Virus record (IMG/VR): IMGVR_UViG_3300017917_001123
Coordinates: 124,001 to 188,000 of that record
Direction: 5' to 3' (one strand)
DNA length: 64,000 nt
In this document: piece after piece, positions 1 through 64,000 of the stretch
Layout of the letters: the number at the start of each line of letters is the position of its first letter
How positions within the stretch are numbered: position 1 is the first letter of the stretch
Made by a program: the position numbers and the translations under genes
The notes under the pieces: generated by a model
The model's database searches: none
What the model saw: the letters and a program-made list of their open reading frames with translations, nothing else
Told to the model about the DNA's origin: nothing

Positions 1-1
1 C

Positions 2-1222
2 CTTAAAACGCAAATGAAGGACACAAAAGATGCGATTACAGCAGAGTCTGCTCGCATTGAAGCTGTAAAAAATGCCAACGAAAACGTTCAAAAAAGCATT
101 GATAGCCTAAGTATCAAGAGTTCTGCTTGGGAAACTAAGAAAGAAGAAGAGCTAGAAAGGCTAGGCAAGGCAATTTTAGAATTAAGTTCTGTGGACATTG
201 ACGCAGAAATTAAACTACATGAAGAACTTAAGGCATGGTCTGACAAGAACAGTAAAGTTAAAGAGCTTACAAAACAAAAAGCGACTTTAGAGTCGGCGGT
301 CGGGCAAGCAGAAAAAGCAGTTAAGAAATACGAAAAAGAATTACTCCAACTTGCTGATAAAAAGTGCCCAGCATGTGAGCAAGAGCTTCACGATCATAAG
401 CATGAAGACATGCTGTCAAAGGCAACCAAGGACTTTGATGACGCAGTAATTTACTTTGACAAGGTTACCAAAGACTTTAAGAAAGTTGAATCCGAGTTCA
501 ACGAAGTAAACAATTTAGGCAAAAAGCCTATTACATTCTACGAAACACTTGAAGAAGCGTACAATCACAGAAACAACCTTGCTAACTTAGAGCAAAGCCT
601 AGAAGATACTATTAACAGAGCTAACCCTTACGTGGAACAAGTTAACGAGCTTAAGGCAACTGCTATTCAAGAAATTACTTGGGACGTAATTAACGAACTT
701 ACTAGAATTAAGGAACACCAAGAATTCTTACACAAACTGTTGACTAACAAAGATTCGTTCATCCGCAAGAAAATTATTGACCAAAACTTGAATTATCTAA
801 ACAAGCGTCTAAGCTATTACATTGACAAGATCGGACTGCCACATACTGTTGTGTTCCAGAACGACCTAAGTGTGTTGATTACTCAACTTGGACAAGAGCT
901 TGACTTTGATAATCTAAGTCGAGGAGAACGCAATCGATTAATTCTATCCCTGTCATGGGCATTCCGTGATGTTTGGGAGAACTTGTATCAACACGTTAAC
1001 TTACTATTCATCGACGAGCTTATTGACGCTGGTATGGATGCGGCAGGTGTTGAAGCAGGATTGGCTGTGCTTAAGAAGATGGCTCGTGAAAGAAACAAGA
1101 ACATATACTTGATTTCGCACAAAGACGAGTTAATTGGTCGTGTTAACAACGTGCTTCATGTTGTTAAAGAGAACGGATTTACCAGTTACTCAAATGATGT
1201 GGACTACGTTGAGTCGCAATGA
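2..1222 (+). CDS. gp46: Recombination endonuclease ATPase subunit (gp46/SbcC/Rad50-like), 5'-truncated by the window edge
   Basis: Coiled coil with zinc-hook CPAC, ABC signature LSRGE, Walker B LLFIDE and ISH motif. The frame is open from base 2 and Walker A is absent, so the gene starts upstream. Confidence 0.92.
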   Translation, partial: LKTQMKDTKDAITAESARIEAVKNANENVQKSIDSLSIKSSAWETKKEEELERLGKAILELSSVDIDAEIKLHEELKAWSDKNSKVKELTKQKATLESAVGQAEKAVKKYEKELLQLADKKCPACEQELHDHKHEDMLSKATKDFDDAVIYFDKVTKDFKKVESEFNEVNNLGKKPITFYETLEEAYNHRNNLANLEQSLEDTINRANPYVEQVNELKATAIQEITWDVINELTRIKEHQEFLHKLLTNKDSFIRKKIIDQNLNYLNKRLSYYIDKIGLPHTVVFQNDLSVLITQLGQELDFDNLSRGERNRLILSLSWAFRDVWENLYQHVNLLFIDELIDAGMDAAGVEAGLAVLKKMARERNKNIYLISHKDELIGRVNNVLHVVKENGFTSYSNDVDYVESQ

Positions 1223-1458
1223 TAAACAAGTACAAAGAACTTCACGAAAAACTAGTTGAAAAGTTTGTCGAATATCACAACGTTCATACTGCGTGGGTTC
1301 TTAGATTCTCGCAGGAGAAAACCATTACCCTGCGTCGAGTCTTAAGCGAGCTTCGCGTAATTGAAACTGAGTTACGAGCAGTAGCAAAAGAGATACAGCG
1401 TGAAGAAACAAAACGCAAACGTCAAAAATGGAATAGAGAAAAAGGAGACTCAGAATGA
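1219..1458 (+). CDS. Hypothetical helical protein, 79 aa; possible diverged paralogue of the downstream Hc1-like protein
   Basis: ATGA overlaps with both neighbouring genes; amphipathic helical pattern with a basic C-terminus. Confidence 0.7.
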   Translation: MINKYKELHEKLVEKFVEYHNVHTAWVLRFSQEKTITLRRVLSELRVIETELRAVAKEIQREETKRKRQKWNREKGDSE

Positions 1459-1649
1459 GCGCAACCATTGAAGCAATCAAACAAGCACTTTCCGCATGGG
1501 AAGCCGAGGATACTAAATTTGAAAAAGGCAACAATGCCGCAGGTACTCGTGCTCGTAAGGCATTAGCAGAAGTTAGCAAACTAATCAAGCAACGTCGAAA
1601 CGAAATCACAGAAACTAAGAATGCCCGCAAGGAAGCTAAAGCAGGGTAA
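1455..1649 (+). CDS. Small basic histone H1-like (Hc1-family-like) protein, 64 aa
   Basis: KGNNAAGTRARKAL closely resembles the GNKAAGTRARK core I recall for Hc1-family proteins; SD GGAG upstream. Confidence 0.7.
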   Translation: MSATIEAIKQALSAWEAEDTKFEKGNNAAGTRARKALAEVSKLIKQRRNEITETKNARKEAKAG

Positions 1650-2074
1650 TGACTTGGTTCTATCAAGGAACCGTTGTTAATGAGCTACCTGAAGATTGTG
1701 TTGGATTTGTCTACATTATTACGAACACAATCTCAGGTCGCAAATACATCGGAAAGAAATTAGCAAAGTTTTCAAAGACAACTTATAAAGTAGTCAAGCT
1801 AAAGAACGGTACAAAGAAGAAGAAAAAAATTCGTAGTAAAGTAGACAGTGACTGGCAAGAATATTACGGCTCATCCCCAAACCTCACAGAAGACATACAG
1901 AAACTAGGCAAAGAACACTTTCACAGAGAAATTTTACACTACTGCACATCAAAAGCACAAACATCATATCTCGAAGCCAAAGAACAATTTGAACGCAAAG
2001 TTTTAGAAACAGAAGATTACTATAACGGACACATACAAGTCCGTGTACATGGCTCACACATCCTAAAAAAATAA
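1649..2074 (+). CDS. Stand-alone GIY-YIG nuclease-family protein, 141 aa
   Basis: GFVYIITN...RKYIGKK motif, downstream YLEAKE (Glu) and YYNG (Asn); TAATG coupling with the upstream gene. Confidence 0.85.
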   Translation: MTWFYQGTVVNELPEDCVGFVYIITNTISGRKYIGKKLAKFSKTTYKVVKLKNGTKKKKKIRSKVDSDWQEYYGSSPNLTEDIQKLGKEHFHREILHYCTSKAQTSYLEAKEQFERKVLETEDYYNGHIQVRVHGSHILKK

Positions 2075-2542
2075 GGCACAGCAACAGTATAGGCTCGCAC
2101 CGGCTAACATCGGGTGCCTAGCGACAACCCACGTTTAAGGTGGGGGACGGAAGACTCTGCGCTGTACAGAGCACTCAGCAACTATCCTTAACCGGACGAC
2201 GATCGCAAATGCCGCGGTTTTGCTGTTTGAATAGAGTGAACATGAGCTAAAATGATGTGGAAACTAACAATAACCACACCTTATACTACTATGTTAGCGT
2301 ATAGCAGTATAAGCGCCGTTGTGATAAGACGGGGATGGAGGTACCGGACAACCGCCTCTGCTAAAGACCCTAACGCTAAGTGACTTGCCGTACTCGGATA
2401 ATGTCCTTTTCTTAGCCCTTAACGGGCTAAGTGTGACCATTAGTATCTGGATAATAGTTAAAACACTTCGTGTTAGTATCAAGTTAAAGAATAGTGCTTC
2501 TGAGCGTTAGCGAAAGAAGCAAACGAGCTTTAGCTCGTTTTT
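2075..2542 (+). ncRNA. Putative large structured non-coding RNA (~470 nt), family unassigned
   Basis: No credible ORF. At least 9 stem-loops, e.g. CCCAC/GTGGG 2128-2144, CTCTG/CAGAG 2155-2171, CTTATACT/AGTATAAG 2280-2312, CTTAGCCC/GGGCTAAG 2411-2431, GCTTC/GAAGC 2496-2520. Ends in a terminator-like hairpin. Strand inferred from the upstream operon and T-tract. Confidence 0.6.
2521..2542 (+). terminator. Intrinsic terminator
   Basis: AAACGAGC-TTTA-GCTCGTTT followed by TT. Confidence 0.7.
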
Positions 2543-2545
2543 CAA

Positions 2546-2553
2546 TATAAATA
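2546..2553 (+). promoter_or_regulatory. T4-type late promoter TATAAATA
   Basis: Exact T4 gp55 consensus 31 nt upstream of the ATG at 2585. Confidence 0.8.
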
Positions 2554-2584
2554 AAAACATTAACTCCACATAAGGATAAGTGTT

Positions 2585-3244
2585 ATGCGTATTCAAGATT
2601 TATTAGTAGAAACAAGTTTAAGCGAAACTCAATTAGATGAACTTAATGTTGCTCAAGGCATTGGGAAATTCGCGAGAGGCGCAGGAAAAGCCGTAGGTGG
2701 AGTTCAAGGGGCATGGAGCGGTGCTAAACAAGCATTTGGACAAGCACGTCAAACAACAGCTCAAAACGTACAACAAGCAGTATCGGGTCAGGCCGCTCCG
2801 CAACAAGCACCGGCACAACAGGCTCCTGCTCAAACACAACCAGGACAACCTGCCGCTCAAGTTGCTCCTGCTCAACAAGCACCAGTGGAACCTGCTCAAC
2901 AAGCGGCACCAGCAGATACTACTGCGGTTAATCCAGGTGTTCCAACTAGCGACGAACAAACACCACAGGCTAACCAAACTACAACAAATCCGGCGGCTGC
3001 TGGATCAAGAATTGGTGCTCCTGCTGGTAAACAAGCAGTTGATAACGCAATTAAGACTGTAAGTGCTGTCCGTACAGATCGCAGACAGGGTGTTATTGAT
3101 TATGCTCAACAGAAGCTAGATCAAGCAGAACAAGAATTGCTAGCACTTCGTAAGAACGCAGGTATTAAACAGCAACCACAGCTTCAAGTTCAGCAAGGTG
3201 GTAAAGCTCCTGCTCAAGCTCCGCAACAGCAAGCGGCAGTTTAA
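2585..3244 (+). CDS. Gln/Ala/Pro-rich low-complexity late protein, possibly an internal head protein, 219 aa
   Basis: Late promoter and SD AAGGA; APAQQ repeats; N-terminus MRIQDLLVE...LSE...LDE resembles Glu-specific prohead protease substrates. Confidence 0.7.
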   Translation: MRIQDLLVETSLSETQLDELNVAQGIGKFARGAGKAVGGVQGAWSGAKQAFGQARQTTAQNVQQAVSGQAAPQQAPAQQAPAQTQPGQPAAQVAPAQQAPVEPAQQAAPADTTAVNPGVPTSDEQTPQANQTTTNPAAAGSRIGAPAGKQAVDNAIKTVSAVRTDRRQGVIDYAQQKLDQAEQELLALRKNAGIKQQPQLQVQQGGKAPAQAPQQQAAV

Positions 3245-3417
3245 AAGAACGCAACTCCAGTTTCTTTAGCAGTTTCTAAATTACTTGCGATTATCTTTTG
3301 TATAATCTCAATGTCTTTGCGGTCAATAGATAGCAACTGTTCTATAGTTACACCACCCCGCATAAACCAACTACATCTATAAAGTTCTTCTTTTACGGCT
3401 TCTACTTCTTTTTCCAT
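3241..3417 (-). CDS. gp51-like baseplate/tail assembly protein, 58 aa (absent from the ORF track); probably the C-terminal part of a -1 frameshift fusion with the gp26-like gene
   Basis: Manual translation MEKEVEAVKEELYRCSWFMRGGVTIEQLLSIDRKDIEIIQKIIASNLETAKETGVAFF*; the same frame stays open back to the slippery site at 3471-3477. Confidence 0.75.
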   Translation of the reverse strand: MEKEVEAVKEELYRCSWFMRGGVTIEQLLSIDRKDIEIIQKIIASNLETAKETGVAFF

Positions 3418-3464
3418 CTCTGACGTTAGCTCTAAAATTTCTTCAAAGCTAAGTGGTAGAAGCC

Positions 3465-4331
3465 TTAGACGAAAAAATTTGCAGCGTCAAATACAAAAGG
3501 AACTTCAATTTCGGGCGGTGCGCCCTTTTCAAGCATCTCCGGTGTGCTTTGGAATTTCAATGGAGGCAACGCATTTCTGTCGTTCATTTCTCCGACATGC
3601 TTTTTAACTTTTTCAAAAATTTCTGCGTCACAGCCTCTCATGAATTCGCTGATAAATTCTGGGTTATCAGTTGTACCAGCAGACGATTCAATTTTATAAA
3701 CCGCTCGATTAACCAAATCTAAGGCTTTGGTTGAAATTTTGTCAAACGTTTGCTTAAATGCGTTGAGTTTTACATCTTCTTCAAGGTCTTGGTCACGAAG
3801 AATTGTCATCATCCGCTGTGTTTCAAATTCAGTGATCTGTGTTGTAGACTGTGTTCTGTAGTCAATTGGTTTAACATAGAGAACTAGATCAGGTCGAACT
3901 TCAACGCGGTCTTCCCAAGTAACTGTAGACTGAAGTCTATCAAGTATTTCACGAAGGTTAGCTTGGAAATCCATCGGCCCTTCCATAGTTTCGTGGTTAA
4001 CTTCTAATGTCAAATTCTCACCGTAGGTTGCCATTCTAATTGCTACAAGGATAACATCTAAGTCAATTTGCGGAGCTTCCCAAGCATCGATGATGTTGGG
4101 CATACAACTTTGAATAACATCAACAACACCTTGTCCATTGAGCAGAGCATCTGGAGTTTTAAGAATAATCTCATCTCTAGCAGTCATTGAATACACAGGA
4201 TATTCTCCGTTAATTGTGGGATTTAAACTGCCCTCGCGCCAGTATTTTCCGCCACTTGGTAAAGTGATGTAGACTTTAGGTTGTCTTAACATTGACAACA
4301 GAGGATTTGTTTTAGGTGTGTTTTCTGACAT
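3465..4331 (-). CDS. gp26: gp26-like baseplate hub / tail assembly chaperone, 288 aa
   Basis: LRQPKVYITLPSGG...MTARDEIILKTPDALLNG...DLDVILVAIRMATYGE matches the T4 gp26-like family pattern; adjacent to the tape measure gene; SD GGAG. Confidence 0.75.
   Translation of the reverse strand: MSENTPKTNPLLSMLRQPKVYITLPSGGKYWREGSLNPTINGEYPVYSMTARDEIILKTPDALLNGQGVVDVIQSCMPNIIDAWEAPQIDLDVILVAIRMATYGENLTLEVNHETMEGPMDFQANLREILDRLQSTVTWEDRVEVRPDLVLYVKPIDYRTQSTTQITEFETQRMMTILRDQDLEEDVKLNAFKQTFDKISTKALDLVNRAVYKIESSAGTTDNPEFISEFMRGCDAEIFEKVKKHVGEMNDRNALPPLKFQSTPEMLEKGAPPEIEVPFVFDAANFFV
3471..3477 (-). other. Candidate -1 programmed ribosomal frameshift slippery heptamer T TTT TTC
   Basis: Minus strand reads GCA AAT TTT TTC GTC TAA; the -1 frame (TTT TTT CGT CTA AGG ...) is open for 76 further codons into the gp51-like ORF. 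Confidence 0.7.
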
Positions 4332-4342
4332 TTTTTAACTCC

Positions 4343-4377
4343 GATAAATAGAATGTACGATGGTATGAATATTTATC
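4343..4377. promoter_or_regulatory. Pair of face-to-face late promoters (GATAAATA on each strand)
   Basis: GATAAATA at 4343-4350 (+, towards the tape measure gene) and TATTTATC at 4370-4377 (-, towards gp26-like). Confidence 0.65.
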
Positions 4378-4405
4378 TACCAACATAATCAGGGATTTTT
4401 ATCTA

Positions 4406-6850
4406 ATGGCTCAAGTCGTAAAAGGTTTCATAGCCGATCAACCGGTTGAATTAAACAATGCCGCAACAGAAGCAACGCTGACTGCGATGCTAGCTATTGC
4501 TAAGAAAGATAGCACAATTCTTGCGGCTATGGCTAGGAAAGCCGGTGTAGACGCAGAAGTAATCAAAAAAGCATCTAAAGCATTGGAACAGCAAGCGGCC
4601 GCTGGCACACAAGCAGGGCAAGGATTAGGCAATCTTGTTCCTAAGGCTAATATTTTAGGCGGCTTCTTAATGGACATGGGGCAGTCTGTAATGAAGACTG
4701 CTGGAAACTTAATTGATTTCGGTGATGAGTTATTAGAAGGTAAAGCTCGTGCTAGCGACTTGTTTAAAGCATTTAAAGACTTACCATTAGGTCTTGGTCT
4801 ACTTGCTACAATGTTCCAAAAAGCAATGCAGTATCAAGAACGAAATCTTGATGTTTACCGACAGATCAGCGATACCGGCGCAGGCCTTAATGGAAGTTTA
4901 AACAGTTTAAGAATACAAGCGTCGGGTATGTATCTAACCCTAGACGAGTTTGCTGATGTTATGAAAACTAACAGTGATGTTTTTAGACAGCTAGCAGGTA
5001 ATGCCGGTTCTGGAGCAAAAACATTTCAAGGTATTAGTCAAGCATTGATGAAAAGTCAACTGGGCGACGAACTGTTAGCACTTGGATTTAATTTTACTCA
5101 GGCAAATAATTTAATTGGGTCTTACATTAGAACTAGTGGTGATGGTGTGCGAGCAGGAAAAAATGTAGCAGAAGAACATGCTAGACTTGCTAAAGCATCA
5201 GCACAATACGGTAAAGATTTAGATTTCCTTGCTAGACTAACTGGCGAAAGTAGAGAAGCCGCACAGAAAAAGCTAGAAGAAGCACAAATGGAAACCAGCT
5301 GGCAAATGTTTGTTAACAGCATCACAGATCCTGTTAGAAAACAGAATATTCAGCAGGCATTAATACGAGCACAAGCAACAGGTGATAAAGGCGTTGTCGA
5401 TCTCTTTAAAGCTAGAATGATGAATTTTGCCGGCGGATTTTCTGATGAAGCGGCAACTGTTCAGTCAATGTTCCGCGGCGCATCTGAAATGGTTGAAGGA
5501 TTTGTTAGAATTGGTAACTCTAATATGAGTCGAGAAAAGGCACAAGCTGAGTTAGATAGACTACAGGCTAGAGGTACCGCAATGACAATCAAGGAGCTGG
5601 AAAGCTATAAAAACATTGTTATGGCAACGGGTCAAGGCGCCGAAGGAACAAATAAACAGCTAATGGCAATGCAGGATCTTGCTAACAAGTATAATCAAGC
5701 AGGAAAAAAGAACGAGGCTCAAATTTTACAAAGTATTATCGACGCAAGATCTAAAGGTGATGCTGACGCAAAAGCTGCCGCCGCAGCCGCCCAAAGCGAA
5801 AAACGCATGAAAGAATTAAGCCATCAGGTTAACATGGCTCTATTACCTGTATTAGAACTTTTAGTAGCCGCAGGAAATCGGTTAGTTAAAGCATTTTCGG
5901 AATTTGTCGGTGACAGCGGAATTTTGAAAAAATTATCAAGTGCAATCACTGCTGTGGCGAATTTTATCGACCTTGCGTTTAGAGATCCAGATGCCGCATG
6001 GAATAAAATTTCCTCTTGGTTTAAAGAATTATTAGGTAAGTTCTTTGACGCATTTAGTAAGAGTGCGCTAGGCAGAGCAATGTTTGGTAATCTAGCAGAA
6101 GGACTTCAGCGCGATGCTAAAATTGACGCTATGCGAGCTCTTGATCTAAAACGTTTAGAAGAGCTAGAAAAAAAGACAGAATTAAATCAGGAAGAAAAAG
6201 ACGAACTTCAAAAGATGAAAAAAACAATCGACGAAGGTCGAGTTGCTTTAGGGCAAAAGTTTAGAGAATCTGCTGATGAAGTTGTTGATAGATCTAAAGC
6301 AAGAAATGAAGCAATGGATGAAATTGCTAAGAAATACGGTGTAACTCGTCGAGAAGTTGATGTAGGTTATTCTGAAAGGTTGGGCGGAAATGTAAACCTA
6401 ACGAGAGAATATACAGATCTCATGAATAAAAAAATCGACGAACAAAAAGCTCTCGAAAAACGAATGAAAGATACAGCATCCGGACTCGAAGCTAACAGAT
6501 TTAGAGAGTGGAAACTACAGCAGATGGATCCGGCTAAGGCAAATAGCTTTGCCGGAGGAACCGCAAGTACAGGTAGTCTAATTCGAGATTTTGGAAAAGG
6601 AACTATTGCCGAGCTTCACGGAAAAGAGGCTGTGTTAACTGAAGACCAATTAAAAAATCTTGTGAAAAATTTGGAAAATTCTAAAGGTTTAATGCATGTT
6701 TCTACAGATCCTGAGCTTCAAAAACAGCTCACATCCGCCGTTATAGCCTTAAATAAACAACAAGAGAGAACTAATGTACTACTCGGTAGTATTGCCGATT
6801 ACACAAGAAGAACATCTGAAATGGGCTCTAATAAATTCGCAAGGGTATAA
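4406..6850 (+). CDS. Tape measure-like protein (gp29 analogue), 814 aa
   Basis: Long Ala/Leu/Gln-rich alpha-helical sequence, C-terminal GTIAELHGKEAVLT motif typical of tape-measure-like proteins, adjacent to the tail chaperone-like pair. Confidence 0.7.
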   Translation: MAQVVKGFIADQPVELNNAATEATLTAMLAIAKKDSTILAAMARKAGVDAEVIKKASKALEQQAAAGTQAGQGLGNLVPKANILGGFLMDMGQSVMKTAGNLIDFGDELLEGKARASDLFKAFKDLPLGLGLLATMFQKAMQYQERNLDVYRQISDTGAGLNGSLNSLRIQASGMYLTLDEFADVMKTNSDVFRQLAGNAGSGAKTFQGISQALMKSQLGDELLALGFNFTQANNLIGSYIRTSGDGVRAGKNVAEEHARLAKASAQYGKDLDFLARLTGESREAAQKKLEEAQMETSWQMFVNSITDPVRKQNIQQALIRAQATGDKGVVDLFKARMMNFAGGFSDEAATVQSMFRGASEMVEGFVRIGNSNMSREKAQAELDRLQARGTAMTIKELESYKNIVMATGQGAEGTNKQLMAMQDLANKYNQAGKKNEAQILQSIIDARSKGDADAKAAAAAAQSEKRMKELSHQVNMALLPVLELLVAAGNRLVKAFSEFVGDSGILKKLSSAITAVANFIDLAFRDPDAAWNKISSWFKELLGKFFDAFSKSALGRAMFGNLAEGLQRDAKIDAMRALDLKRLEELEKKTELNQEEKDELQKMKKTIDEGRVALGQKFRESADEVVDRSKARNEAMDEIAKKYGVTRREVDVGYSERLGGNVNLTREYTDLMNKKIDEQKALEKRMKDTASGLEANRFREWKLQQMDPAKANSFAGGTASTGSLIRDFGKGTIAELHGKEAVLTEDQLKNLVKNLENSKGLMHVSTDPELQKQLTSAVIALNKQQERTNVLLGSIADYTRRTSEMGSNKFARV

Positions 6851-6856
6851 TAACAA

Positions 6857-8590
6857 ATGAGTTGGAAAAAATATTTCACACCAGTAGCAACTAATGGACA
6901 GATGAGCCCTATCAGCGGAAGCAACAGTGGAGCAAGCCCAAGCCGTTCAAACTATAGCTCTTATCTTCCAGATGTTTATACCGGTCACCCTAATCGTTTA
7001 GAGCGTTACAGCCAGTACGATACAATGGACGGTGACTCGGAAGTTAATGCGGCCTTAGATATTCTTGCTGAATTCTGTTCTCAAATGAACGAAGAAAACG
7101 GGACACCGTTTGAATTAAACTTTAAAGAACAAGCAACTCCGACCGAAGTTAAGATTCTTAAAAAGTATCTACAACAATGGACAAAGTTAAATCAGTTCCA
7201 TAAGCGTATTTTTAAAGTAGTACGTAATGTATTCAAATACGGCGACAGTTTCTTTATTCGAGATCCAGAAACGCAAACTTGGATCTATGTTGATCCTGCT
7301 AAAGTAGATAAGATTATTGTCAATGAAAGTGATGGTAAAAAGCCAGAGCAGTATGTTATCCGTGATTTAAATCTTAATCTACAAACTCTAGTAGCAACGC
7401 AAATCAATCCAAGTAATCAAAACGCACTACCTGGCGGGCAAACTTACGTCACAGGTGGCGCACAACAACGCGGTATGGTTGGCGGCATTCCACAGCAAAA
7501 CGGAAGCCGCTTTAGCATGAATCAAAACCAATATCCGATTGACGCAAAACACGTCATTCATATTAGTTTGAGTGAAGGCTTAGACAACAATTTTCCGTTT
7601 GGTAACAGCTTATTAGAATCAATTTTTAAAGTCTACAAGCAGAAAGAATTGCTTGAAGACGCTATTATTATCTATCGTATCCAACGTGCTCCTGAGCGTC
7701 GTGTATTCTATATTGACGTAGGTAACATGCCTACGCACTTAGCTATGGGCTTTGTTGAGCGTGTTAAAAACGAAGTTAACCAACGTCGTATTCCTAGCTT
7801 AACTGGCGGTGGAACAAACTTAATCGATAGTAGCTACAATCCATTAAGCATTAACGAAGACTACTTCTTTCCGCAGACAGCAGAAGGTCGTGGATCTAAA
7901 GTTGATGTATTACCAGGCGGTACTAATCTAGGAGAAATTGATGATTTACGCTACTTCACTAATAAACTTTTCCGTGCTTTACGCATCCCTTCAAGCTATC
8001 TACCTACAGGTCCGGATGACGGAGGTAGCAACTTCAATGATGGCAGAGTTGGCACAGCATACATCCAAGAGTTAAGATTTAACAAGTACTGCGAAAGACT
8101 ACAAAGTCTAATGAACGGTGCTTTTGATTTAGAATTTAAGCAGTATCTTACAAACAAAGGTATTAATATAGATCCTAATTTGTTTGATCTAGAGTTTAAT
8201 CCTCCACAAAACTTTGCGGCATATCGTCAAACAGAGATGGACGGATTGCGTATTAATACGTTTGGTAGCATTGTACAAATTCCGTTTATCAGTAAACGCT
8301 TTGCTCTAAAACGATTCTTAGGCCTAAGTCAAGAAGAGATTGCTGAGAATCAAGAGCTATGGGCAGAAGAGAATTTAGACGCAACTGAGCCAGTTAGCGC
8401 AGGCGCAGAGTTACGTGGCGCAGGCATTACAGCAGGCGGCATGAGCAGTGACTTAGATTCATTAGGCGGAGCAGATACTGGTCCTGAAGAATTACAAGCA
8501 GACGGTGATGTTCCAGCCGGTGGAGCGGCAACTGCTCCAACTTCTGGCGCGGCTCCTAGTGCTCCTGCCGGCGGAGCACCGGCAGCATAA
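6857..8590 (+). CDS. gp20: Portal protein, 577 aa
   Basis: LLEDAIIIYRIQRAPERRVFYIDVGNMP, EDYFFP, LPGGTNLGEIDDLRYFTNKLFRALRIPSS are T4 gp20-family hallmarks. Confidence 0.97.
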   Translation: MSWKKYFTPVATNGQMSPISGSNSGASPSRSNYSSYLPDVYTGHPNRLERYSQYDTMDGDSEVNAALDILAEFCSQMNEENGTPFELNFKEQATPTEVKILKKYLQQWTKLNQFHKRIFKVVRNVFKYGDSFFIRDPETQTWIYVDPAKVDKIIVNESDGKKPEQYVIRDLNLNLQTLVATQINPSNQNALPGGQTYVTGGAQQRGMVGGIPQQNGSRFSMNQNQYPIDAKHVIHISLSEGLDNNFPFGNSLLESIFKVYKQKELLEDAIIIYRIQRAPERRVFYIDVGNMPTHLAMGFVERVKNEVNQRRIPSLTGGGTNLIDSSYNPLSINEDYFFPQTAEGRGSKVDVLPGGTNLGEIDDLRYFTNKLFRALRIPSSYLPTGPDDGGSNFNDGRVGTAYIQELRFNKYCERLQSLMNGAFDLEFKQYLTNKGINIDPNLFDLEFNPPQNFAAYRQTEMDGLRINTFGSIVQIPFISKRFALKRFLGLSQEEIAENQELWAEENLDATEPVSAGAELRGAGITAGGMSSDLDSLGGADTGPEELQADGDVPAGGAATAPTSGAAPSAPAGGAPAA

Positions 8591-8594
8591 TTGG

Positions 8595-8600
8595 TAAATA
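8595..8600 (+). promoter_or_regulatory. Late promoter TAAATA (near-leaderless transcript)
   Basis: 7 nt upstream of the ATG at 8608; no SD. Confidence 0.6.
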
Positions 8601-8607
8601 ATAGACT

Positions 8608-8850
8608 ATGTTGTTAAACGAATTCATTTATTTTTCAAAAGATCAAGAAGAAATGGAAGACAAGGGTCGTTATGATCCTATTAAAGACACGTCTGTAATT
8701 AAAGCAACTGATCTAAGAAAGACTCGTTTAACCTTACGTATGCTTAACGATCTACGTAAAGCTGGCGATGCTCGCGAAAGAGAAACGCAAGAAAATCTAG
8801 TTATTGTTAAGCAAATGTACGCAATGCCGACTGAAGAACCGGCGGCATAA
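8608..8850 (+). CDS. Small head-module protein, 80 aa
   Basis: Between portal and core genes; own late promoter; N-terminus MLLNEF. Confidence 0.75.
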   Translation: MLLNEFIYFSKDQEEMEDKGRYDPIKDTSVIKATDLRKTRLTLRMLNDLRKAGDARERETQENLVIVKQMYAMPTEEPAA

Positions 8851-8988
8851 TAACACATAGTTTAACTTGTTTTTTCTAAAGTTAAATATTTTAGACAAAA
8901 ACACTTCAAATCTGAACCAAACTGGTTCTGTCTCCTGCCAAAAATTGCGATTTTTGGCCTATTTCGTATAATTAAACAGTCGGTGCTG

Positions 8989-8994
8989 TAAATA
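8989..8994 (+). promoter_or_regulatory. Late promoter TAAATA for the core-protease-scaffold-capsid operon
   Basis: GTAAATAAAC upstream of SD AGGAG and the ATG at 9041. Confidence 0.7.
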
Positions 8995-9040
8995 AACGTG
9001 TATGTTTATTCCACCCTTGCCTTATAGGAGATAACCCACA

Positions 9041-9976
9041 ATGAATAAATTCGAACAATTACTTGACTACATTGTCAATGAAGAAAAAGAAAAGGCAGAA
9101 GAACTATTCCATGAAATTGTTGTTGAGAAATCACGCGATATCTACGAAAGTTTAATTGCTGAAGAAACCCAAGAAGACGTAGCAGAAGCATCTGAGGATG
9201 ACAAAGATGATGCTACAGAAGAAGCTGCACAATCTGACGAAGATGACGCAGTAGAAGAAGCTTTTGGTATGGACGACGAAGCTGGTGACGAAATGGGCGG
9301 TGACGCTACAGACGACCTAGCTGGTGATGTTGCTGCAGACGACGGCGCTGAAGATGAATTTGGCGGTGAAGAAGGCGGTGAAGAAGTTCCTGCTACAAAG
9401 GCTGATGTACAAGATTTAGAAGACGCACTTGACGAGTTAAAAGCTGAATTTGAACGTCTAATGGCTGGCGATGACGCTGGTTCAGAAGAAGGCGAAGAAG
9501 CTGGTGACGACATGGGCGGCGAAGAAGAAGCCGGTGAAGAAGACGAAGGCGGAGATGACGAAGAAGGTAAAAACCCATTCGAATCACGTCAAGTAACTCG
9601 CGAATACCGTGAAACAATTGGCAAGCCATATGGTTCAGGCAACGGCATTTCTAACAAGAATGAACAAGGTGACGGCAAAGCAGGTCCGATCAACGCAAAT
9701 CCAAAAGATCGTCCAAGCTCAGGTGCTACAGCTAAGAACATCGCTCAAGGTGGTCAAGGCGGAGAAGGCATTAAAGGCGGAGAAGGTTTAGTAGGTAACG
9801 TTAAGGGCGAATTTACTAAAGGTGTAGAAAAGAACATTGCTTCTAGCAGTAAAGCTGGTATGAAGAGTGGTTCAACACTAGACGGTAAAGGCAAAGCCTA
9901 CGGCGCAGGTGGTGCAGCAACAAGCGAAACCGGTGCTGGTAACACTAAGTCTGTTGTAGATCATAAGATTGGTTAA
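9041..9976 (+). CDS. Highly acidic prohead core-like protein (gp67/gp68 position), 311 aa
   Basis: D/E/G-rich middle, Gly/Lys-rich C-terminus, directly upstream of the prohead protease. Confidence 0.7.
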   Translation: MNKFEQLLDYIVNEEKEKAEELFHEIVVEKSRDIYESLIAEETQEDVAEASEDDKDDATEEAAQSDEDDAVEEAFGMDDEAGDEMGGDATDDLAGDVAADDGAEDEFGGEEGGEEVPATKADVQDLEDALDELKAEFERLMAGDDAGSEEGEEAGDDMGGEEEAGEEDEGGDDEEGKNPFESRQVTREYRETIGKPYGSGNGISNKNEQGDGKAGPINANPKDRPSSGATAKNIAQGGQGGEGIKGGEGLVGNVKGEFTKGVEKNIASSSKAGMKSGSTLDGKGKAYGAGGAATSETGAGNTKSVVDHKIG

Positions 9977-9992
9977 TCAGGAATCGACCTAG

Positions 9993-10619
9993 ATGCAATT
10001 TTTAAGAGAACACCTAAGTTTTGATCAAGCTCAAGCGATCGTCGAGAGCGATGACAAAGAAGGCAAGAACCTTTACCTAAAGGGCATTGCTATTCAGGGT
10101 GGAATACGCAATCAAAACCAACGGGTATATCCGGTAAGGGAAATTGAAACTGCTGTCAAAACCCTCAATGATCAAATTCAAAATGGTTATAGTGTTCTTG
10201 GCGAAGTCGATCACCCAGATGATCTAAAAGTAAACTTGGACCGTGTATCGCATATGATTACTCAAATGTGGATGGACGGTCCAAATGGTTATGGAAAGAT
10301 GAAAATCCTTCCTACGCCAATGGGACAATTAATTCGCACAATGTTAGAAAGCGGTGTAAAACTTGGCGTCAGCTCACGCGGTAGCGGAAACGTTAACGAA
10401 GGTAGCGGCGAAGTGTCTGACTTTGAAATCATTACTGTGGATATTGTTGCTCAACCTAGTGCGCCTGGCGCATACCCAACACCAGTTTATGAGCATCTCA
10501 TGAACCATCGTGGTGGTTATCGTGCTATGCAAATTAGTAGAGAAGTGCAAAACGATCCTAAGGCACAGAAGCATCTCCGCGAGGCGATGTTAAACATAAT
10601 CAGTGGCCTTAAAGCCTAA
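9993..10619 (+). CDS. gp21: Prohead protease, 208 aa
   Basis: NQNQRVYP, LGEVDHP (catalytic His), GVSSRGSG (catalytic Ser), DIVAQPSAPGA. Confidence 0.96.
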   Translation: MQFLREHLSFDQAQAIVESDDKEGKNLYLKGIAIQGGIRNQNQRVYPVREIETAVKTLNDQIQNGYSVLGEVDHPDDLKVNLDRVSHMITQMWMDGPNGYGKMKILPTPMGQLIRTMLESGVKLGVSSRGSGNVNEGSGEVSDFEIITVDIVAQPSAPGAYPTPVYEHLMNHRGGYRAMQISREVQNDPKAQKHLREAMLNIISGLKA

Positions 10620-10629
10620 GGAGAAATAA

Positions 10630-11730
10630 ATGGACGCATTCAAGCAATTGGTTGAAAGTGGTATTATTAGCGAAGACGTTAAGACTGAGCTAGAATCTGC
10701 TTTTAATCAAAAGATTCAAGAGAATCGCGACCAAGTAACCGCTGAACTACGTGAGGAGTTTGCTCAACGCTATGAACACGATAAAGGTGTTATGGTAGAA
10801 GCACTCGACAAACTAGTTGGCGAACGCTTAGCCGCAGAGCTAGGAGAGTTTGTGCAAGACCGCAAGGCATTAGCAGAAGCTAAAGCTGAGTACAAGCGCA
10901 AGATGACATCTGATTCTAAAACAATGGAATCATTTGTTATGACTCAACTAGCAAAAGAATTAGTTGAATTCCAGAACGATCGCAAGACTGTTTCTGAGAA
11001 TTTTGCTAAGTTAGAACAGTTCGTTGTAACTGCTCTAGCAAAAGAAATCGGTGAATTTGCTCAGGACAAGAAGGAAGTAGTTGAAACTAAAGTTAAACTA
11101 GTTCGTGAAGCTAAAGCAAAATTTGCTGAAGTTAAGAAAGAATTCATTAAACGTGCAGCCGCACAAGTTAGCGAGACAGTAGCTCGTCAATTGAAATCAG
11201 AAATGAGTCAATTGAAAGAGGACATTGAAAGTGCTCGTACTAACAACTTCGGTCGTCGTATTTTTGAAGCATTTGCACAGGAGTTTCAACATTCTTACCT
11301 AAACGAGAAATCAGAGACATCACGTCTATTGAAGATCGTTGACAAGAAAGAACAAGAAATCGCCGAAGCACAGGAAGCTCTTAACCAGACTAAAGCATTG
11401 GTAGAAAGCAAAGAACGTGAAATCCGTATTGCTGCCGACCGTGCCCAACGTTCACAGGTTATGGGCGAACTATTAGCACCTCTAAGTGCTGAGAAAAGAG
11501 CTGTCATGAGCGAATTGTTAGAGTCTGTACAAACAGCAAAACTAGCAACCGCATTTGACAAATACCTACCCGCAGTAATGGAAGGCGGTGTTCGTAAGAG
11601 CAAGCAAGTAATTGCTGAATCTAAAGAACAACAATCCGAAGTAACCGGAGACCGCGAGGTAAAAAATCAGCCTGAGGTAGGCTTTGACAACATTGTAGAC
11701 ATCCGCAAGTTAGCGGGTCTAGCAAAGTAA
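10630..11730 (+). CDS. gp22: Prohead core scaffold protein, 366 aa
   Basis: Glu/Lys coiled coil between protease and capsid genes; GRRIFEAF motif. Confidence 0.85.
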   Translation: MDAFKQLVESGIISEDVKTELESAFNQKIQENRDQVTAELREEFAQRYEHDKGVMVEALDKLVGERLAAELGEFVQDRKALAEAKAEYKRKMTSDSKTMESFVMTQLAKELVEFQNDRKTVSENFAKLEQFVVTALAKEIGEFAQDKKEVVETKVKLVREAKAKFAEVKKEFIKRAAAQVSETVARQLKSEMSQLKEDIESARTNNFGRRIFEAFAQEFQHSYLNEKSETSRLLKIVDKKEQEIAEAQEALNQTKALVESKEREIRIAADRAQRSQVMGELLAPLSAEKRAVMSELLESVQTAKLATAFDKYLPAVMEGGVRKSKQVIAESKEQQSEVTGDREVKNQPEVGFDNIVDIRKLAGLAK

Positions 11731-11744
11731 ATTTTTAGGAGAAA

Positions 11745-12926
11745 ATGATGTCACAACTTCTGAACGAAAGATGGTCAGAAACCAAAGAAACCCTACTAGA
11801 GGGTCTATCAGGTAACCGTCGTAGTTCCATGGCAACTTGCTTGGAAAATACACGTAAGTACCTATCTGAAAGTGCTACTGCTGGTGCAACATCAGCTGGT
11901 AACATTGCAACACTTAACCGCGTGATTCTTCCAGTAATCCGTCGTGTTATGCCTACAGTTATTGCTAACGAAATCGTTGGCGTACAACCAATGACAGGTC
12001 CAGTTGGTCAAATCCATACTTTACGTGTCCGTTACGCTGACAACAGCAACGAAGTAACTGCAGGCGAAGAGGCACTAAGCCCATTCAAGATCGCTCAAGC
12101 ATATTCTGGTAACGACAATGCTTCTACACCACGTGCTGACACAACAGCCAAGTTAGAAGGTCAACCAGGTAAGCGCATGAGCATTCAAATCTTGAAGGCA
12201 CCAGTTGAAGCTAAGAGCCGCAAGCTATCAGCTCGCTGGACATTTGAGGCCGCTCAAGATGCACAAGCACAACAAGGTATCGATATCGAAGCAGAAATCA
12301 TGGCTGCTCTAGCACAAGAAATCACTGCTGAAATCGACCAAGAAATCCTAGCAAGCCTACGTGCTTTAGCTAGCGTCGAAGAAACATATGACCAGTCATT
12401 AGTTTCTGGTACAGCTACATTCGTTGGTGACGAACATGCCGCATTGGCAATTCAAATCAACCGTGTTGCTAACAAGATTGCACAACGCACACGTCGTGGT
12501 GCTGGTAACTGGGCTGTTGTTTCTGCGCAAGCATTGACAATTCTTCAGTCTGCTACAACATCAGCTTTCGCTCGTACTACAGAAGGTACTTTCGAAGCTC
12601 CAACAAACACTAAGTTCGTTGGTACACTAAACAACGCAATGCGTGTTTATGTTGACGCATACCTACCAGACACTGGTGCTGATGCTAACCAAGTTCTTAT
12701 TGGTTATAAGGGTCCAAGCGAAGCTGATGCTGCCGCTTTCTATTGCCCATATATTCCTCTAATGAGCTCTGGTGTTGTTCTTGATCCAGCAACATTCGAA
12801 CCAGTAGTTGGCTTCTTAACACGCTACGGCTATGTTGAGTTGACAAATACTGCTTCTTCTCTAGGTAACGCCGCTGACTATCTAGGCAAAGTATCTATTA
12901 CTTCTGCTAACGTTAGCTTCAAGTAA
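11745..12926 (+). CDS. gp23: Major capsid protein, 393 aa (start may be 11748)
   Basis: PVIRRVMPTVIANEIVGVQPMTGPVGQI, RKLSARWTFEAAQD, EAEIMAALAQEITAEIDQEI, FYCPYIPL, TRYG. Confidence 0.98.
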   Translation: MMSQLLNERWSETKETLLEGLSGNRRSSMATCLENTRKYLSESATAGATSAGNIATLNRVILPVIRRVMPTVIANEIVGVQPMTGPVGQIHTLRVRYADNSNEVTAGEEALSPFKIAQAYSGNDNASTPRADTTAKLEGQPGKRMSIQILKAPVEAKSRKLSARWTFEAAQDAQAQQGIDIEAEIMAALAQEITAEIDQEILASLRALASVEETYDQSLVSGTATFVGDEHAALAIQINRVANKIAQRTRRGAGNWAVVSAQALTILQSATTSAFARTTEGTFEAPTNTKFVGTLNNAMRVYVDAYLPDTGADANQVLIGYKGPSEADAAAFYCPYIPLMSSGVVLDPATFEPVVGFLTRYGYVELTNTASSLGNAADYLGKVSITSANVSFK

Positions 12927-12950
12927 TCCTAAGAGGGATCGCAATAAACA

Positions 12951-12976
12951 AAAAAGCCCACTTCGGTGGGCTTTTT
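12951..12976 (+). terminator. Intrinsic terminator after the capsid gene
   Basis: AAAAAGCCCAC-TTCG-GTGGGCTTTTT with a cUUCGg tetraloop. Confidence 0.92.
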
Positions 12977-12988
12977 GTTTGACTGAAG

Positions 12989-13041
12989 TAAATAAACTTA
13001 CCATGCTAACCAAGAGGAGGTCCAACCGCTTGGCGCAGGTA
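12989..13041 (+). promoter_or_regulatory. Late promoter TAAATA plus 5' leader hairpin
   Basis: TAAATA 12989-12994, then nested arms TACC/GGTA, TGC/GCA, CCAAG/CTTGG (12999-13041), then SD AAGGAG. Confidence 0.6.
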
Positions 13042-13057
13042 TAACAAGGAGATTAAA

Positions 13058-13462
13058 ATGGGACGTCCATTAGAAAAAAGACAATTTGGTAATACATCAG
13101 GATCTGGCGAACAGATTCAAGTAACAGCATACATTCCAGCGGCTAACGGCGGTGTCGCAGCCAAAACTGGATACATCAACAGACAAAAGAACGATACACG
13201 TTTTAATGTTACAACAGCCGACGGTACAGGTGTTTGCTCACTAACTACTGGAACTGTGACAGCAGGTTTAATGAGTATTGGCGGAGTTGATTCTGCTGGT
13301 AACAGCTACTTAGTTTCAAAGATTAGCGGACGCACAGCAACCGTTCATCGTGTAGCTGGCGGTTCTAATTATAAATTTGCCGACGGTGAAAAAGCACCTT
13401 GGTTGATTGGTGGAGCAACTCTACCATCAGGTGGCGAATGTATTGATCTAGGAAGTGCTTAA
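13058..13462 (+). CDS. Hypothetical virion protein, 134 aa (candidate capsid decoration protein)
   Basis: Monocistronic late unit right after the capsid gene with strong SD and its own terminator; Gly/Thr-rich beta character. Confidence 0.7.
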   Translation: MGRPLEKRQFGNTSGSGEQIQVTAYIPAANGGVAAKTGYINRQKNDTRFNVTTADGTGVCSLTTGTVTAGLMSIGGVDSAGNSYLVSKISGRTATVHRVAGGSNYKFADGEKAPWLIGGATLPSGGECIDLGSA

Positions 13463-13464
13463 TT

Positions 13465-13492
13465 AAAGGGCTCTTAGGAGCCCTTTATTTTT
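13465..13492 (+). terminator. Intrinsic terminator
   Basis: AAAGGGCTC-TTAG-GAGCCCTTT-ATTTTT. Confidence 0.85.
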
Positions 13493-13759
13493 ATGAAGAT
13501 AGAAAATAGTTTAGATTGGCCTAAAGTAGAACAAGAGCTAATAAAGCTAGGAAATTTACTACCATCATTTAGGCATGATATAAAAAGAGTCTGCGATAAT
13601 GTTCGCGGAGAAATTACTACTCTAAGCAAATTAGAAGTAGAACACAGACGTTTACATAGCAATAGAACTGCTAAAGATTGTCAACAGCAAATAGATAAAA
13701 TCAACGAAATCCTAAAGACAGTTTCAAAATTTCACTTAATGGCCCTGCTAGCCCAGTAA
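13493..13759 (+). CDS. Hypothetical helical protein, 88 aa
   Basis: Fills the gap between the terminator and the next promoter; plausible helical sequence; no clear SD. Confidence 0.65.
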   Translation: MKIENSLDWPKVEQELIKLGNLLPSFRHDIKRVCDNVRGEITTLSKLEVEHRRLHSNRTAKDCQQQIDKINEILKTVSKFHLMALLAQ

Positions 13760-13761
13760 GG

Positions 13762-13767
13762 TAAATA
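13762..13767 (+). promoter_or_regulatory. Late promoter TAAATA (leaderless transcript)
   Basis: 5 nt upstream of the ATG at 13773; no SD. Confidence 0.6.
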
Positions 13768-13772
13768 CTGGC

Positions 13773-14435
13773 ATGCCGCAGATTTATTCCCCACGAACTA
13801 TTGTCCAATACGCCGAATATCCAGAAACAGATGTTAGCTGGTCAAACAATCAGTCTGATTCTACTATTATTACCACCCCTGATTATAACTTAGCCAATCC
13901 AAACACTGGCGCAGGCAATAAAAACATTATACAATCTTTAAGAAATCTAACACATATACCTAATCCAACTCGTGGGCCAAAGCTGGATAAAACGTATTAT
14001 TTGAAGTGTACAAATTTTAATATTCAAAATTTGCCAGCAACAATCACAGGAATATCTGTAACAATTAACGCACAGCGTTATGGAAGAATAGTTGACGAAA
14101 CAATTTGTCTAGTACATAACGATCAAGTTATTAGCAATAATAAAACAAATCTCCAGGCTCTAAGAGAAGGGCATTTACGTAATGACAACGATCAAACATA
14201 CGGCGGAGAGAATGATTTATGGGGAGCAGAATTAACTAAACAAATGCTTGAAGATGAGAGCTTTGGGCTTTTACTACGATTTTCTAGCAACCCACTGTAT
14301 CCTCACAGAGATACAATAGAGCTTTATAGGATTATTCTAACAGTCCATCCTAATAATATATTTGTATTTGATCAAGGATCGGATATTGAATTTATTACTG
14401 AAGAGGATCCTAGCGACTATTTTAGTGTAGAATAA
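13773..14435 (+). CDS. Hypothetical beta-rich protein, possibly jelly-roll/lectin-like, 220 aa
   Basis: Alternating beta-strand pattern; TYGGENDLWG motif; late promoter. Confidence 0.65.
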   Translation: MPQIYSPRTIVQYAEYPETDVSWSNNQSDSTIITTPDYNLANPNTGAGNKNIIQSLRNLTHIPNPTRGPKLDKTYYLKCTNFNIQNLPATITGISVTINAQRYGRIVDETICLVHNDQVISNNKTNLQALREGHLRNDNDQTYGGENDLWGAELTKQMLEDESFGLLLRFSSNPLYPHRDTIELYRIILTVHPNNIFVFDQGSDIEFITEEDPSDYFSVE

Positions 14436-14439
14436 CAAA

Positions 14440-14455
14440 TAAATAAAGCATAAAG
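14440..14455 (+). promoter_or_regulatory. Late promoter TAAATAAAGCATAAAG
   Basis: TAAATA upstream of SD AAGGA; the 16-mer is identical to 34753-34768. Confidence 0.7.
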
Positions 14456-14466
14456 GATTCTAAACT

Positions 14467-15492
14467 ATGTCTACTAATGTTGTTCGCGTACCAGGCGACT
14501 ATAAAATTGAAACAAAGCAGAACGGAAGAATTACCCTCGATACGGGTATAAACACTGGTACGGTTGTAATTACTGGTAGCTTAGACGTTCGCGGTACAAC
14601 AACAGTAGTTCAGGCAACAAACGCAAGTATTAAAGATAATACGCTAGTTCTTAACGCAGGTGAAACAAACAGCTACGTTACACTAGATACATCGGGTATT
14701 ATTATTGATCGCGGTAATAACGCAAGTTTGTCAAATGCGGCAAGCATCTTATATAACGATGCGGCAGGAGTTGACGGATTTACTTGGCGAACAACTGACA
14801 TTAGCCAACGTGGTATTTTTGAATTTAAAGTAGCAGGTAATACATCTGCTATTCGTGTTAACGCAATTCGTGTTGATGAAAACACAGCACCTCGAGTAGG
14901 CGGTTATCCTCGTTTAAACATTTTTGGTTCTGACAATCCGGCAACAGTTATTTCTGTAGCAGGTACGCTAAACTATGAAGATCGTGTTATTGATGACGAT
15001 GATATTCCAAACAAAGCATACGTTGATATCGCTGTTCAAACAGCCCAAACTACTGCTAACGTTCAAAAGATTGTTCAACAACAAACAAGTATTGGAGCTT
15101 ATGATAGTTCGCAGGGTGGATATCAAGGCAGTAACATTAGTGAAGTTGTAGTAGAATTCACTACAGGTATTCCGACTGTAAGATTTACTCCGGTATCTGT
15201 TAACTTTGGTGATAGCATCATTTTAACAGAAGGTACAATTACTCGTGCCGATCCAACAAGCGCCAACGCAAACTTGTTCTTAGAACCAAAAGGCAACGGC
15301 AGCGTTGTTGTTCGTAAAGCATTACAATTAACAGATCAAGCAATTCCTCCAACTCCACCAGCAAACGGAACAGCATTATATACAACCGGAGTCGTAGGCC
15401 CAGGTGGCACAGGAATTTATTACGTAAATAATCAAATACAAGGAGAATTTATTTCTCGTAAACGAGCAATCATTTACGGGCTAATATTTTAA
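14467..15492 (+). CDS. Virion structural / fibre-associated protein, 341 aa
   Basis: IKDNTLVLNAG...SGIIIDRG module related to modules in the giant fibres; DDDIPNKAYVD (xATKxYVD-like) motif. Confidence 0.7.
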   Translation: MSTNVVRVPGDYKIETKQNGRITLDTGINTGTVVITGSLDVRGTTTVVQATNASIKDNTLVLNAGETNSYVTLDTSGIIIDRGNNASLSNAASILYNDAAGVDGFTWRTTDISQRGIFEFKVAGNTSAIRVNAIRVDENTAPRVGGYPRLNIFGSDNPATVISVAGTLNYEDRVIDDDDIPNKAYVDIAVQTAQTTANVQKIVQQQTSIGAYDSSQGGYQGSNISEVVVEFTTGIPTVRFTPVSVNFGDSIILTEGTITRADPTSANANLFLEPKGNGSVVVRKALQLTDQAIPPTPPANGTALYTTGVVGPGGTGIYYVNNQIQGEFISRKRAIIYGLIF

Positions 15493-15501
15493 GGATAGGA
15501 T

Positions 15502-15831
15502 ATGGCAATCACAAGTTCACAAGTTACAACATCTGGTAACCCACCAGTTCAAGTTTACGAATCTCAAGGACAAAATGCTATTACAAGCATGATGTTCTGT
15601 AATACAACAACAAACCAAACTGTAAACATTGACATCTACGTTGTTAGCGATGCTAGCGGCTTTGCTCCTGGCCCGCAAACTCAAATTTTAAAAGCAATTC
15701 CTATTCCTCCTGAAGAAACTTTTGTCATGGATACTGAAAAGTTTATCCTTGAAGATCTTGATGGTGTTTATGTTCGAGCCGATGTGCCAAACGCAATTAC
15801 AGTAACAGTGAGCTCAGTGAGCACAGCATAA
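15502..15831 (+). CDS. Small beta-sandwich-like virion protein, 109 aa; paralogue of 27439-27825
   Basis: VYES...AITSMMFCN...IPPEETFVMD.EKFILE..D.V pattern shared with the 128-aa ORF. Confidence 0.7.
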   Translation: MAITSSQVTTSGNPPVQVYESQGQNAITSMMFCNTTTNQTVNIDIYVVSDASGFAPGPQTQILKAIPIPPEETFVMDTEKFILEDLDGVYVRADVPNAITVTVSSVSTA

Positions 15832-16544
15832 TGAGATACGTAAAACGTTTAAATTTAGATAGACAAAATCCTGTAGATTCTACTTGGGCAGTTGAAGCTG
15901 ACGGTAGAATTGTAACAGATAGCGTTGCTGAAATGCAATTACCTAAAGGTTCAACAGCTCAAAGAGTTGAGCCGTACAATAACGGTCAAATCCGTTACAA
16001 TACAGATGTCCATGAACTCGAAGCTTATATTAATGGACAATGGGAGTTGTTAAGAACTCGACGCCAGGGCAATATCACATTCCAAACTATCGCAACTGGA
16101 AACTATGTAAACTCAATCTTTGGTCCACTAAGCTATAGACAAGACCCAAATAAGCCACAGAATGTTTTTGTTTTTGTAGAAAACGTTTATCAAGTTCCAT
16201 CTATAAACTACAATTTAATAAATGATCCAACTGTTTCAAAATCAACTGTTGGTGTTACAAACCCAGGTGTTACAGTTTTAAACATTGACGACAAAGATGA
16301 TATTAATGTTGGACAAATTGTATCTGGAGACGTAAGTATTGCTCCGGGAACTTCTGTTGTATCTATTAGCACTACAACTAATGCTGTGACTTTAAGCGCG
16401 GCAACCTTAGGTACTATTCAAGCCGGCGTAACTGTTAACTTTGCTTTTAGTACTGGTACCTATGTTTCCTTTACCAGTGCTCCTCCCGAAAAACCAATCT
16501 ACGCATTGAACGGATTTGACGGCTACTTCCCTCCTTTTATCTAA
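15831..16544 (+). CDS. Virion structural / baseplate-associated protein, 237 aa
   Basis: LPKGSTAQR...GQIRYNTDVHELEAYINGQW motif common in myophage virion proteins; VFVFVENVYQVP. Confidence 0.7.
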   Translation: MRYVKRLNLDRQNPVDSTWAVEADGRIVTDSVAEMQLPKGSTAQRVEPYNNGQIRYNTDVHELEAYINGQWELLRTRRQGNITFQTIATGNYVNSIFGPLSYRQDPNKPQNVFVFVENVYQVPSINYNLINDPTVSKSTVGVTNPGVTVLNIDDKDDINVGQIVSGDVSIAPGTSVVSISTTTNAVTLSAATLGTIQAGVTVNFAFSTGTYVSFTSAPPEKPIYALNGFDGYFPPFI

Positions 16545-16550
16545 TATAGG

Positions 16551-16647
16551 TAAATAACTGTGATGCCGCGTTTCGGCAGAACATACTGTGGTAAACCCGC
16601 AATGTAAGGTGGTTATCCGTGAAACACGGTGGATATGAGGAGCTAGT
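16551..16647 (+). promoter_or_regulatory. Late promoter followed by an ~85-nt structured 5' leader (three hairpins) upstream of the 3591-aa gene
   Basis: TAAATA 16551-16556; TGCCG/CGGCA 16564-16578; ACAT..TGTGG/CCGCA.ATGT 16581-16605; CCGTG-AAA-CACGG 16617-16629; SD GAGGAG 16637-16642. Confidence 0.6.
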
Positions 16648-19600
16648 ATGGCCGTAGGTCGAATTACAGGTCCGCTCTTAGCAAGCAATTTGTTAAGAGA
16701 CGGAGTAAATTTATCAGTAGAAACTGATCTCTTATACTTAGATGTTCAAACAGGTCGTATTGGTATCAAGACGTCTAGTCCGCAGTATGATTTAGATGTT
16801 AACGGTACAGCAAACATTGATGTATTGCGTGTATCAAATACCTCAACGTTAGGTTTACTAACAGTTACCAAATCCGTCACAAGTGGTACAATTGGATCAA
16901 CACTAGGTCCTATCAACATTGACCCAGCAAATAACGAAAAGATTTATTTAAAAGCCAATACAGAAGTTATTGGTAACTTACATGCCACTGGCGAAATCAC
17001 AGCCGACGGTAACATTCGACTAGGTGATACAACATCAACTGATACACTTAAAGTTGGTGCTGAGATTATTTCTAACCTAATTCCTCAAACACCAAACACT
17101 TACGATATAGGTTCACAAAGCCAAAATTGGCGTGCCGCTTATTTCCAACAATTATTCACAGGCAATCTACATCAGTTTGGCAACACAATTACAAACGTTC
17201 TTCCTCAGAACATTGATATTATTCCTCAAGGCGGAACATTAAACATCTACGGTAATGTTCGCATTTGGGAAGGAACACCTTTAGGTACTGCCCCTCAAAC
17301 TAACAACGTTTTATATGTAACAGAAAATGGCAGTGACACAAACGACGGTTCGGCAATGGACGCCTCTCGTGCTTGCCGTACAATCAGTGGTGCTGTTCGT
17401 AGTCCATTATACAAGCCAGGTACAAGTATTAAAGTTGCTCCTGGCCATTATCTAGAACAAAACCCAATTGAATTAAAACCTTACACATCTGTTATTGGTT
17501 CTGACCTACGTACAACATTTATTGAACCAATCAACAAGACACAAGACGTATTCCATGTTCGTTCTGGTTGCTACATTGCCCAGATGAATATCTTTAACGG
17601 TCGTTCTGGACGTTTCCCAGGAACTGGTTATCTAGCAGATACAAACCGCGGAGCCTACGCAGTTGCGTTCCCACCAAACGGCGACAACGGAGTTCCAGTA
17701 GACGTATTCCAATCTCCATATATTCAAAACTGTACAAACCAATCAGGTCCTTGGTTATATGACGGTACTATGTTTGTACCTAACCAAACAGTTCAAGTTC
17801 CAGAAGGTGTTGGTATCTCGACATACGAAGCTGGTACACAAGAAATTGAAGTAACATTATCTGAAGGTGAAATCTATGTTGGACAGAGCATTAACGGTGC
17901 TCCGCCAAATCAAGGATTCTTCAATGCTCGTACATTGTTATTATCAAACAAGCCGTTTATTCAAGAGCAAGTTGTTGCCTATGTTGACCAACAGTATGGC
18001 GGCCCATTCCAATACAACGCAGTCAAGTGCGCTCGCGACACTGGTCTTATCATTGACGGCCTAGGGTTAGATCTAGTTTACAACTCAACAAGCCAATCAG
18101 TATTCTCTGGTTTACAATATTGGAGCCAAACATCTTCACCGACACAGATTGCTGGTGAAGAAACTACAACAACAAACGCATTTAACTATATTAATAGTAT
18201 TGCTCAATTAGTTGTTCGTGCTCAAGCAGTTTCAACACCATACCAGAATACACTAACACAAGTTACTGCTCTTCCAGCCGGAGCTATTGGCGATGCTAAC
18301 AGAGTATCTTCGTTGTTTACAACTGCTACAAACATTATTGTTGAAGGCACATCTGGTATTAGCGACAAGATTATTTCAAACGGCGCAGTTACTTCTAACA
18401 CAAGTACACAGGCCGCTTACAATCTTCTACAGGCAAACAAAGAATTCTTAAAGGCAGAAGCCATTGCTTGGATTTCTGCTAACTCTCCGACCTTTACTTA
18501 CGACCAAGCAAAGTGTAAGAGAGATGTTGGCTATCTAGTTGACTGTGTATCGTTTGACTTACTACACGGTGGTAACCGTCAAGTAATTCAAGCAGGTACA
18601 TATTACTACGGTTACAGTTCTGTTAACAGCGCAATTCCGGGAGAACAGGCTCAGACAATTCTAGCATACAATTACATGAAGAATGTAATCTCTGCCGTTG
18701 TTCAAAGTCAGAAGCTAACACGCTTCTATCAATCTGAGATTCCTCAAGTACTTGATAATAACAACGCAGGGTCAGCTGCCGCCGCAACGACTATTACTGG
18801 AAATATTGATTTAATTACAAGATTAGTTCGAGTCGGTCCAGAAGGCGCACCAGCATTAGAGCCAATTGGTTTAACACGTTCAGTTGATACTGGTGTGTTA
18901 AATGCCTATGCTCTGTTAACTGCTAACATGGACTTTATTAAGGCAGAAGTTATTGCCTATGTAAACACATTACCTAACTTTGTTTACAACAAAGAGAAGT
19001 GCTACAGAGACGTTGGAATTATTATTGAAAACGTTTCCTTTGATGCGTTAAATGGTGGAAATGAAAAAGCACTTGAAGCAGGCTTGTCTTATTACAACGG
19101 TGTAACAAGTGTAATTCAAGGTCAAGAAACACAAACAGTTGGCGCAATCGAATATATTAAATTCTTAGCAAGAAAAGTTATTCGTAATCAAACTTGCCCA
19201 GACCTATTAAGCGGCCGCGGCGCAGAAAGCCAGCAAATTAACTATGTTTTAACTGGCGGTGGTATCGCTCAACCGGCATTAGATAAAGGCTTTGATCTTA
19301 TCACTGGTATCATTACTAACGGCCCATCTTTTGCTCCTACTTCTTATCCAGGATGCGCTGTCGATCCATACTTGATGAGTGCTGAAGTTCTATTACAAGC
19401 TAATAGAAGTTTCATCCAAGAAGAAATTGTTGAGTTTGTTAATAAGTCTTTCTTAACATTCCCATTCAACACATCTAAATGCCGCCGTGATACTGGTTTA
19501 ATTGTTGACGCAATCGCAATGGATATGATGTATCCCACTGCGTCAGACAGTCAATCAACATTCGCAGGTATCCAATACTGGAAGAACGGAAGCTATACTG

Positions 19601-22600
19601 GCGACATTGAAAAAGAATTAACAACAACAACAAATGCTATTAGCTATCTAAGTAGCCTAGCACAAAAATTAATTCTAAACGATATTTCTGGTCCACGTTA
19701 TCAGACAGCAGTTACACAAAATACAAGCCTTGCGTCTGCTACAGTTTCTGAAGCAGACATAATTGGAACAGATTTAGATCTAGTTATTTCAATTCTAAAT
19801 GATGGAACCGAAGGCATAACTGACAAAGTTATTCCAAACGGTCAACCTCTAACTACCCCTGGTGTAATTAACGCTTACGAAATTTTACAAGCTAACAAAG
19901 CATACATCCAAGCAGAAGTTGTTGCCTACGTTGAAGCAACCAAGACTCCTGGATTTACATACAGCCAAGTAAGTTGCTCGAGAGATGTCGGTTACTTAGT
20001 TGACGCAGTTTCCTTTGACTTATTACATGGCGGTAACCGTCAAGCAATTCAAAGTGGTGTTTACTACTATTCATTTGACGGCCTTGTTAGTGCTATTCCA
20101 GGTGAAACAACTCAAACTGTTTCAGCATACAAACACTTAAAATCAATTCTTGCTAACATCATTACAGGAACAACTGTAACAGAGCGTTACCAAAATGTTA
20201 TTAATCAGAACGTATCTTTAAGTGCTGGAGGAAGTACTCAGGTAACAACCGCACAAGGTTTAGTTGATACAATTATTGATATTATTTTAGTAGGTCCAAG
20301 TGCCGCTCCAGCCGCACAACCATTGAGCCTAACAGAAAGTTCTACAGCATTAACAGTAAATGCGGCAAAGATCATCTCAGCAAACAGAGACTTTATCAAA
20401 GCCGAAATTATTGCTTATATTAATAAGACTTTCCCAAGCTTCAGATACAACAGCGAAAAATGTGCTCGCGATACCGGCTTGTTAGTTGATGCTATAGCAC
20501 AAGATTTATTATTTGAAGGCAATACACAATCAGTATTCTCTGGTGTTCAGTATTGGAAACAAACTGGTTACACTGGTACTATCGCAAATGAATTAACAAC
20601 TACAACTAGCGCAATTAGCTATGTAAGCGACCTTGCTCAAAAAATTGTTAAGAATGTCACAAGCGGACCACGTTATCAGTCAGCAGTTACACAAAACACA
20701 GTTTTACCAGCCGCTACTACAATTCAATCATATAAGATTAGTAAAGAGTTTGAATTAATCTTAGAATTAATCAATGATGGATTACTAGGAGTTACTGATA
20801 AGATTGAACCTAACAGTTTAGTAGCAAGCGGCGATTCAAATGTCATTGCCGCATTTGATTTACTACAAGCTAATAAAGCATACATCCAAGCAGAAGCTGT
20901 GGCTTTTGTTGAATCAACTAAGACACCTGGCTTTACTTACGACCAAGCCAAGTGTTCTCGAGATGTTGGCTACATGATTGATAGCGTATGTATTGACTTA
21001 CTATACGGCGGTAACCGTCAAGCAATTCAAAGTGGTGTTTACTATTGGGATGCTTCAACTGGCGTTACCGCAATTCCGGGCGAAATTACTGAAACCCTTG
21101 ATGCTTACAACTATCTAAAGACTATTGTTGAAAAAGTAATCTTAGGTATACCAGCACCAAGAAGCCAAAGCAACAAGATTGTTCAAGTAACAAACTTGCC
21201 AACAGCGTCTGACACAGAAGTAACCTTATTAAGCAACAAAATTAATAAGATTACAAACATTATTCAAAACGGACCATCTGTTGTAACAGTTAAAGAACCA
21301 ATTAGCTTAGTTCGTACATCCGACGCAAACAAGAAACGTGCTTACGATTTGCTAATGGCAAACAGAGAGTTTATTGCTAGCGAAATTGTTTCTTACATCA
21401 ACGAAAAGTACAATGGAATTTCTTATTCTTACAACAAGGTTAAGTGTTTCCGTGATACTGGGTTGATTGTTGATAGTATTGTTACTGACTTAGGTTGGGG
21501 AACAAACGGATTTACACAAAGCAACTTTGCCGGTTTACAGTACTGGAACCAAAACGGTTATACTGGAGACATCCAACGAGAGCTAACAACCACAACTAAC
21601 GCAATCAACTATCTAAGCACACTTGCTCAGAAAATTGTTCAAAATGATTTAACAGGTACTCGTTATCAGTTTACACTAACTCAAAACATAAGTCTACCAG
21701 CCGCAACACCAATTGAAGCATCGGCTATTGCTTTAGACTTTAGCACCGTTACAAACATCTTGTTAAACGGAACAACTGGTGTAACAGATATTATTGTTTC
21801 AAATGGTATTACTGCTCTAAGTTCAGACGCACAACACGCTTACGATTTATTACAGGCAAACAAGGCATACATGCAGGCCGAAGTTATTGCTTGGGTCGAA
21901 GCAAACAAAGGCACTGGATTTGTTTATGATAGTACTAAGTGTTCAAGAGACACTGGCCTAATTGTTGATGCTGTGGTACAAGACTTATTGTTTGGCGGAA
22001 CAAGTCAAACAACATTTGCTGGTATTCAATATTGGAACCAAAATGGTTACGTAGGAACCATCGCAAGTGAGTTAACAACTACAACTAACGCAATTTCTTA
22101 TGTAAGCAGTCTGGCACAAAAAGTAATTCAGAACGATACACTAGGAACAAGATATCAGTCAACTGTAACACAAGTTACAAATCTTGATCCAGGTACCGTT
22201 ACAGAAGCGACTCGCGTTGCCAGCGACTTTACTGTAATTTTAGATATTTTACAAAATGGTACTGCTGGGGTAAGCGATAAGATTATTCCAAACGGTATCG
22301 ACGCAGACATTAATACTAATGTTCAAAATGCCTTTGCTGTTCTTCAAGCAAACAAGGCATACATTCAAACAGAAGCAGTAGCATTTGTTGAATCAACTAA
22401 GACACCTGGCTTTGTATATGATCAAGCTAAGTGCTATAGAGATGTTGGTTACATGATTGATAGCATCTGTATCGACTTGCTATATGGCGGAAATCGTCAA
22501 GCAATTCAAAGCGGGGTTTACTATTATGGTTACAACGGAAGTTCAAGTGCAATTGCTGGAGAACAAACAGAAACTATCGCCGCATACAATCATATCAAGG

Positions 22601-25600
22601 CAATCATAACCTCGATTGTTACTGGCGTAGAAATTACTAATCCTTATCAGCTAGCTGTTCCGCAGGTAAGAACACTATCTGCCGGTACAAGCGCAGAAGT
22701 AACAACTTCTCAAGGATTAATTGATGTTATTACAAATATCATTCAGAACGGCCCAACCGTTGCGGCAGCTCCTGCCCCATTAGGATTAACAAAGAGCTCA
22801 AACGCAAACGTTCAAAACGCGGCCGCAATGTTACTTGCTAACAAAGATTTTATTGTAGCAGAAACAATCGCTTATATTGATTCTACATACGCAAAAGGTT
22901 TTGATTACGATCAGGCTAAGTGCTATCGAGACATGGGTTATCTAATTGATAGTATCAGTTACGATATTCTATACGGCGGCAACAGACAAGCAGTCAACAG
23001 TGGTGTTTACTACTACGGATTTGATGCTTCAGCAAGTGCTGTAGCAAACGAGCAAGTACAAACCGCCGCGGCCTATAACAGATTAAAAGAAATTATTCCT
23101 TTAATCATTACTAACCAGCCAGTAGCACCGACAGACGGTAATGTAACAGAACAACAGTTCAACACATTTGGTTCAAATGAAGAAGTTAGCCAATTAACTT
23201 CTCAGATGATTCAGTTAATGGTTGACATTATCCAAGACGGCCCAAGTGCGGCGATAGCAAAAACTCCAATCGGTCTAACAGAGAATACTGATGCTAATAT
23301 CCAAAAAGCAATGGTACTATTACGTTTAAACAGAGAGTTTATCCAAAACGAAATCATTGCTTGGGTTGACGCAACATACAAGAAGGGCTACTTTAATTAC
23401 AGCCAAGAGAAGTGCTACAGAGATGTCGGCCTAATCGTTGATGCTCTATCTGGCGACCTATTAATTGGCGGAAACTTAAAGACAATCGAAGCAGGTGTTA
23501 CTTATTGGCTTGGCGGCGTTAACGCAGTTGCTAACGAAATACCTCAACAAAATGCTTCTTTAGATTATCTAAAGACCGTTGTTGCTAAGGTTGTATCTAA
23601 TCAAGAATTAGCTTCTATTAGCGGAGCACGTCAGATTATTAATCCTTACTTTGCTGGCGGACAATACACAACAGAAAACTTAAACAGATTAATTGACATT
23701 CTTAAGACAGTTATTTCTAAAGGTCCTGCTTTTGCTCCACAAGGGTATCAAGGAAGTGGTGCTTTCGCAACAAGTAACTCGTCGGTTGATTACATCCAAC
23801 CAGCAAGTACAGTTCTTGAGGTAACTGATTTAGGCGGATATCGTTACAGAGTTTATCTAAGCAAGCCTATCCTAGGCCCAGGAAATAACGCAACATTGTT
23901 CTTTGGACAAACATCAGTTTATCCTTTACTAGATAAGAATGTTCCAGATCGTTGGAATCAACGACGCATTGACCCATACGGTTCTGTAGGCGGTGCCCTA
24001 ATTGACGGCGCAGTTGTTTCTAAGCGTTCTCCAATTCAGTCGTTTGTTTTTGACGCATATACTCAACTTAACCAAGGCGGTATTGGAATTAAGATTACAA
24101 ACAGCGGTTACGCACAGCTAGTATCGGTGTTCACAATCTTCTGCGGAACATCTGTTATTGTAGAGAACGGCGGTATTTGTTCTATTACCAACTCTAACGC
24201 GAACTTTGGTGACTTCTGTCTAGTTGCTAAGGGTTACAGTAAGCGCGAGTTCTTCGGTGAAGTTTATAACCCACCAGTTCTACCTTACTATCCAAATGGA
24301 TTCTTCCCGCAGACACAGATTGTTGAAGTGTTCTGTCCAGACCCAGAAAACAGACCGCACATTGGTCAGATTATGGAAGTTGTTCCTCCTGAGGGATATA
24401 CTAACGCACAAGGTCTACCAGGATTCTTATCTGCGGCAATCAACACAAGCACATTAACAACTGGATCAATTAGCATAAGTGGAATTGATACAGAAGGTGT
24501 TGTTATTGGTCAAAACATTTATGTTCGCGACCAGTACGGTTCATACACTGATATTAACGGAACACGTTATGTTCCAGAAGGTACTATTGTAACAGATGTA
24601 TCATTTAAGACAATTACACTAAGCGAAAGTATCACATCGGGCGGTGGAGAACTTGGAAATCCAAACTACTTTACAATGTATGTTGCTGGTAATGCTTATT
24701 ACACAGTTCGTTCAAGCGAACTTGCTCCGGATCCAATTCCTCCTGGAACTTTCCGATTAGGCCCAAGCGCAACAGAACAAGGTAACGATCAAGGCGATGA
24801 AGAAATTCAAGCACTTCAATACCTAAACAATCTAGCAAATAAAGTTGTTAGCAATCAGCTAATTAGTGCGGCTCAAACAACATCAACTCAAGTAACTAAC
24901 TTGACATTAAGCGGTGGTGACCAAGCAACCATTAGAATGGGTGAATTGTTTACAACTCTACAAAGCATTATTACAAATGGTCTAGATGCGGCACCTGCTA
25001 TTAAGAAAGAAGGTGTTGTTCCGCCTGGAGCAGATAGCGCAAGTTCTTTACTAACTGCGAATACTCCGTTCTTACAAGAAGAAATCATAAAATATATTAA
25101 CAGTCAATACTTTGTATATGATCATGATCTATGCCGTAGAGACTTAGGTTACATTTTAGATGGCTTTGGTTGGGACGTTTTATTCCAATCTAACTACCAA
25201 GCTATTAAGTGCGGTAATGCTTATCTAAGAAATGTACCTGGAAGCAAGTATGTTTTAGAAAATGAAAAAGCACAAACAGTCGATGCTATTGATAGAATCG
25301 CTGACTTAACAAACGGTCTAAGTGGTATTAATACTGTTACTGGCGCTATTTCTGTTATTAACTTAGACGGTATCTACATCCAAAATATTATCAACGGCGC
25401 AGGCGCACCAGCATATAGTATGCCTAACCCGGCAGGCCTTGATAACGGCATAGCAAGTGCTAAGAGTTTAATTTTAGACAACTTAGCTTACATTAAAGAA
25501 GAAGTTATTGGATGGATCGATGCTACATATCCAACATTCACTTACGATCAAATTAAATGTAAGAGAGACATTGGTTTAGTATTAGACGGTGTAAACTGGG

Positions 25601-27423
25601 ATATCCTTTTAGGAACCAACTACCGTAGTATTAAATCCGGTCAAGCATACTTCCGTGGAAACGCAGAAGCATTATTAGCAAATGAAAAAACTCAGACAAT
25701 TGCCGCGTTTGGTTTTGTAAAAGATTACTTGTTAAATCTTTCAGTTGTTCAAGCAAGCACAACTGCTACACAAACTGTGACAAATGACTTTAATAATATC
25801 ATTGCTATTCTAAACGGAGGCATTGCGGCAAGCCCAACAGTAACATATACAATTCCGCCAGGCACAGTAACAGGCTTCTCAAGTGCAAGCCAGTTGTTAC
25901 AAGCAAACCGCGCATTTATTATGGCTGAGGTAGAAAATTACATTCATGTAACTTATCCAAGTCATGTATATGATCGAGCTAAGTGCGAAAGAGATGTTGG
26001 TTTAATTTTAGATGCTTTAATCTATGATTTAACTTACGGCGGAAACTCAATGACTGTTGATGCGGCTCTTCAATACTTTGATAACGCAAATAACAATGTT
26101 CGTGTAAATCCTAACGAAGTACCTGAAACAGTTGCTGGTATTAATTACATTAACACTATTTGCCAACGTATTATTCAAAACTTGGCTCCTGTAGTAAGCT
26201 ATCAAGTAGCTGTAACTCAAACATTCAATCCAAGTTGGCCACAAGGTTCTGTAGCTGGACCTACTGTTGCTGATCTTGTAAGCGATATCGCAAACATTGT
26301 TCAGAACGGTCCGTCTGCTACTCCGTTGATTACTGAGCCATCATATGCTTGGGCAAGTCCAAGTCAGATTCTGGCAAGAACAGAAATTGATGATTCTAAG
26401 GAACTGATTGCTACTGAAACTATTGCGTTCATTAATGATGAATATACAGTATTCAGTTACGATAAAGCAACATGCCGTCGCGATATGGATTATGTAATTC
26501 ATAGCATGATCTATGATTTAATTTACGGCGGAAATTGGCAGACAGTTGATGCTGGTTTAAATTATTGGAAAGGAGCTACTAGCTTAATTCCGGGTGAACA
26601 AGATCAAACAGTTGGCGCATTTACCTACATGCTTCAGTTAATGAAACGTGTTTCTCTAAATCAAGCACCAACACAGAGCTATCAGAACATTTACACACAA
26701 TTCTTTAATCCGTTATTGCTTGATGGACAAAATGCTCATGGTAAGTTAGAGGCGTTAACTGTTATTCTAAATAACATTATTCAAAACGGAACAGGCGTTG
26801 CTCCAGCAATTGAGTATCCTGGCACAACAGGATATAGTTCAACATTATTAAATGTTAAGAACATTATCGAAACACAAAAGACAAACTTGGTCAACCAGGT
26901 AATTACGTATATTGATAACAAGTATAACGGTTTTGAATATAACCAAGCGTTGTGTAAGCGTGACGTAGGGTTTGTAGTAGAAGCAATTGCCGCAGACTTA
27001 GTAAGTGGTGGAAACTACAACACAGTCTTATGTGGTCAGAGCTACTACGCAAGAGAAGGTACACACCACTATGTGACTATCGAAGATAACGTAGCAGATG
27101 CTACACTATTCCCAGATAAGGCACATATTAATTTCTATCGTCGTTCTTACATGTCTGCTTCTGGTTACTTGTTTGAATATGTAGGTGCTGGTTCTAACTA
27201 CGGTGCTCTACCTTATGTAGGACGATTTGATCCTAACCAAGAAAGAGAAACTGTACAGTTGAATAACGGTAAGGTATTCTTTACAAGTACTGACCAAAAC
27301 GGTGACTTCCGAATTGGTCCAGGATTGGTAATTAGCCAGGCAACTGGTGTGTTATCAGGACGTACATTTACGAAGTCATTGTTTGCTAACTTGACACCGT
27401 TCATCTTAGCAATTGAAGGATAA
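16648..27423 (+). CDS. Giant virion/appendage protein, 3591 aa: fibre-type N-terminus, split beta-helix, 17 helical C-x-R-D (phycobiliprotein-like) repeats, C-terminal fibre-type domain
   Basis: Uninterrupted ORF with strong SD; LYVTENGSDTNDG...IKVAPGHYLE beta-helix start; repeat motif F-x-Y-x3-K-C-x-R-D-x-G-x3-D-x4-D-x3-GGN. Confidence 0.9.
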   Translation: MAVGRITGPLLASNLLRDGVNLSVETDLLYLDVQTGRIGIKTSSPQYDLDVNGTANIDVLRVSNTSTLGLLTVTKSVTSGTIGSTLGPINIDPANNEKIYLKANTEVIGNLHATGEITADGNIRLGDTTSTDTLKVGAEIISNLIPQTPNTYDIGSQSQNWRAAYFQQLFTGNLHQFGNTITNVLPQNIDIIPQGGTLNIYGNVRIWEGTPLGTAPQTNNVLYVTENGSDTNDGSAMDASRACRTISGAVRSPLYKPGTSIKVAPGHYLEQNPIELKPYTSVIGSDLRTTFIEPINKTQDVFHVRSGCYIAQMNIFNGRSGRFPGTGYLADTNRGAYAVAFPPNGDNGVPVDVFQSPYIQNCTNQSGPWLYDGTMFVPNQTVQVPEGVGISTYEAGTQEIEVTLSEGEIYVGQSINGAPPNQGFFNARTLLLSNKPFIQEQVVAYVDQQYGGPFQYNAVKCARDTGLIIDGLGLDLVYNSTSQSVFSGLQYWSQTSSPTQIAGEETTTTNAFNYINSIAQLVVRAQAVSTPYQNTLTQVTALPAGAIGDANRVSSLFTTATNIIVEGTSGISDKIISNGAVTSNTSTQAAYNLLQANKEFLKAEAIAWISANSPTFTYDQAKCKRDVGYLVDCVSFDLLHGGNRQVIQAGTYYYGYSSVNSAIPGEQAQTILAYNYMKNVISAVVQSQKLTRFYQSEIPQVLDNNNAGSAAAATTITGNIDLITRLVRVGPEGAPALEPIGLTRSVDTGVLNAYALLTANMDFIKAEVIAYVNTLPNFVYNKEKCYRDVGIIIENVSFDALNGGNEKALEAGLSYYNGVTSVIQGQETQTVGAIEYIKFLARKVIRNQTCPDLLSGRGAESQQINYVLTGGGIAQPALDKGFDLITGIITNGPSFAPTSYPGCAVDPYLMSAEVLLQANRSFIQEEIVEFVNKSFLTFPFNTSKCRRDTGLIVDAIAMDMMYPTASDSQSTFAGIQYWKNGSYTGDIEKELTTTTNAISYLSSLAQKLILNDISGPRYQTAVTQNTSLASATVSEADIIGTDLDLVISILNDGTEGITDKVIPNGQPLTTPGVINAYEILQANKAYIQAEVVAYVEATKTPGFTYSQVSCSRDVGYLVDAVSFDLLHGGNRQAIQSGVYYYSFDGLVSAIPGETTQTVSAYKHLKSILANIITGTTVTERYQNVINQNVSLSAGGSTQVTTAQGLVDTIIDIILVGPSAAPAAQPLSLTESSTALTVNAAKIISANRDFIKAEIIAYINKTFPSFRYNSEKCARDTGLLVDAIAQDLLFEGNTQSVFSGVQYWKQTGYTGTIANELTTTTSAISYVSDLAQKIVKNVTSGPRYQSAVTQNTVLPAATTIQSYKISKEFELILELINDGLLGVTDKIEPNSLVASGDSNVIAAFDLLQANKAYIQAEAVAFVESTKTPGFTYDQAKCSRDVGYMIDSVCIDLLYGGNRQAIQSGVYYWDASTGVTAIPGEITETLDAYNYLKTIVEKVILGIPAPRSQSNKIVQVTNLPTASDTEVTLLSNKINKITNIIQNGPSVVTVKEPISLVRTSDANKKRAYDLLMANREFIASEIVSYINEKYNGISYSYNKVKCFRDTGLIVDSIVTDLGWGTNGFTQSNFAGLQYWNQNGYTGDIQRELTTTTNAINYLSTLAQKIVQNDLTGTRYQFTLTQNISLPAATPIEASAIALDFSTVTNILLNGTTGVTDIIVSNGITALSSDAQHAYDLLQANKAYMQAEVIAWVEANKGTGFVYDSTKCSRDTGLIVDAVVQDLLFGGTSQTTFAGIQYWNQNGYVGTIASELTTTTNAISYVSSLAQKVIQNDTLGTRYQSTVTQVTNLDPGTVTEATRVASDFTVILDILQNGTAGVSDKIIPNGIDADINTNVQNAFAVLQANKAYIQTEAVAFVESTKTPGFVYDQAKCYRDVGYMIDSICIDLLYGGNRQAIQSGVYYYGYNGSSSAIAGEQTETIAAYNHIKAIITSIVTGVEITNPYQLAVPQVRTLSAGTSAEVTTSQGLIDVITNIIQNGPTVAAAPAPLGLTKSSNANVQNAAAMLLANKDFIVAETIAYIDSTYAKGFDYDQAKCYRDMGYLIDSISYDILYGGNRQAVNSGVYYYGFDASASAVANEQVQTAAAYNRLKEIIPLIITNQPVAPTDGNVTEQQFNTFGSNEEVSQLTSQMIQLMVDIIQDGPSAAIAKTPIGLTENTDANIQKAMVLLRLNREFIQNEIIAWVDATYKKGYFNYSQEKCYRDVGLIVDALSGDLLIGGNLKTIEAGVTYWLGGVNAVANEIPQQNASLDYLKTVVAKVVSNQELASISGARQIINPYFAGGQYTTENLNRLIDILKTVISKGPAFAPQGYQGSGAFATSNSSVDYIQPASTVLEVTDLGGYRYRVYLSKPILGPGNNATLFFGQTSVYPLLDKNVPDRWNQRRIDPYGSVGGALIDGAVVSKRSPIQSFVFDAYTQLNQGGIGIKITNSGYAQLVSVFTIFCGTSVIVENGGICSITNSNANFGDFCLVAKGYSKREFFGEVYNPPVLPYYPNGFFPQTQIVEVFCPDPENRPHIGQIMEVVPPEGYTNAQGLPGFLSAAINTSTLTTGSISISGIDTEGVVIGQNIYVRDQYGSYTDINGTRYVPEGTIVTDVSFKTITLSESITSGGGELGNPNYFTMYVAGNAYYTVRSSELAPDPIPPGTFRLGPSATEQGNDQGDEEIQALQYLNNLANKVVSNQLISAAQTTSTQVTNLTLSGGDQATIRMGELFTTLQSIITNGLDAAPAIKKEGVVPPGADSASSLLTANTPFLQEEIIKYINSQYFVYDHDLCRRDLGYILDGFGWDVLFQSNYQAIKCGNAYLRNVPGSKYVLENEKAQTVDAIDRIADLTNGLSGINTVTGAISVINLDGIYIQNIINGAGAPAYSMPNPAGLDNGIASAKSLILDNLAYIKEEVIGWIDATYPTFTYDQIKCKRDIGLVLDGVNWDILLGTNYRSIKSGQAYFRGNAEALLANEKTQTIAAFGFVKDYLLNLSVVQASTTATQTVTNDFNNIIAILNGGIAASPTVTYTIPPGTVTGFSSASQLLQANRAFIMAEVENYIHVTYPSHVYDRAKCERDVGLILDALIYDLTYGGNSMTVDAALQYFDNANNNVRVNPNEVPETVAGINYINTICQRIIQNLAPVVSYQVAVTQTFNPSWPQGSVAGPTVADLVSDIANIVQNGPSATPLITEPSYAWASPSQILARTEIDDSKELIATETIAFINDEYTVFSYDKATCRRDMDYVIHSMIYDLIYGGNWQTVDAGLNYWKGATSLIPGEQDQTVGAFTYMLQLMKRVSLNQAPTQSYQNIYTQFFNPLLLDGQNAHGKLEALTVILNNIIQNGTGVAPAIEYPGTTGYSSTLLNVKNIIETQKTNLVNQVITYIDNKYNGFEYNQALCKRDVGFVVEAIAADLVSGGNYNTVLCGQSYYAREGTHHYVTIEDNVADATLFPDKAHINFYRRSYMSASGYLFEYVGAGSNYGALPYVGRFDPNQERETVQLNNGKVFFTSTDQNGDFRIGPGLVISQATGVLSGRTFTKSLFANLTPFILAIEG
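17915..27060 (+). repeat. Protein-level tandem repeat array: 12 + 5 copies of a ~142-165-aa helical unit with invariant C-x-R-D
   Basis: Cys codons at 18028, 18514, 19000, 19480, 19975, 20461, 20953, 21445, 21940, 22432, 22921, 23413, then 25132, 25558, 25984, 26473, 26953. Confidence 0.93.
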
Positions 27424-27438
27424 TAAGGAAAATATAAA

Positions 27439-27825
27439 ATGGCACTAATTCCATTAAACACGTTTAAAACTAAAACATTTGTTTTAACAACTACAACTAA
27501 CGCAACGGTTTATACTGCTCCAGTAGGAGTAACTTCGATTGTTTTGATGGCCAACGTTGCGAACGTTAGTACAAATACAAATGCTAGCGTTACGTTTGCT
27601 CACCATAGAAATCTTCCAGTGCTAGCAGATGCTCAAGGAAACGGCGGCCAACCCGGCAACGTAACGACTGAGCTAGTTAAGAATTTTGAAATTCCTCCAA
27701 GCGATGCTGGAAACATGCTAGTAGGAAAAATGATTGTTGAAAGTCTAGACAGCATTAGAGCATACGCAACAGTTGAAGGCACACTAAAACTTACAATGAG
27801 CATTCTAGAAACAGCTAACCAATAA
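27439..27825 (+). CDS. Small beta-sandwich-like virion protein, 128 aa
   Basis: VYTAPVGVTSIVLMANVAN...IPPSDA...KMIVESLDSI; related to 15502-15831; SD AAGGA. Confidence 0.75.
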   Translation: MALIPLNTFKTKTFVLTTTTNATVYTAPVGVTSIVLMANVANVSTNTNASVTFAHHRNLPVLADAQGNGGQPGNVTTELVKNFEIPPSDAGNMLVGKMIVESLDSIRAYATVEGTLKLTMSILETANQ

Positions 27826-27837
27826 TAGGAAATAACA

Positions 27838-30800
27838 ATGCCAGGATTACTAAGCGGCCGTGTAAAAGTATCAGCAGGTACTAATTACACTATTAACAAT
27901 TATATTAGTCTAAACCAAGCGCAAGCAGGCTTAGGCGTTACACCTACATCTGGTACAGGATACACACTGGTTATTGGTCCAGACGGTGTAGCAACCTTTA
28001 CAAATACTTTAGGTAACATTGGATTTGAAAACGGTGTTATAACCTCGCAAAGTACAACTGGTGACTTAACATTAAATCCAAGTGGTACTGGTACTATTAC
28101 ACTTAATGGTCCTGTTAATATTCCTGATGGTATTATTGGTTCTGGTTTTAAGAAAGAAGTTGTTGTTGCGTCAACTAGTGATGTTCTTGTTAACACATCA
28201 ACAAGTTTGATTGTTGTTGATGGTTTCAAATTAAATTATTTAGATCGTGTTTTATTAAAAGCACAAGCAAATCCTGCGCAAAACGGTATCTATTATGTAA
28301 GTACAGCATCGTTAGTTAACGATGTATTCACTGCTTCGGCATACAGCACTTCGTCTAACTGGGACGGTACTGTAATTGCGTTTGATAATCCGACTCCATT
28401 TATGGCACAGTTGCTTGATAAAGTAACTGCCGGTACAACATTCTTTGTCTATGACTTAGACAACGTTGCTTATAACGTAACGCTATCATCAGAATTTACG
28501 CAAAGCAACGGAGCCTATACTGCCACCACAGTAATTGCTTCCCCTACATCGGTTGTTAGTACAATTAGTCAAGCAATTTTTATTGCTACTAGCGCAACAA
28601 ACGCAGTATTGACACGTACTACAGACGCTGACAGTACAAGAAAATTAAATCACGTAGCTGTTCCTGTCCTGTACGGAACTAGCGGCGGCCGTTTATTCTT
28701 TACTAATTTTACTTCGTTTGGAATAGTTGATGTAGATCCAGTTAACTGGTACGAAATTGTTGACTCAGTATCTGGACAAAATGTTGCTAACAAAATTTTA
28801 GATGCTTCGTCAATTGGTATAAACACTCCAGGCGTCGGTAGATTTACATATCTAGACGCAGTTACTCAATTAGCAGTTTCAGCATCTACTGATTCAACCG
28901 CAACTGACAATGGTGCTGTCACTGTAGCCGGCGGCGTTGGAATTACAAAGAACTTATGGGTCGGCGGAGCAACAAACATTGCTGGCAGCTTAAATGTTTT
29001 AAGTCAAGCAAATCTAAGTCCAACAGGAGCAACAGTCTTTATTCAACCAAGCGGTGCTGGTTCTGTTGTAATTAATCCAGCAACAAAAGGTACAATGGAC
29101 AATGTTGACATTGGAAACGTAATTCCTGCCAACGGTACCTTTAATATTTTAAATGCGACAACACAACTTCGTGTAACAACAAGTACAAATTCTACAAGTA
29201 CAACAACCGGTGCTCTTGTTGTTGATGGCGGTGTCGGTATTGCCGGCGATTTAGTACTAGGCGGACAGTTAATCTTTAGTGGTGCGGCTGACGAATTTAT
29301 TGTAAACAATTTCCGTGCTCTAGGACAAGTTCTGTTTACAACAAGTACTAATTCAACTTCAACAACCACAGGCGGCTTAGTTGTATCTGGCGGTGTTGGC
29401 ATTGCTCAAGACTTAGTATTAGGCGGTAGTTTAATATTTGACGGCGACGCCGGAGAAATTCGTGTACGTCAATTAAAAGTTACTAGCACTCTAAGTTCAA
29501 CTTCTACTACAACCGGTGCTATTGTTGTAACAGGTGGCCAAGGTATTGGTGAGAACTTAAACGTCGGTGGCGATGTTACCATTGGCGGTAATTTGATCTT
29601 TACTGGTGAATCGCCTGATCTACGTGCTCAACAGTTGCGTGTAAGCGGAACAGCAACTTCTACAAGCACAACAACTGGTGCTTTACAGGTTGTAGGCGGT
29701 GTAGGTATTGGTCAAGATCTATGGCTAGGCGGAAACTTAAACTTTGCTAGTGCTCAAGGACAAATTAATGCCTTCCAAGTCCGAGTAACTGGAACAGAAA
29801 CTTCTACAAGTACGCAAACAGGCGCACTTGTTGTTGACGGTGGTGTAGGTATTGGCAAAGATGTTGTAATCGGCGGAAACTTAGATTTAGGCGGTCAATT
29901 AACATTTAACAAATCATTTACAGCAACCTTTGTTGCCCTACACATAACAAGTACAGCAAGCAATGTAAGTGACTTTGAAGATAACGCAGTTTATGTCGAA
30001 GGCGGCCTATCGCTTAAGAAAGATCTAAGTGTTTACGGAAATACTGTTGTTAGCGGTAACTTAACAGTATTAGGAACACAGACTTTTGTTGACAGTACTC
30101 AAACATATATTATTGACCCTGTATTGGACATTGGTACAGGAATCGGTAATACAGCTTTAACAACCAACGACGGTTTAGATCGAGGAATTTTATTACATTA
30201 TAATACAGGTGCGTCAGAAGCAACAAACAATCACGCATTCCTTGGTAGAGATGCTTCTACAGGTGACTTGGTTTATAAGTTTAACGTATATCCTGGCCCA
30301 GGTGAAGACTTTGCTCCGGCGTTTGCTGGCACAGGAACATTTGGTACAGCAAGATTTGGAACCCAGCGACTAGTTGGCGGAGTTGCTTCAATTAGCACCA
30401 ACACAGGCGATCTTCAAGTACTTGGTGGTATAGGTGTAACTAAGACTTCTTATTTTGCTGATCGTGTAACTCTGGCAAGCACTTTAGCAAATTCAACACA
30501 AACTGCCAACCATGCGTTAGTGGTCCCAACAGGCGGCATTGGTGTAGCAGGCGATTCTTACTTTGGTGGTATTGTACGTTTTGGAAACGGAACAGCAACA
30601 ACAAGCCCAACAACCGGCGCAGTATTGTTTAACGGTGGCCTTGGAGTGGGCGGTGGTGCTCAGATTTCTGGTCCTGTCAAGATTTTAAACGGAACAGCCG
30701 CAACAAGTACAACAACTGGCGCTCTACAAGTTGTTGGTGGCGTAGGTATTCAAGGCGATCTGTATGTTAGAAACGTCTATACATTAGATGGCGAAAACAT

Positions 30801-33800
30801 TGAGCGTTTTAATGGCGGAACAATTACTGCTCCGTTGTTAGTTGACAATACCTCAAACGCATTTAGTACAACAACTGGTGCTGTCGTAGTAACAGGTGGT
30901 CAAGGCATTGGTAGAGATCTATGGGTCGGCGGAACAGGTTTCATGGGAGACTTGTTTGTTAACGGCGCAAGAGTATTAACTACAGCAACTCCAACCGGAT
31001 TTAACGGTGGTACAATTATCTATCCGTTACAGATTGGTTATACTACTTCAACACTAAACACAACAGGTCTAACTGTTAACTCAGACATTAACGCTGTAAG
31101 CACTGACACAGGTGCTATTGTAACAATAGGCGGTATTGGTTTAGGTAAAGACTTGTGGATTGGCGGAACAATTTATCGTAACAACGATGTTACTAAACCT
31201 ACTTGGGGCAACGACGGTATTGCTGTAAACTTAGGAAGTGCTACATTTACAGACAATCAAGGATCTGGTAATTTTACAAATACACAAATGGTCTATGTTG
31301 GTCAACCAACATTTAGAGGACAGTTTGGTATTAACTACGATCGTGCCCAAACAATCTTTATTGAAGGTGCTCCGAAAGAAGGACAAAACACAACGATTGC
31401 TGACTCTTACGCAATTTGGGTCAATGATGGTAGAGTTCATATTGCTTCTTCAGCAACATCAGCAACAAACTATCTAAACAACGCACTGAGTGTTGATGGT
31501 GGTATTGGTGTTAAGGGCGGTGTTCAAATCACTGGTGACATTAAAGCCCAAGCAGTCTTTGATAACGGTAATCGTGTAGTTAGTTTTGTTGACCTTCAAG
31601 CAGGCAACGACGGAATTTTAGTTGCTCAAAGCCCAGCAGGCGGCCCAACAGCAACAATTTTTGTAAGCAACGCAGGTGTTGTTGAGGCAAATGCCGGAAC
31701 TGGTATTAACTTAGATCAGAGCCGCGGCACAATTACAATTACAAACATAGGTGTTACAGATTTAACTCCGACACAAGGTATTGGAATCTCAACAAGTACT
31801 GGTTCCGTTTCAATCTTTAACCTAGGTGTTACAAGTTTAACAGCTGGCACAGATACTGCGGTTTCAAGCACAACAAGTAATGTTGTAATTTGGAATACAT
31901 CGACTCTAGAAACAGTAACAGGTCGTGGCGGTTCAACACCTAACCCGATTGAAATTACAAACACAACAAGCAACGCATTTACAGTTGCTGGTACAGCAAA
32001 CTTTAACAATGTAACAGTTGGCGGTACATTAAGTGCTGGTAGTTCAACATTCTTTGGAAGTACAGGTTCTTTCATTGACTTAACGGTTTCTGGAAGCACA
32101 TTACTAAATGGTAATGTTACTATCGCTGGTACAGCAACTTATGTAAACAGCCAACAATTAACTGTAGTTGACCCAGTTATTGATATCGGAACTAATGTTA
32201 ATAACTCTCCGTTATTAGCTAATGACGGTTATGACCGCGGTATGTTAATCCACTACAATAGTGGAGCTGACATTACAGGAGATGCTCACGCATTCTTAGG
32301 TCGTGTAAACAGTAGCGGCAAACTAACATATCGTACAAACATTTGGCCAGGCGGCATAACTGATGTTCCAAATCCTTTTGGTTCAACAGGCACACTAGGA
32401 TCAGCGTTATTTGCTGGACTAGAATTACAAGGCGGCCTAGCATCAAGTGGTCAAGGAACTGGCGACTTACAAGTTACCGGCGGAATCTACGCAGGCGGAA
32501 ATTCTTACTTAGACGGTAAACTTCGTTTAGCAGATACACAAAACGCTATTTCAACACTAACCGGCGCACTAACAGTTGCTGGTGGTATTGGTGTTGGTAA
32601 GAACGTTTATGTTGACGGAGACGTTATTGTTCGTGGCTACGTTTTAACAACAGCAACAGCGTATAACGGCGGCGAAGTTTATAATCCAGTTGTTATTACA
32701 AACGGAACACCGGCAACAAACACACTAACAGGTGCGTTAATTGTACACGACGGTGGCGCAGGTATTGGTGGCGATGTTTGGGTAGGCGGAAGTGTAAATG
32801 CTTCAGCATTCTTTATTGATGGTCGTCCAGTAACAACCGACATTCACTTAGTAACTGGCCCCGGTTTAATTGGTGATGTTACAACAGCTACAAACGGTGT
32901 TACAATTACTATGACCAACACAGGTGTATTAACACTTGAAGGCGGCCCTGGTATTAACATTTGGAACACAGGAACAAGCGGAGTTACTACTGTAACTAAC
33001 GTCGGTGTTGTAACGTTAGACACAAGTGGCCCTGGATTACGTGCTACAACAAGCACAGGTTCTGTAACATTAATTAACTTAGGTGTTACAAGTGCTATTG
33101 CTGGAGCAGGTATTGGTGTAAGTCAAAGCACTGGCTCAGTTATTATTAACAACTTAGGCGTTTACAGCATTGGTATTATCGGCGATGGCTTAACAGCAAC
33201 AACATCAACTGGTTCTGTATTCTTAATTAACTCAGGTGTTACAAGTTTAACAGCTGGAACAGATACAGCGATTACCCAAACTACTGGCGCTATCGAAATT
33301 TGGAATACCTCAACATTACAGACTGTTACAAATCGTGGTAACGAAACAACAAATCAACTTTATCTAAACAACACTACACAGGCTAACAATACATTTAGTG
33401 GCGCACTACAAGTATTAGGCGGTGTTGGTATTGGTAAGAACCTGTATGTTGCTGGTAAGATTGTTGGTCAAGGCGGATACGAAGGATTAAATCCACCGGC
33501 TATCTTTGTAAACACAAGCTCTGTAACTGTTTATGATTCTGGTACAGTTCGTCAAGTTGACGTTGTAATTGCTAACAATACAACAACGGTGTTTAACAAT
33601 ACTGGCATTAACGTTAAAACAAACGTCGAAGCAACATCGACTGGAACTGGAGCAATTACAGTACTAGGCGGTATCGGTGTAAGCGGCACAGTTTATGGTG
33701 CGGCATTTAACGGTCCAAACGATACTGTAAGTATTACAAGTGGAACAACTGTCGGAGCAAGCCTAACAGCGACAGGTAAGATTTACGCTATTGGTGGTTA

Positions 33801-34728
33801 CGAAGGTCTAAATCCGTTCAAATTGTTTACTGGAACAAGCAGTTTAACTGTTGTTGACACAGGAGTTGAACCTCGTTATGTTAATGTTAATGTTAGCGGA
33901 ACTAACGTAACCAACTTCTATCAGTCTAATGTTTATATTCCTGTAACATTAAACGCAGACGACGTTGTTTCTACAGGAACAATTACTCGTAGCGGAAATA
34001 TAACTCAGGGCGCTTGGGGAACAACTGGTGTAGGTATTAGCGTACCTTCAGCAACTTATACTGATTCTAACAGTAACGGTAGTGTAGCAAACGCACACAT
34101 TAGTGCGTTTGGAGCACCGACTATTGCTTCTTCAAATACAGTAAGTTTTACTAATGCTTCAACTGTTTATATTGGCGGAGCACCGACAAGTGGCGGCGCA
34201 AACACAACTCTAAACAATGCTTGGAGCTTGTATGTTGCTAACGGTAAAGTTAAGATTGCAGATACTACTTTAAGCAATTCTGCGTCTACCGGAGCATTAC
34301 AGGTAGAGGGCGGTGTAGGTGTTAAGGGCAACATTAACGTCGACGGTTACTTAGATGTAAACAGCGAAGTGATGTATGTTGGAAACAGCGAAATCCGTAC
34401 ATATACAAGTGCTGAAATTACAGCACAAACTACTGTAAACTTAGATACATTTGCTACAGGAACTTATCAATCAGCCAAGTACTTTATCCAGGTTGTTGAT
34501 AACACATCGGTTGGACAGCCAAACAGAATGTATGTAACTGAGCTAATTGTTTATCATGACAGTATTGGCGGAGTGTACATCCAAGAATACGGTATGAGCA
34601 GTAACTTTGGAGACCTAGGAGATTTTGAAGCTGTTCTAAATGGCTCAGATATCCAGCTAAGATTTACTCCAAATTACGACCCAACTAGCATGGTTGTTAA
34701 GGTACATAGAACTACTCTAAGTCGCTAA
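27838..34728 (+). CDS. Giant Thr/Gly-rich fibre-like protein, 2296 aa
   Basis: Many STSTTTGAL(V/Q)VxGGVGIG repeats; two DRG..H..HAFLGR modules; C-terminal LDTF..GTYQSAKYFIQV..EL..HD..EYG domain typical of large-phage fibres. Confidence 0.88.
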   Translation: MPGLLSGRVKVSAGTNYTINNYISLNQAQAGLGVTPTSGTGYTLVIGPDGVATFTNTLGNIGFENGVITSQSTTGDLTLNPSGTGTITLNGPVNIPDGIIGSGFKKEVVVASTSDVLVNTSTSLIVVDGFKLNYLDRVLLKAQANPAQNGIYYVSTASLVNDVFTASAYSTSSNWDGTVIAFDNPTPFMAQLLDKVTAGTTFFVYDLDNVAYNVTLSSEFTQSNGAYTATTVIASPTSVVSTISQAIFIATSATNAVLTRTTDADSTRKLNHVAVPVLYGTSGGRLFFTNFTSFGIVDVDPVNWYEIVDSVSGQNVANKILDASSIGINTPGVGRFTYLDAVTQLAVSASTDSTATDNGAVTVAGGVGITKNLWVGGATNIAGSLNVLSQANLSPTGATVFIQPSGAGSVVINPATKGTMDNVDIGNVIPANGTFNILNATTQLRVTTSTNSTSTTTGALVVDGGVGIAGDLVLGGQLIFSGAADEFIVNNFRALGQVLFTTSTNSTSTTTGGLVVSGGVGIAQDLVLGGSLIFDGDAGEIRVRQLKVTSTLSSTSTTTGAIVVTGGQGIGENLNVGGDVTIGGNLIFTGESPDLRAQQLRVSGTATSTSTTTGALQVVGGVGIGQDLWLGGNLNFASAQGQINAFQVRVTGTETSTSTQTGALVVDGGVGIGKDVVIGGNLDLGGQLTFNKSFTATFVALHITSTASNVSDFEDNAVYVEGGLSLKKDLSVYGNTVVSGNLTVLGTQTFVDSTQTYIIDPVLDIGTGIGNTALTTNDGLDRGILLHYNTGASEATNNHAFLGRDASTGDLVYKFNVYPGPGEDFAPAFAGTGTFGTARFGTQRLVGGVASISTNTGDLQVLGGIGVTKTSYFADRVTLASTLANSTQTANHALVVPTGGIGVAGDSYFGGIVRFGNGTATTSPTTGAVLFNGGLGVGGGAQISGPVKILNGTAATSTTTGALQVVGGVGIQGDLYVRNVYTLDGENIERFNGGTITAPLLVDNTSNAFSTTTGAVVVTGGQGIGRDLWVGGTGFMGDLFVNGARVLTTATPTGFNGGTIIYPLQIGYTTSTLNTTGLTVNSDINAVSTDTGAIVTIGGIGLGKDLWIGGTIYRNNDVTKPTWGNDGIAVNLGSATFTDNQGSGNFTNTQMVYVGQPTFRGQFGINYDRAQTIFIEGAPKEGQNTTIADSYAIWVNDGRVHIASSATSATNYLNNALSVDGGIGVKGGVQITGDIKAQAVFDNGNRVVSFVDLQAGNDGILVAQSPAGGPTATIFVSNAGVVEANAGTGINLDQSRGTITITNIGVTDLTPTQGIGISTSTGSVSIFNLGVTSLTAGTDTAVSSTTSNVVIWNTSTLETVTGRGGSTPNPIEITNTTSNAFTVAGTANFNNVTVGGTLSAGSSTFFGSTGSFIDLTVSGSTLLNGNVTIAGTATYVNSQQLTVVDPVIDIGTNVNNSPLLANDGYDRGMLIHYNSGADITGDAHAFLGRVNSSGKLTYRTNIWPGGITDVPNPFGSTGTLGSALFAGLELQGGLASSGQGTGDLQVTGGIYAGGNSYLDGKLRLADTQNAISTLTGALTVAGGIGVGKNVYVDGDVIVRGYVLTTATAYNGGEVYNPVVITNGTPATNTLTGALIVHDGGAGIGGDVWVGGSVNASAFFIDGRPVTTDIHLVTGPGLIGDVTTATNGVTITMTNTGVLTLEGGPGINIWNTGTSGVTTVTNVGVVTLDTSGPGLRATTSTGSVTLINLGVTSAIAGAGIGVSQSTGSVIINNLGVYSIGIIGDGLTATTSTGSVFLINSGVTSLTAGTDTAITQTTGAIEIWNTSTLQTVTNRGNETTNQLYLNNTTQANNTFSGALQVLGGVGIGKNLYVAGKIVGQGGYEGLNPPAIFVNTSSVTVYDSGTVRQVDVVIANNTTTVFNNTGINVKTNVEATSTGTGAITVLGGIGVSGTVYGAAFNGPNDTVSITSGTTVGASLTATGKIYAIGGYEGLNPFKLFTGTSSLTVVDTGVEPRYVNVNVSGTNVTNFYQSNVYIPVTLNADDVVSTGTITRSGNITQGAWGTTGVGISVPSATYTDSNSNGSVANAHISAFGAPTIASSNTVSFTNASTVYIGGAPTSGGANTTLNNAWSLYVANGKVKIADTTLSNSASTGALQVEGGVGVKGNINVDGYLDVNSEVMYVGNSEIRTYTSAEITAQTTVNLDTFATGTYQSAKYFIQVVDNTSVGQPNRMYVTELIVYHDSIGGVYIQEYGMSSNFGDLGDFEAVLNGSDIQLRFTPNYDPTSMVVKVHRTTLSR

Positions 34729-37700
34729 AAACCCGAGTTTCCCTCTCTTTGGTAAATAAAGCATAAAGCAATATTTTGCCATACGTGGAGAGGGAAACTA
34801 ATGGCTTCGTATAACGACGATTTTATAGTCAAGAACGGCCTCATTGTCAGGGCCAACAACTTATCAAATTACCAATCAACTAGCACAACAACCGGTGCGA
34901 TAGTAACACCCGGCGGAGTGGGCATTGGCGGTGATGTAAACATTGGAGGAAGACTCAATGTTGATACATCTGCTACGCTAGCTGAATTATCTGTCGAAGG
35001 CATTACGAAAATCCTTTCAACAGCAACAAATACCGCAACAATAACTCCCGATGGCAATGCTCTACAAGTGTTTGGCGGAATCTACGCCGAAAACATTAAT
35101 TTATCTGGCATTGGTTTAATCAAAGGTTCTCGAATCTTAACGGTTGCTGAAGGCTTCCAGGGCGGTATCATCGCCGAACCGTTAATTATTAACACAACAA
35201 CTAATTCTACAAGTACCACAACTGGTGCTTTAGTTACTCCTGGCGGTATTGGTGTTGGCAGTGATGTTCATATCGGTGGCAGCGTTTGGACTACCGGAAC
35301 ATCGTATGTAACTGGTAGTATTTTTGGCGGCGAAAAACATGTACTAAACACAGTACAGTTTAACGGTAACAGCTACGTTTCAGCAAAAGTAGTTCAAAAT
35401 GGTTATACTGCTACTGTAACCTTAACTAACACCGGTGTAACAAGCCTTGTTGCTGGAACAGGTATTAGTGTCAGTACATCTACAGGAACCGTAACAGTAG
35501 GTAATACTGGTGTTCTAAGTATTATTTCGGGCGGTGGCGAGCTTCAAGTTGACCAAGCAACCGGAAACGTAACATTAACTGTTGCTAGTACTCTACAAGA
35601 CGTTGTCCTACGTGGCAATCAAACTGACCAAACTATTGCGATTAACAACCCAACCGATGTTTTAACTACATCAGGAAACGCACTAGATGTATTAGGAAGT
35701 ATTGGCGCCTACAGAATTAACGTAGTAACAACTTCATACGTTGCTGGCGCACAAATTGTTACAACTGGAACTATTAACCAGTATATTGGCGGAACAATTA
35801 CTCAGCCGCTAAGAATTGCTAACACAACAAGTTCTATTAATACACAAACTGGCGCACTAGTAGTCGATGGCGGTGTCGGTATTGGTGAAAATTTAAATGT
35901 TGGCAAGAATTTTACACTAGGCGGAGACGCAGTAATTTACGGTGGATTGACTGTTGTCGGAAGTTACACAACTGTATTAGTTAACTCTACACAAACAGTT
36001 ATCAGCGATCCTGCTATTGATTTAGGCGCAGGATTTAACGGTGCTCCTCTCGAAATAAACGACGGTTTAGACAGAGGTCTTGTACTTCACTTTAACACTG
36101 GAACTTCTGTACTACACGAAGGTCACGCATTCTTAGGTCGGCAAGCAACTAGCGGTGAATTAGTCTTTTTAACAAATCTAACAACAGGAACATCACACTC
36201 AGTTCCGAATCCTTATTCTGGAGATTGGGGCAATGTAAGATTTGGCCAGCTACGCTTAACTAGTAGCGAAAACGCATCGAGTACAACAACTGGTGCTCTA
36301 GTAACTGTTGGTGGTATTGGTGTCGGCGGCGATGTATATGCCACAAGAGTGTTTGATGGCGGAGCAAGAGTTGTTAGTGTTGTTAATATTACAACAGGCT
36401 CTGGATTAGCAATCACAAGTTCTGTAAACACAGGACCTAATGTAAGTTACGCAATAACAAACACAGGTGTTCTTTCTGTAACAACTGGTAATGGTATTTT
36501 AATTACAGGCGATGCTCAAAATCCTGTAGTACAAAACATTGGTGTTGTTAATTTACAAGTATCAACAGATCCAACTGAAAACGATTTAAGCGTTTCTTCA
36601 AACGGAATTAGAACATTCTTTGTTGGAAACACAAGTACATTACAAACTGTAACTGCTCGCGGAAATGAAACTACTTCTGAAATTATTATTCTAAATCAGA
36701 CAACAAGTACCGAAGTAACTTCAACTAACGCATTACAGGTACTTGGCGGTATTAGTGCTAAGACATTATTAATTACAGACAAGGCATATTTAAATGGTGC
36801 TGAAGTTGTTACTTCTGCTACAATTAATGCTTTCTCTGGTGGTACAATTAACAACAGCTTAAAGATTAACTCAGGTGAAACATCAACAAGCACAAGTTCT
36901 GGTGCGTTAGTTGTTAACGGAGGTTTAGGTGTAACAGATAACATGAATATCTGGAACACAATTAAGCAATGGAACACAAATACAACTGGTATTGTTGCTT
37001 ACGGTACTTCTGAATTTCACAATACTCTTTTTGCTAACACACTATCTGCTCTTTCAACAAATCTAAACATTGTAAGTCAAGGAACTGGTTCAGTTTATAT
37101 CAACGGTGTTAATCTGTTAGCATATGATGCCAACGTGTGGTATGTATCTGAAGCAGGAAGTGACTCTAGCGATGGTCGAAGAATTGCCAGCGCATTCAAA
37201 ACTATTAAACACGCTCTAAGTGTTGCCCAGCCAAGTGATGTTGTCTTTATTGAAGCAGGCACATACGAGGAAGTATGGCCATTAACAGTCCCACAAGGTG
37301 TAACTGTTAAGGGTGCTGGTGTTCGTGCTACTATTGTTAAGCCGACTGTTGGTACAAATACACAGAACGGTTTCCAATTAAATGGCGAAACAACAGTCAG
37401 CGACCTTTGTGTTGAAGGTTTCTTCAAACCAGGTTACGCATTTACATTCGCTACTGGCGCAAAGATTACAACAAAGAGTCCATACGTTGAACGTGTAAGT
37501 GTTATTACACGCGGTAGCTCAACAAGCTCAACAGATCCTTATGGATTTGCGGCAGCTGATGCGGGTAACGGTGCTAAACTTGATGCTGGTGTATTAGATC
37601 CAACATCATTAGAACCAGCAATGTTATGGAACGAGGTAACATTCATTGTTCCAAACGCAACTGGTTGGTATATGACCAACGGTGCTCGTGCTGAAATTCT

Positions 37701-40700
37701 AAACGGCTTCTCATATTTTGCTGACAAGGCAATTCACGCAGTAGCAGGTACAACAGGTTACGGTGGTGTAGGTAAGACAAGACTTAAACTTGAAAATATC
37801 AACGGCGTGTTTAAGTCTGGTGAAACAATTACTTACGAAGATCCAAATAATAACATCCTTGCCCAAGGTACTATTTCAAGCACAGCAAGCGGATACATCT
37901 TTATCACTGGTCCAAGCTACGGCTTTGAAACAATCACTGATCGTGCTGGTAAGACTGTAACAACGTATGGCGACGCAGTACAAAGTACAATCCAGAAGAA
38001 GTTTGGTACAACTGCCGGTAAGTTTGACGGCAACGGTGATTACCTAGAAGTACTAAGCGACACAGACTTAGTGCTAAATGGTCAAGACTACACTATTGAA
38101 GCATGGGTGTATCTAAGCGGACTAGGAAAAACACAACGTATTGCTCGTAAAGGTGTTTCAACTCCGGCGGCATATGAGTTAGCAATTACAAGCTCGAACG
38201 TAGTTGCCGCGTACCATGGCGGAACAACTATTGTTGGTACTACAGCGTTAACAACAGGTCAATGGTACCATGTTGCTCTGTCTAGACAGAATTCGTCAAA
38301 TACAATTAAATTATATCTAAACGGTACATTAGAAGCTTCAAGTACAAGTGCTAGCGGTGGAGTATCAAATACAGATCCGTTAAGTATCGGTGGCTGGGCA
38401 TCAGTGGCAGCAGATTCCTTAAACGGTTACATGGATGACTTCCGCGTTAGTAACAACTATCGCTATCCAAGCAACTTTACTGCTCCAACAACAGAATTAA
38501 TTTCTGATGCCAATACAGTTCTGTTACTAAACATGAATGGTGGTAACGGTGTTACTGGGTTTATTGATACTGCTGAAGGTTCACAAGACATTTATTCAAG
38601 TGGCGGAGCAACTGCTACAAGAATTGCCCTAGCCGATTATCATCAGTTTGGTGCTGAATTACGTTGTATTGGTTCTGCGGCAGTATTTGGTAATAGCGGT
38701 GTTGTTGCTGACGGTACTGGTACTAACTTAAAGATCATTGCCTTCAACATGAGCCACATTGGTTCGGGCGGTGACTTGTCAGATGACGATAGTCTACACA
38801 ACCAAGCCAACGAAGTTATTATGGTTAACAATGGTAAGGTTTATTACCAGACTGTTGACCACTTAGGCGACTTCCGTGTAGGCGAGCAATTCATTGTTAA
38901 CCAACGTACAGGTAATGTAAGTTTTGGTAACGCACAAGTTAACTTGAGCGGATTAAATCAATTAACAATTACCGACGGTACAAATAACGCAACAATTCTT
39001 CCACAAAGTATTAGTGTTGGTAATTTATCTTTAGCAGGAAATACAATTTCCTCATTGAGCGGAAACCTAACACTTGATCCGGCAGGAACATTAACAACAG
39101 TTAACAGCGACCTAGCAGTCAATGGTTCATTCTCTGTTCAAACACTAGCAGTTCCTGGAGTTGATCAATCAACTTCAACATTAACTGGAGCAATGACTGT
39201 TGCAGGTGGAGCAGGCATTGGCGGCAACTTAAATGTTGGCGGAACATTTACAACTTATGTAACAGCAAGCTCTACATCAACAATTGCCAATAACGCAATC
39301 CAAGCAGTTAATGGTGGCGTTGGTGCGAAAACAATCTACATTGAAGAAGACGGTTGGATCGGAACTAACCGCATTGTTACAACAGCAACTATTGGAGCAA
39401 GTTTAGGTGGTATTGTTCCAAACGCAATTCATATTACAAATACCGACGCCAACTTTGGAAATACAACTTCCGGTGCTCTAATTGTTGACGGTGGTGCGGC
39501 TGTTGCTGGAAACTTAACAGTCGGTGGCGACTTAACATTATTAGGCGGCGGTTCTGTATTGACTAATGTTGCGGTAACTACTGATGCCTATATTGGGGCA
39601 AGCGTAGTTAAGGCAGGTACAACTGCTACAATTAACATTGTTAATTTGGGTGTTCAAAGCCTAACAGCAGGATCTGGTATTGCTGTGTCTGCTTCAACTG
39701 GCACAGTGACAATCGATTCGACAGATACCTTAGGGGACGTAACATCACGTGGTGCTACAACTGCTGACGCAATCTCATTAACAAGTACTGCTTTAAACAG
39801 TTCAACTATTGCTAACAACGCTCTTTCAGTTAGCGGCGGGATTGGTGCTGATAGTTTATACATTGCTCGCTTCGGTTGGTTAGCAGGTAGCGAAATTGTT
39901 ACAACTGCTACACTAGGACAGGCATTTAACAGCTCAACACAAGTTACTGGACAGTTTAACATTACCAACACATCAAGCAACGCCTTCTATGTTGCTGGTG
40001 GAGGTACAGTTGGCGGAAACTTTACAATTGGTGGAAACTTAACTGTAAACGGAACTGTAACTTCAGTAGACAGTAACTCAGTTAACATTGGTAACAAAGT
40101 TGTTTATCTATCAACACTAACTGGTAGTGCGGCTCTTTCTGCAGGTTCTGGTATTATTGTCGGTAAGGATGATAATAATCCAACAACTGACTGGGCAACA
40201 TGGATTTATGACGGCGGCGAGCCGGGCTTCTGGACAACTACAAACGGCATCAAGCCGATGCGTGATGATCTAGAATTTGGAACTGTCAACGGATATTGGT
40301 GGAAGACCGGCGCAATCAAAGACTTGTACTTTGATCAAGCAGTATCTACAAGCACATCATTTAACACAGCAACAGTAGCAGGAAATGCTCTTCGCCTACC
40401 AAACGGCGGTATTGGTGCTAAGACTCTACACTTAACAGATGAGGGTTGGATTGCTGGTGCTAAGATTGTTACTTCTGCTAACTTTAATCAGTTTGCTACA
40501 GACTTTGATGGCGGAACAATCAGCCAAGCTCTGGTTATTAATAACAATACTCCGGCAACAAATACAACAACTGGTGCGTTAGAAGTATTAGGTGGCGCCG
40601 GAATTGGACAAGCACTATATGTTGGCAAGAGTGTTTATATTAACGAAACATTAGACGTAACAGGAAGTGCTTTAATTCAAAGTGTAACAACATCGACAGC

Positions 40701-43700
40701 AATTAACAACGGCGCATTAGTTGTTAATGGCGGTGTTGGTATTGGTCAAAACTTGCGTGTTAACACTAGCGTTGACATCGGCGAAGCGTTACGTGTAACT
40801 GGAGATGTTTACGCAAATAGCGGAAAGATCTATCTGCCAAGTGGAACACAGTTTGCTGATGACGGAATTGGCAACGCAACAGTTTCTGGTTCTTCATTAA
40901 CATTAACAGCAAATACAAGCTCAGTTGTAATTAACAGCGTAACTGGAACAAAAGTTAACGGCGGATTTAGCGCAACTGGTGTTGTTCAAGTACTTGACGC
41001 AACTGTAGCATCAAGCACAACAACAGGTGCCCTACAGGTAGTAGGCGGCATCAGCACACAGGATGGAATATATTCTGCTAAAGATATTACTACTAACGAA
41101 AGCATAATTGCTGGCGGCGCCTATAAGAGCACTAGCTCAATTGCTGGTAATGTTATTACAGCTCCGAACGGCGGTATTGGCGCCCAGACGCTATATCTAA
41201 GCGAAAGCGGTTATATCAACGGCGCACAGATTATTACAAGTGCTACATTGAATAGCTTCACTGGTGGCGCAATTAACAACAGCTTATTTGTAAACAACGA
41301 CACACAATCAACAAGTACAGTAACAGGTGCTTTAGTTGTAACAGGCGGTGTTGGTATTGGTAAGAACTTGTTTGTTGGCGGAAACACCTACTTACAAGGA
41401 GACTTATTCATTGACGGCGCATCATTTATGCTGTCAAGCAACACTATTCAGACTGGTGATAAGTTAATCTACGTAAGTACAGGAGCTACAAGTTCTCTAC
41501 TAGCAACAAACTCTGGTATTGGAGTTGGTCCAGTAGGTTCAGCATACGCAACATGGTTGTTTGATAACGCATCTACTTCGTGGAAGTCAACTGTAAACAT
41601 CACAGGCGACGCATCACACAGCTTAGGTATTGCTCTAAATCCTTGGGGAACTGCTTACGTTAATACAGTTTATGTAAGAAGTAATATTACAGCTACAAAT
41701 ACAACAACTGGCTCTTTACAAGTACTAGGTGGTATTTCAGCAAGCGAGAATTTATTCTTAGCAAGCACACGTAGCAACACATTAACAAATACAGCAAATG
41801 CTCTAACAGCATTAGGCGGAGCATGGATTGGCGGCGAACTAAACGTAGCAGGCACAACTGGTTGGATCAATAATAGCCCAATCATTACTGCTAACAGTCC
41901 GTTTGATGTAATTTTAACAAGCACAACAGATGCTTCTGCTACCAACACCGGAGCACTACAAGTTGTAGGCGGCGTTGGCATTGGTAAGAACTTAGTTGTT
42001 GGAGAGAAGATTGTTGTACCTAACTTACTAGGTTCAACTTCGACTGCTAACGACAACGCTCTAGTAGTAAGTGGCGGTGGCTACTTTGACAGTCTAATGG
42101 TTAATACTGTAGCAACAGTAGCCGGCGGCATTGTAATTACAACAGCAACAATTGGCGACTACGCATTTAATGGCGGTACAATTAACAAGCCAATCGTTAT
42201 TAACTCTGCCACACAGTCTATTAGCACAACAACAGGTGCTTTACAGATTGTCAACGGCGGAGCAGGCGTTGGCGGAAACGTTTATGTCGGTCAAACATTA
42301 TATGTTGCTGGAACAAGCACATTCTTCCAGACTTCAACATTTAAGACAATCGTTGCTGGTACAGCAACATTTACAACAGCAACCGTAACAAGTGCTATTG
42401 CTAACACATCAACTGCGGCAGGCAATGCCTTCCAAGTAACAGGCGGTGGTAGCTTTGGATTCCTGCGTGTTGCTAACCAAGCATGGGTTAACGGTTCTCC
42501 AGTAATTACTGCGGCTAACATTAATCAGTTTAGCGGCGGAACTATTACTAATGACCTAACTATTGATAGCCCAACACAATCACTAAGCACAATAACTGGT
42601 GCGTTCCGTGTAATTAACGGTGGCGTTGGTATTGGCGGAAATGTATTTGCTGGCGGATCATTAAACACAATTGATCCGACTGGATCTGTTGACGGATTCT
42701 TTGGTCCAAACGATTTATTAACAGCATTAGAGATTGGTACAAACACTCTAAACAAACCTGTTGATATTATTGTTAACAATGTTCCTGTAGCAAGATTTAC
42801 AGATAGTCAAAACTTTGCGATTGGTGGAAATCATAACCCAATTTACGGTGTTGATGTTTATACACCAAGTGCTCCTACCTGGGCCGCAAACACAGTTTCT
42901 AACTTATTAAGTCTACGTTCAAGCCAGTGGGCAGATTTATATTCATCAAATGTTTCTAGATTTGCTATTGGAGCAATTTCAACAGACTTTGGTTCAACAT
43001 TTGAACACTGGATTACTTCGGGCGAACAAACAGCAGGTAACGCAGAACCATTAGTATTTGCTGGCGGCGCATGGGCAGACAGTAACGACGGTGCGACAAA
43101 CACAGTAACTGAATGGGCTCGCTTTACTGCTACTGGTAACTTTACTGCTAAGAACTACATTATTACAACTAATGCGGCAATCAACACAGCAACAATTAGT
43201 GGTAATGCTCTTCAAGTCACTGGCGGTATTGGCGCAAGTAGTTTATTAATCAACGGTAAGGCATGGGTAAGAAGCGGAGCAACAAGCTACGAAGTCATCC
43301 ACGCAGGTAACGTTAACCAGTTTGGTTTTAACGGCGGAACTATTACTCAACCGTTGTATGTAAACACAAATACTCAGGCAGTAAACGCAACAAGCGGTGC
43401 TATCAGAACTGCTGGCGGTATCTCAGCAGTTGGTAACATTTACGCAGGTGCTAACTTCTACGGTAACTTAATTGCTACAAACATCACAGCAACAAACATT
43501 AATGCTCGAGGCAATGAAATTACAATTGGCGGTCCAGCAATTTTCTCAACCGCAACAACAGCAACACAAACTGGTGGTGTTATTGGTGGAGCCGGTGTAC
43601 AGGTTACAGGCGGCCTAGCAGTAAATCAAAATGCAATCGTAGGCGGAAGTTCGTTCAGCTTAACATCAATTGAAGGCAACGCAGTCCAAGTACCAAACGG

Positions 43701-46700
43701 TGGACTAGGAACTGCTTACTTGTATGTTGCTAATGAGGGTTATATCAACGGAGCTCAGATTGTTACATCAGCAACAATTAACAGCTTCTCAGGCGGTGAA
43801 ATTGCTAACGCACTATACCTAAGCAATACAACTGATGCTACAAGCACATCAACAGGTGCTCTAAGAGTAGCAGGCGGTGTTGGCATTGGTAAGAACTTAT
43901 GGGTAGGTGCCGACGTTAACATTTTAGGTAACTTATATGTTGACGGAACCTCTTACACATTAAGCTCAACTAATATTGAAACTGGCAACAAGGTAATTTA
44001 CCTAAGTACAAGTTCACCAAATGCCGCAGGAGCAGTTAACGCAGGTATTGCTGTCGGTAACACAGTCGCTCCTTGGGCATCGTTCTTCTTTAACGGTATT
44101 AACTCTTGGAGCTCTCAAGGTAATATTATTCCAAGTACCGCAGGCGGATTTGGTCTAGGTGACTCAACAACACCGTGGAATACTGTACACTCACAAAACG
44201 GTAGATTCTATGCCACAACAGATGCTAGCTCAACACAAACTGGCGCATTACAAGTTGTAGGTGGCGTAGGAATTGGCAAAAAATTAGTTGTAGGAAGTTC
44301 AGCAACTGTTCTAAGTTCTGAATTTAACCTAACAACATCGACCTTCAATGCCCTAACAGTAGTTGGTGGTATTGGTGGTCGCTACTTAACAATTGACGTA
44401 GCAGGTTACATTAACGGAAGCCAGATTATTACTGCGGCTAACATCGGTGGCTATGCTTACAATGGCGGTATTGTTAATACTCCAATTGTACAAAACTCAA
44501 CACTTGATGCTACATCATTAAGCACCGGTTCTATTGTAACAGCAGGCGGTGCGGCAATTAACAAACAACTTCAAGTTGGTTACACAGCAACTATTGCAAG
44601 TTCTGCGTTTAGCACAAGTACTATTGCTAATAACGCACTAGCAGTAACTGGTGGTATCGGTGCTCGTTCGCTATACTTAACAACAGAAGGTTGGATCAAT
44701 GGTAGCCCAATTATTACTGCGGCTAACATCAACAGCTTCTCTGGCGGTACAATCAACAGCACACTGGCAATTAACAATGCTACACAGGCAATTAACACAA
44801 CCACTGGTGCTTTACAGGTTATCAACGGTGGCGTTGGTATTGGCGGCAACGTATGGGCGGGCGGCACAGGTAACTTTGGCGTTACAACAAATGCCGCAGG
44901 TACATTAGGAACAACTGCTTCTGGTTCGCTAACTGTTTTAGGTGGCGCAAGTGTAAGCGGTCTAATGAACGTAGGCGGTGCGGCATGGTTTGGTGGTAAC
45001 GTTGGTGTTCAAACAGCTACCCCTGGTGTTGCTCTTGAAGTTAACGGAAACTTTGTAGTAGGCGCTTATAACAGCTCACGTGTTCAGATTGTTAACGCAG
45101 GCGGAACAAACGCAATCTATGAAGTATCAACAACTGAATCTAACCCACGTTGGACAATTGGTCGTGACTTACTAGGCATTGGCGTAGCAGGTTTAGGCTT
45201 CATGAACGCTAACCAGGCATTAGGTACTGGTGGTGCGGCAGTTGGCGCAGTTTCTGCTTCAACAGGATTCTTAGGTCTATACACAACAAACGGAACTTCG
45301 CAGACATTACGAGCAGTAATCGACAGCGGCGCTTCTGGCGGTAACATGGGCTTAGGTATTACAAGTAGCTTACAAGGTAAGTTACACGTTCAAGGAGCTG
45401 CCGCAACAGGTTACGGCATCTATGCTCGTGGCGCACAAGATCACGTGTTCTTATCAAACAACGCGGCCAACTATTCAAATATTCAAATTTCGAGAACAAC
45501 AAGTGGTGTTGGCTCGGCCGCAGATATTAGAATTGGTGCCGCAGGCGGAGCAAGTAACTTCCTACCAACAGCCGTACAAGGCGATGCTGTAATTACATTC
45601 GGTCAGAAAGTACTATTTGGTCAACAAAGTGCGTTTGAAGTTGCTAGAATTGACGGAACAGGTATTGCTATTGCTACTGCTACTTCAGCAATTAGCGTTT
45701 CAAGCGGCGCATTGCGTGTAACAGGTGGTGCTGGAATTGGCGAAAACTTATATGTTGGTGGCTTATTCAGCGCAACAGGTACTGCGTTCGTTGGAAGCGC
45801 AATCGCAAGCACAAGTACTAAGGCAGGCAATGCTCTTGTTGTTACCGGTGGTATTGGTGCTGCAAGTTTATGGTTAGATAATAACGGTTGGATCAACGGT
45901 TATCAAATTGTTACAACTCAAAACATTGGCGCCCTAACTGGTGCGTTCAATGGTGGTACAATCACTAATCCATTGTATATTAACAATACAACTGACAGCG
46001 GTTCTACAAGCTCTGGAGCATTGTACACAACTGGTGGTATTGGTATTACTAAACAACTTTATGTTGGCGGTACTACAACTTTAGCAGGTGCTACTAATGC
46101 AAGCGGTATTGTAACAGTTATTAACGCAACAGCCGCAGTAAGCACAACAACTGGCGGCTTGAAAGTAACTAACGGTGGCTTAGGTGTAGGCGGTGCTGGT
46201 TACTTTGGAACATTTATTAACTTAGACAGTAACACTACAACACCTACGTTAATTGGTTCTGGTAATATTGGCCGTTCAGGCGGCGACCTAACTGTTCAGG
46301 CGGGTGCTACAACATTTAGTGCTTCTAGAGCTTACGCTCAGTTTATTAATGGCGGTGGCGTTACACTATACGGCGGCGGTGTCGGCACAACAGGTAACAT
46401 TACATTAGACGGTGGCGCAAGTGAAGTTGTTGTTTCTAAGATAACTAACGCAACTAACACAGCAACAGGTGCCTTACAGGTACGTGGTGGCGTAGCAGTC
46501 GGTAACGGATTAGTTGTAGGCGGACAAGCAACAGTTATTGGAGCAACAAGTCTTCAAGGAACAACTATTGCTGGCGTAACACAAATTACTAATATTACAT
46601 CAGCTACAAGCACATTAACTGGCGCTTTACAAGTGTTTGGTGGTGTCGGCGTTCAAGGCGATATCTATGCTCGTAACATCTACGCTAACGGTGTGCTAGT

Positions 46701-47760
46701 TGGCACAGGTGGCGGTGGCGGTGGCGGTGGATCGTCAACACTAACAGAATACATTTCTGTAACAAGCTCAACCGTAGCACTATCAACCACAACTGGCGCA
46801 GTTCGTGTAACAGGTGGTGTTGGTATTGGTAAGAACTTATTTGTTGCTGGTCCAATAACAGTTGGCGGATCTACATCGTTTATTGACACAAGTGCCCAAA
46901 TTCAAGCTAATGGCGGAATTCAAGCATCCGGTTCTGTTGTTGGTAAAGACATGTATGCTTCTGGTGGTAACCTACTAGTTCAAAGCTCAGACTTTACACA
47001 GGCTAACTGGGCTAAGTTTAACAGCACAGTACAAGCAGGTTCTACAATTAGCCCAGACGGTACACTAAATGGTACTAAGTTAATCGAAACTGCGGCAACT
47101 GGTGGTCACTACTTCCAGCAGACAATTAGTCAAACTGGTCCGATTACATTTAGCGCATTCTTAAAAGCAGGTGAACGTACATTTGCTATCTTGAACGCTA
47201 CTGTAGCAGGTCAACCACATGCGGCTTGGTTCAACTTAACAACAGGTGCTCCAGCAACTAAGCAGGAAAGCCTATACAAAGTTGATAGTCGTTGCGAACT
47301 TCTACCATACGGAGCAAGTTCAGGATGGTATCGTTGCTCAATCACTGTGTGGGCTCCAACAAGTGCTACAACAACTGCTGTAGGTATCTATACAGCATTG
47401 GGCAGTGAAAGTGTAATTACTGGTACATTAAGTTCTTATACAGGTACAGCTGGTAACGGTTTATATGTATATGGAGCACAAGCTGAGCCAGGTTACTATC
47501 CAGGTGACTATTTTGCTACTGCGGCATCAACAGTTGCTCCAACAGCTAATAGCTATGTAGGTGGAAGTCTATATGTTGCTAACACAGGTACAGTTGGTGG
47601 TTCACCGATTGTAACTTCAGCTAACCTAATGACATACTGGGGTGGCACAAGTGCTAACACCTTACAGATGACAAATACAACTAACGCAACAAGTACACAA
47701 ACTGGTGCGTTACAAGTTGTAGGTGGTGTTGGCATTGGCAAAGATGTTTGGATCGGCGGT
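28900..47760 (+). repeat. Dispersed protein-level fibre repeat (S/T)-x-T-T-G-A-L-x-V-x-G-G-x-G-I-G, dozens of copies across the 2296- and 4437-aa proteins
   Basis: Visible throughout both translations; a few copies also occur in the 818-aa fibre. Exact count not made. Confidence 0.85.
34736..34799 (+). promoter_or_regulatory. SD-sequestering 12-bp inverted repeat with a late promoter in its loop
   Basis: AGTTTCCCTCTC (34736-34747) is the exact reverse complement of GAGAGGGAAACT (34788-34799), which overlaps the SD-like GGAGAGGG; TAAATA at 34753-34758 lies between the arms. Confidence 0.8.
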
Positions 47761-48114
47761 ACATTATATGCTACTGCTAAGAGCTTCTTAATTGATCACC
47801 CAAGCAAACCTGGTTACAAGTTACAATACGGTTCGCTAGAAGGTCCAGAAAATGGTGTTTATGTACGTGGACGCTTAACAGGCAAAGATACAATCGAACT
47901 TCCATACTACTGGAAAGACCTAGTTGACGAATCAACAATTACTGTTGATCTAACACCTATTGGCAAACATCAGAAACTTTATGTTGAAGAAATTGTTGAT
48001 AACACCGTAGTAGTCGGCAACGACAACTTACTAGGTAAGGCAATCGACTGCTTCTACGTAGTTTGGGCAGAACGTAAAGATGTAAACAAATTAACAGTAG
48101 AACGCAAGGAATAA
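34801..48114 (+). CDS. Giant fibre/adhesin-like protein, 4437 aa: beta-helix with inserted LamG domain, long repeat shaft, CBM-like domain, C-terminal chaperone-like domain
   Basis: VWYVSEAGSDSSDG beta-helix start (~37130); LamG-like YTIEAWVY..WYHVALSR..KLYLNG..GYMDDFRVS (~38080-38460); NLLVQSSDF..GWYRCSIT CBM-like (~46970-47500); KSFLIDHP..LEGPENGVYVRG C-terminus. Confidence 0.88.
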   Translation: MASYNDDFIVKNGLIVRANNLSNYQSTSTTTGAIVTPGGVGIGGDVNIGGRLNVDTSATLAELSVEGITKILSTATNTATITPDGNALQVFGGIYAENINLSGIGLIKGSRILTVAEGFQGGIIAEPLIINTTTNSTSTTTGALVTPGGIGVGSDVHIGGSVWTTGTSYVTGSIFGGEKHVLNTVQFNGNSYVSAKVVQNGYTATVTLTNTGVTSLVAGTGISVSTSTGTVTVGNTGVLSIISGGGELQVDQATGNVTLTVASTLQDVVLRGNQTDQTIAINNPTDVLTTSGNALDVLGSIGAYRINVVTTSYVAGAQIVTTGTINQYIGGTITQPLRIANTTSSINTQTGALVVDGGVGIGENLNVGKNFTLGGDAVIYGGLTVVGSYTTVLVNSTQTVISDPAIDLGAGFNGAPLEINDGLDRGLVLHFNTGTSVLHEGHAFLGRQATSGELVFLTNLTTGTSHSVPNPYSGDWGNVRFGQLRLTSSENASSTTTGALVTVGGIGVGGDVYATRVFDGGARVVSVVNITTGSGLAITSSVNTGPNVSYAITNTGVLSVTTGNGILITGDAQNPVVQNIGVVNLQVSTDPTENDLSVSSNGIRTFFVGNTSTLQTVTARGNETTSEIIILNQTTSTEVTSTNALQVLGGISAKTLLITDKAYLNGAEVVTSATINAFSGGTINNSLKINSGETSTSTSSGALVVNGGLGVTDNMNIWNTIKQWNTNTTGIVAYGTSEFHNTLFANTLSALSTNLNIVSQGTGSVYINGVNLLAYDANVWYVSEAGSDSSDGRRIASAFKTIKHALSVAQPSDVVFIEAGTYEEVWPLTVPQGVTVKGAGVRATIVKPTVGTNTQNGFQLNGETTVSDLCVEGFFKPGYAFTFATGAKITTKSPYVERVSVITRGSSTSSTDPYGFAAADAGNGAKLDAGVLDPTSLEPAMLWNEVTFIVPNATGWYMTNGARAEILNGFSYFADKAIHAVAGTTGYGGVGKTRLKLENINGVFKSGETITYEDPNNNILAQGTISSTASGYIFITGPSYGFETITDRAGKTVTTYGDAVQSTIQKKFGTTAGKFDGNGDYLEVLSDTDLVLNGQDYTIEAWVYLSGLGKTQRIARKGVSTPAAYELAITSSNVVAAYHGGTTIVGTTALTTGQWYHVALSRQNSSNTIKLYLNGTLEASSTSASGGVSNTDPLSIGGWASVAADSLNGYMDDFRVSNNYRYPSNFTAPTTELISDANTVLLLNMNGGNGVTGFIDTAEGSQDIYSSGGATATRIALADYHQFGAELRCIGSAAVFGNSGVVADGTGTNLKIIAFNMSHIGSGGDLSDDDSLHNQANEVIMVNNGKVYYQTVDHLGDFRVGEQFIVNQRTGNVSFGNAQVNLSGLNQLTITDGTNNATILPQSISVGNLSLAGNTISSLSGNLTLDPAGTLTTVNSDLAVNGSFSVQTLAVPGVDQSTSTLTGAMTVAGGAGIGGNLNVGGTFTTYVTASSTSTIANNAIQAVNGGVGAKTIYIEEDGWIGTNRIVTTATIGASLGGIVPNAIHITNTDANFGNTTSGALIVDGGAAVAGNLTVGGDLTLLGGGSVLTNVAVTTDAYIGASVVKAGTTATINIVNLGVQSLTAGSGIAVSASTGTVTIDSTDTLGDVTSRGATTADAISLTSTALNSSTIANNALSVSGGIGADSLYIARFGWLAGSEIVTTATLGQAFNSSTQVTGQFNITNTSSNAFYVAGGGTVGGNFTIGGNLTVNGTVTSVDSNSVNIGNKVVYLSTLTGSAALSAGSGIIVGKDDNNPTTDWATWIYDGGEPGFWTTTNGIKPMRDDLEFGTVNGYWWKTGAIKDLYFDQAVSTSTSFNTATVAGNALRLPNGGIGAKTLHLTDEGWIAGAKIVTSANFNQFATDFDGGTISQALVINNNTPATNTTTGALEVLGGAGIGQALYVGKSVYINETLDVTGSALIQSVTTSTAINNGALVVNGGVGIGQNLRVNTSVDIGEALRVTGDVYANSGKIYLPSGTQFADDGIGNATVSGSSLTLTANTSSVVINSVTGTKVNGGFSATGVVQVLDATVASSTTTGALQVVGGISTQDGIYSAKDITTNESIIAGGAYKSTSSIAGNVITAPNGGIGAQTLYLSESGYINGAQIITSATLNSFTGGAINNSLFVNNDTQSTSTVTGALVVTGGVGIGKNLFVGGNTYLQGDLFIDGASFMLSSNTIQTGDKLIYVSTGATSSLLATNSGIGVGPVGSAYATWLFDNASTSWKSTVNITGDASHSLGIALNPWGTAYVNTVYVRSNITATNTTTGSLQVLGGISASENLFLASTRSNTLTNTANALTALGGAWIGGELNVAGTTGWINNSPIITANSPFDVILTSTTDASATNTGALQVVGGVGIGKNLVVGEKIVVPNLLGSTSTANDNALVVSGGGYFDSLMVNTVATVAGGIVITTATIGDYAFNGGTINKPIVINSATQSISTTTGALQIVNGGAGVGGNVYVGQTLYVAGTSTFFQTSTFKTIVAGTATFTTATVTSAIANTSTAAGNAFQVTGGGSFGFLRVANQAWVNGSPVITAANINQFSGGTITNDLTIDSPTQSLSTITGAFRVINGGVGIGGNVFAGGSLNTIDPTGSVDGFFGPNDLLTALEIGTNTLNKPVDIIVNNVPVARFTDSQNFAIGGNHNPIYGVDVYTPSAPTWAANTVSNLLSLRSSQWADLYSSNVSRFAIGAISTDFGSTFEHWITSGEQTAGNAEPLVFAGGAWADSNDGATNTVTEWARFTATGNFTAKNYIITTNAAINTATISGNALQVTGGIGASSLLINGKAWVRSGATSYEVIHAGNVNQFGFNGGTITQPLYVNTNTQAVNATSGAIRTAGGISAVGNIYAGANFYGNLIATNITATNINARGNEITIGGPAIFSTATTATQTGGVIGGAGVQVTGGLAVNQNAIVGGSSFSLTSIEGNAVQVPNGGLGTAYLYVANEGYINGAQIVTSATINSFSGGEIANALYLSNTTDATSTSTGALRVAGGVGIGKNLWVGADVNILGNLYVDGTSYTLSSTNIETGNKVIYLSTSSPNAAGAVNAGIAVGNTVAPWASFFFNGINSWSSQGNIIPSTAGGFGLGDSTTPWNTVHSQNGRFYATTDASSTQTGALQVVGGVGIGKKLVVGSSATVLSSEFNLTTSTFNALTVVGGIGGRYLTIDVAGYINGSQIITAANIGGYAYNGGIVNTPIVQNSTLDATSLSTGSIVTAGGAAINKQLQVGYTATIASSAFSTSTIANNALAVTGGIGARSLYLTTEGWINGSPIITAANINSFSGGTINSTLAINNATQAINTTTGALQVINGGVGIGGNVWAGGTGNFGVTTNAAGTLGTTASGSLTVLGGASVSGLMNVGGAAWFGGNVGVQTATPGVALEVNGNFVVGAYNSSRVQIVNAGGTNAIYEVSTTESNPRWTIGRDLLGIGVAGLGFMNANQALGTGGAAVGAVSASTGFLGLYTTNGTSQTLRAVIDSGASGGNMGLGITSSLQGKLHVQGAAATGYGIYARGAQDHVFLSNNAANYSNIQISRTTSGVGSAADIRIGAAGGASNFLPTAVQGDAVITFGQKVLFGQQSAFEVARIDGTGIAIATATSAISVSSGALRVTGGAGIGENLYVGGLFSATGTAFVGSAIASTSTKAGNALVVTGGIGAASLWLDNNGWINGYQIVTTQNIGALTGAFNGGTITNPLYINNTTDSGSTSSGALYTTGGIGITKQLYVGGTTTLAGATNASGIVTVINATAAVSTTTGGLKVTNGGLGVGGAGYFGTFINLDSNTTTPTLIGSGNIGRSGGDLTVQAGATTFSASRAYAQFINGGGVTLYGGGVGTTGNITLDGGASEVVVSKITNATNTATGALQVRGGVAVGNGLVVGGQATVIGATSLQGTTIAGVTQITNITSATSTLTGALQVFGGVGVQGDIYARNIYANGVLVGTGGGGGGGGSSTLTEYISVTSSTVALSTTTGAVRVTGGVGIGKNLFVAGPITVGGSTSFIDTSAQIQANGGIQASGSVVGKDMYASGGNLLVQSSDFTQANWAKFNSTVQAGSTISPDGTLNGTKLIETAATGGHYFQQTISQTGPITFSAFLKAGERTFAILNATVAGQPHAAWFNLTTGAPATKQESLYKVDSRCELLPYGASSGWYRCSITVWAPTSATTTAVGIYTALGSESVITGTLSSYTGTAGNGLYVYGAQAEPGYYPGDYFATAASTVAPTANSYVGGSLYVANTGTVGGSPIVTSANLMTYWGGTSANTLQMTNTTNATSTQTGALQVVGGVGIGKDVWIGGTLYATAKSFLIDHPSKPGYKLQYGSLEGPENGVYVRGRLTGKDTIELPYYWKDLVDESTITVDLTPIGKHQKLYVEEIVDNTVVVGNDNLLGKAIDCFYVVWAERKDVNKLTVERKE

Positions 48115-48117
48115 AAT

Positions 48118-48765
48118 ATGATTGTTAACGGACCATATGTACCACTTACTGGATTAGTTTTAATGGCTGATCCTAGAAATAGTAAATGCTATTCTGGAGC
48201 AGGTACTGCTGCCTTTAATCAAGTTGATAACGGATCACTAACTTTATCGTCTATTGGTTATAACAGCGGATATTGGACAAACGCGGCCGCAGGAGCAGTA
48301 GTATCGGGCACATATAACTTATCGTTAAGTTCGGGGTACACAGTTATTCAGTGGTTAAATTTAACCACAACCAGCGGAGGATTCTTTAGTTATACTTCGG
48401 GGTCCAACGCAATTAACTTATATGCTGGCGGCTCTACCCAAATGCGCTGGGAATCTTATCTAACAGGCGGTGACCTAAACAGTAACACTTTAATTCCTAC
48501 AGGAACCTGGGCAATGTGGGCAGGAAGTTTTAGCGGAACAGGATCTGCGGGTGGCTCAGGAACAAGTAAGATATACTACAACGGAAACGTGGATGCTACT
48601 GGAACCTTAGCTGGAACAGCATCAAATTCCGCTACATTCCAAATTGGAGTTCATAGCGGTCCGATGAACGGTAGTATTGGGCCTACGTTATTTTATAACA
48701 GAGCACTTTCTGATACAGAAGTTAGAAACGTATTCCAGGCTTACCGCAGAAGTTTTGGATTATAA
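48118..48765 (+). CDS. LamG/concanavalin A-like lectin domain protein, 215 aa
   Basis: GLVLMADPRNSKCYSG N-terminus; YTVIQW, KIYYNG, LFYNRALSDTEV..VF C-terminal LamG signature. Confidence 0.8.
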   Translation: MIVNGPYVPLTGLVLMADPRNSKCYSGAGTAAFNQVDNGSLTLSSIGYNSGYWTNAAAGAVVSGTYNLSLSSGYTVIQWLNLTTTSGGFFSYTSGSNAINLYAGGSTQMRWESYLTGGDLNSNTLIPTGTWAMWAGSFSGTGSAGGSGTSKIYYNGNVDATGTLAGTASNSATFQIGVHSGPMNGSIGPTLFYNRALSDTEVRNVFQAYRRSFGL

Positions 48766-48772
48766 TACTCAA

Positions 48773-48778
48773 TAAATA
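48773..48778 (+). promoter_or_regulatory. Late promoter TAAATA
   Basis: ATAAATA in the short gap upstream of the 818-aa fibre gene. Confidence 0.6.
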
Positions 48779-48799
48779 TAGAGACAATGGACTAACGAG

Positions 48800-51256
48800 A
48801 TGGCATTAACAGATCGCAACATATTAATTTCCCCAAGCAGAGGTGCTAGTAACGAACCTTTAATTTCGTTCACAGGCGGCACGGCATTAACATCTGCTAC
48901 AAATTATCTAAGAGTTTTAGACGACGGTACTATTTCGTTTGAGGGCTCCGCAGGTCAGCTGTGGAGTGTACAGAATACACTATCTGGTACAATTTACTCA
49001 ATTAACGACCGAAGCGGAATTCCAAGTTTAACAGTTGACGCAGACGGCGCGGTAAGAATAGCAAAATACCAAGGCATTGTTTACATCGGAAACAACACTC
49101 CATCAACAAATACGCAAACTGGCGCCCTACAAGTGTTGGGTGGTATTGGTGTATCAGGTAATTTAAACATCGGCGGCTCTTTTGCCATGAACGCTAACTT
49201 AGGTGTCGGCGGCGCTGGATCTACTTACGGTATTACTGTTTCTACAACAACTAATGTAGCTGGCTATTTTTATAATTCAGGCGATTCCGAAGGCATAGCG
49301 ATCCAAGTTGGAGCATCGGCTAATCCTTTAGGAATTGGGTTTAATAGTTATAATAACGTAGGAACAACCTACGTAATGGGAACAGGGCATCATGCTCAAG
49401 CTCAACTATCGGCAGGTTCTTTAAACTTCTTAATTTCTAGTGCTAGCCAATCGGCTGGTTCTATTGCTACACAAATACAAGGCCTTGGAATCTCCGCATC
49501 TGGTATCACAGTTCCGGTTTCTACTGCGGCGCCTACTAACGGTACAACCGGTACTGGTGCTATAATTACATATGGTGGTATTTCAGCAGGAGGAAATATT
49601 GCAGCAGGCGGTGATTTATGGGCCGCAGGTGTTAGAGTAGGTCGAGGTTCTGCCGCAATCGCAACAAATACAGTTATTGGTAATGCGGCAGGTGCTGGAT
49701 TATTAACAGGTGGTGGTAACTTATTAATTGGTTATCAAGCTGGTACTGCTCTAACAAGTGCGGCAAACAATACTGCTATTGGTTATCAAGCACTATTAGC
49801 ACAAACAGCAACAGGCGGAAACAACGTTGCTATTGGTTACCAAGCATTATATACCGCAAACAATGCTTCGATGACTAATAACACCGCAATTGGATACCGT
49901 GCTCTAGGATTAGGTAACGGCGCATTCTACGGTAATACCGCAGTCGGCTATCAAGGTCTAGCAAACGTAAGTTCAGGTTATTATAATACAGCAATTGGTT
50001 ATAACGCAGGTAACCAACTATCTACTGGTGCTCAGAACGTAACTATTGGTTATAACTCAGGAAACGCTCTTGGCGGACAAAACAACGTTGTTATTATCGG
50101 CGGAGCATCTGGATCGACTGTTGAGAACGGTCGTATTATCCTGTCAGACGGAGCAGGTAACATACGTATCGATTTTAACGGTACTTCAGGTGATGCTAGA
50201 ATTTATTCTACAACAGCGGCAAGTACAACAGCAGGCACAGGTGCTTTACGTGTCGACGGCGGCCTAAGTGTTGCTTCTGGAATGAACTTAGCAGGCGCAT
50301 TATATGCGGCTAACTCTGCTGGTACTAGCGGACAGTTCTTAAAATCAACAGGTACTGGCATTGCTTGGGACAACGCGGCTCAAACAGTTGTTGATGATAC
50401 AACAACTAACGCAACACGTTATATTCAGTTTACAAATTCTGTAAGCGGCACAATTACAACAACGTATGTAAGTTCTTCTAAGTTAACATATAATCCAAGT
50501 ACAGGTATTATTACAGGAGCATTTAGTGGACCACATAACGGTACTGTTGGTGCTACAACAGCGGCTTCTGGTAATTTTACAACATTAGCCTGTACGCAAT
50601 TTACAGCTACAAACGGTGGAACCACACACGCAATTACTGGTCCTGCCTCTAACGCATTAACAGTAAGTAACGGTGTTGGTAACGGATCAGGTGTTTGCTT
50701 AAACGTAGCAGGTTCGGGCGATATTCAAGTAACAGGTGGTGGTTCTCTAATGTTTGGAAACTACAACTACGCTGGATCTACGTACATCCGAGGTTACACT
50801 AACGGCGAGATGTACATCTACAGAGCAGGTGCTAACTTGTTCCAAACAGTCGCTGGAGGAATGCAGGTAAACGGGACGCTCTATGTAACAGGCGACGTTT
50901 ACACTAACTATTCAGATATCCGCTTAAAAGATGTTAAGGGTCCTATAACAAACGCTTTAGATAAAGTTATGCAGTTAGAAGGATTCTATTACACAGCTAA
51001 CGAAATTGCCCAAGGTTATGGATTTACAACAGAAACTAAAGTTGGTTTAAGTGCTCAAGCTGTATTAAAAGTTCAGCCAGAAGCAGTTACACCTGCGGCT
51101 TTTGACGTAACTGAAGACCGTAAAGGATCAAAATCGGGAGAAAACTACCTAGGTGTTGACTACGAACGCCTAGTTCCGTTGCTTGTTGAAGCAATTAAAG
51201 AGCAACAAGCGCAAATTGAAGGTTTAAAAGCCGAGCTAAAGGCTTTAAAACAATAA
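48800..51256 (+). CDS. Tail fibre protein with YadA-like head repeats and C-terminal intramolecular chaperone (Peptidase_S74-like), 818 aa
   Basis: Tandem N(T/V)AIGY(Q/N)A(L/G) repeats; YSDIRLK...NALDKVMQLEG...VDYERLVPLLVEAIKEQ. Confidence 0.88.
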   Translation: MALTDRNILISPSRGASNEPLISFTGGTALTSATNYLRVLDDGTISFEGSAGQLWSVQNTLSGTIYSINDRSGIPSLTVDADGAVRIAKYQGIVYIGNNTPSTNTQTGALQVLGGIGVSGNLNIGGSFAMNANLGVGGAGSTYGITVSTTTNVAGYFYNSGDSEGIAIQVGASANPLGIGFNSYNNVGTTYVMGTGHHAQAQLSAGSLNFLISSASQSAGSIATQIQGLGISASGITVPVSTAAPTNGTTGTGAIITYGGISAGGNIAAGGDLWAAGVRVGRGSAAIATNTVIGNAAGAGLLTGGGNLLIGYQAGTALTSAANNTAIGYQALLAQTATGGNNVAIGYQALYTANNASMTNNTAIGYRALGLGNGAFYGNTAVGYQGLANVSSGYYNTAIGYNAGNQLSTGAQNVTIGYNSGNALGGQNNVVIIGGASGSTVENGRIILSDGAGNIRIDFNGTSGDARIYSTTAASTTAGTGALRVDGGLSVASGMNLAGALYAANSAGTSGQFLKSTGTGIAWDNAAQTVVDDTTTNATRYIQFTNSVSGTITTTYVSSSKLTYNPSTGIITGAFSGPHNGTVGATTAASGNFTTLACTQFTATNGGTTHAITGPASNALTVSNGVGNGSGVCLNVAGSGDIQVTGGGSLMFGNYNYAGSTYIRGYTNGEMYIYRAGANLFQTVAGGMQVNGTLYVTGDVYTNYSDIRLKDVKGPITNALDKVMQLEGFYYTANEIAQGYGFTTETKVGLSAQAVLKVQPEAVTPAAFDVTEDRKGSKSGENYLGVDYERLVPLLVEAIKEQQAQIEGLKAELKALKQ

Positions 51257-51259
51257 ATA
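51254..51259 (+). promoter_or_regulatory. Late promoter TAAATA
   Basis: Overlaps the stop codon of the fibre gene; SD AGGA before the ATG at 51283. Confidence 0.55.
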
Positions 51260-51282
51260 TATGAAATTAATAGGATACTAAC

Positions 51283-52404
51283 ATGCCTTTATATATTGGT
51301 AATACAAACATTATTCCGGGGATTTATCCTCTACCTAGCGCAGACGTTTATAGTCGCGGTGCTACTCTTGTAACTGACGGAACTATTGCGTTCTGGACTT
51401 ATCCAGGTAGCCCATCAGGAAACCCACAAGCAGGTTATAGATACCGTAGTATTCTTACTCACGGTTTTAGCTGTGCTGGATATAAAGGTTCAAATGCTTG
51501 GCGTGCTCTAAACAAGACTTGGCATACTACAGACATTACATATTACTGCGGTGAACAGGTTGACCGTTCAGGTGACTACATGGACGGATTCTATTCAGAC
51601 TACAACGGATATGCGTTAGGAATGAACAACAGCTTTGGCGGTTCTAACAATCACACATCAAGCTTCAACTTATATACAGGTATTAGCCGTACTTGGGGCG
51701 GTGGCACATTCAGTCCATATTCATTCGGTTACACCGGCGATAATCCAAGAGACGTTATGGGCTACGGTACAGTAGGTGGTTGGGACATGTCAGTTGCTCG
51801 TCGTGTGTTTGGCGCAACAACTGCGGCAACATATCAATACGGTTACGCAACAGGTGGTGGATCTCAAGGCACTGAAAAGATGCACATGCCTACAGAAATT
51901 ATGTACACAACAAACGGTAACAACCGCGGCGGATCAAACGCTTGCGGCGGCGGTGGAGAAAACATTAGCTGGTGGTCAATTAACGGCGGTAACAGTGGTA
52001 TGTATCACTCAAACGACAGCTGGTTTGCTGGCCCAATTGGCGTTACACCGGACGGATTTATGAAGCACTTGACTTCTAAATACGGCTGGCACTACGTTGG
52101 TACAGGCAATAACGTACAACAAGGTCGTGTACAATTTAATGAAACAAGCGGTGCGGCAATTGCTTACTTCTCACAGTTATCAGCTTACGGTGAAGACGTT
52201 ATGATGGCAGGCCAAGACTGGGGTTACATGACTGGTCAATATGATGGTCAGCAAAACAACATGTGTGACAAGACAACTTATAATAACAACGCACAATCAC
52301 GTATGGGTCCAGCAACACGTAACAAAGGACACTACGGCGCAAGCTCGGGCTTTGCGGCAAGTGCGGCGGCAACAGTAGCGGCATCAGGACGTCCAGGAGT
52401 ATAA
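51283..52404 (+). CDS. Gly/Tyr/Trp/Asn-rich putative fibre tip or beta-propeller-like receptor-binding protein, 373 aa
   Basis: Short fibre-type N-terminus, then ~45-aa units with GY/YG..GG...W patterns; follows the tail fibre gene. Confidence 0.6.
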   Translation: MPLYIGNTNIIPGIYPLPSADVYSRGATLVTDGTIAFWTYPGSPSGNPQAGYRYRSILTHGFSCAGYKGSNAWRALNKTWHTTDITYYCGEQVDRSGDYMDGFYSDYNGYALGMNNSFGGSNNHTSSFNLYTGISRTWGGGTFSPYSFGYTGDNPRDVMGYGTVGGWDMSVARRVFGATTAATYQYGYATGGGSQGTEKMHMPTEIMYTTNGNNRGGSNACGGGGENISWWSINGGNSGMYHSNDSWFAGPIGVTPDGFMKHLTSKYGWHYVGTGNNVQQGRVQFNETSGAAIAYFSQLSAYGEDVMMAGQDWGYMTGQYDGQQNNMCDKTTYNNNAQSRMGPATRNKGHYGASSGFAASAAATVAASGRPGV

Positions 52405-52405
52405 T

Positions 52406-53341
52406 ATGGCAGAAGAACTACAATCACAGAGCGGTAACTTTTCAGTTGACTACTGGGACGTAACAGTCGTTCAAAACGTCGAGGCATTACCCCCAGCACT
52501 TTACCAAGGCCCGGTAGTTGGTGAAAATCCATTCATTAAGGCTGGCAAGGTCTATATGATTGTTGGTTGTAACACAATCGATCCTAAGTATTTTGATACA
52601 AGCACAGGAGATCCTGCTCTTTGGTGTCAAGAACTTTATCAGTTAATGGGCGTTACTTGCGTCTGTATGAGCGAACATCTTTACAATACGTTAAGCCCAT
52701 ATTGGCAACACGAAAAAGTTACATTAATTACAGAAGAAGTTGCGTTAAATGGTCGTCAATTTTTTGCTGACTTCCGTGCGGCAGCTAAAATTTGGGTTCC
52801 AAACACTCAAGCTACAGTAGACCCAAATGCTCCTAACTATGTTAAACGTGAAGTGGCATTAACAGACGATGTCATTTCTCAAGTTGTAGAGTTTATGTTT
52901 ATTTTTGCTCGTGAAATTATCAACGACGAATTTGAACGCCGTTTCTTACGTATGCGTCCAGGCGGTTATGTTGAACAAGTTTCTTGGGAAACACAAAAAC
53001 ACGAAGCACGTGAGTGGTTAGCAAATCTAGGACAAAACGGTAGTCGTACACCATTCTTAGATTACCTAGCCGCAGAACACGGAAAAGATAAAACCGAACT
53101 AGCAAATAAAATTTTAGAAAAAGCAGAAATTTACCAAGATGCCTTATCTGATCTTTTAGTACAAGAACAGAAAGTTATTAAGGAATTCAAGAACTGTGCC
53201 ACTGTGTGGGATATGAACGTTAAATACGAGCAGTATTTAGGCATGCCGATCCCTATCAAGCAAGCTCAAGCAATGGGATTAACTGAGGGACCGGAGTCTA
53301 ACATTAGAACAACCGAGGTACCTCATGGATTCCAATTCTAA
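52406..53341 (+). CDS. Putative tail fibre assembly chaperone, 311 aa
   Basis: SWETQKHEAREW...TPFLDYLAAEHGKDKTELANKILEKAE resembles tail fibre assembly proteins. Confidence 0.55.
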   Translation: MAEELQSQSGNFSVDYWDVTVVQNVEALPPALYQGPVVGENPFIKAGKVYMIVGCNTIDPKYFDTSTGDPALWCQELYQLMGVTCVCMSEHLYNTLSPYWQHEKVTLITEEVALNGRQFFADFRAAAKIWVPNTQATVDPNAPNYVKREVALTDDVISQVVEFMFIFAREIINDEFERRFLRMRPGGYVEQVSWETQKHEAREWLANLGQNGSRTPFLDYLAAEHGKDKTELANKILEKAEIYQDALSDLLVQEQKVIKEFKNCATVWDMNVKYEQYLGMPIPIKQAQAMGLTEGPESNIRTTEVPHGFQF

Positions 53342-54134
53342 AGAAAATTTAACAGTTTCAACACCAAAAGCAGATAGCGTAGACGCAGAATTCTTAAATC
53401 GATACGGTTTAGATAGTTTCGAAAAAGATATTATGTCCTACGCTATTCATAGCAATATGGGCATGACTGCCTATCAATGTGCTAACTTTGTAGCCCGCGG
53501 CCAACTAACACCGTGGAGACAAGTTCGTCAAGCATACATGGAACTTGAAGTACGTTACCATGCTTATCAAGAAATCAAAACAAGTCTACGCAAAGCAGAA
53601 CTAATTCGTAAGAAGTGGCTTCGCGATCAGGCCGAAGCAACAGATGAAATTGCTAAAGAAATGCTTCAAGTTGATATTGATAAAAACGATTACGATATTA
53701 CAATTTACAAACGTAAAATGCTTCAAGCAGAACGCGAAATTAATGCGTTCCTAGATGTTGTTAAGCATTTTGCTAAATCTGAAGAAGATCTTAAATTCTA
53801 CGCAGACGACAATCCAGAAGAAGAACGTAAGTATTGGATTGCTCGTATGGCAAAACAAGCGGCAATTGATGTAATTTCCTATGGCCGTGTAGGATCTGGT
53901 AATATGGACAGCATCGCAATGATGCCAGAAGAAGATCAAGTCGAAGCTCTAGCAATGGCCATGAAATATTCCGGTATGGTCCAAGCAGGCATACATAATA
54001 TATCACTGGGCGTACAAGGCCAGATTGACCAAATGTTAGAGAGCAAAGATGAAAAACTACCAGACATCTGCGAAGACGCAAAAAATATTCAGCTTACCGA
54101 TCAACCCAAAATTAACGGAACAACAATACTATAA
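53325..54134 (+). CDS. Coiled-coil hypothetical protein of the fibre-associated cassette, 269 aa
   Basis: QLTPWRQVRQAYMELE and YWIARMAKQAAIDVISYGRVGSGNMDSI blocks; helical composition. Confidence 0.75.
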   Translation: MDSNSKENLTVSTPKADSVDAEFLNRYGLDSFEKDIMSYAIHSNMGMTAYQCANFVARGQLTPWRQVRQAYMELEVRYHAYQEIKTSLRKAELIRKKWLRDQAEATDEIAKEMLQVDIDKNDYDITIYKRKMLQAEREINAFLDVVKHFAKSEEDLKFYADDNPEEERKYWIARMAKQAAIDVISYGRVGSGNMDSIAMMPEEDQVEALAMAMKYSGMVQAGIHNISLGVQGQIDQMLESKDEKLPDICEDAKNIQLTDQPKINGTTIL

Positions 54135-55746
54135 CTTTTTAGATTTTTGTAAAAAGTATAAGGAGTATATCTTTGATGTGTATTTTACATCAAGGATTGC
54201 TCCTTTTAATCAGGATGCAATGGGCGATGTTTTCTTAATGGAAACAGACTACATTTCAGCAATTGAAGCCGCCCTAAATATCCAACACGAAACAGGCATT
54301 ACTGTTTGTGCTACATTTAACAACATTCAAATTCCGCCAACACAGCAAAATTTAGATATTTGGCTAGATGCTTTCCAGCCACTGTACGATGCCGGTGTTC
54401 GTTCTGTTATTCTTCCTCACATCCATTGGATGGCAACTGGTCAAGTTAAGAAACGTTATCCTGATCTTTATGTTAAAAATACTATTCTTAGAAATGTAAC
54501 AACGCCGTCAGAACTAGTAGCTCATGCTAAAGCTGGTTTTGACTACATTTGTATTGATCGTGATTTAATGAGAGATCAAGAAGCTCTTCTAAGACTCAAA
54601 ACGGCCAAAGAGTGGGTTAAAGAAAACTTAGGTAAGGATATTGCTATTAGCCTATTAGCAAATGAAGGGTGTCTTGGTGCGTGTCCAATGATGGACGAAC
54701 ACTACGAGTTTAACAATACTCGAGATTTTAATCGTCCACAGTATTTTAACGATGCTATTAGTCGTGTAAGTTGTCCTAAGTGGGACCACGAAGATCCGTC
54801 AGTTCCATTAAAAACTGCTAACCTTCCTCCTTGGAGAGAAGATTGGTTAGAATTTTTAGACCTAGGTATTGATGTTTTTAAGATGCACGGCCGTGAAAGC
54901 ATTAATCGATTCCACGAAACTCTCGACATTGTTAGTAAGTATGTCGATGGCAAAGAAATCTTATTTGACGGATTTGAAGAGTTCATTGAAGATACAAACT
55001 TAGTAGAAAAGCCAATTAACGTCTGGCGTCAAAAAATTAAGACTTGTAAGTTTGATTGCTGGGAATGCCAATACTGCGATAAAATTGTAAGCAAGAAACA
55101 GCAACAAAAGATGAGCGAAAAAGTTCAGCAGGCTGTAACATCTGTGATTGAAAGCGCATACACAAACATTGGCGTTGATGTTCCTGGTTTAACTTCTGCT
55201 AAGATGGAAAGTTTAATCAACAAGATTGCTAGTCATTCAACCAAATACTTAGAAATTGGAAGCGCATTAGGAGCAACAGCGAGCGCGGCTCTAACAGGTA
55301 ATAATATTGAAGCAATCTGTATTGATACATGGCAAGACACATATCAGCCTGCTAACGGTATTTTTGAAATGCCGCCTAATAACAAAGAAGATTTTATTAA
55401 GAACGTTAAACGATTTAAGGGCGATAACAAGGTCGTTGTCTACGAGTGCGATATGTTTGATGTAAACCGTGATGAAATTCGTGATGTTGACTTTTTCTTC
55501 TACGACGGTCCGCATGATATTGGAAGCACAATTAAAGCAATCAAATACTTTACTCCGTGCCTGGCAGATGAAGCATTTATTCTTGTAGATGATGCTAACT
55601 GGGAAGGTGTTGTTGCTGGAACGGACGAAGCAATTAGAGCCGCAGGTTTAGATGTTCTATATTCTAAGGTTGTGCTAAATGCTCAGGAAGATTTAAAGGC
55701 GTGGTGGAACGGTTTCTACTTGCTAGTAGTTAAAAAATCACGCTAA
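54049..55746 (+). CDS. Peptidase U32-like (Fe-S hydroxylase family) domain fused to a class I SAM methyltransferase, 565 aa
   Basis: GFDYICIDRDL, LLANEGCLGACPMMDEH, VSCP, KMHGRE, CKFDCWECQYC; C-terminal KYLEIGSALG, FFFYDGPHD, ILVDD (Methyltransf_24-like). Confidence 0.75.
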   Translation: MKNYQTSAKTQKIFSLPINPKLTEQQYYNFLDFCKKYKEYIFDVYFTSRIAPFNQDAMGDVFLMETDYISAIEAALNIQHETGITVCATFNNIQIPPTQQNLDIWLDAFQPLYDAGVRSVILPHIHWMATGQVKKRYPDLYVKNTILRNVTTPSELVAHAKAGFDYICIDRDLMRDQEALLRLKTAKEWVKENLGKDIAISLLANEGCLGACPMMDEHYEFNNTRDFNRPQYFNDAISRVSCPKWDHEDPSVPLKTANLPPWREDWLEFLDLGIDVFKMHGRESINRFHETLDIVSKYVDGKEILFDGFEEFIEDTNLVEKPINVWRQKIKTCKFDCWECQYCDKIVSKKQQQKMSEKVQQAVTSVIESAYTNIGVDVPGLTSAKMESLINKIASHSTKYLEIGSALGATASAALTGNNIEAICIDTWQDTYQPANGIFEMPPNNKEDFIKNVKRFKGDNKVVVYECDMFDVNRDEIRDVDFFFYDGPHDIGSTIKAIKYFTPCLADEAFILVDDANWEGVVAGTDEAIRAAGLDVLYSKVVLNAQEDLKAWWNGFYLLVVKKSR

Positions 55747-56166
55747 GATATCAAGAACGGTATCGATCTTTGCTTTAATAATCTTGTTACTCAAAGTCAC
55801 TCTAACACCGTTATGTAGTGGCTTTGGCCAACGATCTAAGTCACACCAACAATAGCCGCTATGTTCTTCGTTGAGTTTAGGAATAAACTCTTCTTTTACA
55901 ATTAGCAAGTATGTGTGATAAAAGAATTGGTCGTCCTTTGATGTGTACCATTCAAGTGGGATGAACTTTTCAATATCCGGTACAAAACCAATTTCTTCAG
56001 TTAGTTCTCGTCTAAGTGTGTCAATGGGGGCAGAATCACCCGGCTCATTTTTGCCACCAACAATGCCCCAAGTTCCTGCGGTCTTACCTTGTGTTCGTTG
56101 TAAGAATAAAAATCTTTTTGTATCTTTTGCTAGGAACAAACCACCACTACAAACTATATTACTCAT
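55738..56166 (-). CDS. NUDIX hydrolase, ~142 aa (start moved from 56181 to the ATGA overlap at 56166)
   Basis: WGIVGGKNEPGDSAPIDTLRRELTEEIG Nudix box; LNEEHSGYCW. Confidence 0.9.
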   Translation of the reverse strand: MSNIVCSGGLFLAKDTKRFLFLQRTQGKTAGTWGIVGGKNEPGDSAPIDTLRRELTEEIGFVPDIEKFIPLEWYTSKDDQFFYHTYLLIVKEEFIPKLNEEHSGYCWCDLDRWPKPLHNGVRVTLSNKIIKAKIDTVLDILA

Positions 56167-57593
56167 AGAATTAATCGCCAATCCTGTGGAAGATATTCGC
56201 CCTCAAAGCTCTTACTCCACATATCACCATCCCAAACGTATTGAATTCCGGTGCGTAAATTAGTTATATAAGTCAAATCTGTTACACTTGATGAATTGAA
56301 GATAACTTCCCAAGCAGTTCCGTTCCATGTTATTATATCGTTAGCACGGGCAACAAGATATGAGTTGTCTTGATTTTGCCATGCCTTTGCCGCAGTACCA
56401 TCTTGTAATGCTATACTCAAAGAAGGATCTGTGTTAATGTCTTCTAAAATTAAGTATCTAATTCCTGCGGCAGGATTAGATGGCGCAAAAGTTGTAGGAT
56501 CTACAATAGCATCAACATACGTTTTTCCACTTCCTGCCGGAACTTCTGTGTTAGCAGGAATTGTATCTGCGTCAATGTCTAAATGCATTACACTTTCGTC
56601 TGTTGGGTCTAAACTAATACGAGCTGAGATTTCTTGTCCCGATGGCTTTTTAATTTTTAGTTGACTTAGCCCGGCAACAAACTTTCCTGGGTATAAATCT
56701 AAAATTCTTAACCAGCTAATGTTAACACCAAACTTAACAGGGACATCTTCTGTTCCTAAGTGTTCTCCGATATCTACTAGTTTAGCAGTATTGTTGAGAA
56801 CAAGTAATCTATAGTTACCAATAGTTGTTCCCTTAACGCTGGCTGCTTCTCGTCCATCAAAATAGTCAACGCTGTCGGTGTGAGCATAGTCACCTGCTTC
56901 AATAGCACCGGGCGGCTCAACAAAGATACTTGTAATAATACTGGTAACAATTCCCATCTGTTTTACCTTAGCAGGAGTTGTTAACCAAATAGGTGTTGTA
57001 AACTGTAATGTTGCAATGTCTATGTCTTGTTCAACTCCTGCCGGAACTTGTCTCGAGGTCCAAGTTAAATCAGTTAGTTCAAGAGTGCTTAAACTTGTCC
57101 AGTCTAAGTAATTGTCTGTTGTTTGTAATTCTAAACTTGGTCTAAACAATACTAACAACTGTTCTAAAATTTGTAACTTTTGATCAGTGTTTGTTGACCA
57201 AACATCTGCTTGAAATGTTAGATTGTATGGAACAGGCATTAGGCGTTCAACTGTATAATTTTCGCCCATTGTATTAATGTATTCTTCTTGGCCTGTAGTA
57301 GGATTAATCCAAGTGTCGCGTTCTTTAATATGAACTTTGCTTACGTGAGTTGGCTCTTGTAATCTATCTCTAGCTATTTGAAGATTCTTAATATAGCAGG
57401 CAATCATAGGGGCACTAGCAACAGTATTCTCGCTGTTCTTGCGCTGAATCTGTGCTACTTGTCGATTCATATCGCCATAGCGAACAGGAATCTGTACAAG
57501 TTTGCCTTTAGAATCTTTGTAGCAGAAGCTACTCATTAATCTCATAAACTGAGTTAAGTATCTTCTAATTTGAGCATCGTAAAAATGTTGCAT
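56163..57593 (-). CDS. gp15: Tail terminator / sheath stabiliser (gp15-like) with C-terminal extension, 476 aa
   Basis: FYDAQIRRYLTQF, IPVRYG, MPVPYNLTFQADVW...QILEQLLVLFRP pattern; next to the neck genes. Confidence 0.72.
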   Translation of the reverse strand: MQHFYDAQIRRYLTQFMRLMSSFCYKDSKGKLVQIPVRYGDMNRQVAQIQRKNSENTVASAPMIACYIKNLQIARDRLQEPTHVSKVHIKERDTWINPTTGQEEYINTMGENYTVERLMPVPYNLTFQADVWSTNTDQKLQILEQLLVLFRPSLELQTTDNYLDWTSLSTLELTDLTWTSRQVPAGVEQDIDIATLQFTTPIWLTTPAKVKQMGIVTSIITSIFVEPPGAIEAGDYAHTDSVDYFDGREAASVKGTTIGNYRLLVLNNTAKLVDIGEHLGTEDVPVKFGVNISWLRILDLYPGKFVAGLSQLKIKKPSGQEISARISLDPTDESVMHLDIDADTIPANTEVPAGSGKTYVDAIVDPTTFAPSNPAAGIRYLILEDINTDPSLSIALQDGTAAKAWQNQDNSYLVARANDIITWNGTAWEVIFNSSSVTDLTYITNLRTGIQYVWDGDMWSKSFEGEYLPQDWRLIL

Positions 57594-58804
57594 TAATTAT
57601 CCGCCTTTGGTCTTAGCACCTTTGATAGAGCCTGGCGCTGAACCACAACCTTGTTAGCAATAGTTGCAGTTGATGTATTGTTAATAAATCCAGAAACTTG
57701 TGTTTGTCTTGTTTCACTCTTAGGATGAGTGTCAGTTCCATCAACTGGCTTATTAGTTATATCCATTCTAACGTTGTCTTCAAACTTAATCCAATGTACT
57801 CCGTTAAATCTAAACATTCTATTTGGAAAAAAGTCTGTACGTAAGTGGAATTGTCCAAGAACTGGATTTGTTGGCCACTCAATGCCAAAACTATACGGAG
57901 CACCATTTGGCGGTGTACCGTCTTCGGTTAAGTAACCTACGTAAAATTCTTTGTCAGGAGTTCGAAGTACAACTGATGCGTCAATTGCTCCTTCGTGTGT
58001 AATATCAACATCAGTATCACTAGCATCTTCAATGTCAACTTTGCCTTCTTCATTTAATGGAACAACAAAGAAAGGAGTCGTATCGTATCCGCTACGTGGA
58101 GAATCTGCTTCTGCTTGAGCAATTACAGCTTCGTTAACAGCAATAGCATTATTAACAGTTGATAGTAGATCTCTAATTGTATCGTTAGTTTCTTCGCCTG
58201 TGCTTTCGTCAACAACTTTCTTGTCAAAAATTTCAGCAAACTCTTGACTGTCGATCATCGGAGCACACTTTAATCTAAGCAAGTGCGGATACCATGTTGG
58301 ACTAAAACCTGCCGCAGGGCGAGTTACGTCTTGAACAACATAGAAACGCTTTAGAGCTACCATAGCATTGTCTAGGGCATATTCGTCTTTTAGGTGTGGC
58401 AATTCTAAAACGTCTCCAGCCATAATCTTGCGTCCTAAAAGTTCAACGCTAGATCTTAGGTGTACGTGAATGAAGATGTTGTCGTTTTGTAAAAAGATAC
58501 CAAACTGACTTAGGTTAAAGTCGATGTCCTGCATTTGATAGATAGCACGGCAGATGTAAACATCGGGGCTGTAATGTCTATCGCGGTTTTCCATAAACAA
58601 CAAATCTTGAATTCCTAGCTCAGGAATAGGATTTGTGTTTGTAGGTAGCGACGGACTAGACTCTCCGTCTTCGGGAGCCACAGGACCCATATATTTGTGG
58701 ATGTAGATATCAGTTCCGCCCACTTGAAACTGCTCGTTAATTACACGATCTAGAAACTTAAAATCTGGGCCTTTTTCTGGCTTGTACAGGGAAAGTCTTG
58801 GCAT
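57593..58804 (-). CDS. gp14: Neck protein (gp14-like), 403 aa
   Basis: LSQFGIFLQND, GRKIMAGDVLELPH, WYPHLLRLKC pattern; divergent from the gp13-like gene. Confidence 0.65.
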   Translation of the reverse strand: MPRLSLYKPEKGPDFKFLDRVINEQFQVGGTDIYIHKYMGPVAPEDGESSPSLPTNTNPIPELGIQDLLFMENRDRHYSPDVYICRAIYQMQDIDFNLSQFGIFLQNDNIFIHVHLRSSVELLGRKIMAGDVLELPHLKDEYALDNAMVALKRFYVVQDVTRPAAGFSPTWYPHLLRLKCAPMIDSQEFAEIFDKKVVDESTGEETNDTIRDLLSTVNNAIAVNEAVIAQAEADSPRSGYDTTPFFVVPLNEEGKVDIEDASDTDVDITHEGAIDASVVLRTPDKEFYVGYLTEDGTPPNGAPYSFGIEWPTNPVLGQFHLRTDFFPNRMFRFNGVHWIKFEDNVRMDITNKPVDGTDTHPKSETRQTQVSGFINNTSTATIANKVVVQRQALSKVLRPKADN

Positions 58805-58811
58805 AGTGATG

Positions 58812-58827
58812 TATTTATAGGTAAATA
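58812..58827. promoter_or_regulatory. Back-to-back divergent late promoters TATTTA-TAGG-TAAATA (both leaderless or near-leaderless)
   Basis: 28-bp intergenic gap; 7 nt to the minus-strand ATG (58804) and 5 nt to the plus-strand ATG (58833); no SD on either side. Confidence 0.72.
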
Positions 58828-58832
58828 ATCGT

Positions 58833-59591
58833 ATGAGTGATATTCAAACTGCCCGCACGGAAATAACCGAATACTGTAAATCTATGCTAGGATCTGGCAT
58901 GGTAGATGTTGAATTGGACCCAATTCACTACAAAACAGCTATTGATCGTGCCCTATCAAAATTCCGTCAGCGTAGTTCTAATTCTGTAGAAGAGAGTTAC
59001 TGTTTCCTAACTACAGATCAGGATGTAAACGAATACACGCTAGCACCGGAAGTTATGAGTGTTCGAGAGATTTTCCGTCGCAGTATTGGTAGTAGAACAG
59101 GCGGCGGAGATACAGGTACATTATTTGAGCCGTTCAACCTAGCTTATACAAACACTTATTTGTTAAGTTCTAGCAACATGGGCGGTCTTGCTACCTACGA
59201 ATTATTTGCTGGCTATCAAAAACTTGTTGGTAAAATGTTTGGTAGCTATATTATGTTTAACTTCAACCCGGTTACAAAGAAGTTAACAATTCAACAGCGT
59301 CCGAGAGGACAAGAAACATTATTGCTTTGGGTTACTAACTACCGCCCAGAGTTTCAGTTAATTAAAGATCCATACGCAGAACTGTGGATTAAAGACTACG
59401 CTTTAGCAAACTGTAAGGTTATGCTAGGCGAAGCTCGTGAAAAGTTTGGAACTATTGCTGGCCCACAAGGCGGTACAACTTTAAACGGTGCTCAACTAAA
59501 AGCAGAAGGTCAAGCGGCAATAGAAAAATTAGAACAAGACATCATGAACTATGTAAGTGGTGAAACACCTATGTGGTTTGTAAGAGGTTAA
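58833..59591 (+). CDS. gp13: Neck / head-tail adaptor protein (gp13-like), 252 aa
   Basis: LGSGMVDVELD, WIKDYALANCKVMLGEAREKF...GGTTLNGAQLKAEG match the gp13-family pattern. Confidence 0.82.
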   Translation: MSDIQTARTEITEYCKSMLGSGMVDVELDPIHYKTAIDRALSKFRQRSSNSVEESYCFLTTDQDVNEYTLAPEVMSVREIFRRSIGSRTGGGDTGTLFEPFNLAYTNTYLLSSSNMGGLATYELFAGYQKLVGKMFGSYIMFNFNPVTKKLTIQQRPRGQETLLLWVTNYRPEFQLIKDPYAELWIKDYALANCKVMLGEAREKFGTIAGPQGGTTLNGAQLKAEGQAAIEKLEQDIMNYVSGETPMWFVRG

Positions 59592-59592
59592 T

Positions 59593-59979
59593 ATGCGAGC
59601 AAAAGAATTCATCAATGAAGCAAGCCGAGGCAAAATGACTAAGCGTCAGCAACAAGCAACACGAGGTGTTCACAAGTTTTCTGACGCAGAACATTGGAAC
59701 GGTGACTATAAAATGTATCGCATGGGCCTTGCTCTAGCCTGTACCGACGGCGAATCGATGCCAGATGTAGATTTTGAAAGTTTTGTTGGCCGCTGGAAAA
59801 TGGCCTATCCCTATTCTGATTTAGAAGTAGACATGTTAAAACGTGCCTATGAAGCAACAAAATCAGCGTATGTGGATTTAAACAACGGCGATCTTAAGAG
59901 TCAAGAACTTCCATCTACAAACACACAAAGTCCAGTATCAAACTGGAATCCGCGAAACAATCCCAAGAAAGCCAAATAA
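59593..59979 (+). CDS. Hypothetical late protein, 128 aa (possible internal head protein)
   Basis: N-terminus MRAKEFINEA; directly follows gp13-like. Confidence 0.7.
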   Translation: MRAKEFINEASRGKMTKRQQQATRGVHKFSDAEHWNGDYKMYRMGLALACTDGESMPDVDFESFVGRWKMAYPYSDLEVDMLKRAYEATKSAYVDLNNGDLKSQELPSTNTQSPVSNWNPRNNPKKAK

Positions 59980-59981
59980 GG

Positions 59982-60010
59982 TTGACCTTGTAACACGTTT
60001 GTAATAAAAT
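59982..60010 (+). promoter_or_regulatory. Sigma70-type early promoter TTGACC-N17-TAAAAT
   Basis: -35 at 59982-59987, -10 at 60005-60010, 17-nt spacer, SD GGGAG downstream. Confidence 0.72.
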
Positions 60011-60032
60011 ATAGCATCACTCGGGAGATGTT

Positions 60033-60689
60033 ATGATTATAGGTGTGTGCGGTTTTATCGGGTCAGGCAAAGATACTATTGCTGACTATCTTGTAAATTT
60101 TCACGGTTTTAGAAGAGAGAGCTTTGCTAACAGCCTTAAAGATGCTGTGGCTCATGTATTTGGGTGGGACAGGACTATGCTAGAAGGGCGCACAAAGCAA
60201 GCCCGCGAATGGCGTGAACAAGTAGATCCTTGGTGGGCAGAACGCCTAAACATGCCTAACTTAACTCCTAGATTAATGCTCCAGCTATGGGGCACAGAAG
60301 TATGCCGCAAGGGCTTCCATGACGATATTTGGATTGCTTCTCTAGAAAATAAACTCCGTAACTCAACTGACGATATTGTTATTTCAGATTGCCGATTTCC
60401 TAACGAAATTAAATCAATTCGTGATGCTGGTGGAATTATTGTGTGGGTTAAGCGCGGAGAATTGCCACATTGGTACGATTGGGCATTGAGCGTAAACAAG
60501 GGCGAAGTTCAAAATTTTAGTTGGGCTACAAGTAAAGCTAAACTAGAGCAGGCAGGAATTCACGCTAGTGAAACAGCATGGGTAGGAACAGAATTTGATG
60601 CCGTTTTAGGTAATGACGGTAGTATTGATGATCTGTTTGAAAAAGTTAAAGGTCTGGTCGAAGATCACCCCGTTTCCAAGGCAGCTTGA
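60033..60689 (+). CDS. Deoxynucleoside monophosphate kinase (T4 gp1-like), 218 aa
   Basis: IIGVCGFIGSGKDT P-loop, TPRLMLQLWGTE, VISDCRFPNE, HASE. Confidence 0.92.
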   Translation: MIIGVCGFIGSGKDTIADYLVNFHGFRRESFANSLKDAVAHVFGWDRTMLEGRTKQAREWREQVDPWWAERLNMPNLTPRLMLQLWGTEVCRKGFHDDIWIASLENKLRNSTDDIVISDCRFPNEIKSIRDAGGIIVWVKRGELPHWYDWALSVNKGEVQNFSWATSKAKLEQAGIHASETAWVGTEFDAVLGNDGSIDDLFEKVKGLVEDHPVSKAA

Positions 60690-60984
60690 GTTTGTGTAAG
60701 ATTCGCTGACAGTTAGCACACACCGTTTTTAAGTTTGCGAATCTACAATTATTCGGATCGCCGTCGACGTAATAGACGTTAAACTGTTCGGGATACTTGC
60801 TGGTGTAAGAGCACCTATCGCAAGTATCCTTTTTCTTATACCCGGCTAATTGCCACTTAGGCTTACCGGGTTGTCTATTTCTAGCACAATGATCGCACAT
60901 CGATCGATAAAAAGTCTTACCTTCTTTACGGTAATTTACAGCAACCGGTCTTTCACCGCAATTTTTACATAAATTCCTAATCAT
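60646..60984 (-). CDS. Zinc-binding HNH-like protein with degenerate catalytic motif, 112 aa (start 60984 rather than 61104)
   Basis: CKNC, CDHC, CDRC, FNVYYVDGDPNNCRFANLKTVCANC; the longer start would overlap the sheath gene and its promoter. Confidence 0.72.
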   Translation of the reverse strand: MIRNLCKNCGERPVAVNYRKEGKTFYRSMCDHCARNRQPGKPKWQLAGYKKKDTCDRCSYTSKYPEQFNVYYVDGDPNNCRFANLKTVCANCQRILHKLKLPWKRGDLRPDL

Positions 60985-61013
60985 ACCCGCCCTTTTTGTG
61001 CCCTTTTCATAGG

Positions 61014-61050
61014 TATTTAACACGCAGAAATCTGGTACATCCACTAAATA
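61014..61050. promoter_or_regulatory. Divergent late promoters (TATTTA 61014-61019, TAAATA 61045-61050)
   Basis: One motif per strand between the HNH-like and sheath genes. Confidence 0.6.
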
Positions 61051-61085
61051 CTGATACGAAAACCATTGTATGGGAGATGGAAAGA

Positions 61086-64000
61086 ATGGCCACATTAAAT
61101 TCACCAGGCGTATCAGTTAGCATTATCAACGAGAGTTTTTATACTCCAGCGGCACCGGGAACTGTGCCTCTACTTGTTGTAGCAACCGGCGCCAACAAAG
61201 CTAATGCTTCAGGTACAGGTACAGCGCCTGGTACAACAAGTGCTTACAAAGGCAAGGTATGGACAATTACTAGTCAGCGAGATTTAACTGACACCTTTGG
61301 AACACCTAAGTTTTATAGAGATTCTAACAATAATCCAATTCACGCAGGTGAATTAAACGAATACGGCTTACAAGCCGCTTACTCATTGTTAGGAGTAAGT
61401 TCAAAGGCATTTGTCCTACGTGCTGATGTTGATCTAAATCAACTAGTAGCACAAACAGATGCTCCAGCAGGTCCTCCAGCAAGCGCAAGTTACTGGTTAG
61501 ACAGCTCAAATACAAAGTTTGGTGTATTTGAATGGAACAAGACTTCAGGAACATTTACTAATAAAGTTCCTACAGTAGTTGATGGTTCTAACGCAAGTTT
61601 ATATACAACAAACGGTGACGGTGTAACCCTAAAGGGCAGTTTTGGTGCTGTAGGCTCTTACGCTATTACAACAGACAAAGGCAACACAAATGCTGTTCAT
61701 TACAAAAACAGCGACGGCAACTGGGTTAAGGTTGGTTCAGCAGGCGAAACAAGTTTTGCGTTATTAACTAATACTTCAACTTTCGTTTCTACAACATGGC
61801 AAACAAGTCACCCTGTAGTAACTGGTACTGCCGCAAATCCATCATTTGTTTCAGCCGCAGGTAGTTTAAGTGTTAACGGTCAACCTGTTCCAGTATCAAC
61901 TGGTTCAACTGTTCTTTCTATCGCAGGTGACATTAACGCAGGATTAAACAATCTAGGTGTTGGTGCTAAAGCAAATAGTCAAGGTAAACTAGAAATTTAC
62001 GCAGACGCAAATCCAGGTTTAGTAACAATTACAGGTACTGCCGCAACATTAAGTGCTCTAGGTATTACAGCAGGAACATATCAGAACGCAGAATTAACTA
62101 TTGCTCCTCACACACAATATCCAGACTACACAGGATTCCCAACAGGTTCTGTTTATGTTAAGACAACAAGTCCTAACAATGGCGCAAGCTGGGTAGTAAA
62201 ACAATATAGTGGTACTGCTCAAGCATTTAATCAAGTTTCAAGCCCAATCTACACAGATTCAGCATCAGCAATTTACGCAATCGACAGAACAGGCGGTACA
62301 GCAATTCCTGTAGGAACAATTTATGTTGAAGGTAACTTCAACGGCGGAACATCTGCTTCTACATCAAGCGGTCTTGTTTCATTAGCTGAATTCCGTGTTC
62401 AGCGTCGTGCCGCAGTTGCTCCAACAACAATTACAAGCACAGCAGGTCAAAGCGCACCAGTTCTACCAAACGGTGCTCAACTAACTGTTAAAGAATCTTT
62501 AGCTGGTTCAGCAACGTTATCAGCTGCCAAGACAATCGTTCTAAACGGAACAACTGTTGAAGCTCTTGTAACACAAATTAACTCAGCAGGATTTACAAAC
62601 GTTTCTGCCGCAGTTAATGGCAATGGCACAATTAGCATTAGCCACAGACTAGGTGGTGAGATTCTATTCAAAGATCCAGGCAACATTATGGGTGCCGCAG
62701 GATTTACTGCTTATGCCTATAACTCAAACACTGATGTTTGGGCAGGAACAGAAAATCTATATACAGCAGGTTCAAACATTGCTGACGGCTACACTCATAG
62801 AGCAAGTAACTGGCAACCACTAGTTTACACAGCTTCAGCTAGAGCACCAGAAACTGATCCAGTTGACGGAACACTATGGTACAGCTCTGTAATTAACGAA
62901 GTTGATATTATGTATCACAACGGTACTACTTGGGTAGGTTACGCAAATGCGTTCCCTCAAACAGATCCAAATGGTCCAATCGTTACAGCAAGCGAGCCAA
63001 CAGCACAAAGCGACGGCACACCTCTAGTAAACGGCGACATCTGGGTCAAGACAGGAAATACTGATCGCTATGGTCAAGATTTCTATGTATTCAACGGTAC
63101 AACATTACGTTGGGAACAACAAGATCCAACAGACCAAACATCACCGAACGGTTGGGTGTTTGACGATGCTCGCTGGGCAACAAGCGGTTCTTCTACAGAG
63201 CCATCAACAATCGTTGCTCTACGTAGTTCAAACTATGTAGATCCAGATTGTCCAGATCCAGCAAACTATCCACGTGGCACACGCCTATGGAACCTACGTC
63301 GTAGTGGTTTCAACGTTAAGAAGTTTGTTAAGAATCATATCGACATTTATAGCAACAACGGACAGAACATTCGTTTCAACAACGAACCAATGGACGGTTC
63401 TAACGCAACTGTTCCATACAGTCCAGATCGTTGGGTTTCTGTAAGTCCAAACAACGCAGACGGTTCAGGCACATTTGGTCGTCACGCACAACGTTCGTTT
63501 GTTGTATCAGCTCTAAAATCAGAATTTGATACAAACCAAGAAATTCGTGATACAGATACATTGATCTTTAACTTAATTGCTTGCCCAGGTTATCCTGAAG
63601 TAATTTCAAATATGGTAAACCTAAATAACGATCGCGCACAAACAGCGTTTGTTATCGGTGATACACCATTCCGCTTACAGCCTACAGGCTCTGAGTTAGC
63701 GGCGTGGGGTGGAAATACAGCAAGAGCAACAGACAACGGCGACAAGGGCGCAGTTACATATAACGAATATATGGCAATGTTCTATCCAAGTGGTTATACA
63801 AATGACAACTTAGGAAACTACATCGTTGTTCCTCCAAGCCACATGATGTTACGTACATTTGTAACAAGTGACCAGAAGAGCTACCAATGGTTTGCTCCAG
63901 CAGGCGCACGTCGTGGTATTGTTGACAACGCAACTGCAGTTGGCTACGTTAACGCAAGCGGCGAGTTTACTCCTGCGGCGCTACCACAAGGCTTGCGCGA
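61086..64000 (+). CDS. gp18: Tail sheath protein, >=971 aa, 3'-truncated by the window edge (absent from the ORF track)
   Basis: Manual translation: MATLNSPGVSVSIINESFY at the start; FNLIACPGYPE, FVIGDTP, WFAPAGARRG near the end, in the same frame (checked at 63567). SD GGGAG at 61072-61076. Confidence 0.93.
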   Translation, partial: MATLNSPGVSVSIINESFYTPAAPGTVPLLVVATGANKANASGTGTAPGTTSAYKGKVWTITSQRDLTDTFGTPKFYRDSNNNPIHAGELNEYGLQAAYSLLGVSSKAFVLRADVDLNQLVAQTDAPAGPPASASYWLDSSNTKFGVFEWNKTSGTFTNKVPTVVDGSNASLYTTNGDGVTLKGSFGAVGSYAITTDKGNTNAVHYKNSDGNWVKVGSAGETSFALLTNTSTFVSTTWQTSHPVVTGTAANPSFVSAAGSLSVNGQPVPVSTGSTVLSIAGDINAGLNNLGVGAKANSQGKLEIYADANPGLVTITGTAATLSALGITAGTYQNAELTIAPHTQYPDYTGFPTGSVYVKTTSPNNGASWVVKQYSGTAQAFNQVSSPIYTDSASAIYAIDRTGGTAIPVGTIYVEGNFNGGTSASTSSGLVSLAEFRVQRRAAVAPTTITSTAGQSAPVLPNGAQLTVKESLAGSATLSAAKTIVLNGTTVEALVTQINSAGFTNVSAAVNGNGTISISHRLGGEILFKDPGNIMGAAGFTAYAYNSNTDVWAGTENLYTAGSNIADGYTHRASNWQPLVYTASARAPETDPVDGTLWYSSVINEVDIMYHNGTTWVGYANAFPQTDPNGPIVTASEPTAQSDGTPLVNGDIWVKTGNTDRYGQDFYVFNGTTLRWEQQDPTDQTSPNGWVFDDARWATSGSSTEPSTIVALRSSNYVDPDCPDPANYPRGTRLWNLRRSGFNVKKFVKNHIDIYSNNGQNIRFNNEPMDGSNATVPYSPDRWVSVSPNNADGSGTFGRHAQRSFVVSALKSEFDTNQEIRDTDTLIFNLIACPGYPEVISNMVNLNNDRAQTAFVIGDTPFRLQPTGSELAAWGGNTARATDNGDKGAVTYNEYMAMFYPSGYTNDNLGNYIVVPPSHMMLRTFVTSDQKSYQWFAPAGARRGIVDNATAVGYVNASGEFTPAALPQGLR

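What the first reader, a model, noticed from the sequence alone, without database searches (positions are those of the whole stretch)
1649..2542. Minimal GIY-YIG nuclease directly followed by a ~470-nt ornate structured RNA
Seen: the largest non-coding stretch in the window starts at the nuclease stop codon, has at least 9 hairpins and ends in a terminator. Candidate long-range pairings include CTAACGCT 2370-2377 with AGCGTTAG 2503-2510, GGACA 2346-2350 with TGTCC 2402-2406, and CAGCAA 2176-2181 with TTGCTG 2220-2225. The nuclease has only a catalytic domain plus a very basic loop (KKKKKIRSK) and no obvious DNA-recognition domain. The upstream genes are all translationally coupled, so the RNA is probably co-transcribed. 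Known: compact nucleases with adjacent structured RNAs (IscB/TnpB with omega RNA) are RNA-guided, and phages carry large orphan RNAs such as GOLLD and ROOL. Inference: either a novel nuclease-RNA ribonucleoprotein or an independent large ncRNA.
Basis: partly seen in the sequence, partly recalled or inferred. Interest (0 to 1): 0.82.

Follow-up and report, generated by a model that had tools for sequence, protein, structure and literature searches.

The report
Known orphan phage RNA beside nuclease
The 470-base gap after the small nuclease gene holds a real, large, intricately folded RNA, but it belongs to a family catalogued in 2010 (Polynucleobacter-1, function unknown), and RNA and nuclease each occur widely without the other, so a guide-RNA partnership is unlikely.

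Summary
Window 2075-2584 is the largest non-coding gap. It encodes a + strand structured RNA of about 450 nt (about 2085-2545).

Bases 2092-2228 match Rfam RF01718, Polynucleobacter-1 RNA, at 89 bits against a threshold of 37. The remaining 300 nt have no Rfam model but are equally conserved and covary in more than 85 related phage contigs. They include a pseudoknot (2294-2300 with 2373-2379).

The upstream gene is an I-TevI-like GIY-YIG catalytic domain (PF19835) with intact catalytic residues and no DNA-binding domain. Weinberg et al. (2010) already noted that this RNA lies downstream of this gene family (PSSM2_218).

The pairing is strong only in one clade of freshwater T4-like phages: 113 of 118 RNA-first loci and about 61 of 72 protein-first loci. 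Elsewhere the two separate:
- The protein family matches in 515 phage records; none of the four loci tested has the RNA.
- The RNA sits in Polynucleobacter, Limnohabitans and related chromosomes with its own promoter-like region, next to a divergent DUF6641 gene and often a small tyrosine recombinase. No GIY-YIG is present there.
- No guide-like segment was found.

Best reading: an autonomous ncRNA of unknown function, carried at the tail of an early or middle operon. The guide-RNA idea is not excluded but is unlikely.

The parts
1649..2074 (+). 141-aa stand-alone GIY-YIG nuclease (SegE-type catalytic domain, T4-GC 213 / PSSM2_218 family). A long basic beta-hairpin insert (residues about 40-66) carries KKKKKIRSK. 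There is no DNA-binding domain.
   Evidence: Pfam PF19835, E 3e-33. PHROG 447. 38% identity to PSSM2_218, which is itself PF19835. GFVY, YIG, E94 and N126 are invariant and R62 is conserved in at least 90% of homologues. The AF2 model has pLDDT 84, and its best PDB fold match is the I-TevI catalytic domain 1LN0 (probability 0.98).
2085..2228 (+). 5' domain of the RNA, equal to Rfam Polynucleobacter-1 (RF01718). It has three hairpins and then a junction closed by 2172-81/2220-29 that holds two more hairpins.
   Evidence: cmscan gives 89.1 bits against a gathering score of 37, covering model positions 1-141 at 2092-2228. Helices carry compensatory changes.
2229..2520 (+). 3' domain of the RNA, not covered by the Rfam model. 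It includes hairpin 2257-77, the long hairpin 2280-2313, a multi-branch region with the near-invariant GGUACCGGACAACCGCC, hairpin 2411-31, a variable region 2454-2500, and the conserved UGAGCGnnAGCGAAA.
   Evidence: Conserved in 87 phage sequences. 93.6% of cells are canonical against a shuffle maximum of 82.7%. The same core is present in phage RNAs with a different 5' module. The bacterial homologues end with the same 3' motif.
2294..2379 (+). Pseudoknot: the loop of hairpin 2280-2313 (2294-2300) pairs with 2373-2379.
   Evidence: 95% canonical, with 6 of 7 pairs changed on both sides. Weinberg's alignment also annotates a 'tail' pseudoknot.
2521..2545 (+). Terminal hairpin followed by TTTTT. 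It is the likely 3' end or terminator of the RNA and of the operon.
   Evidence: Sequence and terminator scan. All 7 pairs covary.
2546..2553 (+). TATAAATA, matching the T4-type late promoter consensus. It marks the start of the next, late transcription unit (gene 2585-3244) and is the boundary of the RNA.
   Evidence: Sequence. The same motif follows the hairpin in several homologues. The promoter assignment rests on knowledge of T4 late promoters.

Best explanation
Window about 2085-2545 (+) is a full-length phage copy of the Polynucleobacter-1 RNA. This is an autonomous structured non-coding RNA of about 450 nt. It has a 5' domain (the part Rfam models), a 3' core with a pseudoknot, and a terminal hairpin.

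In this phage it abuts the stop codon of the last ORF of an early or middle operon (gp46-like, small ORF, Hc1-like, GIY-YIG). It is therefore most likely made by read-through transcription and then trimmed or left as a stable 3' end. This step is inferred.

The RNA acts in trans and does not serve as a guide for the GIY-YIG enzyme. The neighbourhood reflects gene order conserved within one clade of freshwater T4-like phages.

Full-length homologues with their own promoter-like region sit in chromosomal islands of freshwater Burkholderiales, next to a divergent DUF6641 gene. The most likely role is therefore a protein-binding or scaffold RNA in phage-host or mobile-element interplay, for example a phage copy of the island RNA that engages or titrates the island's partner protein. 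This role is inferred and untested.

The GIY-YIG protein is a separate stand-alone nuclease. Its family is widespread in T4-like phages.
For: Identity: RF01718 at 89.1 bits against 37.

Real RNA on the + strand: covariation, the G.U over A.C excess and the pseudoknot. No conserved ORF lies in the region.

Independence from the nuclease:
- 515 phage records match the protein family, and none of the four loci tested has the RNA.
- About 10 of 72 close homologues lack it.
- Bacterial copies (RF01718 confirmed at 79-98 bits in 14 of 16 loci tested, out of 42 pattern matches) have no GIY-YIG.
- About 14 phages carry unrelated accessory ORFs between the two, and each ORF ends right at the RNA start.
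- One phage (L118) has a PD-(D/E)XK nuclease there instead.

Autonomy: the bacterial copies are conserved from a promoter-like region to a terminal hairpin, about 480 nt.

Host link: DUF6641 is divergent and adjacent in 35 of 37 bacterial loci. A profile of the bacterial RNA hits B-type phage RNAs over nearly full length (E 2e-32).

Prior record: the same RNA-gene adjacency was noted in 2010 (PMC2864571).
Against: - The transcript, its ends and its timing are all inferred.
- Within the clade the nuclease-RNA adjacency is very tight: the RNA starts 10-50 nt after the stop codon in about 99 of 113 loci. The surrounding genes vary, which could mean a functional pair.
- In each context the RNA lies near a DNA enzyme that has only a catalytic domain: GIY-YIG, a PD-(D/E)XK nuclease, or a recombinase of 188-200 aa.
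- No partner protein for the RNA was identified in the phage. DUF6641 is absent from the window and from all phage loci.
- DUF6641 has no known fold or function.
Confidence: 0.6

Rival explanations
1. The RNA and the GIY-YIG protein form a ribonucleoprotein. The catalytic-domain-only nuclease uses the RNA for target recognition or regulation. In a broader form, the RNA is a shared cofactor for minimal DNA enzymes.
For: - The adjacency is tight and clade-wide.
- The nuclease has no DNA-binding domain but has a basic beta-hairpin.
- In L118 a different small nuclease occupies the same position.
- In bacteria a recombinase of 188-200 aa, essentially a catalytic domain alone, often follows the RNA.
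Against: - The protein family is common without the RNA and the RNA occurs without the protein.
- Unrelated genes are inserted between them in about 12% of loci.
- The variable parts of the RNA are hairpins or linkers of variable length, not a fixed-length unpaired guide.
- The recombinase is absent from at least 6 bacterial loci that have enough flanking sequence.
Confidence: 0.1
2. The GIY-YIG gene is a free-standing homing endonuclease. Its cleavage site lies in the highly conserved RNA gene next door, so the linkage reflects homing, as with T4 Seg enzymes that cut near their own insertion site.
For: - The protein has the Seg-type GIY-YIG domain.
- The RNA gene offers invariant stretches of 10-17 nt.
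- Some close relatives have the RNA without the nuclease (L118) or the nuclease without the RNA.
- Seg biology is drawn from general knowledge of T4.
Against: - The protein has no DNA-binding domain, which Seg enzymes and I-TevI need.
- The gene is nearly fixed in the clade (113 of 118) and is a conserved gene of cyanomyoviruses at other genome positions. That pattern is not the patchy one expected of a mobile gene.
Confidence: 0.1
3. The conserved structure acts at the DNA level or in cis: a replication origin, a single-strand DNA element, or a 3' UTR or attenuator that controls neighbouring genes.
For: - It lies at the boundary between an early or middle operon and late genes.
- Both strands of 2229-2545 fold better than shuffles.
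- A weak language-model lead links DUF6641 to MobI, an oriT accessory protein (score 0.48).
Against: - The 4:1 excess of G.U over A.C, the covarying pseudoknot and the roughly 19 helices fit a folded single strand of the + sense.
- In bacteria it has its own promoter-like region and terminal hairpin.
- Downstream genes differ in identity and orientation among phages, so no common cis target exists.
- T4-like phages have no known use for an oriT.
Confidence: 0.07

Closest known systems
Polynucleobacter-1 RNA motif (Rfam RF01718; Weinberg et al. 2010, Genome Biol 11:R31, PMC2864571)
   Same: Window 2092-2228 matches the whole model at 89 bits. It sits downstream of a PSSM2_218-like gene, exactly as described in 2010. 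The source environment is fresh water and Burkholderiales.
   Different: The Rfam model covers only about 140 nt, whereas the conserved RNA here is about 450 nt with a 3' core and a pseudoknot. The 2010 paper found it in no sequenced phage; here it lies in a T4-like phage genome and in more than 120 IMG/VR contigs. The upstream gene is now identified as a GIY-YIG nuclease.
GOLLD and ROOL (large ornate RNAs of phages and prophages, function unknown)
   Same: Both are large, highly structured RNAs with many conserved unpaired bases. Both are carried by phages and by bacterial mobile regions, and neither has a known function.
   Different: The window gives no Rfam match to either family. This RNA is smaller, has a different architecture, and occurs in different hosts.
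IscB/TnpB omega-RNA systems
   Same: A compact nuclease gene is followed directly by a structured RNA.
   Different: The nuclease fold differs (GIY-YIG, not RuvC/HNH). There is no guide segment and no transposon ends. Protein and RNA families occur independently of each other.
I-TevI and T4 Seg GIY-YIG homing endonucleases
   Same: The catalytic fold and catalytic residues are shared.
   Different: This protein has no linker or DNA-binding domain. It carries an inserted basic beta-hairpin, is not within an intron, and is nearly fixed within its clade.

Membership tests
Rfam RF01718 Polynucleobacter-1 RNA | Covariance-model score above the curated gathering score, over the full model | tested here: met
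   89.1 bits against 37, model positions 1-141 of 141, window 2092-2228 +.
Rfam RF01718 Polynucleobacter-1 RNA | Model helices maintained by compensatory changes in homologues | tested here: met
   In the 5' domain, 94.7% of cells are canonical against a shuffle maximum of 83.9%, and 21 of 36 pairs show double changes.
Rfam RF01718 Polynucleobacter-1 RNA | Typical context: downstream of a GOS11034 / PSSM2_218-like gene (Weinberg 2010) | tested here: met
   PSSM2_218 is PF19835 and 38% identical to the window protein. 113 of 118 RNA loci have the gene upstream.
RNA-guided nuclease system (IscB/TnpB omega-RNA type) | Obligate co-occurrence of the nuclease family and the RNA family | tested here: not met
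   Protein without RNA. RNA without protein.
RNA-guided nuclease system (IscB/TnpB omega-RNA type) | A hypervariable, unpaired guide segment of constant length at one end of a conserved scaffold | tested here: not met
   The variable stretches (2234-43, 2264-73, 2404-10, 2454-2500) are loops, hairpins or linkers of variable length. This rests on inspection, not a formal test.
RNA-guided nuclease system (IscB/TnpB omega-RNA type) | Physical binding of the RNA by the nuclease, and RNA-dependent cleavage | not testable with these tools
   This needs pull-down and cleavage assays.
Free-standing GIY-YIG homing endonuclease (Seg type) | GIY-YIG catalytic domain with catalytic Tyr, Arg, Glu and Asn | tested here: met
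   PF19835. GFVY, YIG, E94 and N126 are invariant and R62 is conserved in at least 90% of homologues. The fold matches I-TevI 1LN0.
Free-standing GIY-YIG homing endonuclease (Seg type) | A separate C-terminal DNA-binding domain | tested here: not met
   The Pfam domain covers residues 3-129 of 141. The model shows only the catalytic fold and a beta-hairpin insert.
Free-standing GIY-YIG homing endonuclease (Seg type) | Patchy presence among otherwise syntenic relatives (mobility) | tested here: inconclusive
   The gene is present in 113 of 118 RNA loci and absent in L118. Homologues lie at other positions in cyanophages.
Group I intron carrying a GIY-YIG ORF | Intron ribozyme core interrupting a host gene, with the ORF in a peripheral loop | tested here: not met
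   No intron family matches, even at E up to 10. The ORF start overlaps the stop of the upstream gene, and there are no flanking exons.
GOLLD / ROOL large phage RNAs | Match to the family covariance models | tested here: not met
   No match in the whole window or in 1900-2700 at E up to 10.

The most novel reading that the evidence does not exclude
The Polynucleobacter-1 RNA is a shared cofactor that gives target recognition or control to minimal DNA enzymes that have only a catalytic domain. These would be the GIY-YIG nuclease in T4-like phages, a PD-(D/E)XK nuclease in at least one phage, and a tyrosine recombinase of 188-200 aa in host islands. That would be a new class of RNA-directed DNA enzymes.
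Probability: 0.07. Interest if true: 0.95.

Novelty: new member of a known kind. Interest (0 to 1): 0.5.

Why it matters
Large, intricately folded RNAs of unknown function are rare, and they have repeatedly turned out to be ribozymes or cores of new molecular machines. This window places one such orphan, Polynucleobacter-1, in a T4-like phage genome.

The work here adds four points:
- The RNA is about three times longer than its database model.
- Its 3' core is the constant part, joined to at least two alternative 5' modules.
- Full-length copies are shared between phages and chromosomal islands of their likely hosts, where the neighbour is a DUF6641 protein.
- The conserved neighbour gene noted in 2010 is a GIY-YIG nuclease.

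These points give concrete handles for experiments: two candidate partner proteins, defined RNA ends, and likely hosts. They also suggest a role in phage-host or mobile-element conflict. The headline idea of a new RNA-guided nuclease is not supported.

Tried and rejected
- tRNA or tmRNA: ARAGORN found none in the window. Only an 11.6-bit alpha_tmRNA hit appeared. Rejected.
- Group I intron, RNase P, GOLLD, ROOL, HEARO: no Rfam match at E up to 10.
- Hidden coding region: stop-free stretches vary from 37 to 109 aa and the variation is stem covariation, not codon-like.
- Close phage relatives in GenBank: blastn of 1400-2700 found only an Hc1-like gene match.
- RNA near distant GIY-YIG homologues (Melnitz, V45v66, ACP17, BUCT-ZZ01): none.
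- Invertible-segment idea for the bacterial locus: the inverted repeats found are not consistent between loci. Dropped.
- DUF6641 function: no literature, no PADLOC hit, no PDB fold match, and only its own clusters plus a weak MobI lead in the Atlas.
- Whether DUF6641 always accompanies the RNA: four distant DUF6641 loci showed no RNA by Rfam or nhmmer. The sequences are short and the sample is small, so this is inconclusive.
- A sequence-only profile of the phage 3' domain does not reach the bacterial copies. The homology of A-type and bacterial 3' parts rests on shared motifs, on their order, and on B-type phage intermediates.
- Slips: searches had wrong coordinates.

Full report
**What is at the site**

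The window is from a T4-like phage with 41% G+C. It encodes a gp46-like Rad50/SbcC protein, a T4 baseplate protein and very large structural ORFs. No close relative exists among GenBank phages.

Four + strand ORFs overlap start to stop: 14-1222 (gp46-like), 1219-1458, 1455-1649 (Hc1 histone-like) and 1649-2074. After the stop at 2074 comes the largest non-coding gap of the window, 510 nt. The gap ends with hairpin 2521-2540 plus TTTTT, followed by a T4 late-promoter-like TATAAATA at 2546-2553, ahead of gene 2585-3244.

**The RNA is real and is already catalogued**

Rfam places 2092-2228 (+) in RF01718, Polynucleobacter-1 RNA, at 89.1 bits (gathering score 37) over the whole model. Nothing else in the window or in 1900-2700 matches any Rfam family. 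ARAGORN finds no tRNA or tmRNA.

The family comes from Weinberg et al. 2010. Their supplement says the motif occurs in Polynucleobacter and in environmental sequences. It says the 3' half is not always detected. It also says that most copies lie downstream of genes of family GOS11034 'with possible homology to PSSM2_218 of cyanophage P-SSM2', and that none was found in a sequenced phage. Their alignment has a 'tail' sub-family with a pseudoknot.

I fetched PSSM2_218. It is a 145-aa PF19835 GIY-YIG protein, 38% identical to the window protein. So the nuclease-RNA adjacency is the one reported in 2010. The gene simply had not been named as a nuclease.

**Extent and structure**

Two of these are chance hits.

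Alignment of 87 distinct sequences shows conservation across 2090-2520, not only across the Rfam part. Near-invariant blocks lie at 2144-53, 2224-33, 2314-60, 2394-2403, 2424-33 and 2504-13.

RNAalifold on the gap-stripped alignment gives about 19 helices. A scan of all column pairs adds a pseudoknot between hairpin loop 2294-2300 and 2373-2379.

On 73 rows below 90% identity, the figures are as follows:
- 93.5% of cells in 105 pairs are canonical, against 80.5% on average and 81.2% at most in 300 column shuffles.
- Sliding the 3' partners by 1-2 columns gives 34-39%.
- 62 pairs have changes on both sides, against a shuffle mean of 48 and a maximum of 55.
- G.U cells outnumber A.C cells 767 to 185, so the fold belongs to the + strand.
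- The 3' domain alone behaves the same way (93.6% against a maximum of 82.7%).

No ORF is conserved in the region.

**The nuclease**

The protein is a SegE-type GIY-YIG domain (PF19835, residues 3-129). GFVY, YIG, E94 and N126 are invariant and R62 is conserved in at least 90% of homologues. The AF2 model (pLDDT 84) matches the I-TevI catalytic domain best (1LN0, probability 0.98). A long beta-hairpin insert carries the lysine run. There is no DNA-binding domain.

**Linkage tested both ways**

Starting from the RNA: 113 of 118 true loci have the GIY-YIG gene upstream on the same strand. In about 99 of them the RNA starts 10-50 nt after the stop codon. The distances to gp46 and to the baseplate gene vary by kilobases.

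In about 14 loci, unrelated accessory ORFs lie between nuclease and RNA. Two are short (72-83 aa) and the rest are 214-334 aa. Each ends right at the RNA start. In L118 there is no GIY-YIG within 8.5 kb, and the gene before the RNA is a phage PD-(D/E)XK endonuclease.

Starting from the protein: 72 loci chosen by protein similarity alone (62-82% identity) had enough downstream sequence. Of these, 59 have the 3' domain and a few more have only the 5' domain. About 10, mostly the most distant, have no RNA.

Beyond this clade the protein matches in 515 phage records, mainly cyanomyoviruses, often mislabelled 'NAD synthetase'. Four tested loci (Melnitz, V45v66, ACP17, BUCT-ZZ01) have no RNA.

**The RNA outside phages**

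A pattern from the other sequence type in Weinberg's alignment (B-type) matched 42 stretches in bacterial genomes. Most are Polynucleobacter, Limnohabitans and other Comamonadaceae and Burkholderiaceae, including complete chromosomes, and some genomes have two copies. Rfam confirmed RF01718 at 79-98 bits in 14 of 16 tested. None has a GIY-YIG gene nearby.

The bacterial context is as follows:
- A DUF6641 gene (PF20346, about 145 aa) lies divergently just upstream in 35 of 37 loci.
- A Phage_integrase-family gene of 188-195 aa follows on the same strand in about 20 loci. It is absent from at least 6 loci that have enough sequence.
- Other neighbours vary.

The bacterial RNA is conserved from a promoter-like region to a terminal hairpin, about 480 nt. 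It ends with the same UGAGCGnnAGCGAAA-plus-hairpin motif as the phage RNA.

The same B-type pattern also occurs in four T4-like phage contigs with gp46, Hc1, GIY-YIG and RNA in the same order. A profile of the bacterial RNA hits these over nearly full length (E 2e-32). They bridge the bacterial and phage forms.

A third phage form (C-type) keeps the 3' core but has an unrelated 5' region of about 200 nt. The 3' domain is therefore the constant core, and Rfam's 5' domain is one of at least two alternative modules.

**What I could not learn**

DUF6641 has no literature, no defence-system match and no PDB fold match. It is a large family, with 2152 clusters at 50% identity. Four distant members showed no recognisable RNA nearby, which is inconclusive.

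**Interpretation**

Shown:
- A structured + strand RNA of about 450 nt that belongs to a known family.
- Clade-specific adjacency to a stand-alone GIY-YIG gene.
- Independent occurrence of both partners elsewhere.
- Full-length homologues in likely host chromosomes beside DUF6641.

Inferred:
- Read-through transcription from the operon, with the hairpin as the 3' end.
- Action in trans.
- A role in phage-host or mobile-element interplay, possibly through the protein partner of the island copy.

The RNP or guide reading stays open at low probability. The adjacency is tight, and in each context the RNA lies near a DNA enzyme that has only a catalytic domain. However, it fails the co-occurrence test and the guide-segment test.

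**Verdict**

The finding is real, but it is a new and fuller instance of a known orphan RNA, not a new nuclease-RNA system. It is of moderate interest.

Noticed in passing
L126-L167 (e.g. L165:2290-4296, L161:4666-7209): In freshwater Burkholderiales chromosomes the RNA forms a conserved divergent pair with a DUF6641 gene (35 of 37 loci). It is often followed by a tyrosine recombinase of 188-195 aa, essentially a catalytic domain alone. A distant DUF6641 locus (L253) also has a 200-aa integrase about 1 kb away on the opposite strand.
   Followed up: partly
L118:7962-8474 (+): One related phage has no GIY-YIG gene. A PF24608 phage PD-(D/E)XK endonuclease lies directly before the RNA, preceded by a radical SAM gene.
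   Followed up: partly
L178, L188, L200, L204, L208, L218, L224 (bases about 1924-2400 of each): These phage RNAs share the 3' core (..GGGGGUACCGGUCAACCGCC..) but have an unrelated 5' region of about 200 nt that Rfam does not recognise. It is an alternative 5' module.
   Followed up: partly
L010, L015, L028, L037, L041, L046, L049, L057, L080, L084, L120: The junction between the GIY-YIG gene and the RNA is a hot spot for insertion of unrelated accessory genes of 214-334 aa, all on the same strand.
   Followed up: partly
window 1455-1649 (+): The phage encodes a 64-aa homologue of the chlamydial histone H1-like protein Hc1 (PF07432, E 2.5e-15). Several related phages and Synechococcus phage S-SRM01 have it too.
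   Followed up: no
window 16648-48114 (+): Three very large ORFs of 3591, 2296 and 4437 aa lie almost back to back. They were not examined.
   Followed up: no
window 53342-53790: This is the second-largest gap between long ORFs (449 nt). It has no Rfam match and was not examined further.
   Followed up: no
window 2585-3244 (+): A 219-aa protein rich in Gln, Ala and Pro, with no Pfam or PHROG match. It follows a T4 late-promoter-like TATAAATA and is present in only a few related phages (L007, L044, L066).
   Followed up: no
GenBank phage records: Many homologues of this GIY-YIG protein are annotated 'NAD synthetase' (PHROG 447 carries that name). The Pfam domain and the predicted fold contradict this label.
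   Followed up: partly

Follow-up and report, generated by a model that had tools for sequence, protein, structure and literature searches.

In lambda and many other long-tailed phages, tail assembly chaperones are made as a short and a long product from one gene, in which a heptameric slip site a few codons before the stop codon of the upstream ORF allows a programmed -1 ribosomal frameshift (gpG/gpGT; Levin 1993; Xu, Hendrix and Duda 2004, 2013, 2014; summarised in PMC5009743). This is among the most conserved recoding events in phages. The gene pair lies between the tube gene and the tape measure gene on the same strand, and the shared part binds the tape measure protein whereas the extension binds the tube protein. 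T4 has no apparent G/GT system. It encodes gp26 and gp51, listed as hub assembly chaperones by Leiman et al. 2010 (PMC3004832), as two separate, divergently transcribed genes. Both T4 gp26 (residues 1-206) and gp51 (residues 1-201) match the whole T4_baseplate profile (Pfam PF12322), and gp51 continues with a tail of about 50 aa.

The locus analysed here lies in a window of 64,000 nucleotides (positions 124,001 to 188,000 of IMG/VR record IMGVR_UViG_3300017917_001123) from the 331,570-bp genome of an uncultured, jumbo, T4-related phage. It comprises the following features.

3465..4331, minus strand: zero-frame ORF of 288 aa, the predicted short product, a gp26-like baseplate-hub assembly protein.
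3471..3477, minus strand: slippery heptamer T_TTT_TTC (zero frame AAT TTT TTC), the proposed -1 shift site.
3465..3467, minus strand: zero-frame stop codon TAA, one codon after the heptamer and inside the 6-nt spacer.
3241..3471, minus strand: -1-frame extension of 76 codons (3471-3244) plus the stop (3243-3241), the C-terminal domain of the predicted 363-aa long product.
3397..3464, minus strand: predicted frameshift-stimulating RNA structure, with an outer helix (3464-3456 with 3405-3397), an inner 11-bp hairpin (3452-3426) and a small stem (3425-3415) that pairs the ATG.
3241..3417, minus strand: the 58-aa ORF as seen by a gene caller, most likely an artefact representing the 3' part of the extension.
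4406..6850, plus strand: divergently transcribed gene of 814 aa, a candidate tape measure protein and possible client (inferred from context).

The initial annotation had proposed a -1 frameshift fusing a gp26-like ORF to a gp51-like ORF, and this observation is confirmed, with all of its coordinates and its junction peptide correct. The 288-aa ORF ends GCA AAT TTT TTC GTC TAA, with the heptamer in X_XXY_YYZ register. The -1 frame reads RLRLLPLSFEEILELTSE and then M(3417)EKE... to the stop at 3243-3241, giving 287 + 76 = 363 aa. The claim that no convincing Shine-Dalgarno sequence precedes the ATG at 3417 also holds, as only a GAG directly abuts the ATG, which is base-paired in the predicted fold.

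The 288-aa protein matches PF12322 at 31.2 bits against a cut-off of 24.5 (residues 23-250, profile positions 7-190 of 219) and PHROG 150 'baseplate hub' at E = 1e-9. A profile search showed that it is the only PF12322 gene in the genome. Its AlphaFold2 model (pLDDT 88) matches 55 viral models in BFVD at E <= 1e-3, with top TM-scores of 0.81-0.84, and all matches that carry a name are baseplate hub, hub assembly or baseplate proteins. Searches of the PDB and the Swiss-Prot AlphaFold DB with this model gave nothing significant, with a weak match to 140-aa Xylella proteins (E = 0.15).

Conservation of the heptamer and of the open -1 frame, which had been named beforehand as a test of the proposal, was examined in homologous loci. 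A DNA-level search of the phage collection found nothing, and only protein-level relatives exist there. The identical heptamer in the same register is present in 163 of 163 metagenomic homologues that reach their stop codon (including the window itself and four phage loci) and in 8 of 8 Rak2-like phages, 171 of 171 in total. These include 12 cultured jumbo phages of several genera (Rak2-like, Atu_ph07, Phosso, XaC1 and a PA5oct-like phage) with only 24-30% protein identity. The -1 frame is open for 70-77 codons (median 76) in the metagenomic set, against a median of 9 for the +1 frame, and for 69-77 codons across all homologues. Given the encoded amino acids and the codon usage of these genes, xxT TTT TTC is expected in only about 15 of 171 loci. 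TTC makes up 18% of Phe codons in these genes yet is used 171 of 171 times at the second Phe, indicating that the heptamer is held by synonymous-site choice. In contrast, the number of zero-frame codons between the heptamer and the stop varies among homologues (1, 3, 4, 6 or 11), so that tail is not conserved.

The extension is conserved as protein from the first codon after the slip, with R in 153 of 153 sequences, then RLL..., then W[YF]MRGG. AlphaFold2 predicts a three-helix domain at pLDDT 90. Searches of BFVD and the Swiss-Prot AlphaFold DB with this domain returned only small uncharacterised phage ORFs and insignificant hits. The alignments for two of the analyses were built without the rows from GenBank phage records.

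Folding of the strand downstream of the heptamer gave -24.8 kcal/mol (z = -2.86), with a helix starting 6 nt after the heptamer in the window, against about 5-9 nt for the stimulatory structure of a canonical -1 frameshift site, and 3-6 nt after it among homologues. RNAalifold on all 137 sequences gave no consensus structure because two structural classes are mixed, and named helices were therefore counted instead. The outer helix has at least 8 consecutive pairs in 86 of 137 homologues and in none of the slid registers. There are 150 cells with changes on both sides, against 38-64 in slid controls, and 0 of 500 shuffles reach this. A second group of 22 sequences uses a different 3' partner for the same 5' arm. 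However, Rak2-like phages and XaC1 show no clear downstream helix, so the stimulator is not universal. No Rfam family matches.

Comparison with other relatives showed that the same domain and extension also occur in one frame. Nineteen natural PF12322 proteins of 319-351 aa carry the extension at their C-terminus, with the junction ...F-R-x-[KR]-[LI]-[LI]... matching the predicted ...FF-R-L-R-L-L... of the window. In 6 of 6 such loci examined, in uncultured relatives, a short paralogue lies directly upstream, and the synteny (portal, gene of about 800 aa, and the divergent hub genes), the N-terminal domain and the extension domain (E down to about 1e-22 against the extension profile) are the same. 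The short gene has lost the heptamer or keeps it with a closed -1 frame, and one of the six loci keeps a dead copy of the heptamer. These natural versions show that the long form is a viable protein, not that it is made in the phage studied here.

In comparison with T4, which has two PF12322 genes, the window's genome and four cultured frameshift-type phages have one each. The hub genes of those four match the whole profile, and the frameshift site falls at its last position. T4 gp26 ends at the same ...FF.. motif, but there is neither a slip site nor an open -1 frame after gene 26. As a further similarity, the gene faces the hub and tape-measure gene cluster across a divergent promoter region. 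The 58-aa ORF, called gp51-like in the initial annotation, is not a gp51 homologue as a whole, but would correspond to the gp51 tail (PF28602 in the precomputed annotation) only. The evidence for this correspondence is at best moderate and rests on modest profile scores. Alignments by hhalign of extension profiles against the tail gave P = 0.015, 0.017 and 0.0017, and end-to-end alignment of the long forms with full gp51 gave P = 1.1e-4, always over the same colinear region. However, Foldseek did not recover T4 gp51, no Pfam hit is on record for the called small ORF, and the gp51 tail is about 25 aa shorter. On this reading the 363-aa product is the counterpart of gp51 and the 288-aa product that of gp26. 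In a quick tree with long branches, T4 gp26 and gp51 group together, which suggests a duplication of their own.

The resemblance to lambda G/GT is one of design, not of family. The two systems share the position of the slip site, the N-terminal part common to both products, an extra C-terminal domain made only by the minor frame (both predicted here from sequence and conservation), a place next to a candidate tape measure gene, and relatives in which other gene arrangements can replace the frameshift. However, PF12322 proteins are about 290 aa with an alpha/beta fold, against about 140 aa for the small tail assembly chaperones. No such chaperone family appeared in the Pfam or PHROG hits, the PDB gave no fold match, and BFVD hits to the extension labelled as tail assembly chaperones have E > 1. 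A Pfam hit of the extension to Mu tail assembly protein gp41 (Gp41_Mu, E = 0.13) is shared by only 2 of 61 family members and was rejected as noise. The heptamer is U_UUU_UUC rather than G_GGA_AAG, and a long-range helix appears to stimulate the shift, whereas no such element is known to be required in lambda.

The gene is also divergent from the 814-aa neighbour rather than directly upstream of it, a portal gene follows that neighbour, and no tube gene is adjacent. The tube profile PF06841 gives only a weak hit in a 569-aa frame. The statement in the initial annotation that the pair sits beside the tape measure gene is plausible but not shown. ESM Atlas look-alikes of the neighbour that carry a name are mostly tape-measure families, and the CBB homologue was found in virions by mass spectrometry (PMC5259590). 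The arrangement of portal, gene of roughly 700-830 aa and divergent hub gene is conserved in Phosso, XaC1, Cassandra, GAP32, CBB and metagenomic relatives. However, the neighbour has no Pfam match, its BLASTP comparison with T4 gp29 is not significant, and the T4 tape measure (PF25671) and gp28 (PF11110) profiles find nothing in the genome. A complex prediction of the hub protein with residues 215-814 of the neighbour gave no answer.

The interpretation of the initial annotation, a programmed -1 frameshift yielding a short and a long protein in the manner of G/GT, is strongly supported by comparison with relatives, with the refinements given above on gp51, the neighbour and the family. In the model held here with high confidence, most ribosomes would stop at 3465 and make the 288-aa form. 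A fraction would slip back one base on U_UUU_UUC, where both tRNA-Phe molecules can re-pair and the RNA helix probably makes the ribosome pause, and would continue for 76 codons to make the 363-aa form. The two forms are proposed to act together in hub and tail-tube initiation at a ratio fixed by the frameshift efficiency, as lambda gpG and gpGT do. The site, the open frame, their conservation, the RNA covariation and the contiguous versions of the long form are established by the sequence comparisons. That the trans-frame protein is made, that the shift is ribosomal, its efficiency, the binding partners and the chaperone mechanism are inferred. The locus was found only in DNA contigs from a pond metagenome.

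Transcriptional slippage in the T6 run, by which a subset of mRNAs would encode the long form in a single frame, is the best surviving alternative but is unlikely. The site is a homopolymer run, the outcome would be identical, and the DNA contigs alone do not separate RNA from ribosome events. However, known bacterial and phage transcriptional slippage sites use runs of about 9 or more bases, whereas the run here is held at exactly six and is followed by C in 171 of 171 loci. The register is that of a tandem-slippage heptamer, and a covarying helix at the canonical 3-6-nt spacing is the hallmark of ribosomal -1 frameshifting.

Independent translation of the downstream ORF from ATG 3417 or another start, with the heptamer merely reflecting a conserved Phe-Phe motif, is still less likely. 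An ATG does open a 58-aa ORF in the window, and GenBank annotators and gene callers list separate small ORFs in relatives. However, that ATG is present in only 43 of 153 homologues, the 18 codons before it are conserved as protein, and in 53 of 167 loci the first ATG in the frame is at codon 36, inside the conserved core. Called start positions in public data scatter over the whole domain, and the Phe-Phe motif alone predicts the heptamer in only about 9% of loci. The missing Shine-Dalgarno sequence, the pairing of the ATG and the in-frame fusions in relatives also argue against this reading. An assembly error or decaying gene, in which the true gene would be one continuous 363-aa ORF broken by a homopolymer sequencing error or a recent inactivating mutation, is very unlikely: although homopolymer runs are error-prone and contiguous versions exist, the same break with exactly T6C is seen in 171 independent assemblies from many samples, sequencing platforms and cultured isolates, and the contiguous versions belong to a different, deeper branch of the tree and always come with a separate short paralogue.

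Literature searches found no published description of this frameshift. Short/long pairs made by frameshifting are established for lambda-type chaperones, and this site places such a predicted pair in the unrelated gp26/gp51 family. Frameshift, tandem paralogues and, if the correspondence to the gp51 tail holds, the split genes of T4 would be three genetic arrangements delivering the same pair, which gives a concrete, testable model for gp26 and gp51. A broader reading, about as likely as not, is that the gp26/gp51 family is the functional equivalent of the G/GT chaperones in the T4 superfamily, a view of gp26/gp51 that the initial annotation had also inferred. Every lineage would then have to supply a short and a long form sharing one N-terminal domain, with the ratio set by a programmed -1 frameshift in jumbo phages (thousands of members in metagenomes) and by separate genes in T4 and some uncultured relatives. 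The three-helix extension would be the module that hands hub or tube subunits to the tape measure protein, the apparent lack of a G/GT system in T4 would be explained, and the 'catalytic' role of gp51 would be that of the minor long form.

The site also defines a very uniform frameshift cassette, U_UUU_UUC plus a covarying long-range helix, with hundreds of natural variants. It corrects the annotation of all 12 cultured jumbo phage genomes examined (four of the Rak2-like ones by coordinates), where the extension is listed as a separate small ORF or not at all. Two CxxC half-sites, a putative zinc ribbon, are present in T4 gp26 and gp51, Atu_ph07, Phosso, XaC1, Cassandra, the Rak2-like phages and the long paralogues. 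The window's protein and its clade have lost the four Cys residues, a lineage-specific loss of a feature that is not part of the Pfam definition.

On the minus strand, the 288-aa ORF ends with GCA AAT TTT TTC GTC TAA and contains a slippery heptamer, T_TTT_TTC, in X_XXY_YYZ register close to its stop codon. The relevant features of the locus are as follows.
4331-3465, minus strand: the 288-aa zero-frame ORF
3477-3471, minus strand: the heptamer T_TTT_TTC
3467-3465, minus strand: the zero-frame stop codon
3471 to 3241, minus strand: the -1 frame, from the first codon after the shift to the stop codon at 3243-3241
After a -1 shift, the frame reads RLRLLPLSFEEILELTSEMEKE... and remains open for 76 codons, so that the predicted trans-frame product has 287 + 76 = 363 aa. 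The initial annotation had proposed a -1 frameshift at this heptamer leading into the downstream ORF, and its observation holds, with the coordinates, the peptide and the size of the predicted product all correct.

The 288-aa protein matches Pfam PF12322 (T4_baseplate) above the curated cut-off, as well as PHROG 150 'baseplate hub'. The window belongs to a 331,570-bp virus record from a pond metagenome, which is 93% complete by CheckV. The neighboring genes encode a gp46-like nuclease subunit, a T4-type portal, a prohead protease and a major head protein, and the virus is therefore a jumbo phage with T4-like core genes. The nearest cultured relatives, with 24-30% identity for this protein, are Atu_ph07, Phosso, XaC1, Cassandra (a PA5oct-like phage) and the Rak2-like phages. 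In a relative with 60% identity in the hub protein (locus L175), a SegE-like GIY-YIG endonuclease and an Hc1 histone-like protein are located between the hub gene and the gp46/gp47-like nuclease genes (L175 8251-8873; by position this would be about 1455-2074 in the window). The T4-type portal gene of another relative (the contig of protein P0237, NCBI GCA_015689235.1) is 1015 aa long and carries an intein (PF14890) between two Portal_T4 segments. Downstream of the head gene block, the plus strand of the window carries three giant ORFs of 3591, 2296 and 4437 aa (16648-27423, 27838-34728 and 34801-48114, respectively), and small ORFs at 15502-15831 and 27439-27825 both match PHROG 1276.

Conservation of the recoding site was analyzed using four cultured loci, 160 loci from IMG/VR and JGI metagenomes and eight Rak2-like loci. 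In every locus that reaches its stop codon (171 of 171), the gene carries TTTTTTC in the same register at the C-terminal Phe-Phe. The -1 frame is open for 69-77 codons (a median of 76), compared with a median of 9 for the +1 frame. The zero-frame tail after the heptamer is 1, 3, 4, 6 or 11 codons long and is not conserved. The heptamer is kept by choices at synonymous sites: the preceding codon always ends in T, the first Phe is always TTT, and the second Phe is always TTC, although TTC makes up only 18% of the Phe codons in these genes. From codon usage, the heptamer is expected in about 15 of the 171 loci. None of the 12 cultured-phage records examined shows a joined CDS at this gene, and the extension is either listed as a separate small ORF or missing.

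Comparisons of the extension among homologues indicated that it is translated from the shift site rather than from a start codon of its own. Position 1 of the extension is Arg in 153 of 153 sequences, and positions 3-5 are R/K-L/I-L. Thus, the 18 codons before the ATG of the window are under protein-level constraint. At the position of this ATG, only 43 of 153 homologues have ATG, whereas the rest have Leu, Tyr or Phe codons. In 53 of 167 loci the first ATG in this frame is codon 36, which lies inside the invariant W[YF]MRGG core. In public gene calls, the small ORF starts at more than a dozen different positions of the domain. Within the window, no convincing Shine-Dalgarno sequence precedes the ATG, as the initial annotation had stated, and the ATG is paired in the predicted fold.

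The predicted RNA fold of the window has a 9-bp helix (3464-3456 with 3405-3397) that starts 6 nt after the heptamer and encloses an 11-bp hairpin at 3452-3426, with an energy of -24.8 kcal/mol and a z score of -2.86. Across homologues, the best long-range stem starting 3-10 nt after the heptamer scores a median of 10, compared with 6 for shuffled sequence. In an alignment of 137 sequences, the outer helix has at least 8 consecutive pairs in 86 sequences and in none of six slid registers. This helix shows 150 cells with changes on both sides (38-64 in the slid controls), a value reached by 0 of 500 shuffles. For example, one pair is G-C in 75 sequences and A-U in 28, and the next is A-U in 38, U-A in 31 and C-G in 7. 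A second group of 22 sequences pairs the same 5' arm with a nearer 3' partner. The two alternative pairings correspond to columns 22-32 with 64-74 and columns 20-33 with 83-96 of the homologue alignment A2, and many sequences could form either helix (for example, GTCAAAGA and GTCAAAAGCC are both complementary to GGCTTTTGAC), which hints at a switch or at a repeat in the protein. The helix is shared by Atu_ph07 and Phosso, and Cassandra has a local 11-bp hairpin at +6. However, the Rak2-like phages and XaC1 show nothing clear, RNAalifold gave no consensus on the mixed alignment, and no Rfam family matches.

The predicted trans-frame protein exists as an ordinary protein in other phages. A profile of the extension searched against 1.8 billion representative proteins gave 486 hits. 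Besides small ORFs, the best 150 of these include 19 proteins of 319-351 aa, in which the extension forms the last 76 residues after a PF12322 domain. Their junction reads ...F-R-x-[KR]-[LI]-[LI]..., matching the predicted ...FF-R-L-R-L-L.... In all six such loci examined, the long gene is directly preceded by a short PF12322 gene of 276-329 aa with no extension. The synteny with a portal gene is seen in two of the six loci and in part in two more, the remaining two contigs being too short to tell. One short gene has lost the heptamer. Another, the short paralogue of the two-gene relative L177 (411-1295), still ends with ...AAT TTT TTC ACT... but has stops in the -1 frame, and looks like a relic of a former frameshift site. 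In a quick maximum-likelihood tree, the two short genes included (those of the two-gene relatives L176 and L177) nest inside the frameshift clade of the window (95*), the long genes branch more deeply, and T4 gp26 and gp51 group together. However, the branches are long, and the tree does not settle the direction of change.

T4 gp26 (208 aa) and gp51 (249 aa) both match PF12322 over the full profile. Gp26 ends with ...KEFFELL*, with no slip site and a closed -1 frame, whereas gp51 continues for about 50 aa beyond the domain. T4 gene 25 starts on the last base of the gene 26 stop codon (TAATG, at 2803 of the T4 locus L005) and thus lies in the -1 frame relative to gene 26, but no slip site is present, and this is ordinary overlap coupling rather than recoding. 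T4 has two PF12322 genes, while the genome of the window, Atu_ph07, Phosso, Cassandra and GAP32 have one each, and in these four cultured phages the profile ends at the frameshift site. Profile-profile comparisons align the extension with the gp51 tail in the same colinear place every time, with P values of 0.015 for the clade of the window, 0.017 for the Rak2-like phages, 0.0017 for all cultured phages and 1.1e-4 for the full long forms against full gp51. This is moderate evidence for a relationship, and it was not confirmed by Foldseek. Comparison with the four cultured loci (L001-L004), the eight Rak2-like loci (L167-L174) and T4 (L005) showed that the clade of the window has lost all four cysteines of two CxxC half-sites, which are kept by T4 gp26 and gp51, Atu_ph07, Phosso, the Rak2-like phages and the in-frame long paralogues. 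Gp26 and gp51 are listed as hub assembly chaperones by Leiman et al. 2010, in which gp51 is described as essential but of unknown function (PMC3004832).

The extension is confidently predicted (pLDDT 90) to fold into a long helix, a short helix and a second long helix. The N-terminal domain is predicted to have an alpha/beta fold (pLDDT 88) with no solved relative, but it has 55 significant matches to viral hub proteins. Residues 142-251 of this model also gave a weak, non-significant fold match (E = 0.15, probability 0.82) to uncharacterized 140-aa Xylella proteins (PD_1186 and XF_1585), which may be prophage proteins. The 814-aa neighbor, which the initial annotation took as the tape measure gene, has no Pfam family. 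Its named look-alikes in the ESM Atlas are mostly tape measure proteins, it keeps its position in the relatives, and its CBB homologue is a virion protein. However, the T4 tape-measure and gp28 profiles find nothing in this genome, and a complex prediction of the hub protein with the neighbor gave no answer. The candidate tape measure role of the neighbor is thus an inference, as is the chaperone mechanism, which rests on the T4 literature, the design of G/GT (PMC5009743) and the fact that lineages without the frameshift always carry a short and a long gene. In contrast, the slip site, the open -1 frame, their conservation and the covariation of the helix are directly observed in the sequences.

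Of the alternative explanations, transcriptional slippage cannot be excluded in the absence of RNA data, but it is unlikely for a run held at exactly six bases with a covarying helix at frameshift spacing. Independent initiation of the small ORF is contradicted by the poor conservation of its ATG and by the protein-level constraint on the codons before it. A sequencing error is contradicted by 171 independent assemblies. Thus, the interpretation of the initial annotation as a programmed -1 frameshift is supported: the site is real, deeply conserved and unannotated, and we hold with high confidence that the shift is ribosomal, and with somewhat higher confidence that a shift occurs if transcriptional slippage is admitted as the route. 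In this view, the gp26-like and gp51-like forms of a hub assembly protein are produced from one gene, in a system that works like lambda G/GT but is not a member of that family. Literature searches found no description of this frameshift, although the short-and-long design itself is already established for G/GT.

Follow-up and report, generated by a model that had tools for sequence, protein, structure and literature searches.

A putative fibre protein of a jumbo phage with 17 phycobiliprotein-like repeats that retain a Cys-x-Arg-Asp motif

Background

Are some phage particles pigmented with bilins? In phycobiliproteins (PBPs), the Cys to which the bilin is attached lies in a CXRD motif, as it does in BBAG-1 and BBAG-3, bilin biosynthesis-associated globins whose bilin attachment requires no lyase (Rockwell, Martin and Lagarias 2023, PMC10151467). 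The same motif recurs in a giant protein encoded in the structural module of the phage analyzed here. The bilin-related genes of phages are themselves a puzzle: the reason why phages carry cpeT and bilin-synthesis genes has been called unclear (PMC2984593), and phage hemO and pcyX are described as “still enigmatic” (PMC11480375). This puzzle covers phages of Prochlorococcus, too, a host that lacks phycobilisomes. A second puzzle is the adsorption of S-PM2, P-HM1 and P-HM2, which depends on light but not on host photosynthesis. A conserved bilin-attachment site in virion proteins would be a concrete, bench-testable candidate explanation for both.

Architecture of the giant protein

The window, that is, the whole 64-kb stretch of DNA that was analyzed and in which all coordinates are counted, lies inside the 331,570-bp record IMGVR_UViG_3300017917_001123. 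According to the list of open reading frames (ORFs) and the translation, the giant ORF (16648..27423, + strand) encodes 3,591 aa with 0 internal stops. The protein contains exactly 17 C-x-R-D sites, with the motif Cys at aa 461, 623, 785, 945, 1110, 1272, 1436, 1600, 1765, 1929, 2092, 2256, 2829, 2971, 3113, 3276 and 3436. The first 12 are spaced 160-165 aa apart and, after a gap of 573 aa, the remaining spacings are 142, 142, 163 and 160 aa, so that both the count and the spacing given in the initial annotation hold. Cys makes up 0.9% of the residues, and 17 of the 32 Cys of the protein are inside the motif. From composition, 0.045 C-x-R-D sites would be expected, and 20,000 shuffles yielded a mean of 0.044 and a maximum of 2.

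A repeat HMM delineated 17 units at aa 383-3512 (nt 17794-27183), a span that includes but exceeds the 17915-27060 assigned initially, and found no further carrier among the other ORFs of the window. Pairwise identity among the repeats is 16-55%, and columns C83, R85, D86, D97 and Y113 of the 17-way alignment are invariant, as the initial annotation had claimed for C, R and D. The short sequences that it singled out are likewise present, namely, DQAKCKRDVGYLVDCVSFDLLHGGN in repeat 2, KCARD in repeats 1 and 6, and ILAYNYMK, whereas the F-x-Y prefix that it ascribed to all copies occurs in 14 of the 17, being replaced by F-x-F in repeat 4, Y-x-Y in repeat 8 and H-x-Y in repeat 15. Two repeat subtypes, A and B, alternate partly within the protein. 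Strict alternation resembling that of alpha and beta subunits was rejected, as it is true for repeats 4-8 only, and the subtypes are only reminiscent of PBP alpha/beta pairing. The features are as follows, all on the + strand; repeats 3 to 17 were delineated by the repeat HMM and the motif.

16648..27423, +, giant ORF, putative virion fibre protein, 3,591 aa (translation, PHROG and PF00502 matches)
16648..17793, +, N-terminal region free of repeats, aa 1-382 (not covered by the repeat HMM units)
17794..18267, +, PBP-like repeat 1, subtype B; CARD at 18028-18039 (HMM i-E 2e-53, motif)
18274..18750, +, PBP-like repeat 2, subtype A; CKRD at 18514-18525 (HMM i-E 8e-59, AlphaFold/Foldseek)
18760..19209, +, PBP-like repeat 3; CYRD at 19000-19011
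19243..19725, +, PBP-like repeat 4, subtype B; CRRD at 19480-19491
19729..20211, +, PBP-like repeat 5, subtype A; CSRD at 19975-19986
20218..20700, +, PBP-like repeat 6, subtype B; CARD at 20461-20472
20707..21189, +, PBP-like repeat 7, subtype A; CSRD at 20953-20964
21196..21687, +, PBP-like repeat 8, subtype B; CFRD at 21445-21456
21694..22179, +, PBP-like repeat 9, A/B intermediate; CSRD at 21940-21951
22186..22668, +, PBP-like repeat 10, subtype A; CYRD at 22432-22443
22675..23157, +, PBP-like repeat 11, subtype A; CYRD at 22921-22932
23173..23619, +, PBP-like repeat 12; CYRD at 23413-23424
23620..24903, +, central region free of repeats, aa 2325-2752, containing 4 Cys (gap between HMM units)
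24904..25314, +, PBP-like repeat 13, short, 142-aa period; CRRD at 25132-25143
25333..25740, +, PBP-like repeat 14, short; CKRD at 25558-25569
25744..26223, +, PBP-like repeat 15; CERD at 25984-25995
26230..26703, +, PBP-like repeat 16; CRRD at 26473-26484
26710..27183, +, PBP-like repeat 17, most divergent; CKRD at 26953-26964
27184..27423, +, C-terminal tail (with the end of repeat 17 matches tail-fibre PHROG C-termini)
27439..27825, +, conserved 128-aa ORF directly 3' of the giant gene (phrog_1276, function unassigned)

The N-terminal region has no match among Pfam and PDB sequences, nor has the central region, which interrupts the repeats and is possibly an insert within a split 18th repeat, given weak HMM pieces near both of its ends (profile positions 5-44 on aa 2336-2377 with i-E 2.1, and 126-162 on aa 2714-2749 with i-E 0.2). 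The strongest part of the PHROG 5342 match, aa 2465-2532, falls inside the central region. At the C-terminus, phrog_17885 and phrog_3442 align with aa 3492-3590 through to the ends of their profiles.

Genome context

The giant protein matches PHROGs 4527 (E 3e-171), 5342 (E 1e-157), 701 (E 4e-103) and 17885 (E 1.5e-51), all of them tail-fibre or virion-structural families. Its gene follows those for the portal, protease, scaffold and major capsid proteins and five small ORFs, and precedes the 128-aa ORF, ORFs of 2,296 and 4,437 aa, and a fibre gene whose product has an S74-type C-terminus; this structural-module order around the giant gene is kept in relatives of 120-374 kb. The phage is a jumbo phage of the T4 superfamily, and its giant gene codes for a structural protein of the fibre type. 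Both the PHROG matches and the conserved position make this product a putative virion component, in agreement with the appendage envisaged initially.

In jumbo relatives, the 128-aa ORF consistently accompanies the giant gene, adjoining it in loci L001, L006/L007 and L008 with 62-92% identity. It has no match in Pfam, and its candidate relationship to the small ORFs 3' of the cyanophage giant genes was rejected, the two being not homologous. The capsid protein is of the GAP32/Rak2 type and is nearest (~70%) to phages of heterotrophic proteobacteria, which speaks against a bilin. The C-terminal domain of an 818-aa fibre ORF matches phages of many hosts and, therefore, gives no host clue; no tRNAs were found in the window, and megablast of the giant gene against 50,697 phage records produced no match. 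A faint match of the ORF at 13058-13462 to the THAP4 heme-binding beta-barrel (E 0.014, below the cut-off) was taken as chance.

Homology of the repeats to phycobiliproteins

The whole protein matches Pfam family PF00502 with 37.0 bits (E 4.1e-9, 3 stretches; gathering cut-off 22.2), the best stretch being aa 618-690 in repeat 2, on profile positions 71-141. Single repeats score only marginally, below the cut-off (best 17.5 bits, E 0.004), with 5 of the 17 matching at E<=1. In a search of PDB, the repeat profile matched phycocyanin alpha (E 6e-4) with positions 81-104 on positions 81-104, a register common to many phycocyanin alpha chains. Comparison with 69 CpcA sequences by hhalign gave a probability of 94% (E 1.3e-7) and placed KCxRDvGy on KCARDIGY, whereas comparison with CpcB, the PBP beta subunit, yielded nothing significant; this result and the marginal single-repeat scores count against the bilin reading. 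The AlphaFold model of repeat 2 (pLDDT 87.5) is all-helical, with seven helical segments (six of at least 12 residues), and its top 33 Foldseek matches in PDB were all PBPs (probability up to 0.99, TM 0.33-0.51, E ~0.1). The short repeat 14 was modelled with the same helix pattern but at low confidence (pLDDT 58.5), and this model was left out of the fold search.

Because PF00502, the in-register profile match, hhalign and AlphaFold/Foldseek agree, we conclude from sequence profiles and predicted structure that the 17 repeats are homologous to PBPs, beyond mere motif likeness. By profile comparison, they most resemble the phycocyanin alpha type, and all 17 keep Cys-x-Arg-Asp aligned in register with Cys84/Arg86/Asp87, the PBP-type Cys84 attachment site. 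Their predicted fold is PBP-like, globin-like and all-alpha. The PBP resemblance and the globin-like fold anticipated in the initial annotation are thereby borne out.

A low-complexity or coiled-coil repeat that holds C-x-R-D and appears PBP-like by accident could produce single-repeat Pfam scores under the gathering score and a Foldseek E-value as weak as that observed. However, the shuffles produced almost no sites where 17 are observed, four independent methods agree on both the family and the register, and PF00502 is the only Pfam family matched by more than one repeat. This explanation is effectively refuted.

The repeat family and its conserved residues

The repeat family comprises 1,531 clusters, with 4-37 repeats per protein. 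In a sample of 3,417 repeats from 266 proteins, CxRD is found in 96% (C 96.9%, R 97.5%, D 99.0%); poor conservation of the Cys in homologues, which the initial annotation had named as a point against its own proposal, was not observed. Such conservation, although the repeats of the giant protein are so divergent, argues for bilin-carrying globin beads in the fibre, possibly serving as a light sensor for adsorption, our preferred reading, to which we assign a probability of about 0.45. The retained attachment site suggests that some phage particles may be pigmented with bilins. The best-conserved residues, D98 (99.6%) and Y114 (98.6%), are not placed on Asp or Tyr of CpcA in the alignment and may form a polar network in place of the pigment, and among the five key residues (C, R, D, D98 and Y114) it is the Cys that varies most; both observations count against a bilin. 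Some cyanophage copies are degenerate at the site (SVDD or CLDD), so that the fold is independent of the Cys.

The main rival, a serious if still doubtful one, is a pigment-free structural module: a PBP-derived globin, probably captured from a cyanobacterial host lineage, would have been amplified as a helical bead for long fibre shafts, with no tetrapyrrole, and C, R, D, D98 and Y114 would be kept for folding, inter-domain packing or post-lysis disulfide cross-links. The plastic repeat number is as expected of a length-setting shaft module, the two additional invariant residues, D98 and Y114, distinguish the phage family, and repeats without the Cys or Arg are still retained. Such a module does not account, however, for a chromophore triad conserved at 97-99% among repeats with 16-55% identity elsewhere, and nine of the 15 positions conserved at >=80% are polar or hydroxyl/thiol-bearing, which is odd for a small helical packing unit.

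The conserved polar pocket might instead bind another ligand or partner, for receptor recognition or as a nutrient-mimicking bait, without being a biliprotein: heme or another cyclic tetrapyrrole, a metal on the acidic stripe of helix E, or a host surface molecule. Heme binding is known for globin folds, the window phage may infect a non-cyanobacterial host, and D87, D93 (84%) and D98, with offsets of +6 and +11, are near i, i+7, i+11 spacing on helix E. Nevertheless, this explanation appears improbable: there is no His for heme ligation among the highly conserved columns, the motif and register fit a bilin site rather than a heme site, and the parts of a fibre that bind receptors are, as a rule, its variable tips rather than a shaft conserved over 17 units.

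Occurrence in cyanophages and light-dependent adsorption

The repeat is present in 353 of the 50,697 isolate phage records, and all 353 are cyanophages, the hosts of which make bilins and lyases. This distribution favours the bilin reading; with a pigment-free module, it would need a separate cause, for example, inheritance. There are five CxRD copies in S-PM2 p091 (annotated as “tail fiber protein”), two in P-HM2 gp7 (annotated as baseplate wedge) and three in ACG-2014j gp028. In at least four genera, cpeT, which encodes a lyase homologue, is found 0.3-1.7 kb upstream of the repeat gene on the same strand, another point in favour of a bilin. What seemed to be adjacency was downgraded to proximity, given that tRNAs, a 2OG-Fe(II) oxygenase gene or an HNH gene lie between the two in 3 of 4 genera. 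On the opposite side, this closeness may be inherited synteny, and T-type lyases normally serve Cys155, not Cys84.

Light is needed for adsorption of P-HM1, P-HM2 and S-PM2, whereas P-SSM2 and P-SSP7 adsorb in the dark (PMC6628666). CxRD repeats are present in P-HM2 and S-PM2 and presumably in P-HM1, where a tblastn match in gp7 indicates the repeat, and the repeat is absent from P-SSM2 and P-SSP7, a pattern that also supports the bilin reading, with the caveat, counted against it, that the correlation involves five phages, two of them near-identical. Full-text searching of the literature found no published description of PBP-like repeats in phage fibres, as the initial annotation had supposed, although precomputed PF00502 labels are already attached to many homologues. 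No reports of pigmented phage particles were found in the literature either, which is in line with a pigment-free module.

Search for bilin-synthesis and lyase genes

The initial annotation proposed a search for ho1/hemO, pcyA/pebS/pcyX, cpcS and cpeT. The 64-kb window, part of a 332-kb genome, yielded no gene for a heme oxygenase, a bilin reductase, CpeT/CpcS or an E/F lyase, and neither did 55 related loci (1.08 Mb, structural neighbourhoods throughout). Using phmmer with the heme oxygenase (HO), PebS and PsbA of P-SSM2 and two phage CpeT sequences, we detected none in the window or the 55 loci, whereas the positive control worked; clustering with heme oxygenase and FDBR (pre-PcyA), as in BBAGs, is absent from these sequences, too. 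The absence of bilin and lyase genes near the giant gene in these 56 loci counts against a bilin and, like the heterotrophic hosts of the capsid relatives, is consistent with a pigment-free module. A further point against a bilin is that P-SSM2 carries pebS and ho1 but no repeat; hence the repeats are not general acceptors of phage-made bilins, a role considered in the initial annotation.

Proposed mechanism and implications

If the fibre does carry bilins, each domain would bind one linear tetrapyrrole in the helix E pocket, thioether-linked to the Cys, with the Asp holding the pyrrole nitrogens and the Arg the propionate. Attachment might be autocatalytic, as in CXRD-bearing BBAG globins, or might be aided by a lyase, of host or phage origin, while the virion is assembled inside the infected cell. 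More speculatively, the pigment array could render the fibre light-responsive, gating adsorption; alternatively, it could rigidify or protect the shaft, or serve as tetrapyrrole bait for a host receptor. The most specific form of the proposal, which we regard as unlikely, is that virions have a biliprotein photoreceptor of their own: tandem PBP-type domains in baseplate and fibre proteins, both of cyanomyoviruses and of their jumbo relatives, would be chromophorylated in the infected cell by self-attachment or with the aid of phage CpeT, and light would switch the fibres to an adsorption-competent state. If true, it would explain light-dependent adsorption and, in part, why phages carry cpeT and bilin-synthesis genes.

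Bilin binding would extend the bilin-binding globin family to viruses, in a tandem arrangement without precedent, with as many as 37 domains per chain, and self-attaching domains would be a possible source of modular fluorescent tags. Pigment-free repeats would still represent a clear reuse of a host antenna protein fold as a building block of phage fibres.

Comparison with known systems

Like PBPs, the phage repeats have a predicted globin-like all-helical fold in a unit of ~160 residues, and they share with CpcA K-C-x-R-D-x-G-Y ... G-G in the register of Cys84/Arg86/Asp87/Gly102-103, with weaker similarity extending into helices B and G. Unlike PBPs, which are separate alpha and beta subunits encoded in a phycobilisome operon, the phage protein fuses 17 copies in one chain encoded in a structural module; thus, the array lacks the alpha/beta heterodimer of phycobilisome discs as well as the antenna operon. 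The repeats also differ from PBPs in D98 and Y114, in having no significant beta-subunit match, and in their termini (no clear H helix and one long N-terminal helix; TM ~0.5).

Compared by description, motif and gene context, BBAGs resemble the phage repeats as PBP paralogues outside light harvesting, with CXRD in BBAG-1 and BBAG-3 (PMC10151467). They are, however, bacterial proteins of one domain, recognized by the clustering of their genes with those for heme oxygenase and pre-PcyA, in contrast to the tandem array in a virion context.

The T4-like cyanophage giants (S-PM2 p091, P-HM2 gp7 and ACG-2014j gp028) belong to the same CxRD repeat family, and such proteins are the top BFVD fold matches. 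They are annotated as “tail fibre-like”, “short tail fibre” or “gp7 baseplate wedge” and fall in PHROGs 4527, 5342 and 701; none of the annotations mentions the PBP relationship. In these proteins, 2-6 repeats, some degenerate, stand amid other domains, and they come from 170-200 kb phages, as opposed to the 332-kb phage with its GAP32/Rak2-type capsid.

ApcE, the phycobilisome core-membrane linker, in which bilin attachment is autocatalytic, likewise places a PBP-type domain within a very large multi-domain scaffold chain. In ApcE, a single PBP domain precedes linker repeats that are unrelated to it, and the attachment Cys is elsewhere, whereas in the phage giant the PBP-like domain itself is repeated and the Cys84-type site is kept. 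The bilin-binding domain of ApcE (4xxi) is among the Foldseek matches of the repeat 2 model.

A giant structural protein with 17 phycobiliprotein-like repeats

The product of the window's giant ORF is a putative fibre-type structural protein. Seventeen globin domains homologous to phycobiliproteins (PBPs), each with an intact Cys84-type site, make up its shaft. The gene lies within the structural module of a phage of the T4 superfamily, with the following gene order:

SbcC-like nuclease, segE-like endonuclease and baseplate protein (first genes)
Portal, prohead protease, scaffold and major capsid protein (next in order)
Five small ORFs, then 16648-27423 (+), the giant ORF (after the major capsid protein)
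128-aa ORF, 2,296-aa ORF, 4,437-aa ORF and a fibre with an S74-type C-terminus (after the giant ORF)
gp15, gp13-like and tail sheath genes (farther along the window)

In the window ORF list and in translation, the giant ORF is an uninterrupted frame of 3,591 aa, with matches to tail-fibre and virion-structural PHROGs (E 1e-171 to 1e-51). It contains exactly 17 C-x-R-D sites, the first 12 spaced by 160-165 aa and followed by a 573-aa gap and then by intervals of 142, 142, 163 and 160 aa. This count bears out the copy number and spacing reported in the initial annotation, and the strings quoted there are present in the translation; the F-x-Y prefix ascribed to all copies occurs in 14 of the 17 and is missing from the other three. 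The composition of the ORF predicts 0.045 such sites, with a maximum of 2 in 20,000 shuffles, and a chance artefact is, for practical purposes, excluded. The motif accounts for 17 of the 32 cysteines of the protein.

A repeat HMM places 17 units in the stretch from aa 383 to 3512. A scan of the window with this HMM identified no PBP-like repeat in any other ORF. Identity among the repeats is 16-55%, with C83, R85, D86, D97 and Y113 invariant in the 17-way alignment. Two partly alternating subtypes are apparent in window 17794-23619, namely A (repeats 2, 5, 7, 10 and 11) and B (repeats 1, 4, 6, 8 and 9), with 44-55% identity within the core of each (lower for repeats 1 and 11) versus 25-33% between them. 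The alternation in repeats 4-8 is loosely reminiscent of alpha/beta pairing. The central region (aa 2325-2752, window 23620-24903) contains no full repeat and has a weak partial match to the repeat HMM on either side, one to its start and one to its end, the pattern expected if an insertion of ~335 aa had taken the place of the CxRD core; these are weak hints that the region might interrupt an 18th repeat.

Homology to phycobiliproteins

Searched with the giant ORF, the Pfam family PF00502 scored 37 bits (E 4.1e-9; gathering score 22.2), the best stretch being aa 618-690 on profile positions 71-141. Single repeats scored marginally (17.5 bits at best), and PF00502 was the only family matched by more than one of them (5 of 17). 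When the 17-repeat profile was compared with all PDB sequences, phycocyanin alpha chains ranked first (E 6e-4), in register, with profile positions 81-104 falling on alpha residues 81-104. Alignment by hhalign of 300 diverse phage repeats with 69 CpcA genes from cyanobacterial genomes, a low-diversity set retrieved via its own 10-residue motif, gave a probability of 94% (E 1.3e-7) spanning helices A/B to E, whereas no significant match was obtained with 61 CpcB genes. The AlphaFold model of repeat 2 is all-helical (pLDDT 87.5, pTM 0.84), and a Foldseek search of the PDB with this model has phycobiliproteins in each of the first 33 places (probability up to 0.99, TM ~0.5, E ~0.1); the model of the short repeat 14 has a like helix pattern at a pLDDT of only 58.5 and was left out of the fold comparison. 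Given the agreement of these four methods, we conclude from sequence and predicted structure that the repeats belong, as diverged representatives, to the superfamily of bilin-binding globins and are not carriers of a chance motif, in support of the homology proposed in the initial annotation, including the fold expected of a single repeat.

A large family with a conserved Cys84-type site

A word-index search yielded more than 1,129 homologues, many with a precomputed PF00502 label, and 1,531 clusters at E<=1e-3 were recovered when a profile was searched exhaustively against 1.84 billion cluster representatives. The proteins contain 4 to 37 repeats, the maximum being found in a 6,382-aa protein. 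Two metagenome proteins, P0126 and P0127, span 5,984-6,382 aa with 37 repeat copies. CxRD is present in 96% of 3,417 repeats from 266 proteins, and by residue (numbering of the family alignment) conservation is 96.9% for C, 97.5% for R, 99.0% for D87, 99.6% for D98 and 98.6% for Y114. Poor conservation of the Cys among homologues had been named as grounds for rejecting the pigment claim; the residue is kept almost throughout.

The Cys84/Arg86/Asp87 triad is the site of bilin attachment and coordination in phycobiliproteins. CXRD has been named as the attachment motif of phycobiliproteins and of the bilin biosynthesis-associated globins BBAG-1 and BBAG-3, which self-attach bilins (PMC10151467). 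By analogy of sequence, each phage domain would carry a bilin joined to its Cys by a thioether link, formed autocatalytically or by a lyase inside the infected cell; we put the probability of this reading at roughly 45%, with both pigment binding and function putative. Unlike the triad, D98 and Y114 align to neither Asp nor Tyr in CpcA, and could be extra pigment contacts or part of a network replacing the pigment. The latter would fit the main rival explanation, quite a plausible one, under which the domains would be structural beads free of pigment, with their conserved polar residues there for folding, packing or disulfide linkage. It is improbable that the domains instead bind heme, a metal, a host receptor or some other ligand. 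Cultured cyanophages and E. coli offer a direct test of pigment binding and function.

Cyanophage relatives, cpeT and pigment supply

Among 50,697 isolate phage records, 130 matched the window query and 353 a cyanophage-repeat query, all of them cyanophages. Five CxRD copies are present in S-PM2 p091 ("tail fiber protein"), two in P-HM2 gp7, one of which reads YDQAKCARD, and three in ACG-2014j gp028, along with the degenerate copies SVDD and CLDD. In four genera, represented by ACG-2014j (L003:9099-22086), Syn1, S-H9-2 and S-RSM4, the bilin-lyase homologue gene cpeT (CpeT identity down to 36%) lies 0.3-1.7 kb upstream, on the same strand, of a giant repeat gene annotated as "short tail fibre", and in three of the four nothing but tRNAs, a 2OG-Fe(II) oxygenase or an HNH gene separates the two. 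S-PM2, P-HM1/2, S-WAM1 and S-H38 have cpeT and the repeat gene at distant positions. Because these cyanophage genomes are collinear, proximity is only moderate evidence of a link between cpeT and the repeats. Phage CpeT reportedly binds phycoerythrobilin tightly, without transfer to the host beta subunit (Gasper and colleagues, J Biol Chem, 2017). In Syn1 (L306:1573-2145) and S-H9-2 (L307:2807-3403), the 2OG-Fe(II) oxygenase gene is directly upstream of the giant gene.

Pfam scans of essentially all window ORFs of at least 100 aa detected no heme oxygenase, bilin reductase or lyase. Likewise, phmmer searches with P-SSM2 heme oxygenase, PebS and PsbA and two phage CpeT proteins, in which the positive control worked, gave no match in the window (64 kb of a 332-kb genome) or in 55 related loci (1.08 Mb), all of them structural neighbourhoods. 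Some large phages from freshwater carry ho1 and pcyX-like genes (bioRxiv 10.1101/2020.02.13.942896). P-SSM2 has genes for a PebS-type reductase (PSSM2_058) and for a heme oxygenase (PSSM2_291) but no PBP-like repeat in the 250,000 bp scanned; therefore, the repeats are not the sole reason why phages make bilins. PSSM2_291 is located two genes upstream of the tail-fibre gene cluster PSSM2_293-301. A 2024 paper on phage tetrapyrrole genes describes the purpose of hemO/pcyX as still enigmatic; a BBAG-type acceptor is raised there as no more than a possibility. No account of phycobiliprotein-like domains in structural proteins of phages turned up in full-text literature searches, and this architecture and context are without a prior description there, as the initial annotation had supposed; the closest viral structures in BFVD bear names such as "tail protein" and "tail fiber-like protein".

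Light-dependent adsorption

P-SSM2 and P-SSP7 adsorb in darkness and P-HM1 and P-HM2 do not; adsorption of S-PM2 is light-dependent and photosynthesis-independent (PMC6628666). CxRD repeats are present in P-HM2 and S-PM2, and P-HM1 gp7 matches the repeat at the level of a tblastn hit; no repeat was detected in P-SSM2 (three HMMs, 250,000 of 252,401 bp of NC_006883) or in P-SSP7. Light requirement and repeat presence are thus concordant in five of five phages, a tiny sample in which P-HM1 and P-HM2 are near-identical. That the domain array is a light sensor gating adsorption is a speculative and rather unlikely proposition.

Genomic setting

The window matches IMGVR_UViG_3300017917_001123 (331,570 bp) at 100%, and its major capsid protein shares ~70% identity with its counterparts in GAP32-type jumbo phages, Vibrio phage 2.275.O and Sinorhizobium phage Phosso. 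The gene order is kept in relatives on 120-374 kb contigs, including the 128-aa ORF (27439-27825; phrog_1276, with no assigned function), which in jumbo relatives is always directly 3' of the giant gene. With conservation of 62-92% versus 38-52% for the giant protein, it is a possible assembly partner of the latter.

Just downstream of the capsid gene, a 134-aa ORF (13058-13462) has a faint, sub-threshold match (E 0.014) to the heme-binding beta-barrel of THAP4/nitrobindin, probably by chance; bilin lyases are lipocalin-like barrels too. The segE-type GIY-YIG homing endonuclease gene (1649-2074, E 3e-33) lies between the SbcC-like nuclease gene and the baseplate/portal genes. The giant ORF and the 2,296-aa and 4,437-aa ORFs line up as three giant structural genes over ~31.5 kb. 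A Laminin_G_3 (concanavalin-like lectin) domain occurs in both the 4,437-aa ORF (34801-48114) and the adjoining 215-aa ORF (48118-48765), and a 565-aa ORF (54049-55746) with a C-terminal Methyltransf_24 domain lies inside the structural module, beside the convergent gp15-like and neck genes.

Follow-up and report, generated by a model that had tools for sequence, protein, structure and literature searches.

Introduction

Phycobiliproteins (Pfam PF00502) comprise the alpha and beta subunits of phycocyanin, phycoerythrin and allophycocyanin, and the ApcE bilin domain. Their alpha-beta dimers are joined by the N-terminal X-Y helical hairpin and assemble into (alpha-beta)3 rings, and the bilin site carries the triad Cys84-x-Arg86-Asp87 on helix E. 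Other globins of related shape, such as the RsbR N-terminal domain, the globin-coupled sensors and pXO2-61, are bilin-free sensors; they lack the C-x-R-D triad and are not tandem arrays. Giant tail-fibre and virion structural proteins are found in T4-like cyanophages (S-PM2p091, S-RSM4 SRSM4_214 and DSL-LC03 WJZ47903; PHROGs 4527, 5342 and 17885), and tandem arrays of alternating or two-subtype domains are known to change length by unequal crossing-over. However, literature searches, including reviews, gave no description of phycobiliprotein-like repeats in phage fibres, and we are aware of no repeat protein whose domain order follows a nesting rule.

Here we analyzed a 64,000-nucleotide stretch (the window; positions 124,001 to 188,000 of IMG/VR record IMGVR_UViG_3300017917_001123) of a Rak2-like 331-kb phage. 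A first-pass annotation made from the sequence alone had described an array of C-x-R-D repeats with subtypes in the order A-B-C-A-B-A-B-A-A-B-B-C, and had inferred obligate A/B pairing reminiscent of alpha/beta phycobiliprotein heterodimers, possibly with different chromophores or spectra, recent duplication of A-B units, and an array that expands and contracts. We found that the array is real and that A and B units appear to lock together in pairs, side by side or one pair inside another, so that their order reads like balanced brackets.

Results

The Repeat Array and Its Subtypes

The repeats are carried by a single ORF of 3591 aa, whose parts are as follows.

16648..27423 (+), giant ORF; tail-fibre or baseplate-type virion protein that carries the repeats
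16648..17892 (+), N-terminal nonrepeat domain (aa 1-415), without a Pfam hit
17893..18864 (+), units 1 (A) and 2 (B), an adjacent A-B module
18865..19344 (+), unit 3 (C), unpaired connector between modules
19345..20325 (+), units 4 (A) and 5 (B), an adjacent module
20326..21309 (+), units 6 (A) and 7 (B), the adjacent module that was modelled
21310..21804 (+), unit 8 (A), opening half of the outer pair
21805..22785 (+), units 9 (A) and 10 (B), inner module nested inside the 8/11 pair
22786..23277 (+), unit 11 (B), closing half of the outer pair
23278..23769 (+), unit 12 (C), connector that ends block 1
23770..24996 (+), central nonrepeat domain, with a half unit at its end (aa 2705-2788, about 24760-25011) that matches positions 89-160 of the unit HMM
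24997..27309 (+), block 2, units 13-17, of five further types (d, e, f, g and h)
27130..27420 (+), conserved C-terminal fibre domain
20911..20934 (+), first copy of an exact 24-nt tract, encoding E-S-T-K-T-P-G-F in the helices just before the Cys helix of unit 7
22390..22413 (+), second copy of the 24-nt tract, at the same place in unit 10

The C-x-R-D motif occurs at aa 461, 623, 785, 945, 1110, 1272, 1436, 1600, 1765, 1929, 2092 and 2256, with a period of 160-165 aa, and after a gap of 573 aa it recurs at 2829, 2971, 3113, 3276 and 3436. The motifs and the order of units 1-12 in the first-pass annotation were correct, and its observation was thus confirmed, although its span of 17915-23600 slightly clips block 1, which runs 17893-23769. 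Alignment and clustering of the 17 units had been proposed as the way to check the subtypes, and a phylogeny without A and B classes would have counted against them. Pairwise identity was 37-50% within A (units 1, 4, 6, 8 and 9), 38-57% within B (units 2, 5, 7, 10 and 11) and 20-39% between A and B. In an IQ-TREE tree including orthologues, A was a clade (support 91/99), C (units 3 and 12) was a clade (96/85*) and each block 2 type had its own clade across orthologues, while B was an unresolved grade. Within the window alone C was weak, since units 3 and 12 were 35% identical, no more than either is to B. The A and B classes are real.

The 24-nt tract was exact at 20911 and 22390, and none was expected by chance (0 of 100 shuffles). 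It lies inside the best DNA repeat of the region, which was only 84% identical over 196 nt between units 7 and 10. Tandem Repeats Finder found only trivial repeats and no DNA-level array. Same-class units shared only 51-61% of bases, and identical residues used the same codon in 50-60% of cases, against 47% expected from codon usage. Recent, near-identical copies are thus lacking in the array, and the recent duplication inferred from the tract is not supported.

Relationship to Phage Fibre Proteins

The whole protein matched PHROG tail-fibre, short-tail-fibre and virion-structural families with E values of 1e-171 to 1e-41. The pieces at aa 1-415, 2375-2783 and 3495-3591 matched positions 57-188, 657-745 and 907-1001 of PHROG 17885 (tail fibre protein, a profile of ~1000 positions) at E 2e-20 to 2.5e-22, the last value belonging to the C-terminal piece. 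The conserved nonrepeat segments of this family (PHROGs 17885, 5342 and 13163) are therefore present. The gene also lies in the virion structural module: the major head protein gene is at 11745-12926, with giant baseplate-wedge-like and tail-fibre-like ORFs downstream, although presence of the protein in virions was not examined.

Megablast against phage records found no near relative, while tblastn found homologous units with C-x-R-D in 186 cyanophage records, at 28% identity or less. Foldseek against BFVD only recovered homologous cyanophage fibre proteins, with poor superpositions. The cyanophage proteins share the conserved N-terminal, central and C-terminal fibre pieces, but the cultured ones (S-PM2p091, SRSM4_214 and DSL-LC03) have only 3-10 weak units, and classification gave no clear A/B calls there, with no separate A class and no bracket-like array, so that the bracket rule was not tested on them. 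The phage of the window is a Rak2/GAP32-like huge phage, not a T4-like cyanophage; its capsid protein is 70% identical to those of Rak2/GAP32-like phages of proteobacteria.

Relationship to Phycobiliproteins

The unit length of about 162 aa equals that of the phycocyanin alpha chains matched (162 aa). The whole fold of the models was phycobiliprotein-like, and bilin-free sensor globins scored lower than phycobiliproteins, although Foldseek found no significant match in the PDB or AFDB. In contrast, the family profile left the sequence-level assignment undecided. The whole protein scored 37 bits against PF00502, above the cut-off of 22.2, but no single stretch passed; taken singly, 5 of 17 units matched, with a best E of 0.0024, and none passed Pfam on its own. 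The B profile matched phycocyanin alpha (6jpr_A) at E 8e-4, whereas the A profile matched nothing. Because only B resembles phycocyanin alpha by sequence, and the structural hits mix alpha, beta and ApcE, a mapping of A and B onto alpha and beta was rejected.

The bilin-site triad was invariant in all 17 units and was present in 1921 of 1944 family units, and it aligned with KC-x-RD-x-GY of phycocyanin alpha, on the helix that aligns with helix E and Cys84. Among the rare replacements of the Cys, 17 of 23 were bulky aromatics, as if filling a pocket. Nevertheless, the 331-kb genome, which is 93% complete, has no bilin synthesis or lyase genes; no bilin reductase, haem oxygenase, CpeT, CpeS, psbA/D or hli was found. 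There is no evidence of any chromophore, whose covalent binding was not assayed here, and the different chromophores or spectra suggested for A and B are not supported.

The Order of Units Follows a Bracket Rule

Comparison of repeat number and order in related phages had also been named in advance as a check. A three-class classifier miscalled block-2-type units as B, and eight classes were used instead. With A as an opening and B as a closing bracket, 107 of 121 proteins and 39 of 52 distinct architectures were balanced, and all 30 distinct words with equal counts of A and B, from 120 homologues, were balanced. A null that keeps the first and last letters and the neighbour counts gave a mean P of 0.51, about 15 expected, and a product of 1e-9; considering that the architectures are related by descent, these probabilities are upper bounds on significance. 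Of the 13 architectures that were not balanced, some appear truncated at an end and others are distant proteins in which block-2-type units may have been called B, explanations that we did not check. C units lay outside pairs, at nesting depth 0, in 65 of 65 occurrences. The rule is therefore nesting rather than simple alternation, and the window reads () C () () (()) C.

Block 1 of the orthologues had 8, 10, 12 or 14 units, which supports an array that expands and contracts, in two-unit steps. Indels of 326-327 aa separated proteins that were 75-95% identical. Three pairs of close homologues (labelled here P0053/P0093, 94.7% identical; P0059/P0094, 90.5%; and P0028/P0080, 83.9%) each differed by exactly 327 aa, the inner A-B pair, with breakpoints just before the Cys helix. 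This pair (units 9 and 10 of the window) is absent from 8-unit orthologues, whose units A06 and B07 fell with window units 8 (clade 95/89*) and 11 (clade 96/92*), respectively. Compared with the 10-unit homologue P0027, the window had 326 extra aa running from mid unit 5 to mid unit 7, an indel in register between like units.

Predicted Pairing of A and B Units

Structural modelling of A-B pairs had been put forward beforehand, and the lack of a predicted interface would have told against pairing. The A-B model had a pTM of 0.90 and contained one phycobiliprotein-like domain built from both units. The A-A-B-B model had a pLDDT of 89 but a pTM of only 0.62. Its phycobiliprotein matches spanned residues 84-691 with only about 90-107 aligned, so the core of unit 8 and the tail helix of unit 11 lie in one globin-sized domain, and other matches spanned 253-541, which is the core of unit 9 plus the tail of unit 10. 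Model coordinates and predicted errors were not examined and contacts were not measured directly, and the helix exchange and the contact between units 8 and 11 are deduced from these residue ranges. Units 8 and 11 given as separate chains scored ipSAE 0.49, 0.49 and 0.53, against 0.00 for the best control, with at least 85% of contacts agreeing between runs and a partner pLDDT of at least 75. This rates only as weak support, and it was obtained with our own alignments, which the calibration of the test did not cover.

The top A-B couplings were pseudo-twofold (A63-B63, A141-B69 and A66-B141), as in a pseudo-symmetric pair. At 25 column pairs trained on independent A-B pairs, the summed mutual information in 138 AABB quartets was 8.95 for outer A with outer B and 7.96 for the inner pair, against 5.55 and 5.73 for crossed pairings, and the difference was never reversed in 400 bootstraps. 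An inner pair inherited as a block could raise outer-outer and inner-inner covariation without any contact, and the comparison with random columns (z 4.3 against 1.1 and 2.6) controls for this only in part. In addition, AlphaFold and the covariation analysis draw on the same alignments and are not independent. Whether A and B form a dimer of the alpha-beta kind was left undecided by these data: a pair is supported, but the alignment ranges point to exchange of the C-terminal helix instead of the N-terminal X-Y hairpin, and ring formation was not modelled.

Discussion

The interpretation in the first-pass annotation was partly right, in that classes, pairing and changes in array length are supported, whereas alternation, recent duplication and differing chromophores are not. 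We consider it more likely than not that each unit of about 163 aa is a diverged phycobiliprotein-type globin domain, consisting of two helices, the helix carrying C-x-R-D, a short helix, a strand, a long helix, a 23-residue loop and a tail helix. In this view, A and B fold together into one rigid two-domain module by exchanging tail helices: the tail of B would complete the domain of A and, by pseudo-symmetry, the tail of A would complete the domain of B. Because the start and end of such a module would lie in the same domain, a whole module could sit between the two halves of another, which would explain the bracket-like order, with C units as unpaired connectors between closed modules. The array would form the variable shaft of a fibre or baseplate protein, and its length would change by loss or gain of whole modules, through recombination either in register between like units or at the conserved stretch just before the Cys. 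The analysis itself demonstrated the classes, the bracket rule, the two-unit indels, the likeness of fold and the covariation, whereas the helix exchange, the nested contacts in three dimensions and the role as a shaft are inferences from them. The helices before the Cys follow the type of the preceding unit and not of their own core, which this model does not fully explain.

Other scenarios were considered. Plain alternation by tandem duplication of A-B units, with A-A-B-B as a recent accident and no structural rule beyond neighbour contacts, agrees with the A-B-A-B stretches, the in-register indel relative to P0027 and the tract shared by units 7 and 10. However, A-A-B-B is conserved in the 10- and 12-unit orthologues and occurs 138 times in the family, nested words such as AABAABABBB and AAABBB are common and always balanced, the units are old, with synonymous sites near saturation, and tandem duplication of A-B cannot produce A-A-B-B, so this reading is already contradicted and very unlikely. 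It is also unlikely that the order is a mere by-product of two-unit deletions between the conserved stretches before the Cys, in which case A and B need not touch each other in any special way. The breakpoints of the three inner-pair indels do lie there, and the DNA is the best-conserved part of the unit (a 49-nt family at 65-84% identity), but recombination at that motif between an A and a B would usually shift the array by an odd number of units and give unbalanced arrays, while no architecture with equal counts breaks the rule, block 1 in the orthologue group always has 8, 10, 12 or 14 units, C is never inside a pair, the A-B model is a rigid intertwined module, and covariation is specific to the nested partners. 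Pairing between chains of a dimeric or trimeric fibre is doubtful as well. Phage fibres are usually multimers, phycobiliproteins form rings, and units 8 and 11 dock as separate chains; nevertheless, pairing between chains would not by itself require balanced, nested order within one chain, nor C outside pairs, and the single-chain A-B model is already closed and rigid, although no multimer model was run.

Compared with phycobiliproteins, the units of the window are fused in one virion-type protein, the exchanged arm appears to be the C-terminal helix, and pairs can be nested. Compared with two-subtype tandem arrays, indels of whole two-unit blocks between close relatives are shared, but the order follows a nesting rule and the partners can be far apart in sequence. 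These results place the predicted phycobiliprotein fold, with its bilin-site triad intact, in a fibre protein of a huge phage without pigment genes, which raises the question of what the triad does there. They describe a repeat protein whose order obeys a nesting rule, apparently because two-unit modules can be inserted inside one another, and thus give a simple and testable rule for how very long modular fibres grow and shrink without misfolding, as well as a way to predict partner domains from sequence order alone.

It is possible, though unlikely, that the units still bind a bilin or another ligand at the nearly invariant Cys with Arg and Asp, as in phycobiliproteins, with different pigments or spectra for A and B. 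The conserved triad and its alignment with that of phycocyanin alpha, the phycobiliprotein-like fold and the mostly aromatic replacements of the Cys speak for it. The absence of bilin genes from this genome speaks against it, as does the lack of a sequence match between the A profile and phycobiliproteins, and the kinship of the capsid protein leaves a cyanobacterial host unproven. If it were true, the ligand would be a bilin taken from the host or made with phage enzymes in the cyanophage relatives, some phage fibres would be pigmented, and the cyanophage genes cpeT, pebS and pcyA, whose roles the reviews call unresolved, would have a virion substrate, for which these units are a concrete candidate. 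In phage S-RSM4, a homologous fibre gene lies about 1 kb downstream of cpeT.

Repeat Units and Their Classes

All of the units lie inside a single open reading frame, in which the motif C-x-R-D occurs 17 times. The features are as follows.
16648-27423, + strand: open reading frame of 3591 aa carrying the 17 C-x-R-D motifs
aa 461 to 2256 of this frame: Cys positions of 12 copies, with a period of 160-165 aa, which make up the first block (aa 416-2374)
aa 2829 to 3436, after a gap of 573 aa: Cys positions of 5 more copies
24760-25011 (aa 2705-2788): a half unit, long helix plus tail helix only
20911 and 22390: the two exact copies of a 24-nt tract

Units were defined as running from 45 aa before each Cys to 46 aa before the next, and they were aligned on this basis. 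The identity was 37-50% within type A (units 1, 4, 6, 8, and 9) and 38-57% within type B (units 2, 5, 7, 10, and 11), while it was only 20-39% between A and B. The first-pass annotation had staked its reading on the appearance of A and B classes in a phylogeny of the repeats, and such a tree was built by maximum likelihood with orthologues included. In this tree, A was a clade (support 91/99), C (units 3 and 12) was a clade (96/85*) that was sister to two types of the second block, and B was an unresolved grade. The order A-B-C-A-B-A-B-A-A-B-B-C described in the first-pass annotation is therefore real, and the 24-nt tract is exact at both of its positions, so that the observation was confirmed. 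The half unit sits just before the second block, after the central nonrepeat domain, and it could complete a unit across the inserted domain.

Considering that near-identical DNA tracts had been taken as a sign of recent duplication, the age of the copies was investigated. Tandem Repeats Finder detected no array in the DNA. The best DNA repeat was 84% identical over 196 nt, between units 7 and 10, whereas units of the same class shared only 51-61% of their bases overall. Identical residues used the same codon 50-60% of the time, against 47% expected from the codon usage of the reading frame. The stretches of 83-85% identity coincided with the best-conserved peptide segments, namely the helices before the Cys and the Cys helix itself. 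The copies are old, recent duplication is not supported, and the 24-nt identity is an isolated patch, at most a short conversion tract.

Similarity of the Units to Phycobiliproteins

The Pfam family PF00502 (phycobilisome protein) scored 37 bits for the whole protein, above its cut-off of 22.2, but only as a sum of weak stretches. Taken singly, 5 of the 17 units matched, with a best E value of 0.0024. A profile of the units matched phycocyanin alpha chains exactly at helix E, where the C, R, and D aligned with Cys84, Arg86, and Asp87. A profile made from B units only did the same at E 8e-4 over helices B and E, while a profile made from A units only found nothing. In 120 homologous giant proteins, 1921 of 1944 units kept C-x-R-D, and the rare replacements of the Cys were mostly F, W, or Y (17 of 23). 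In the homologue P0080, which has the 8-unit form, the B unit at the junction left by the inner-pair deletion described below (around aa 1441-1447) has W-K-E-D in place of C-x-R-D.

Modeling of an A-B pair had been proposed beforehand as a test of whether the two types share an interface. An AlphaFold2 model of units 6-7 (alignment of 144 rows) had a pLDDT of 94.2 and a pTM of 0.90, although Foldseek itself found nothing significant. In the matches of this model to phycobiliproteins, one phycobiliprotein chain aligned to model residues 1 to about 316 with only 116-146 residues aligned. So, one globin-like domain is built from unit A (its two leading helices, the Cys helix, and the long helix) plus the last helix of unit B. 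From this we infer an exchange of tail helices within a closed two-domain module. Moreover, covariation in 468 adjacent A-B pairs gave a pseudo-twofold pattern (A63-B63, A141-B69, and A66/64-B141), in which the tail helix of each unit couples to the end of the other unit's Cys helix.

Order of A, B, and C Units in Homologous Proteins

Comparison of repeat number and order among related phages had likewise been named in advance as a check, and every unit of the 120 homologues, out of more than 1000, was classified with class HMMs. We found that the resulting orders behave like balanced brackets, with A as "(" and B as ")". The examples below illustrate this.
This protein: () C () () (()) C
8-unit orthologues: ABCABABC
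10-unit orthologues: ABCABAABBC
Another 12-unit form: ABCABAABBABC
14-unit forms: AABAABABBBCABC
More distant proteins: AAABBBCAAABBBC and ABAABABBAABBAB

Of 52 distinct architectures, 39 were balanced (107 of 121 proteins), and all 30 distinct A/B words with equal counts were balanced. Random order would give about 5 balanced among the 39 equal-count architectures. A strict null, applied to the 30 distinct words and keeping the first and last letters and all neighbor counts, gave a mean P of 0.51 and about 15 expected. These architectures share ancestry, so the probabilities overstate their independence. The 13 exceptions all had unequal counts; we attribute them to truncated proteins, or to distant ones where units of second-block type may have been called B, although neither attribution was checked. 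In addition, C units lay outside every pair in 65 of 65 cases. Some arrays, such as those of the homologues P0017 and P0060 (order AAB-ABB), carried an extra insertion of about 80 aa inside a pair, at nesting depth 1 (13 cases, with a Cys-to-Cys spacing of 242 instead of 162), and others had short spacings of 77-91 aa, both of unidentified nature.

Evidence for Nested Pairing

To examine whether the nesting is physical, we took 25 column pairs trained only on A-B pairs outside A-A-B-B contexts and applied them to 138 A-A-B-B quartets. The summed mutual information was 8.95 for the outer A with the outer B and 7.96 for the inner pair, in contrast to 5.55 and 5.73 for the two crossed pairings. 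None of 400 bootstraps reversed the order, and against random columns the corresponding z-scores were 4.3, 6.3, 1.1, and 2.6. When units 8 and 11 were given as separate chains in a complex prediction, they scored ipSAE 0.49, 0.49, and 0.53, against 0.00 for the best control. This is rated as weak support by the method's own scale; its runs agreed in at least 85% of contacts, and the pLDDT of the partner was at least 75.

The evolution of the array was also considered. Units A06 and B07 of the 8-unit proteins are orthologues of units 8 and 11 (clades 95/89* and 96/92*), and units 9 and 10 therefore sit inside a pair whose halves are adjacent in other phages. Three pairs of close homologues, P0053/P0093 (94.7% identical), P0059/P0094 (90.5%), and P0028/P0080 (83.9%), each differed by exactly 327 aa, the inner A-B pair, with breakpoints just before the Cys helix. 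The protein studied here differed from the 10-unit homologue P0027 (74.7% identical) by a 326-aa in-register indel running from mid unit 5 to mid unit 7. Therefore, the array changes in two-unit steps in two ways, tandem and nested. One detail is not explained: the two helices before each Cys follow the type of the preceding unit and not of their own core, at 175 of 207 A-to-A junctions and 212 of 214 B-to-B junctions. This fits the recombination breakpoints, and it means that the unit of inheritance runs from one Cys helix to the next.

Taken together, the interpretation in the first-pass annotation was supported in part. The pairing of A with B and the expansion and contraction of the array, both proposed there, are supported, in a more interesting form than proposed, namely nested pairing of intertwined phycobiliprotein-like units. 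The order of the units, the indels, and the covariation were observed in the sequences, whereas the exchange of tail helices is our inference. The main weakness is that the three-dimensional claims rest on predicted models whose coordinates were not inspected, and on alignments that also feed the covariation analysis. As for the further suggestion of different chromophores or spectra in A and B, there is no evidence for chromophores or for spectral differences.

Genomic Context

The protein is encoded within positions 124001-188000 of a virus record of 331,570 bp that is 93% complete, from a phage of unidentified host. The genome has no bilin reductase, haem oxygenase, CpeT, CpeS, psbA/D, or hli. 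The major head protein (11745-12926) is 70% identical to those of Rak2/GAP32/CBB-like huge phages, which are myoviruses of proteobacteria, and of Vibrio phage 2.275.O. The phage therefore belongs to that group of huge myoviruses, yet it shares fiber repeats with T4-like cyanophages. A second gene of the same genome, outside the window (G000:C1:32670-34094, where G000 is this phage's own genome; open frame of 2809 aa), carries three units of the same C-x-R-D, phycobiliprotein-like type (E 1e-40 to 1e-51). A syntenic homologue lies on an assembly of 357,895 bp, GCA_902725345.1.

Among cultured phages, the repeat family was found only in cyanophages (186 records at 28% identity or less), and the fiber proteins there have just 3-10 weak units without an A class. 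In Synechococcus phage S-RSM4 (NC_013085.1, record 162121-177047), the giant "short tail fiber" gene SRSM4_214 (4482 aa, 6 C-x-R-D motifs) lies about 1 kb downstream of cpeT (SRSM4_216) on the same strand, separated from it only by a tRNA cluster and an HNH gene. This is a possible link between a phage bilin-lyase homologue and the phycobiliprotein-like fiber.

The nonrepeat N-terminal, central, and C-terminal pieces of the protein match consecutive parts of one tail-fiber family profile of about 1000 positions (PHROG 17885, positions 57-188, 657-745, and 907-1001). Both repeat blocks therefore look like insertions into a fiber or baseplate scaffold. Two more giant open reading frames follow directly on the + strand, and their repeat content was not examined.
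27838-34728, + strand: 2296 aa, matching a "structural protein" family
34801-48114, + strand: 4437 aa, matching baseplate-wedge PHROGs at E 6.5e-177
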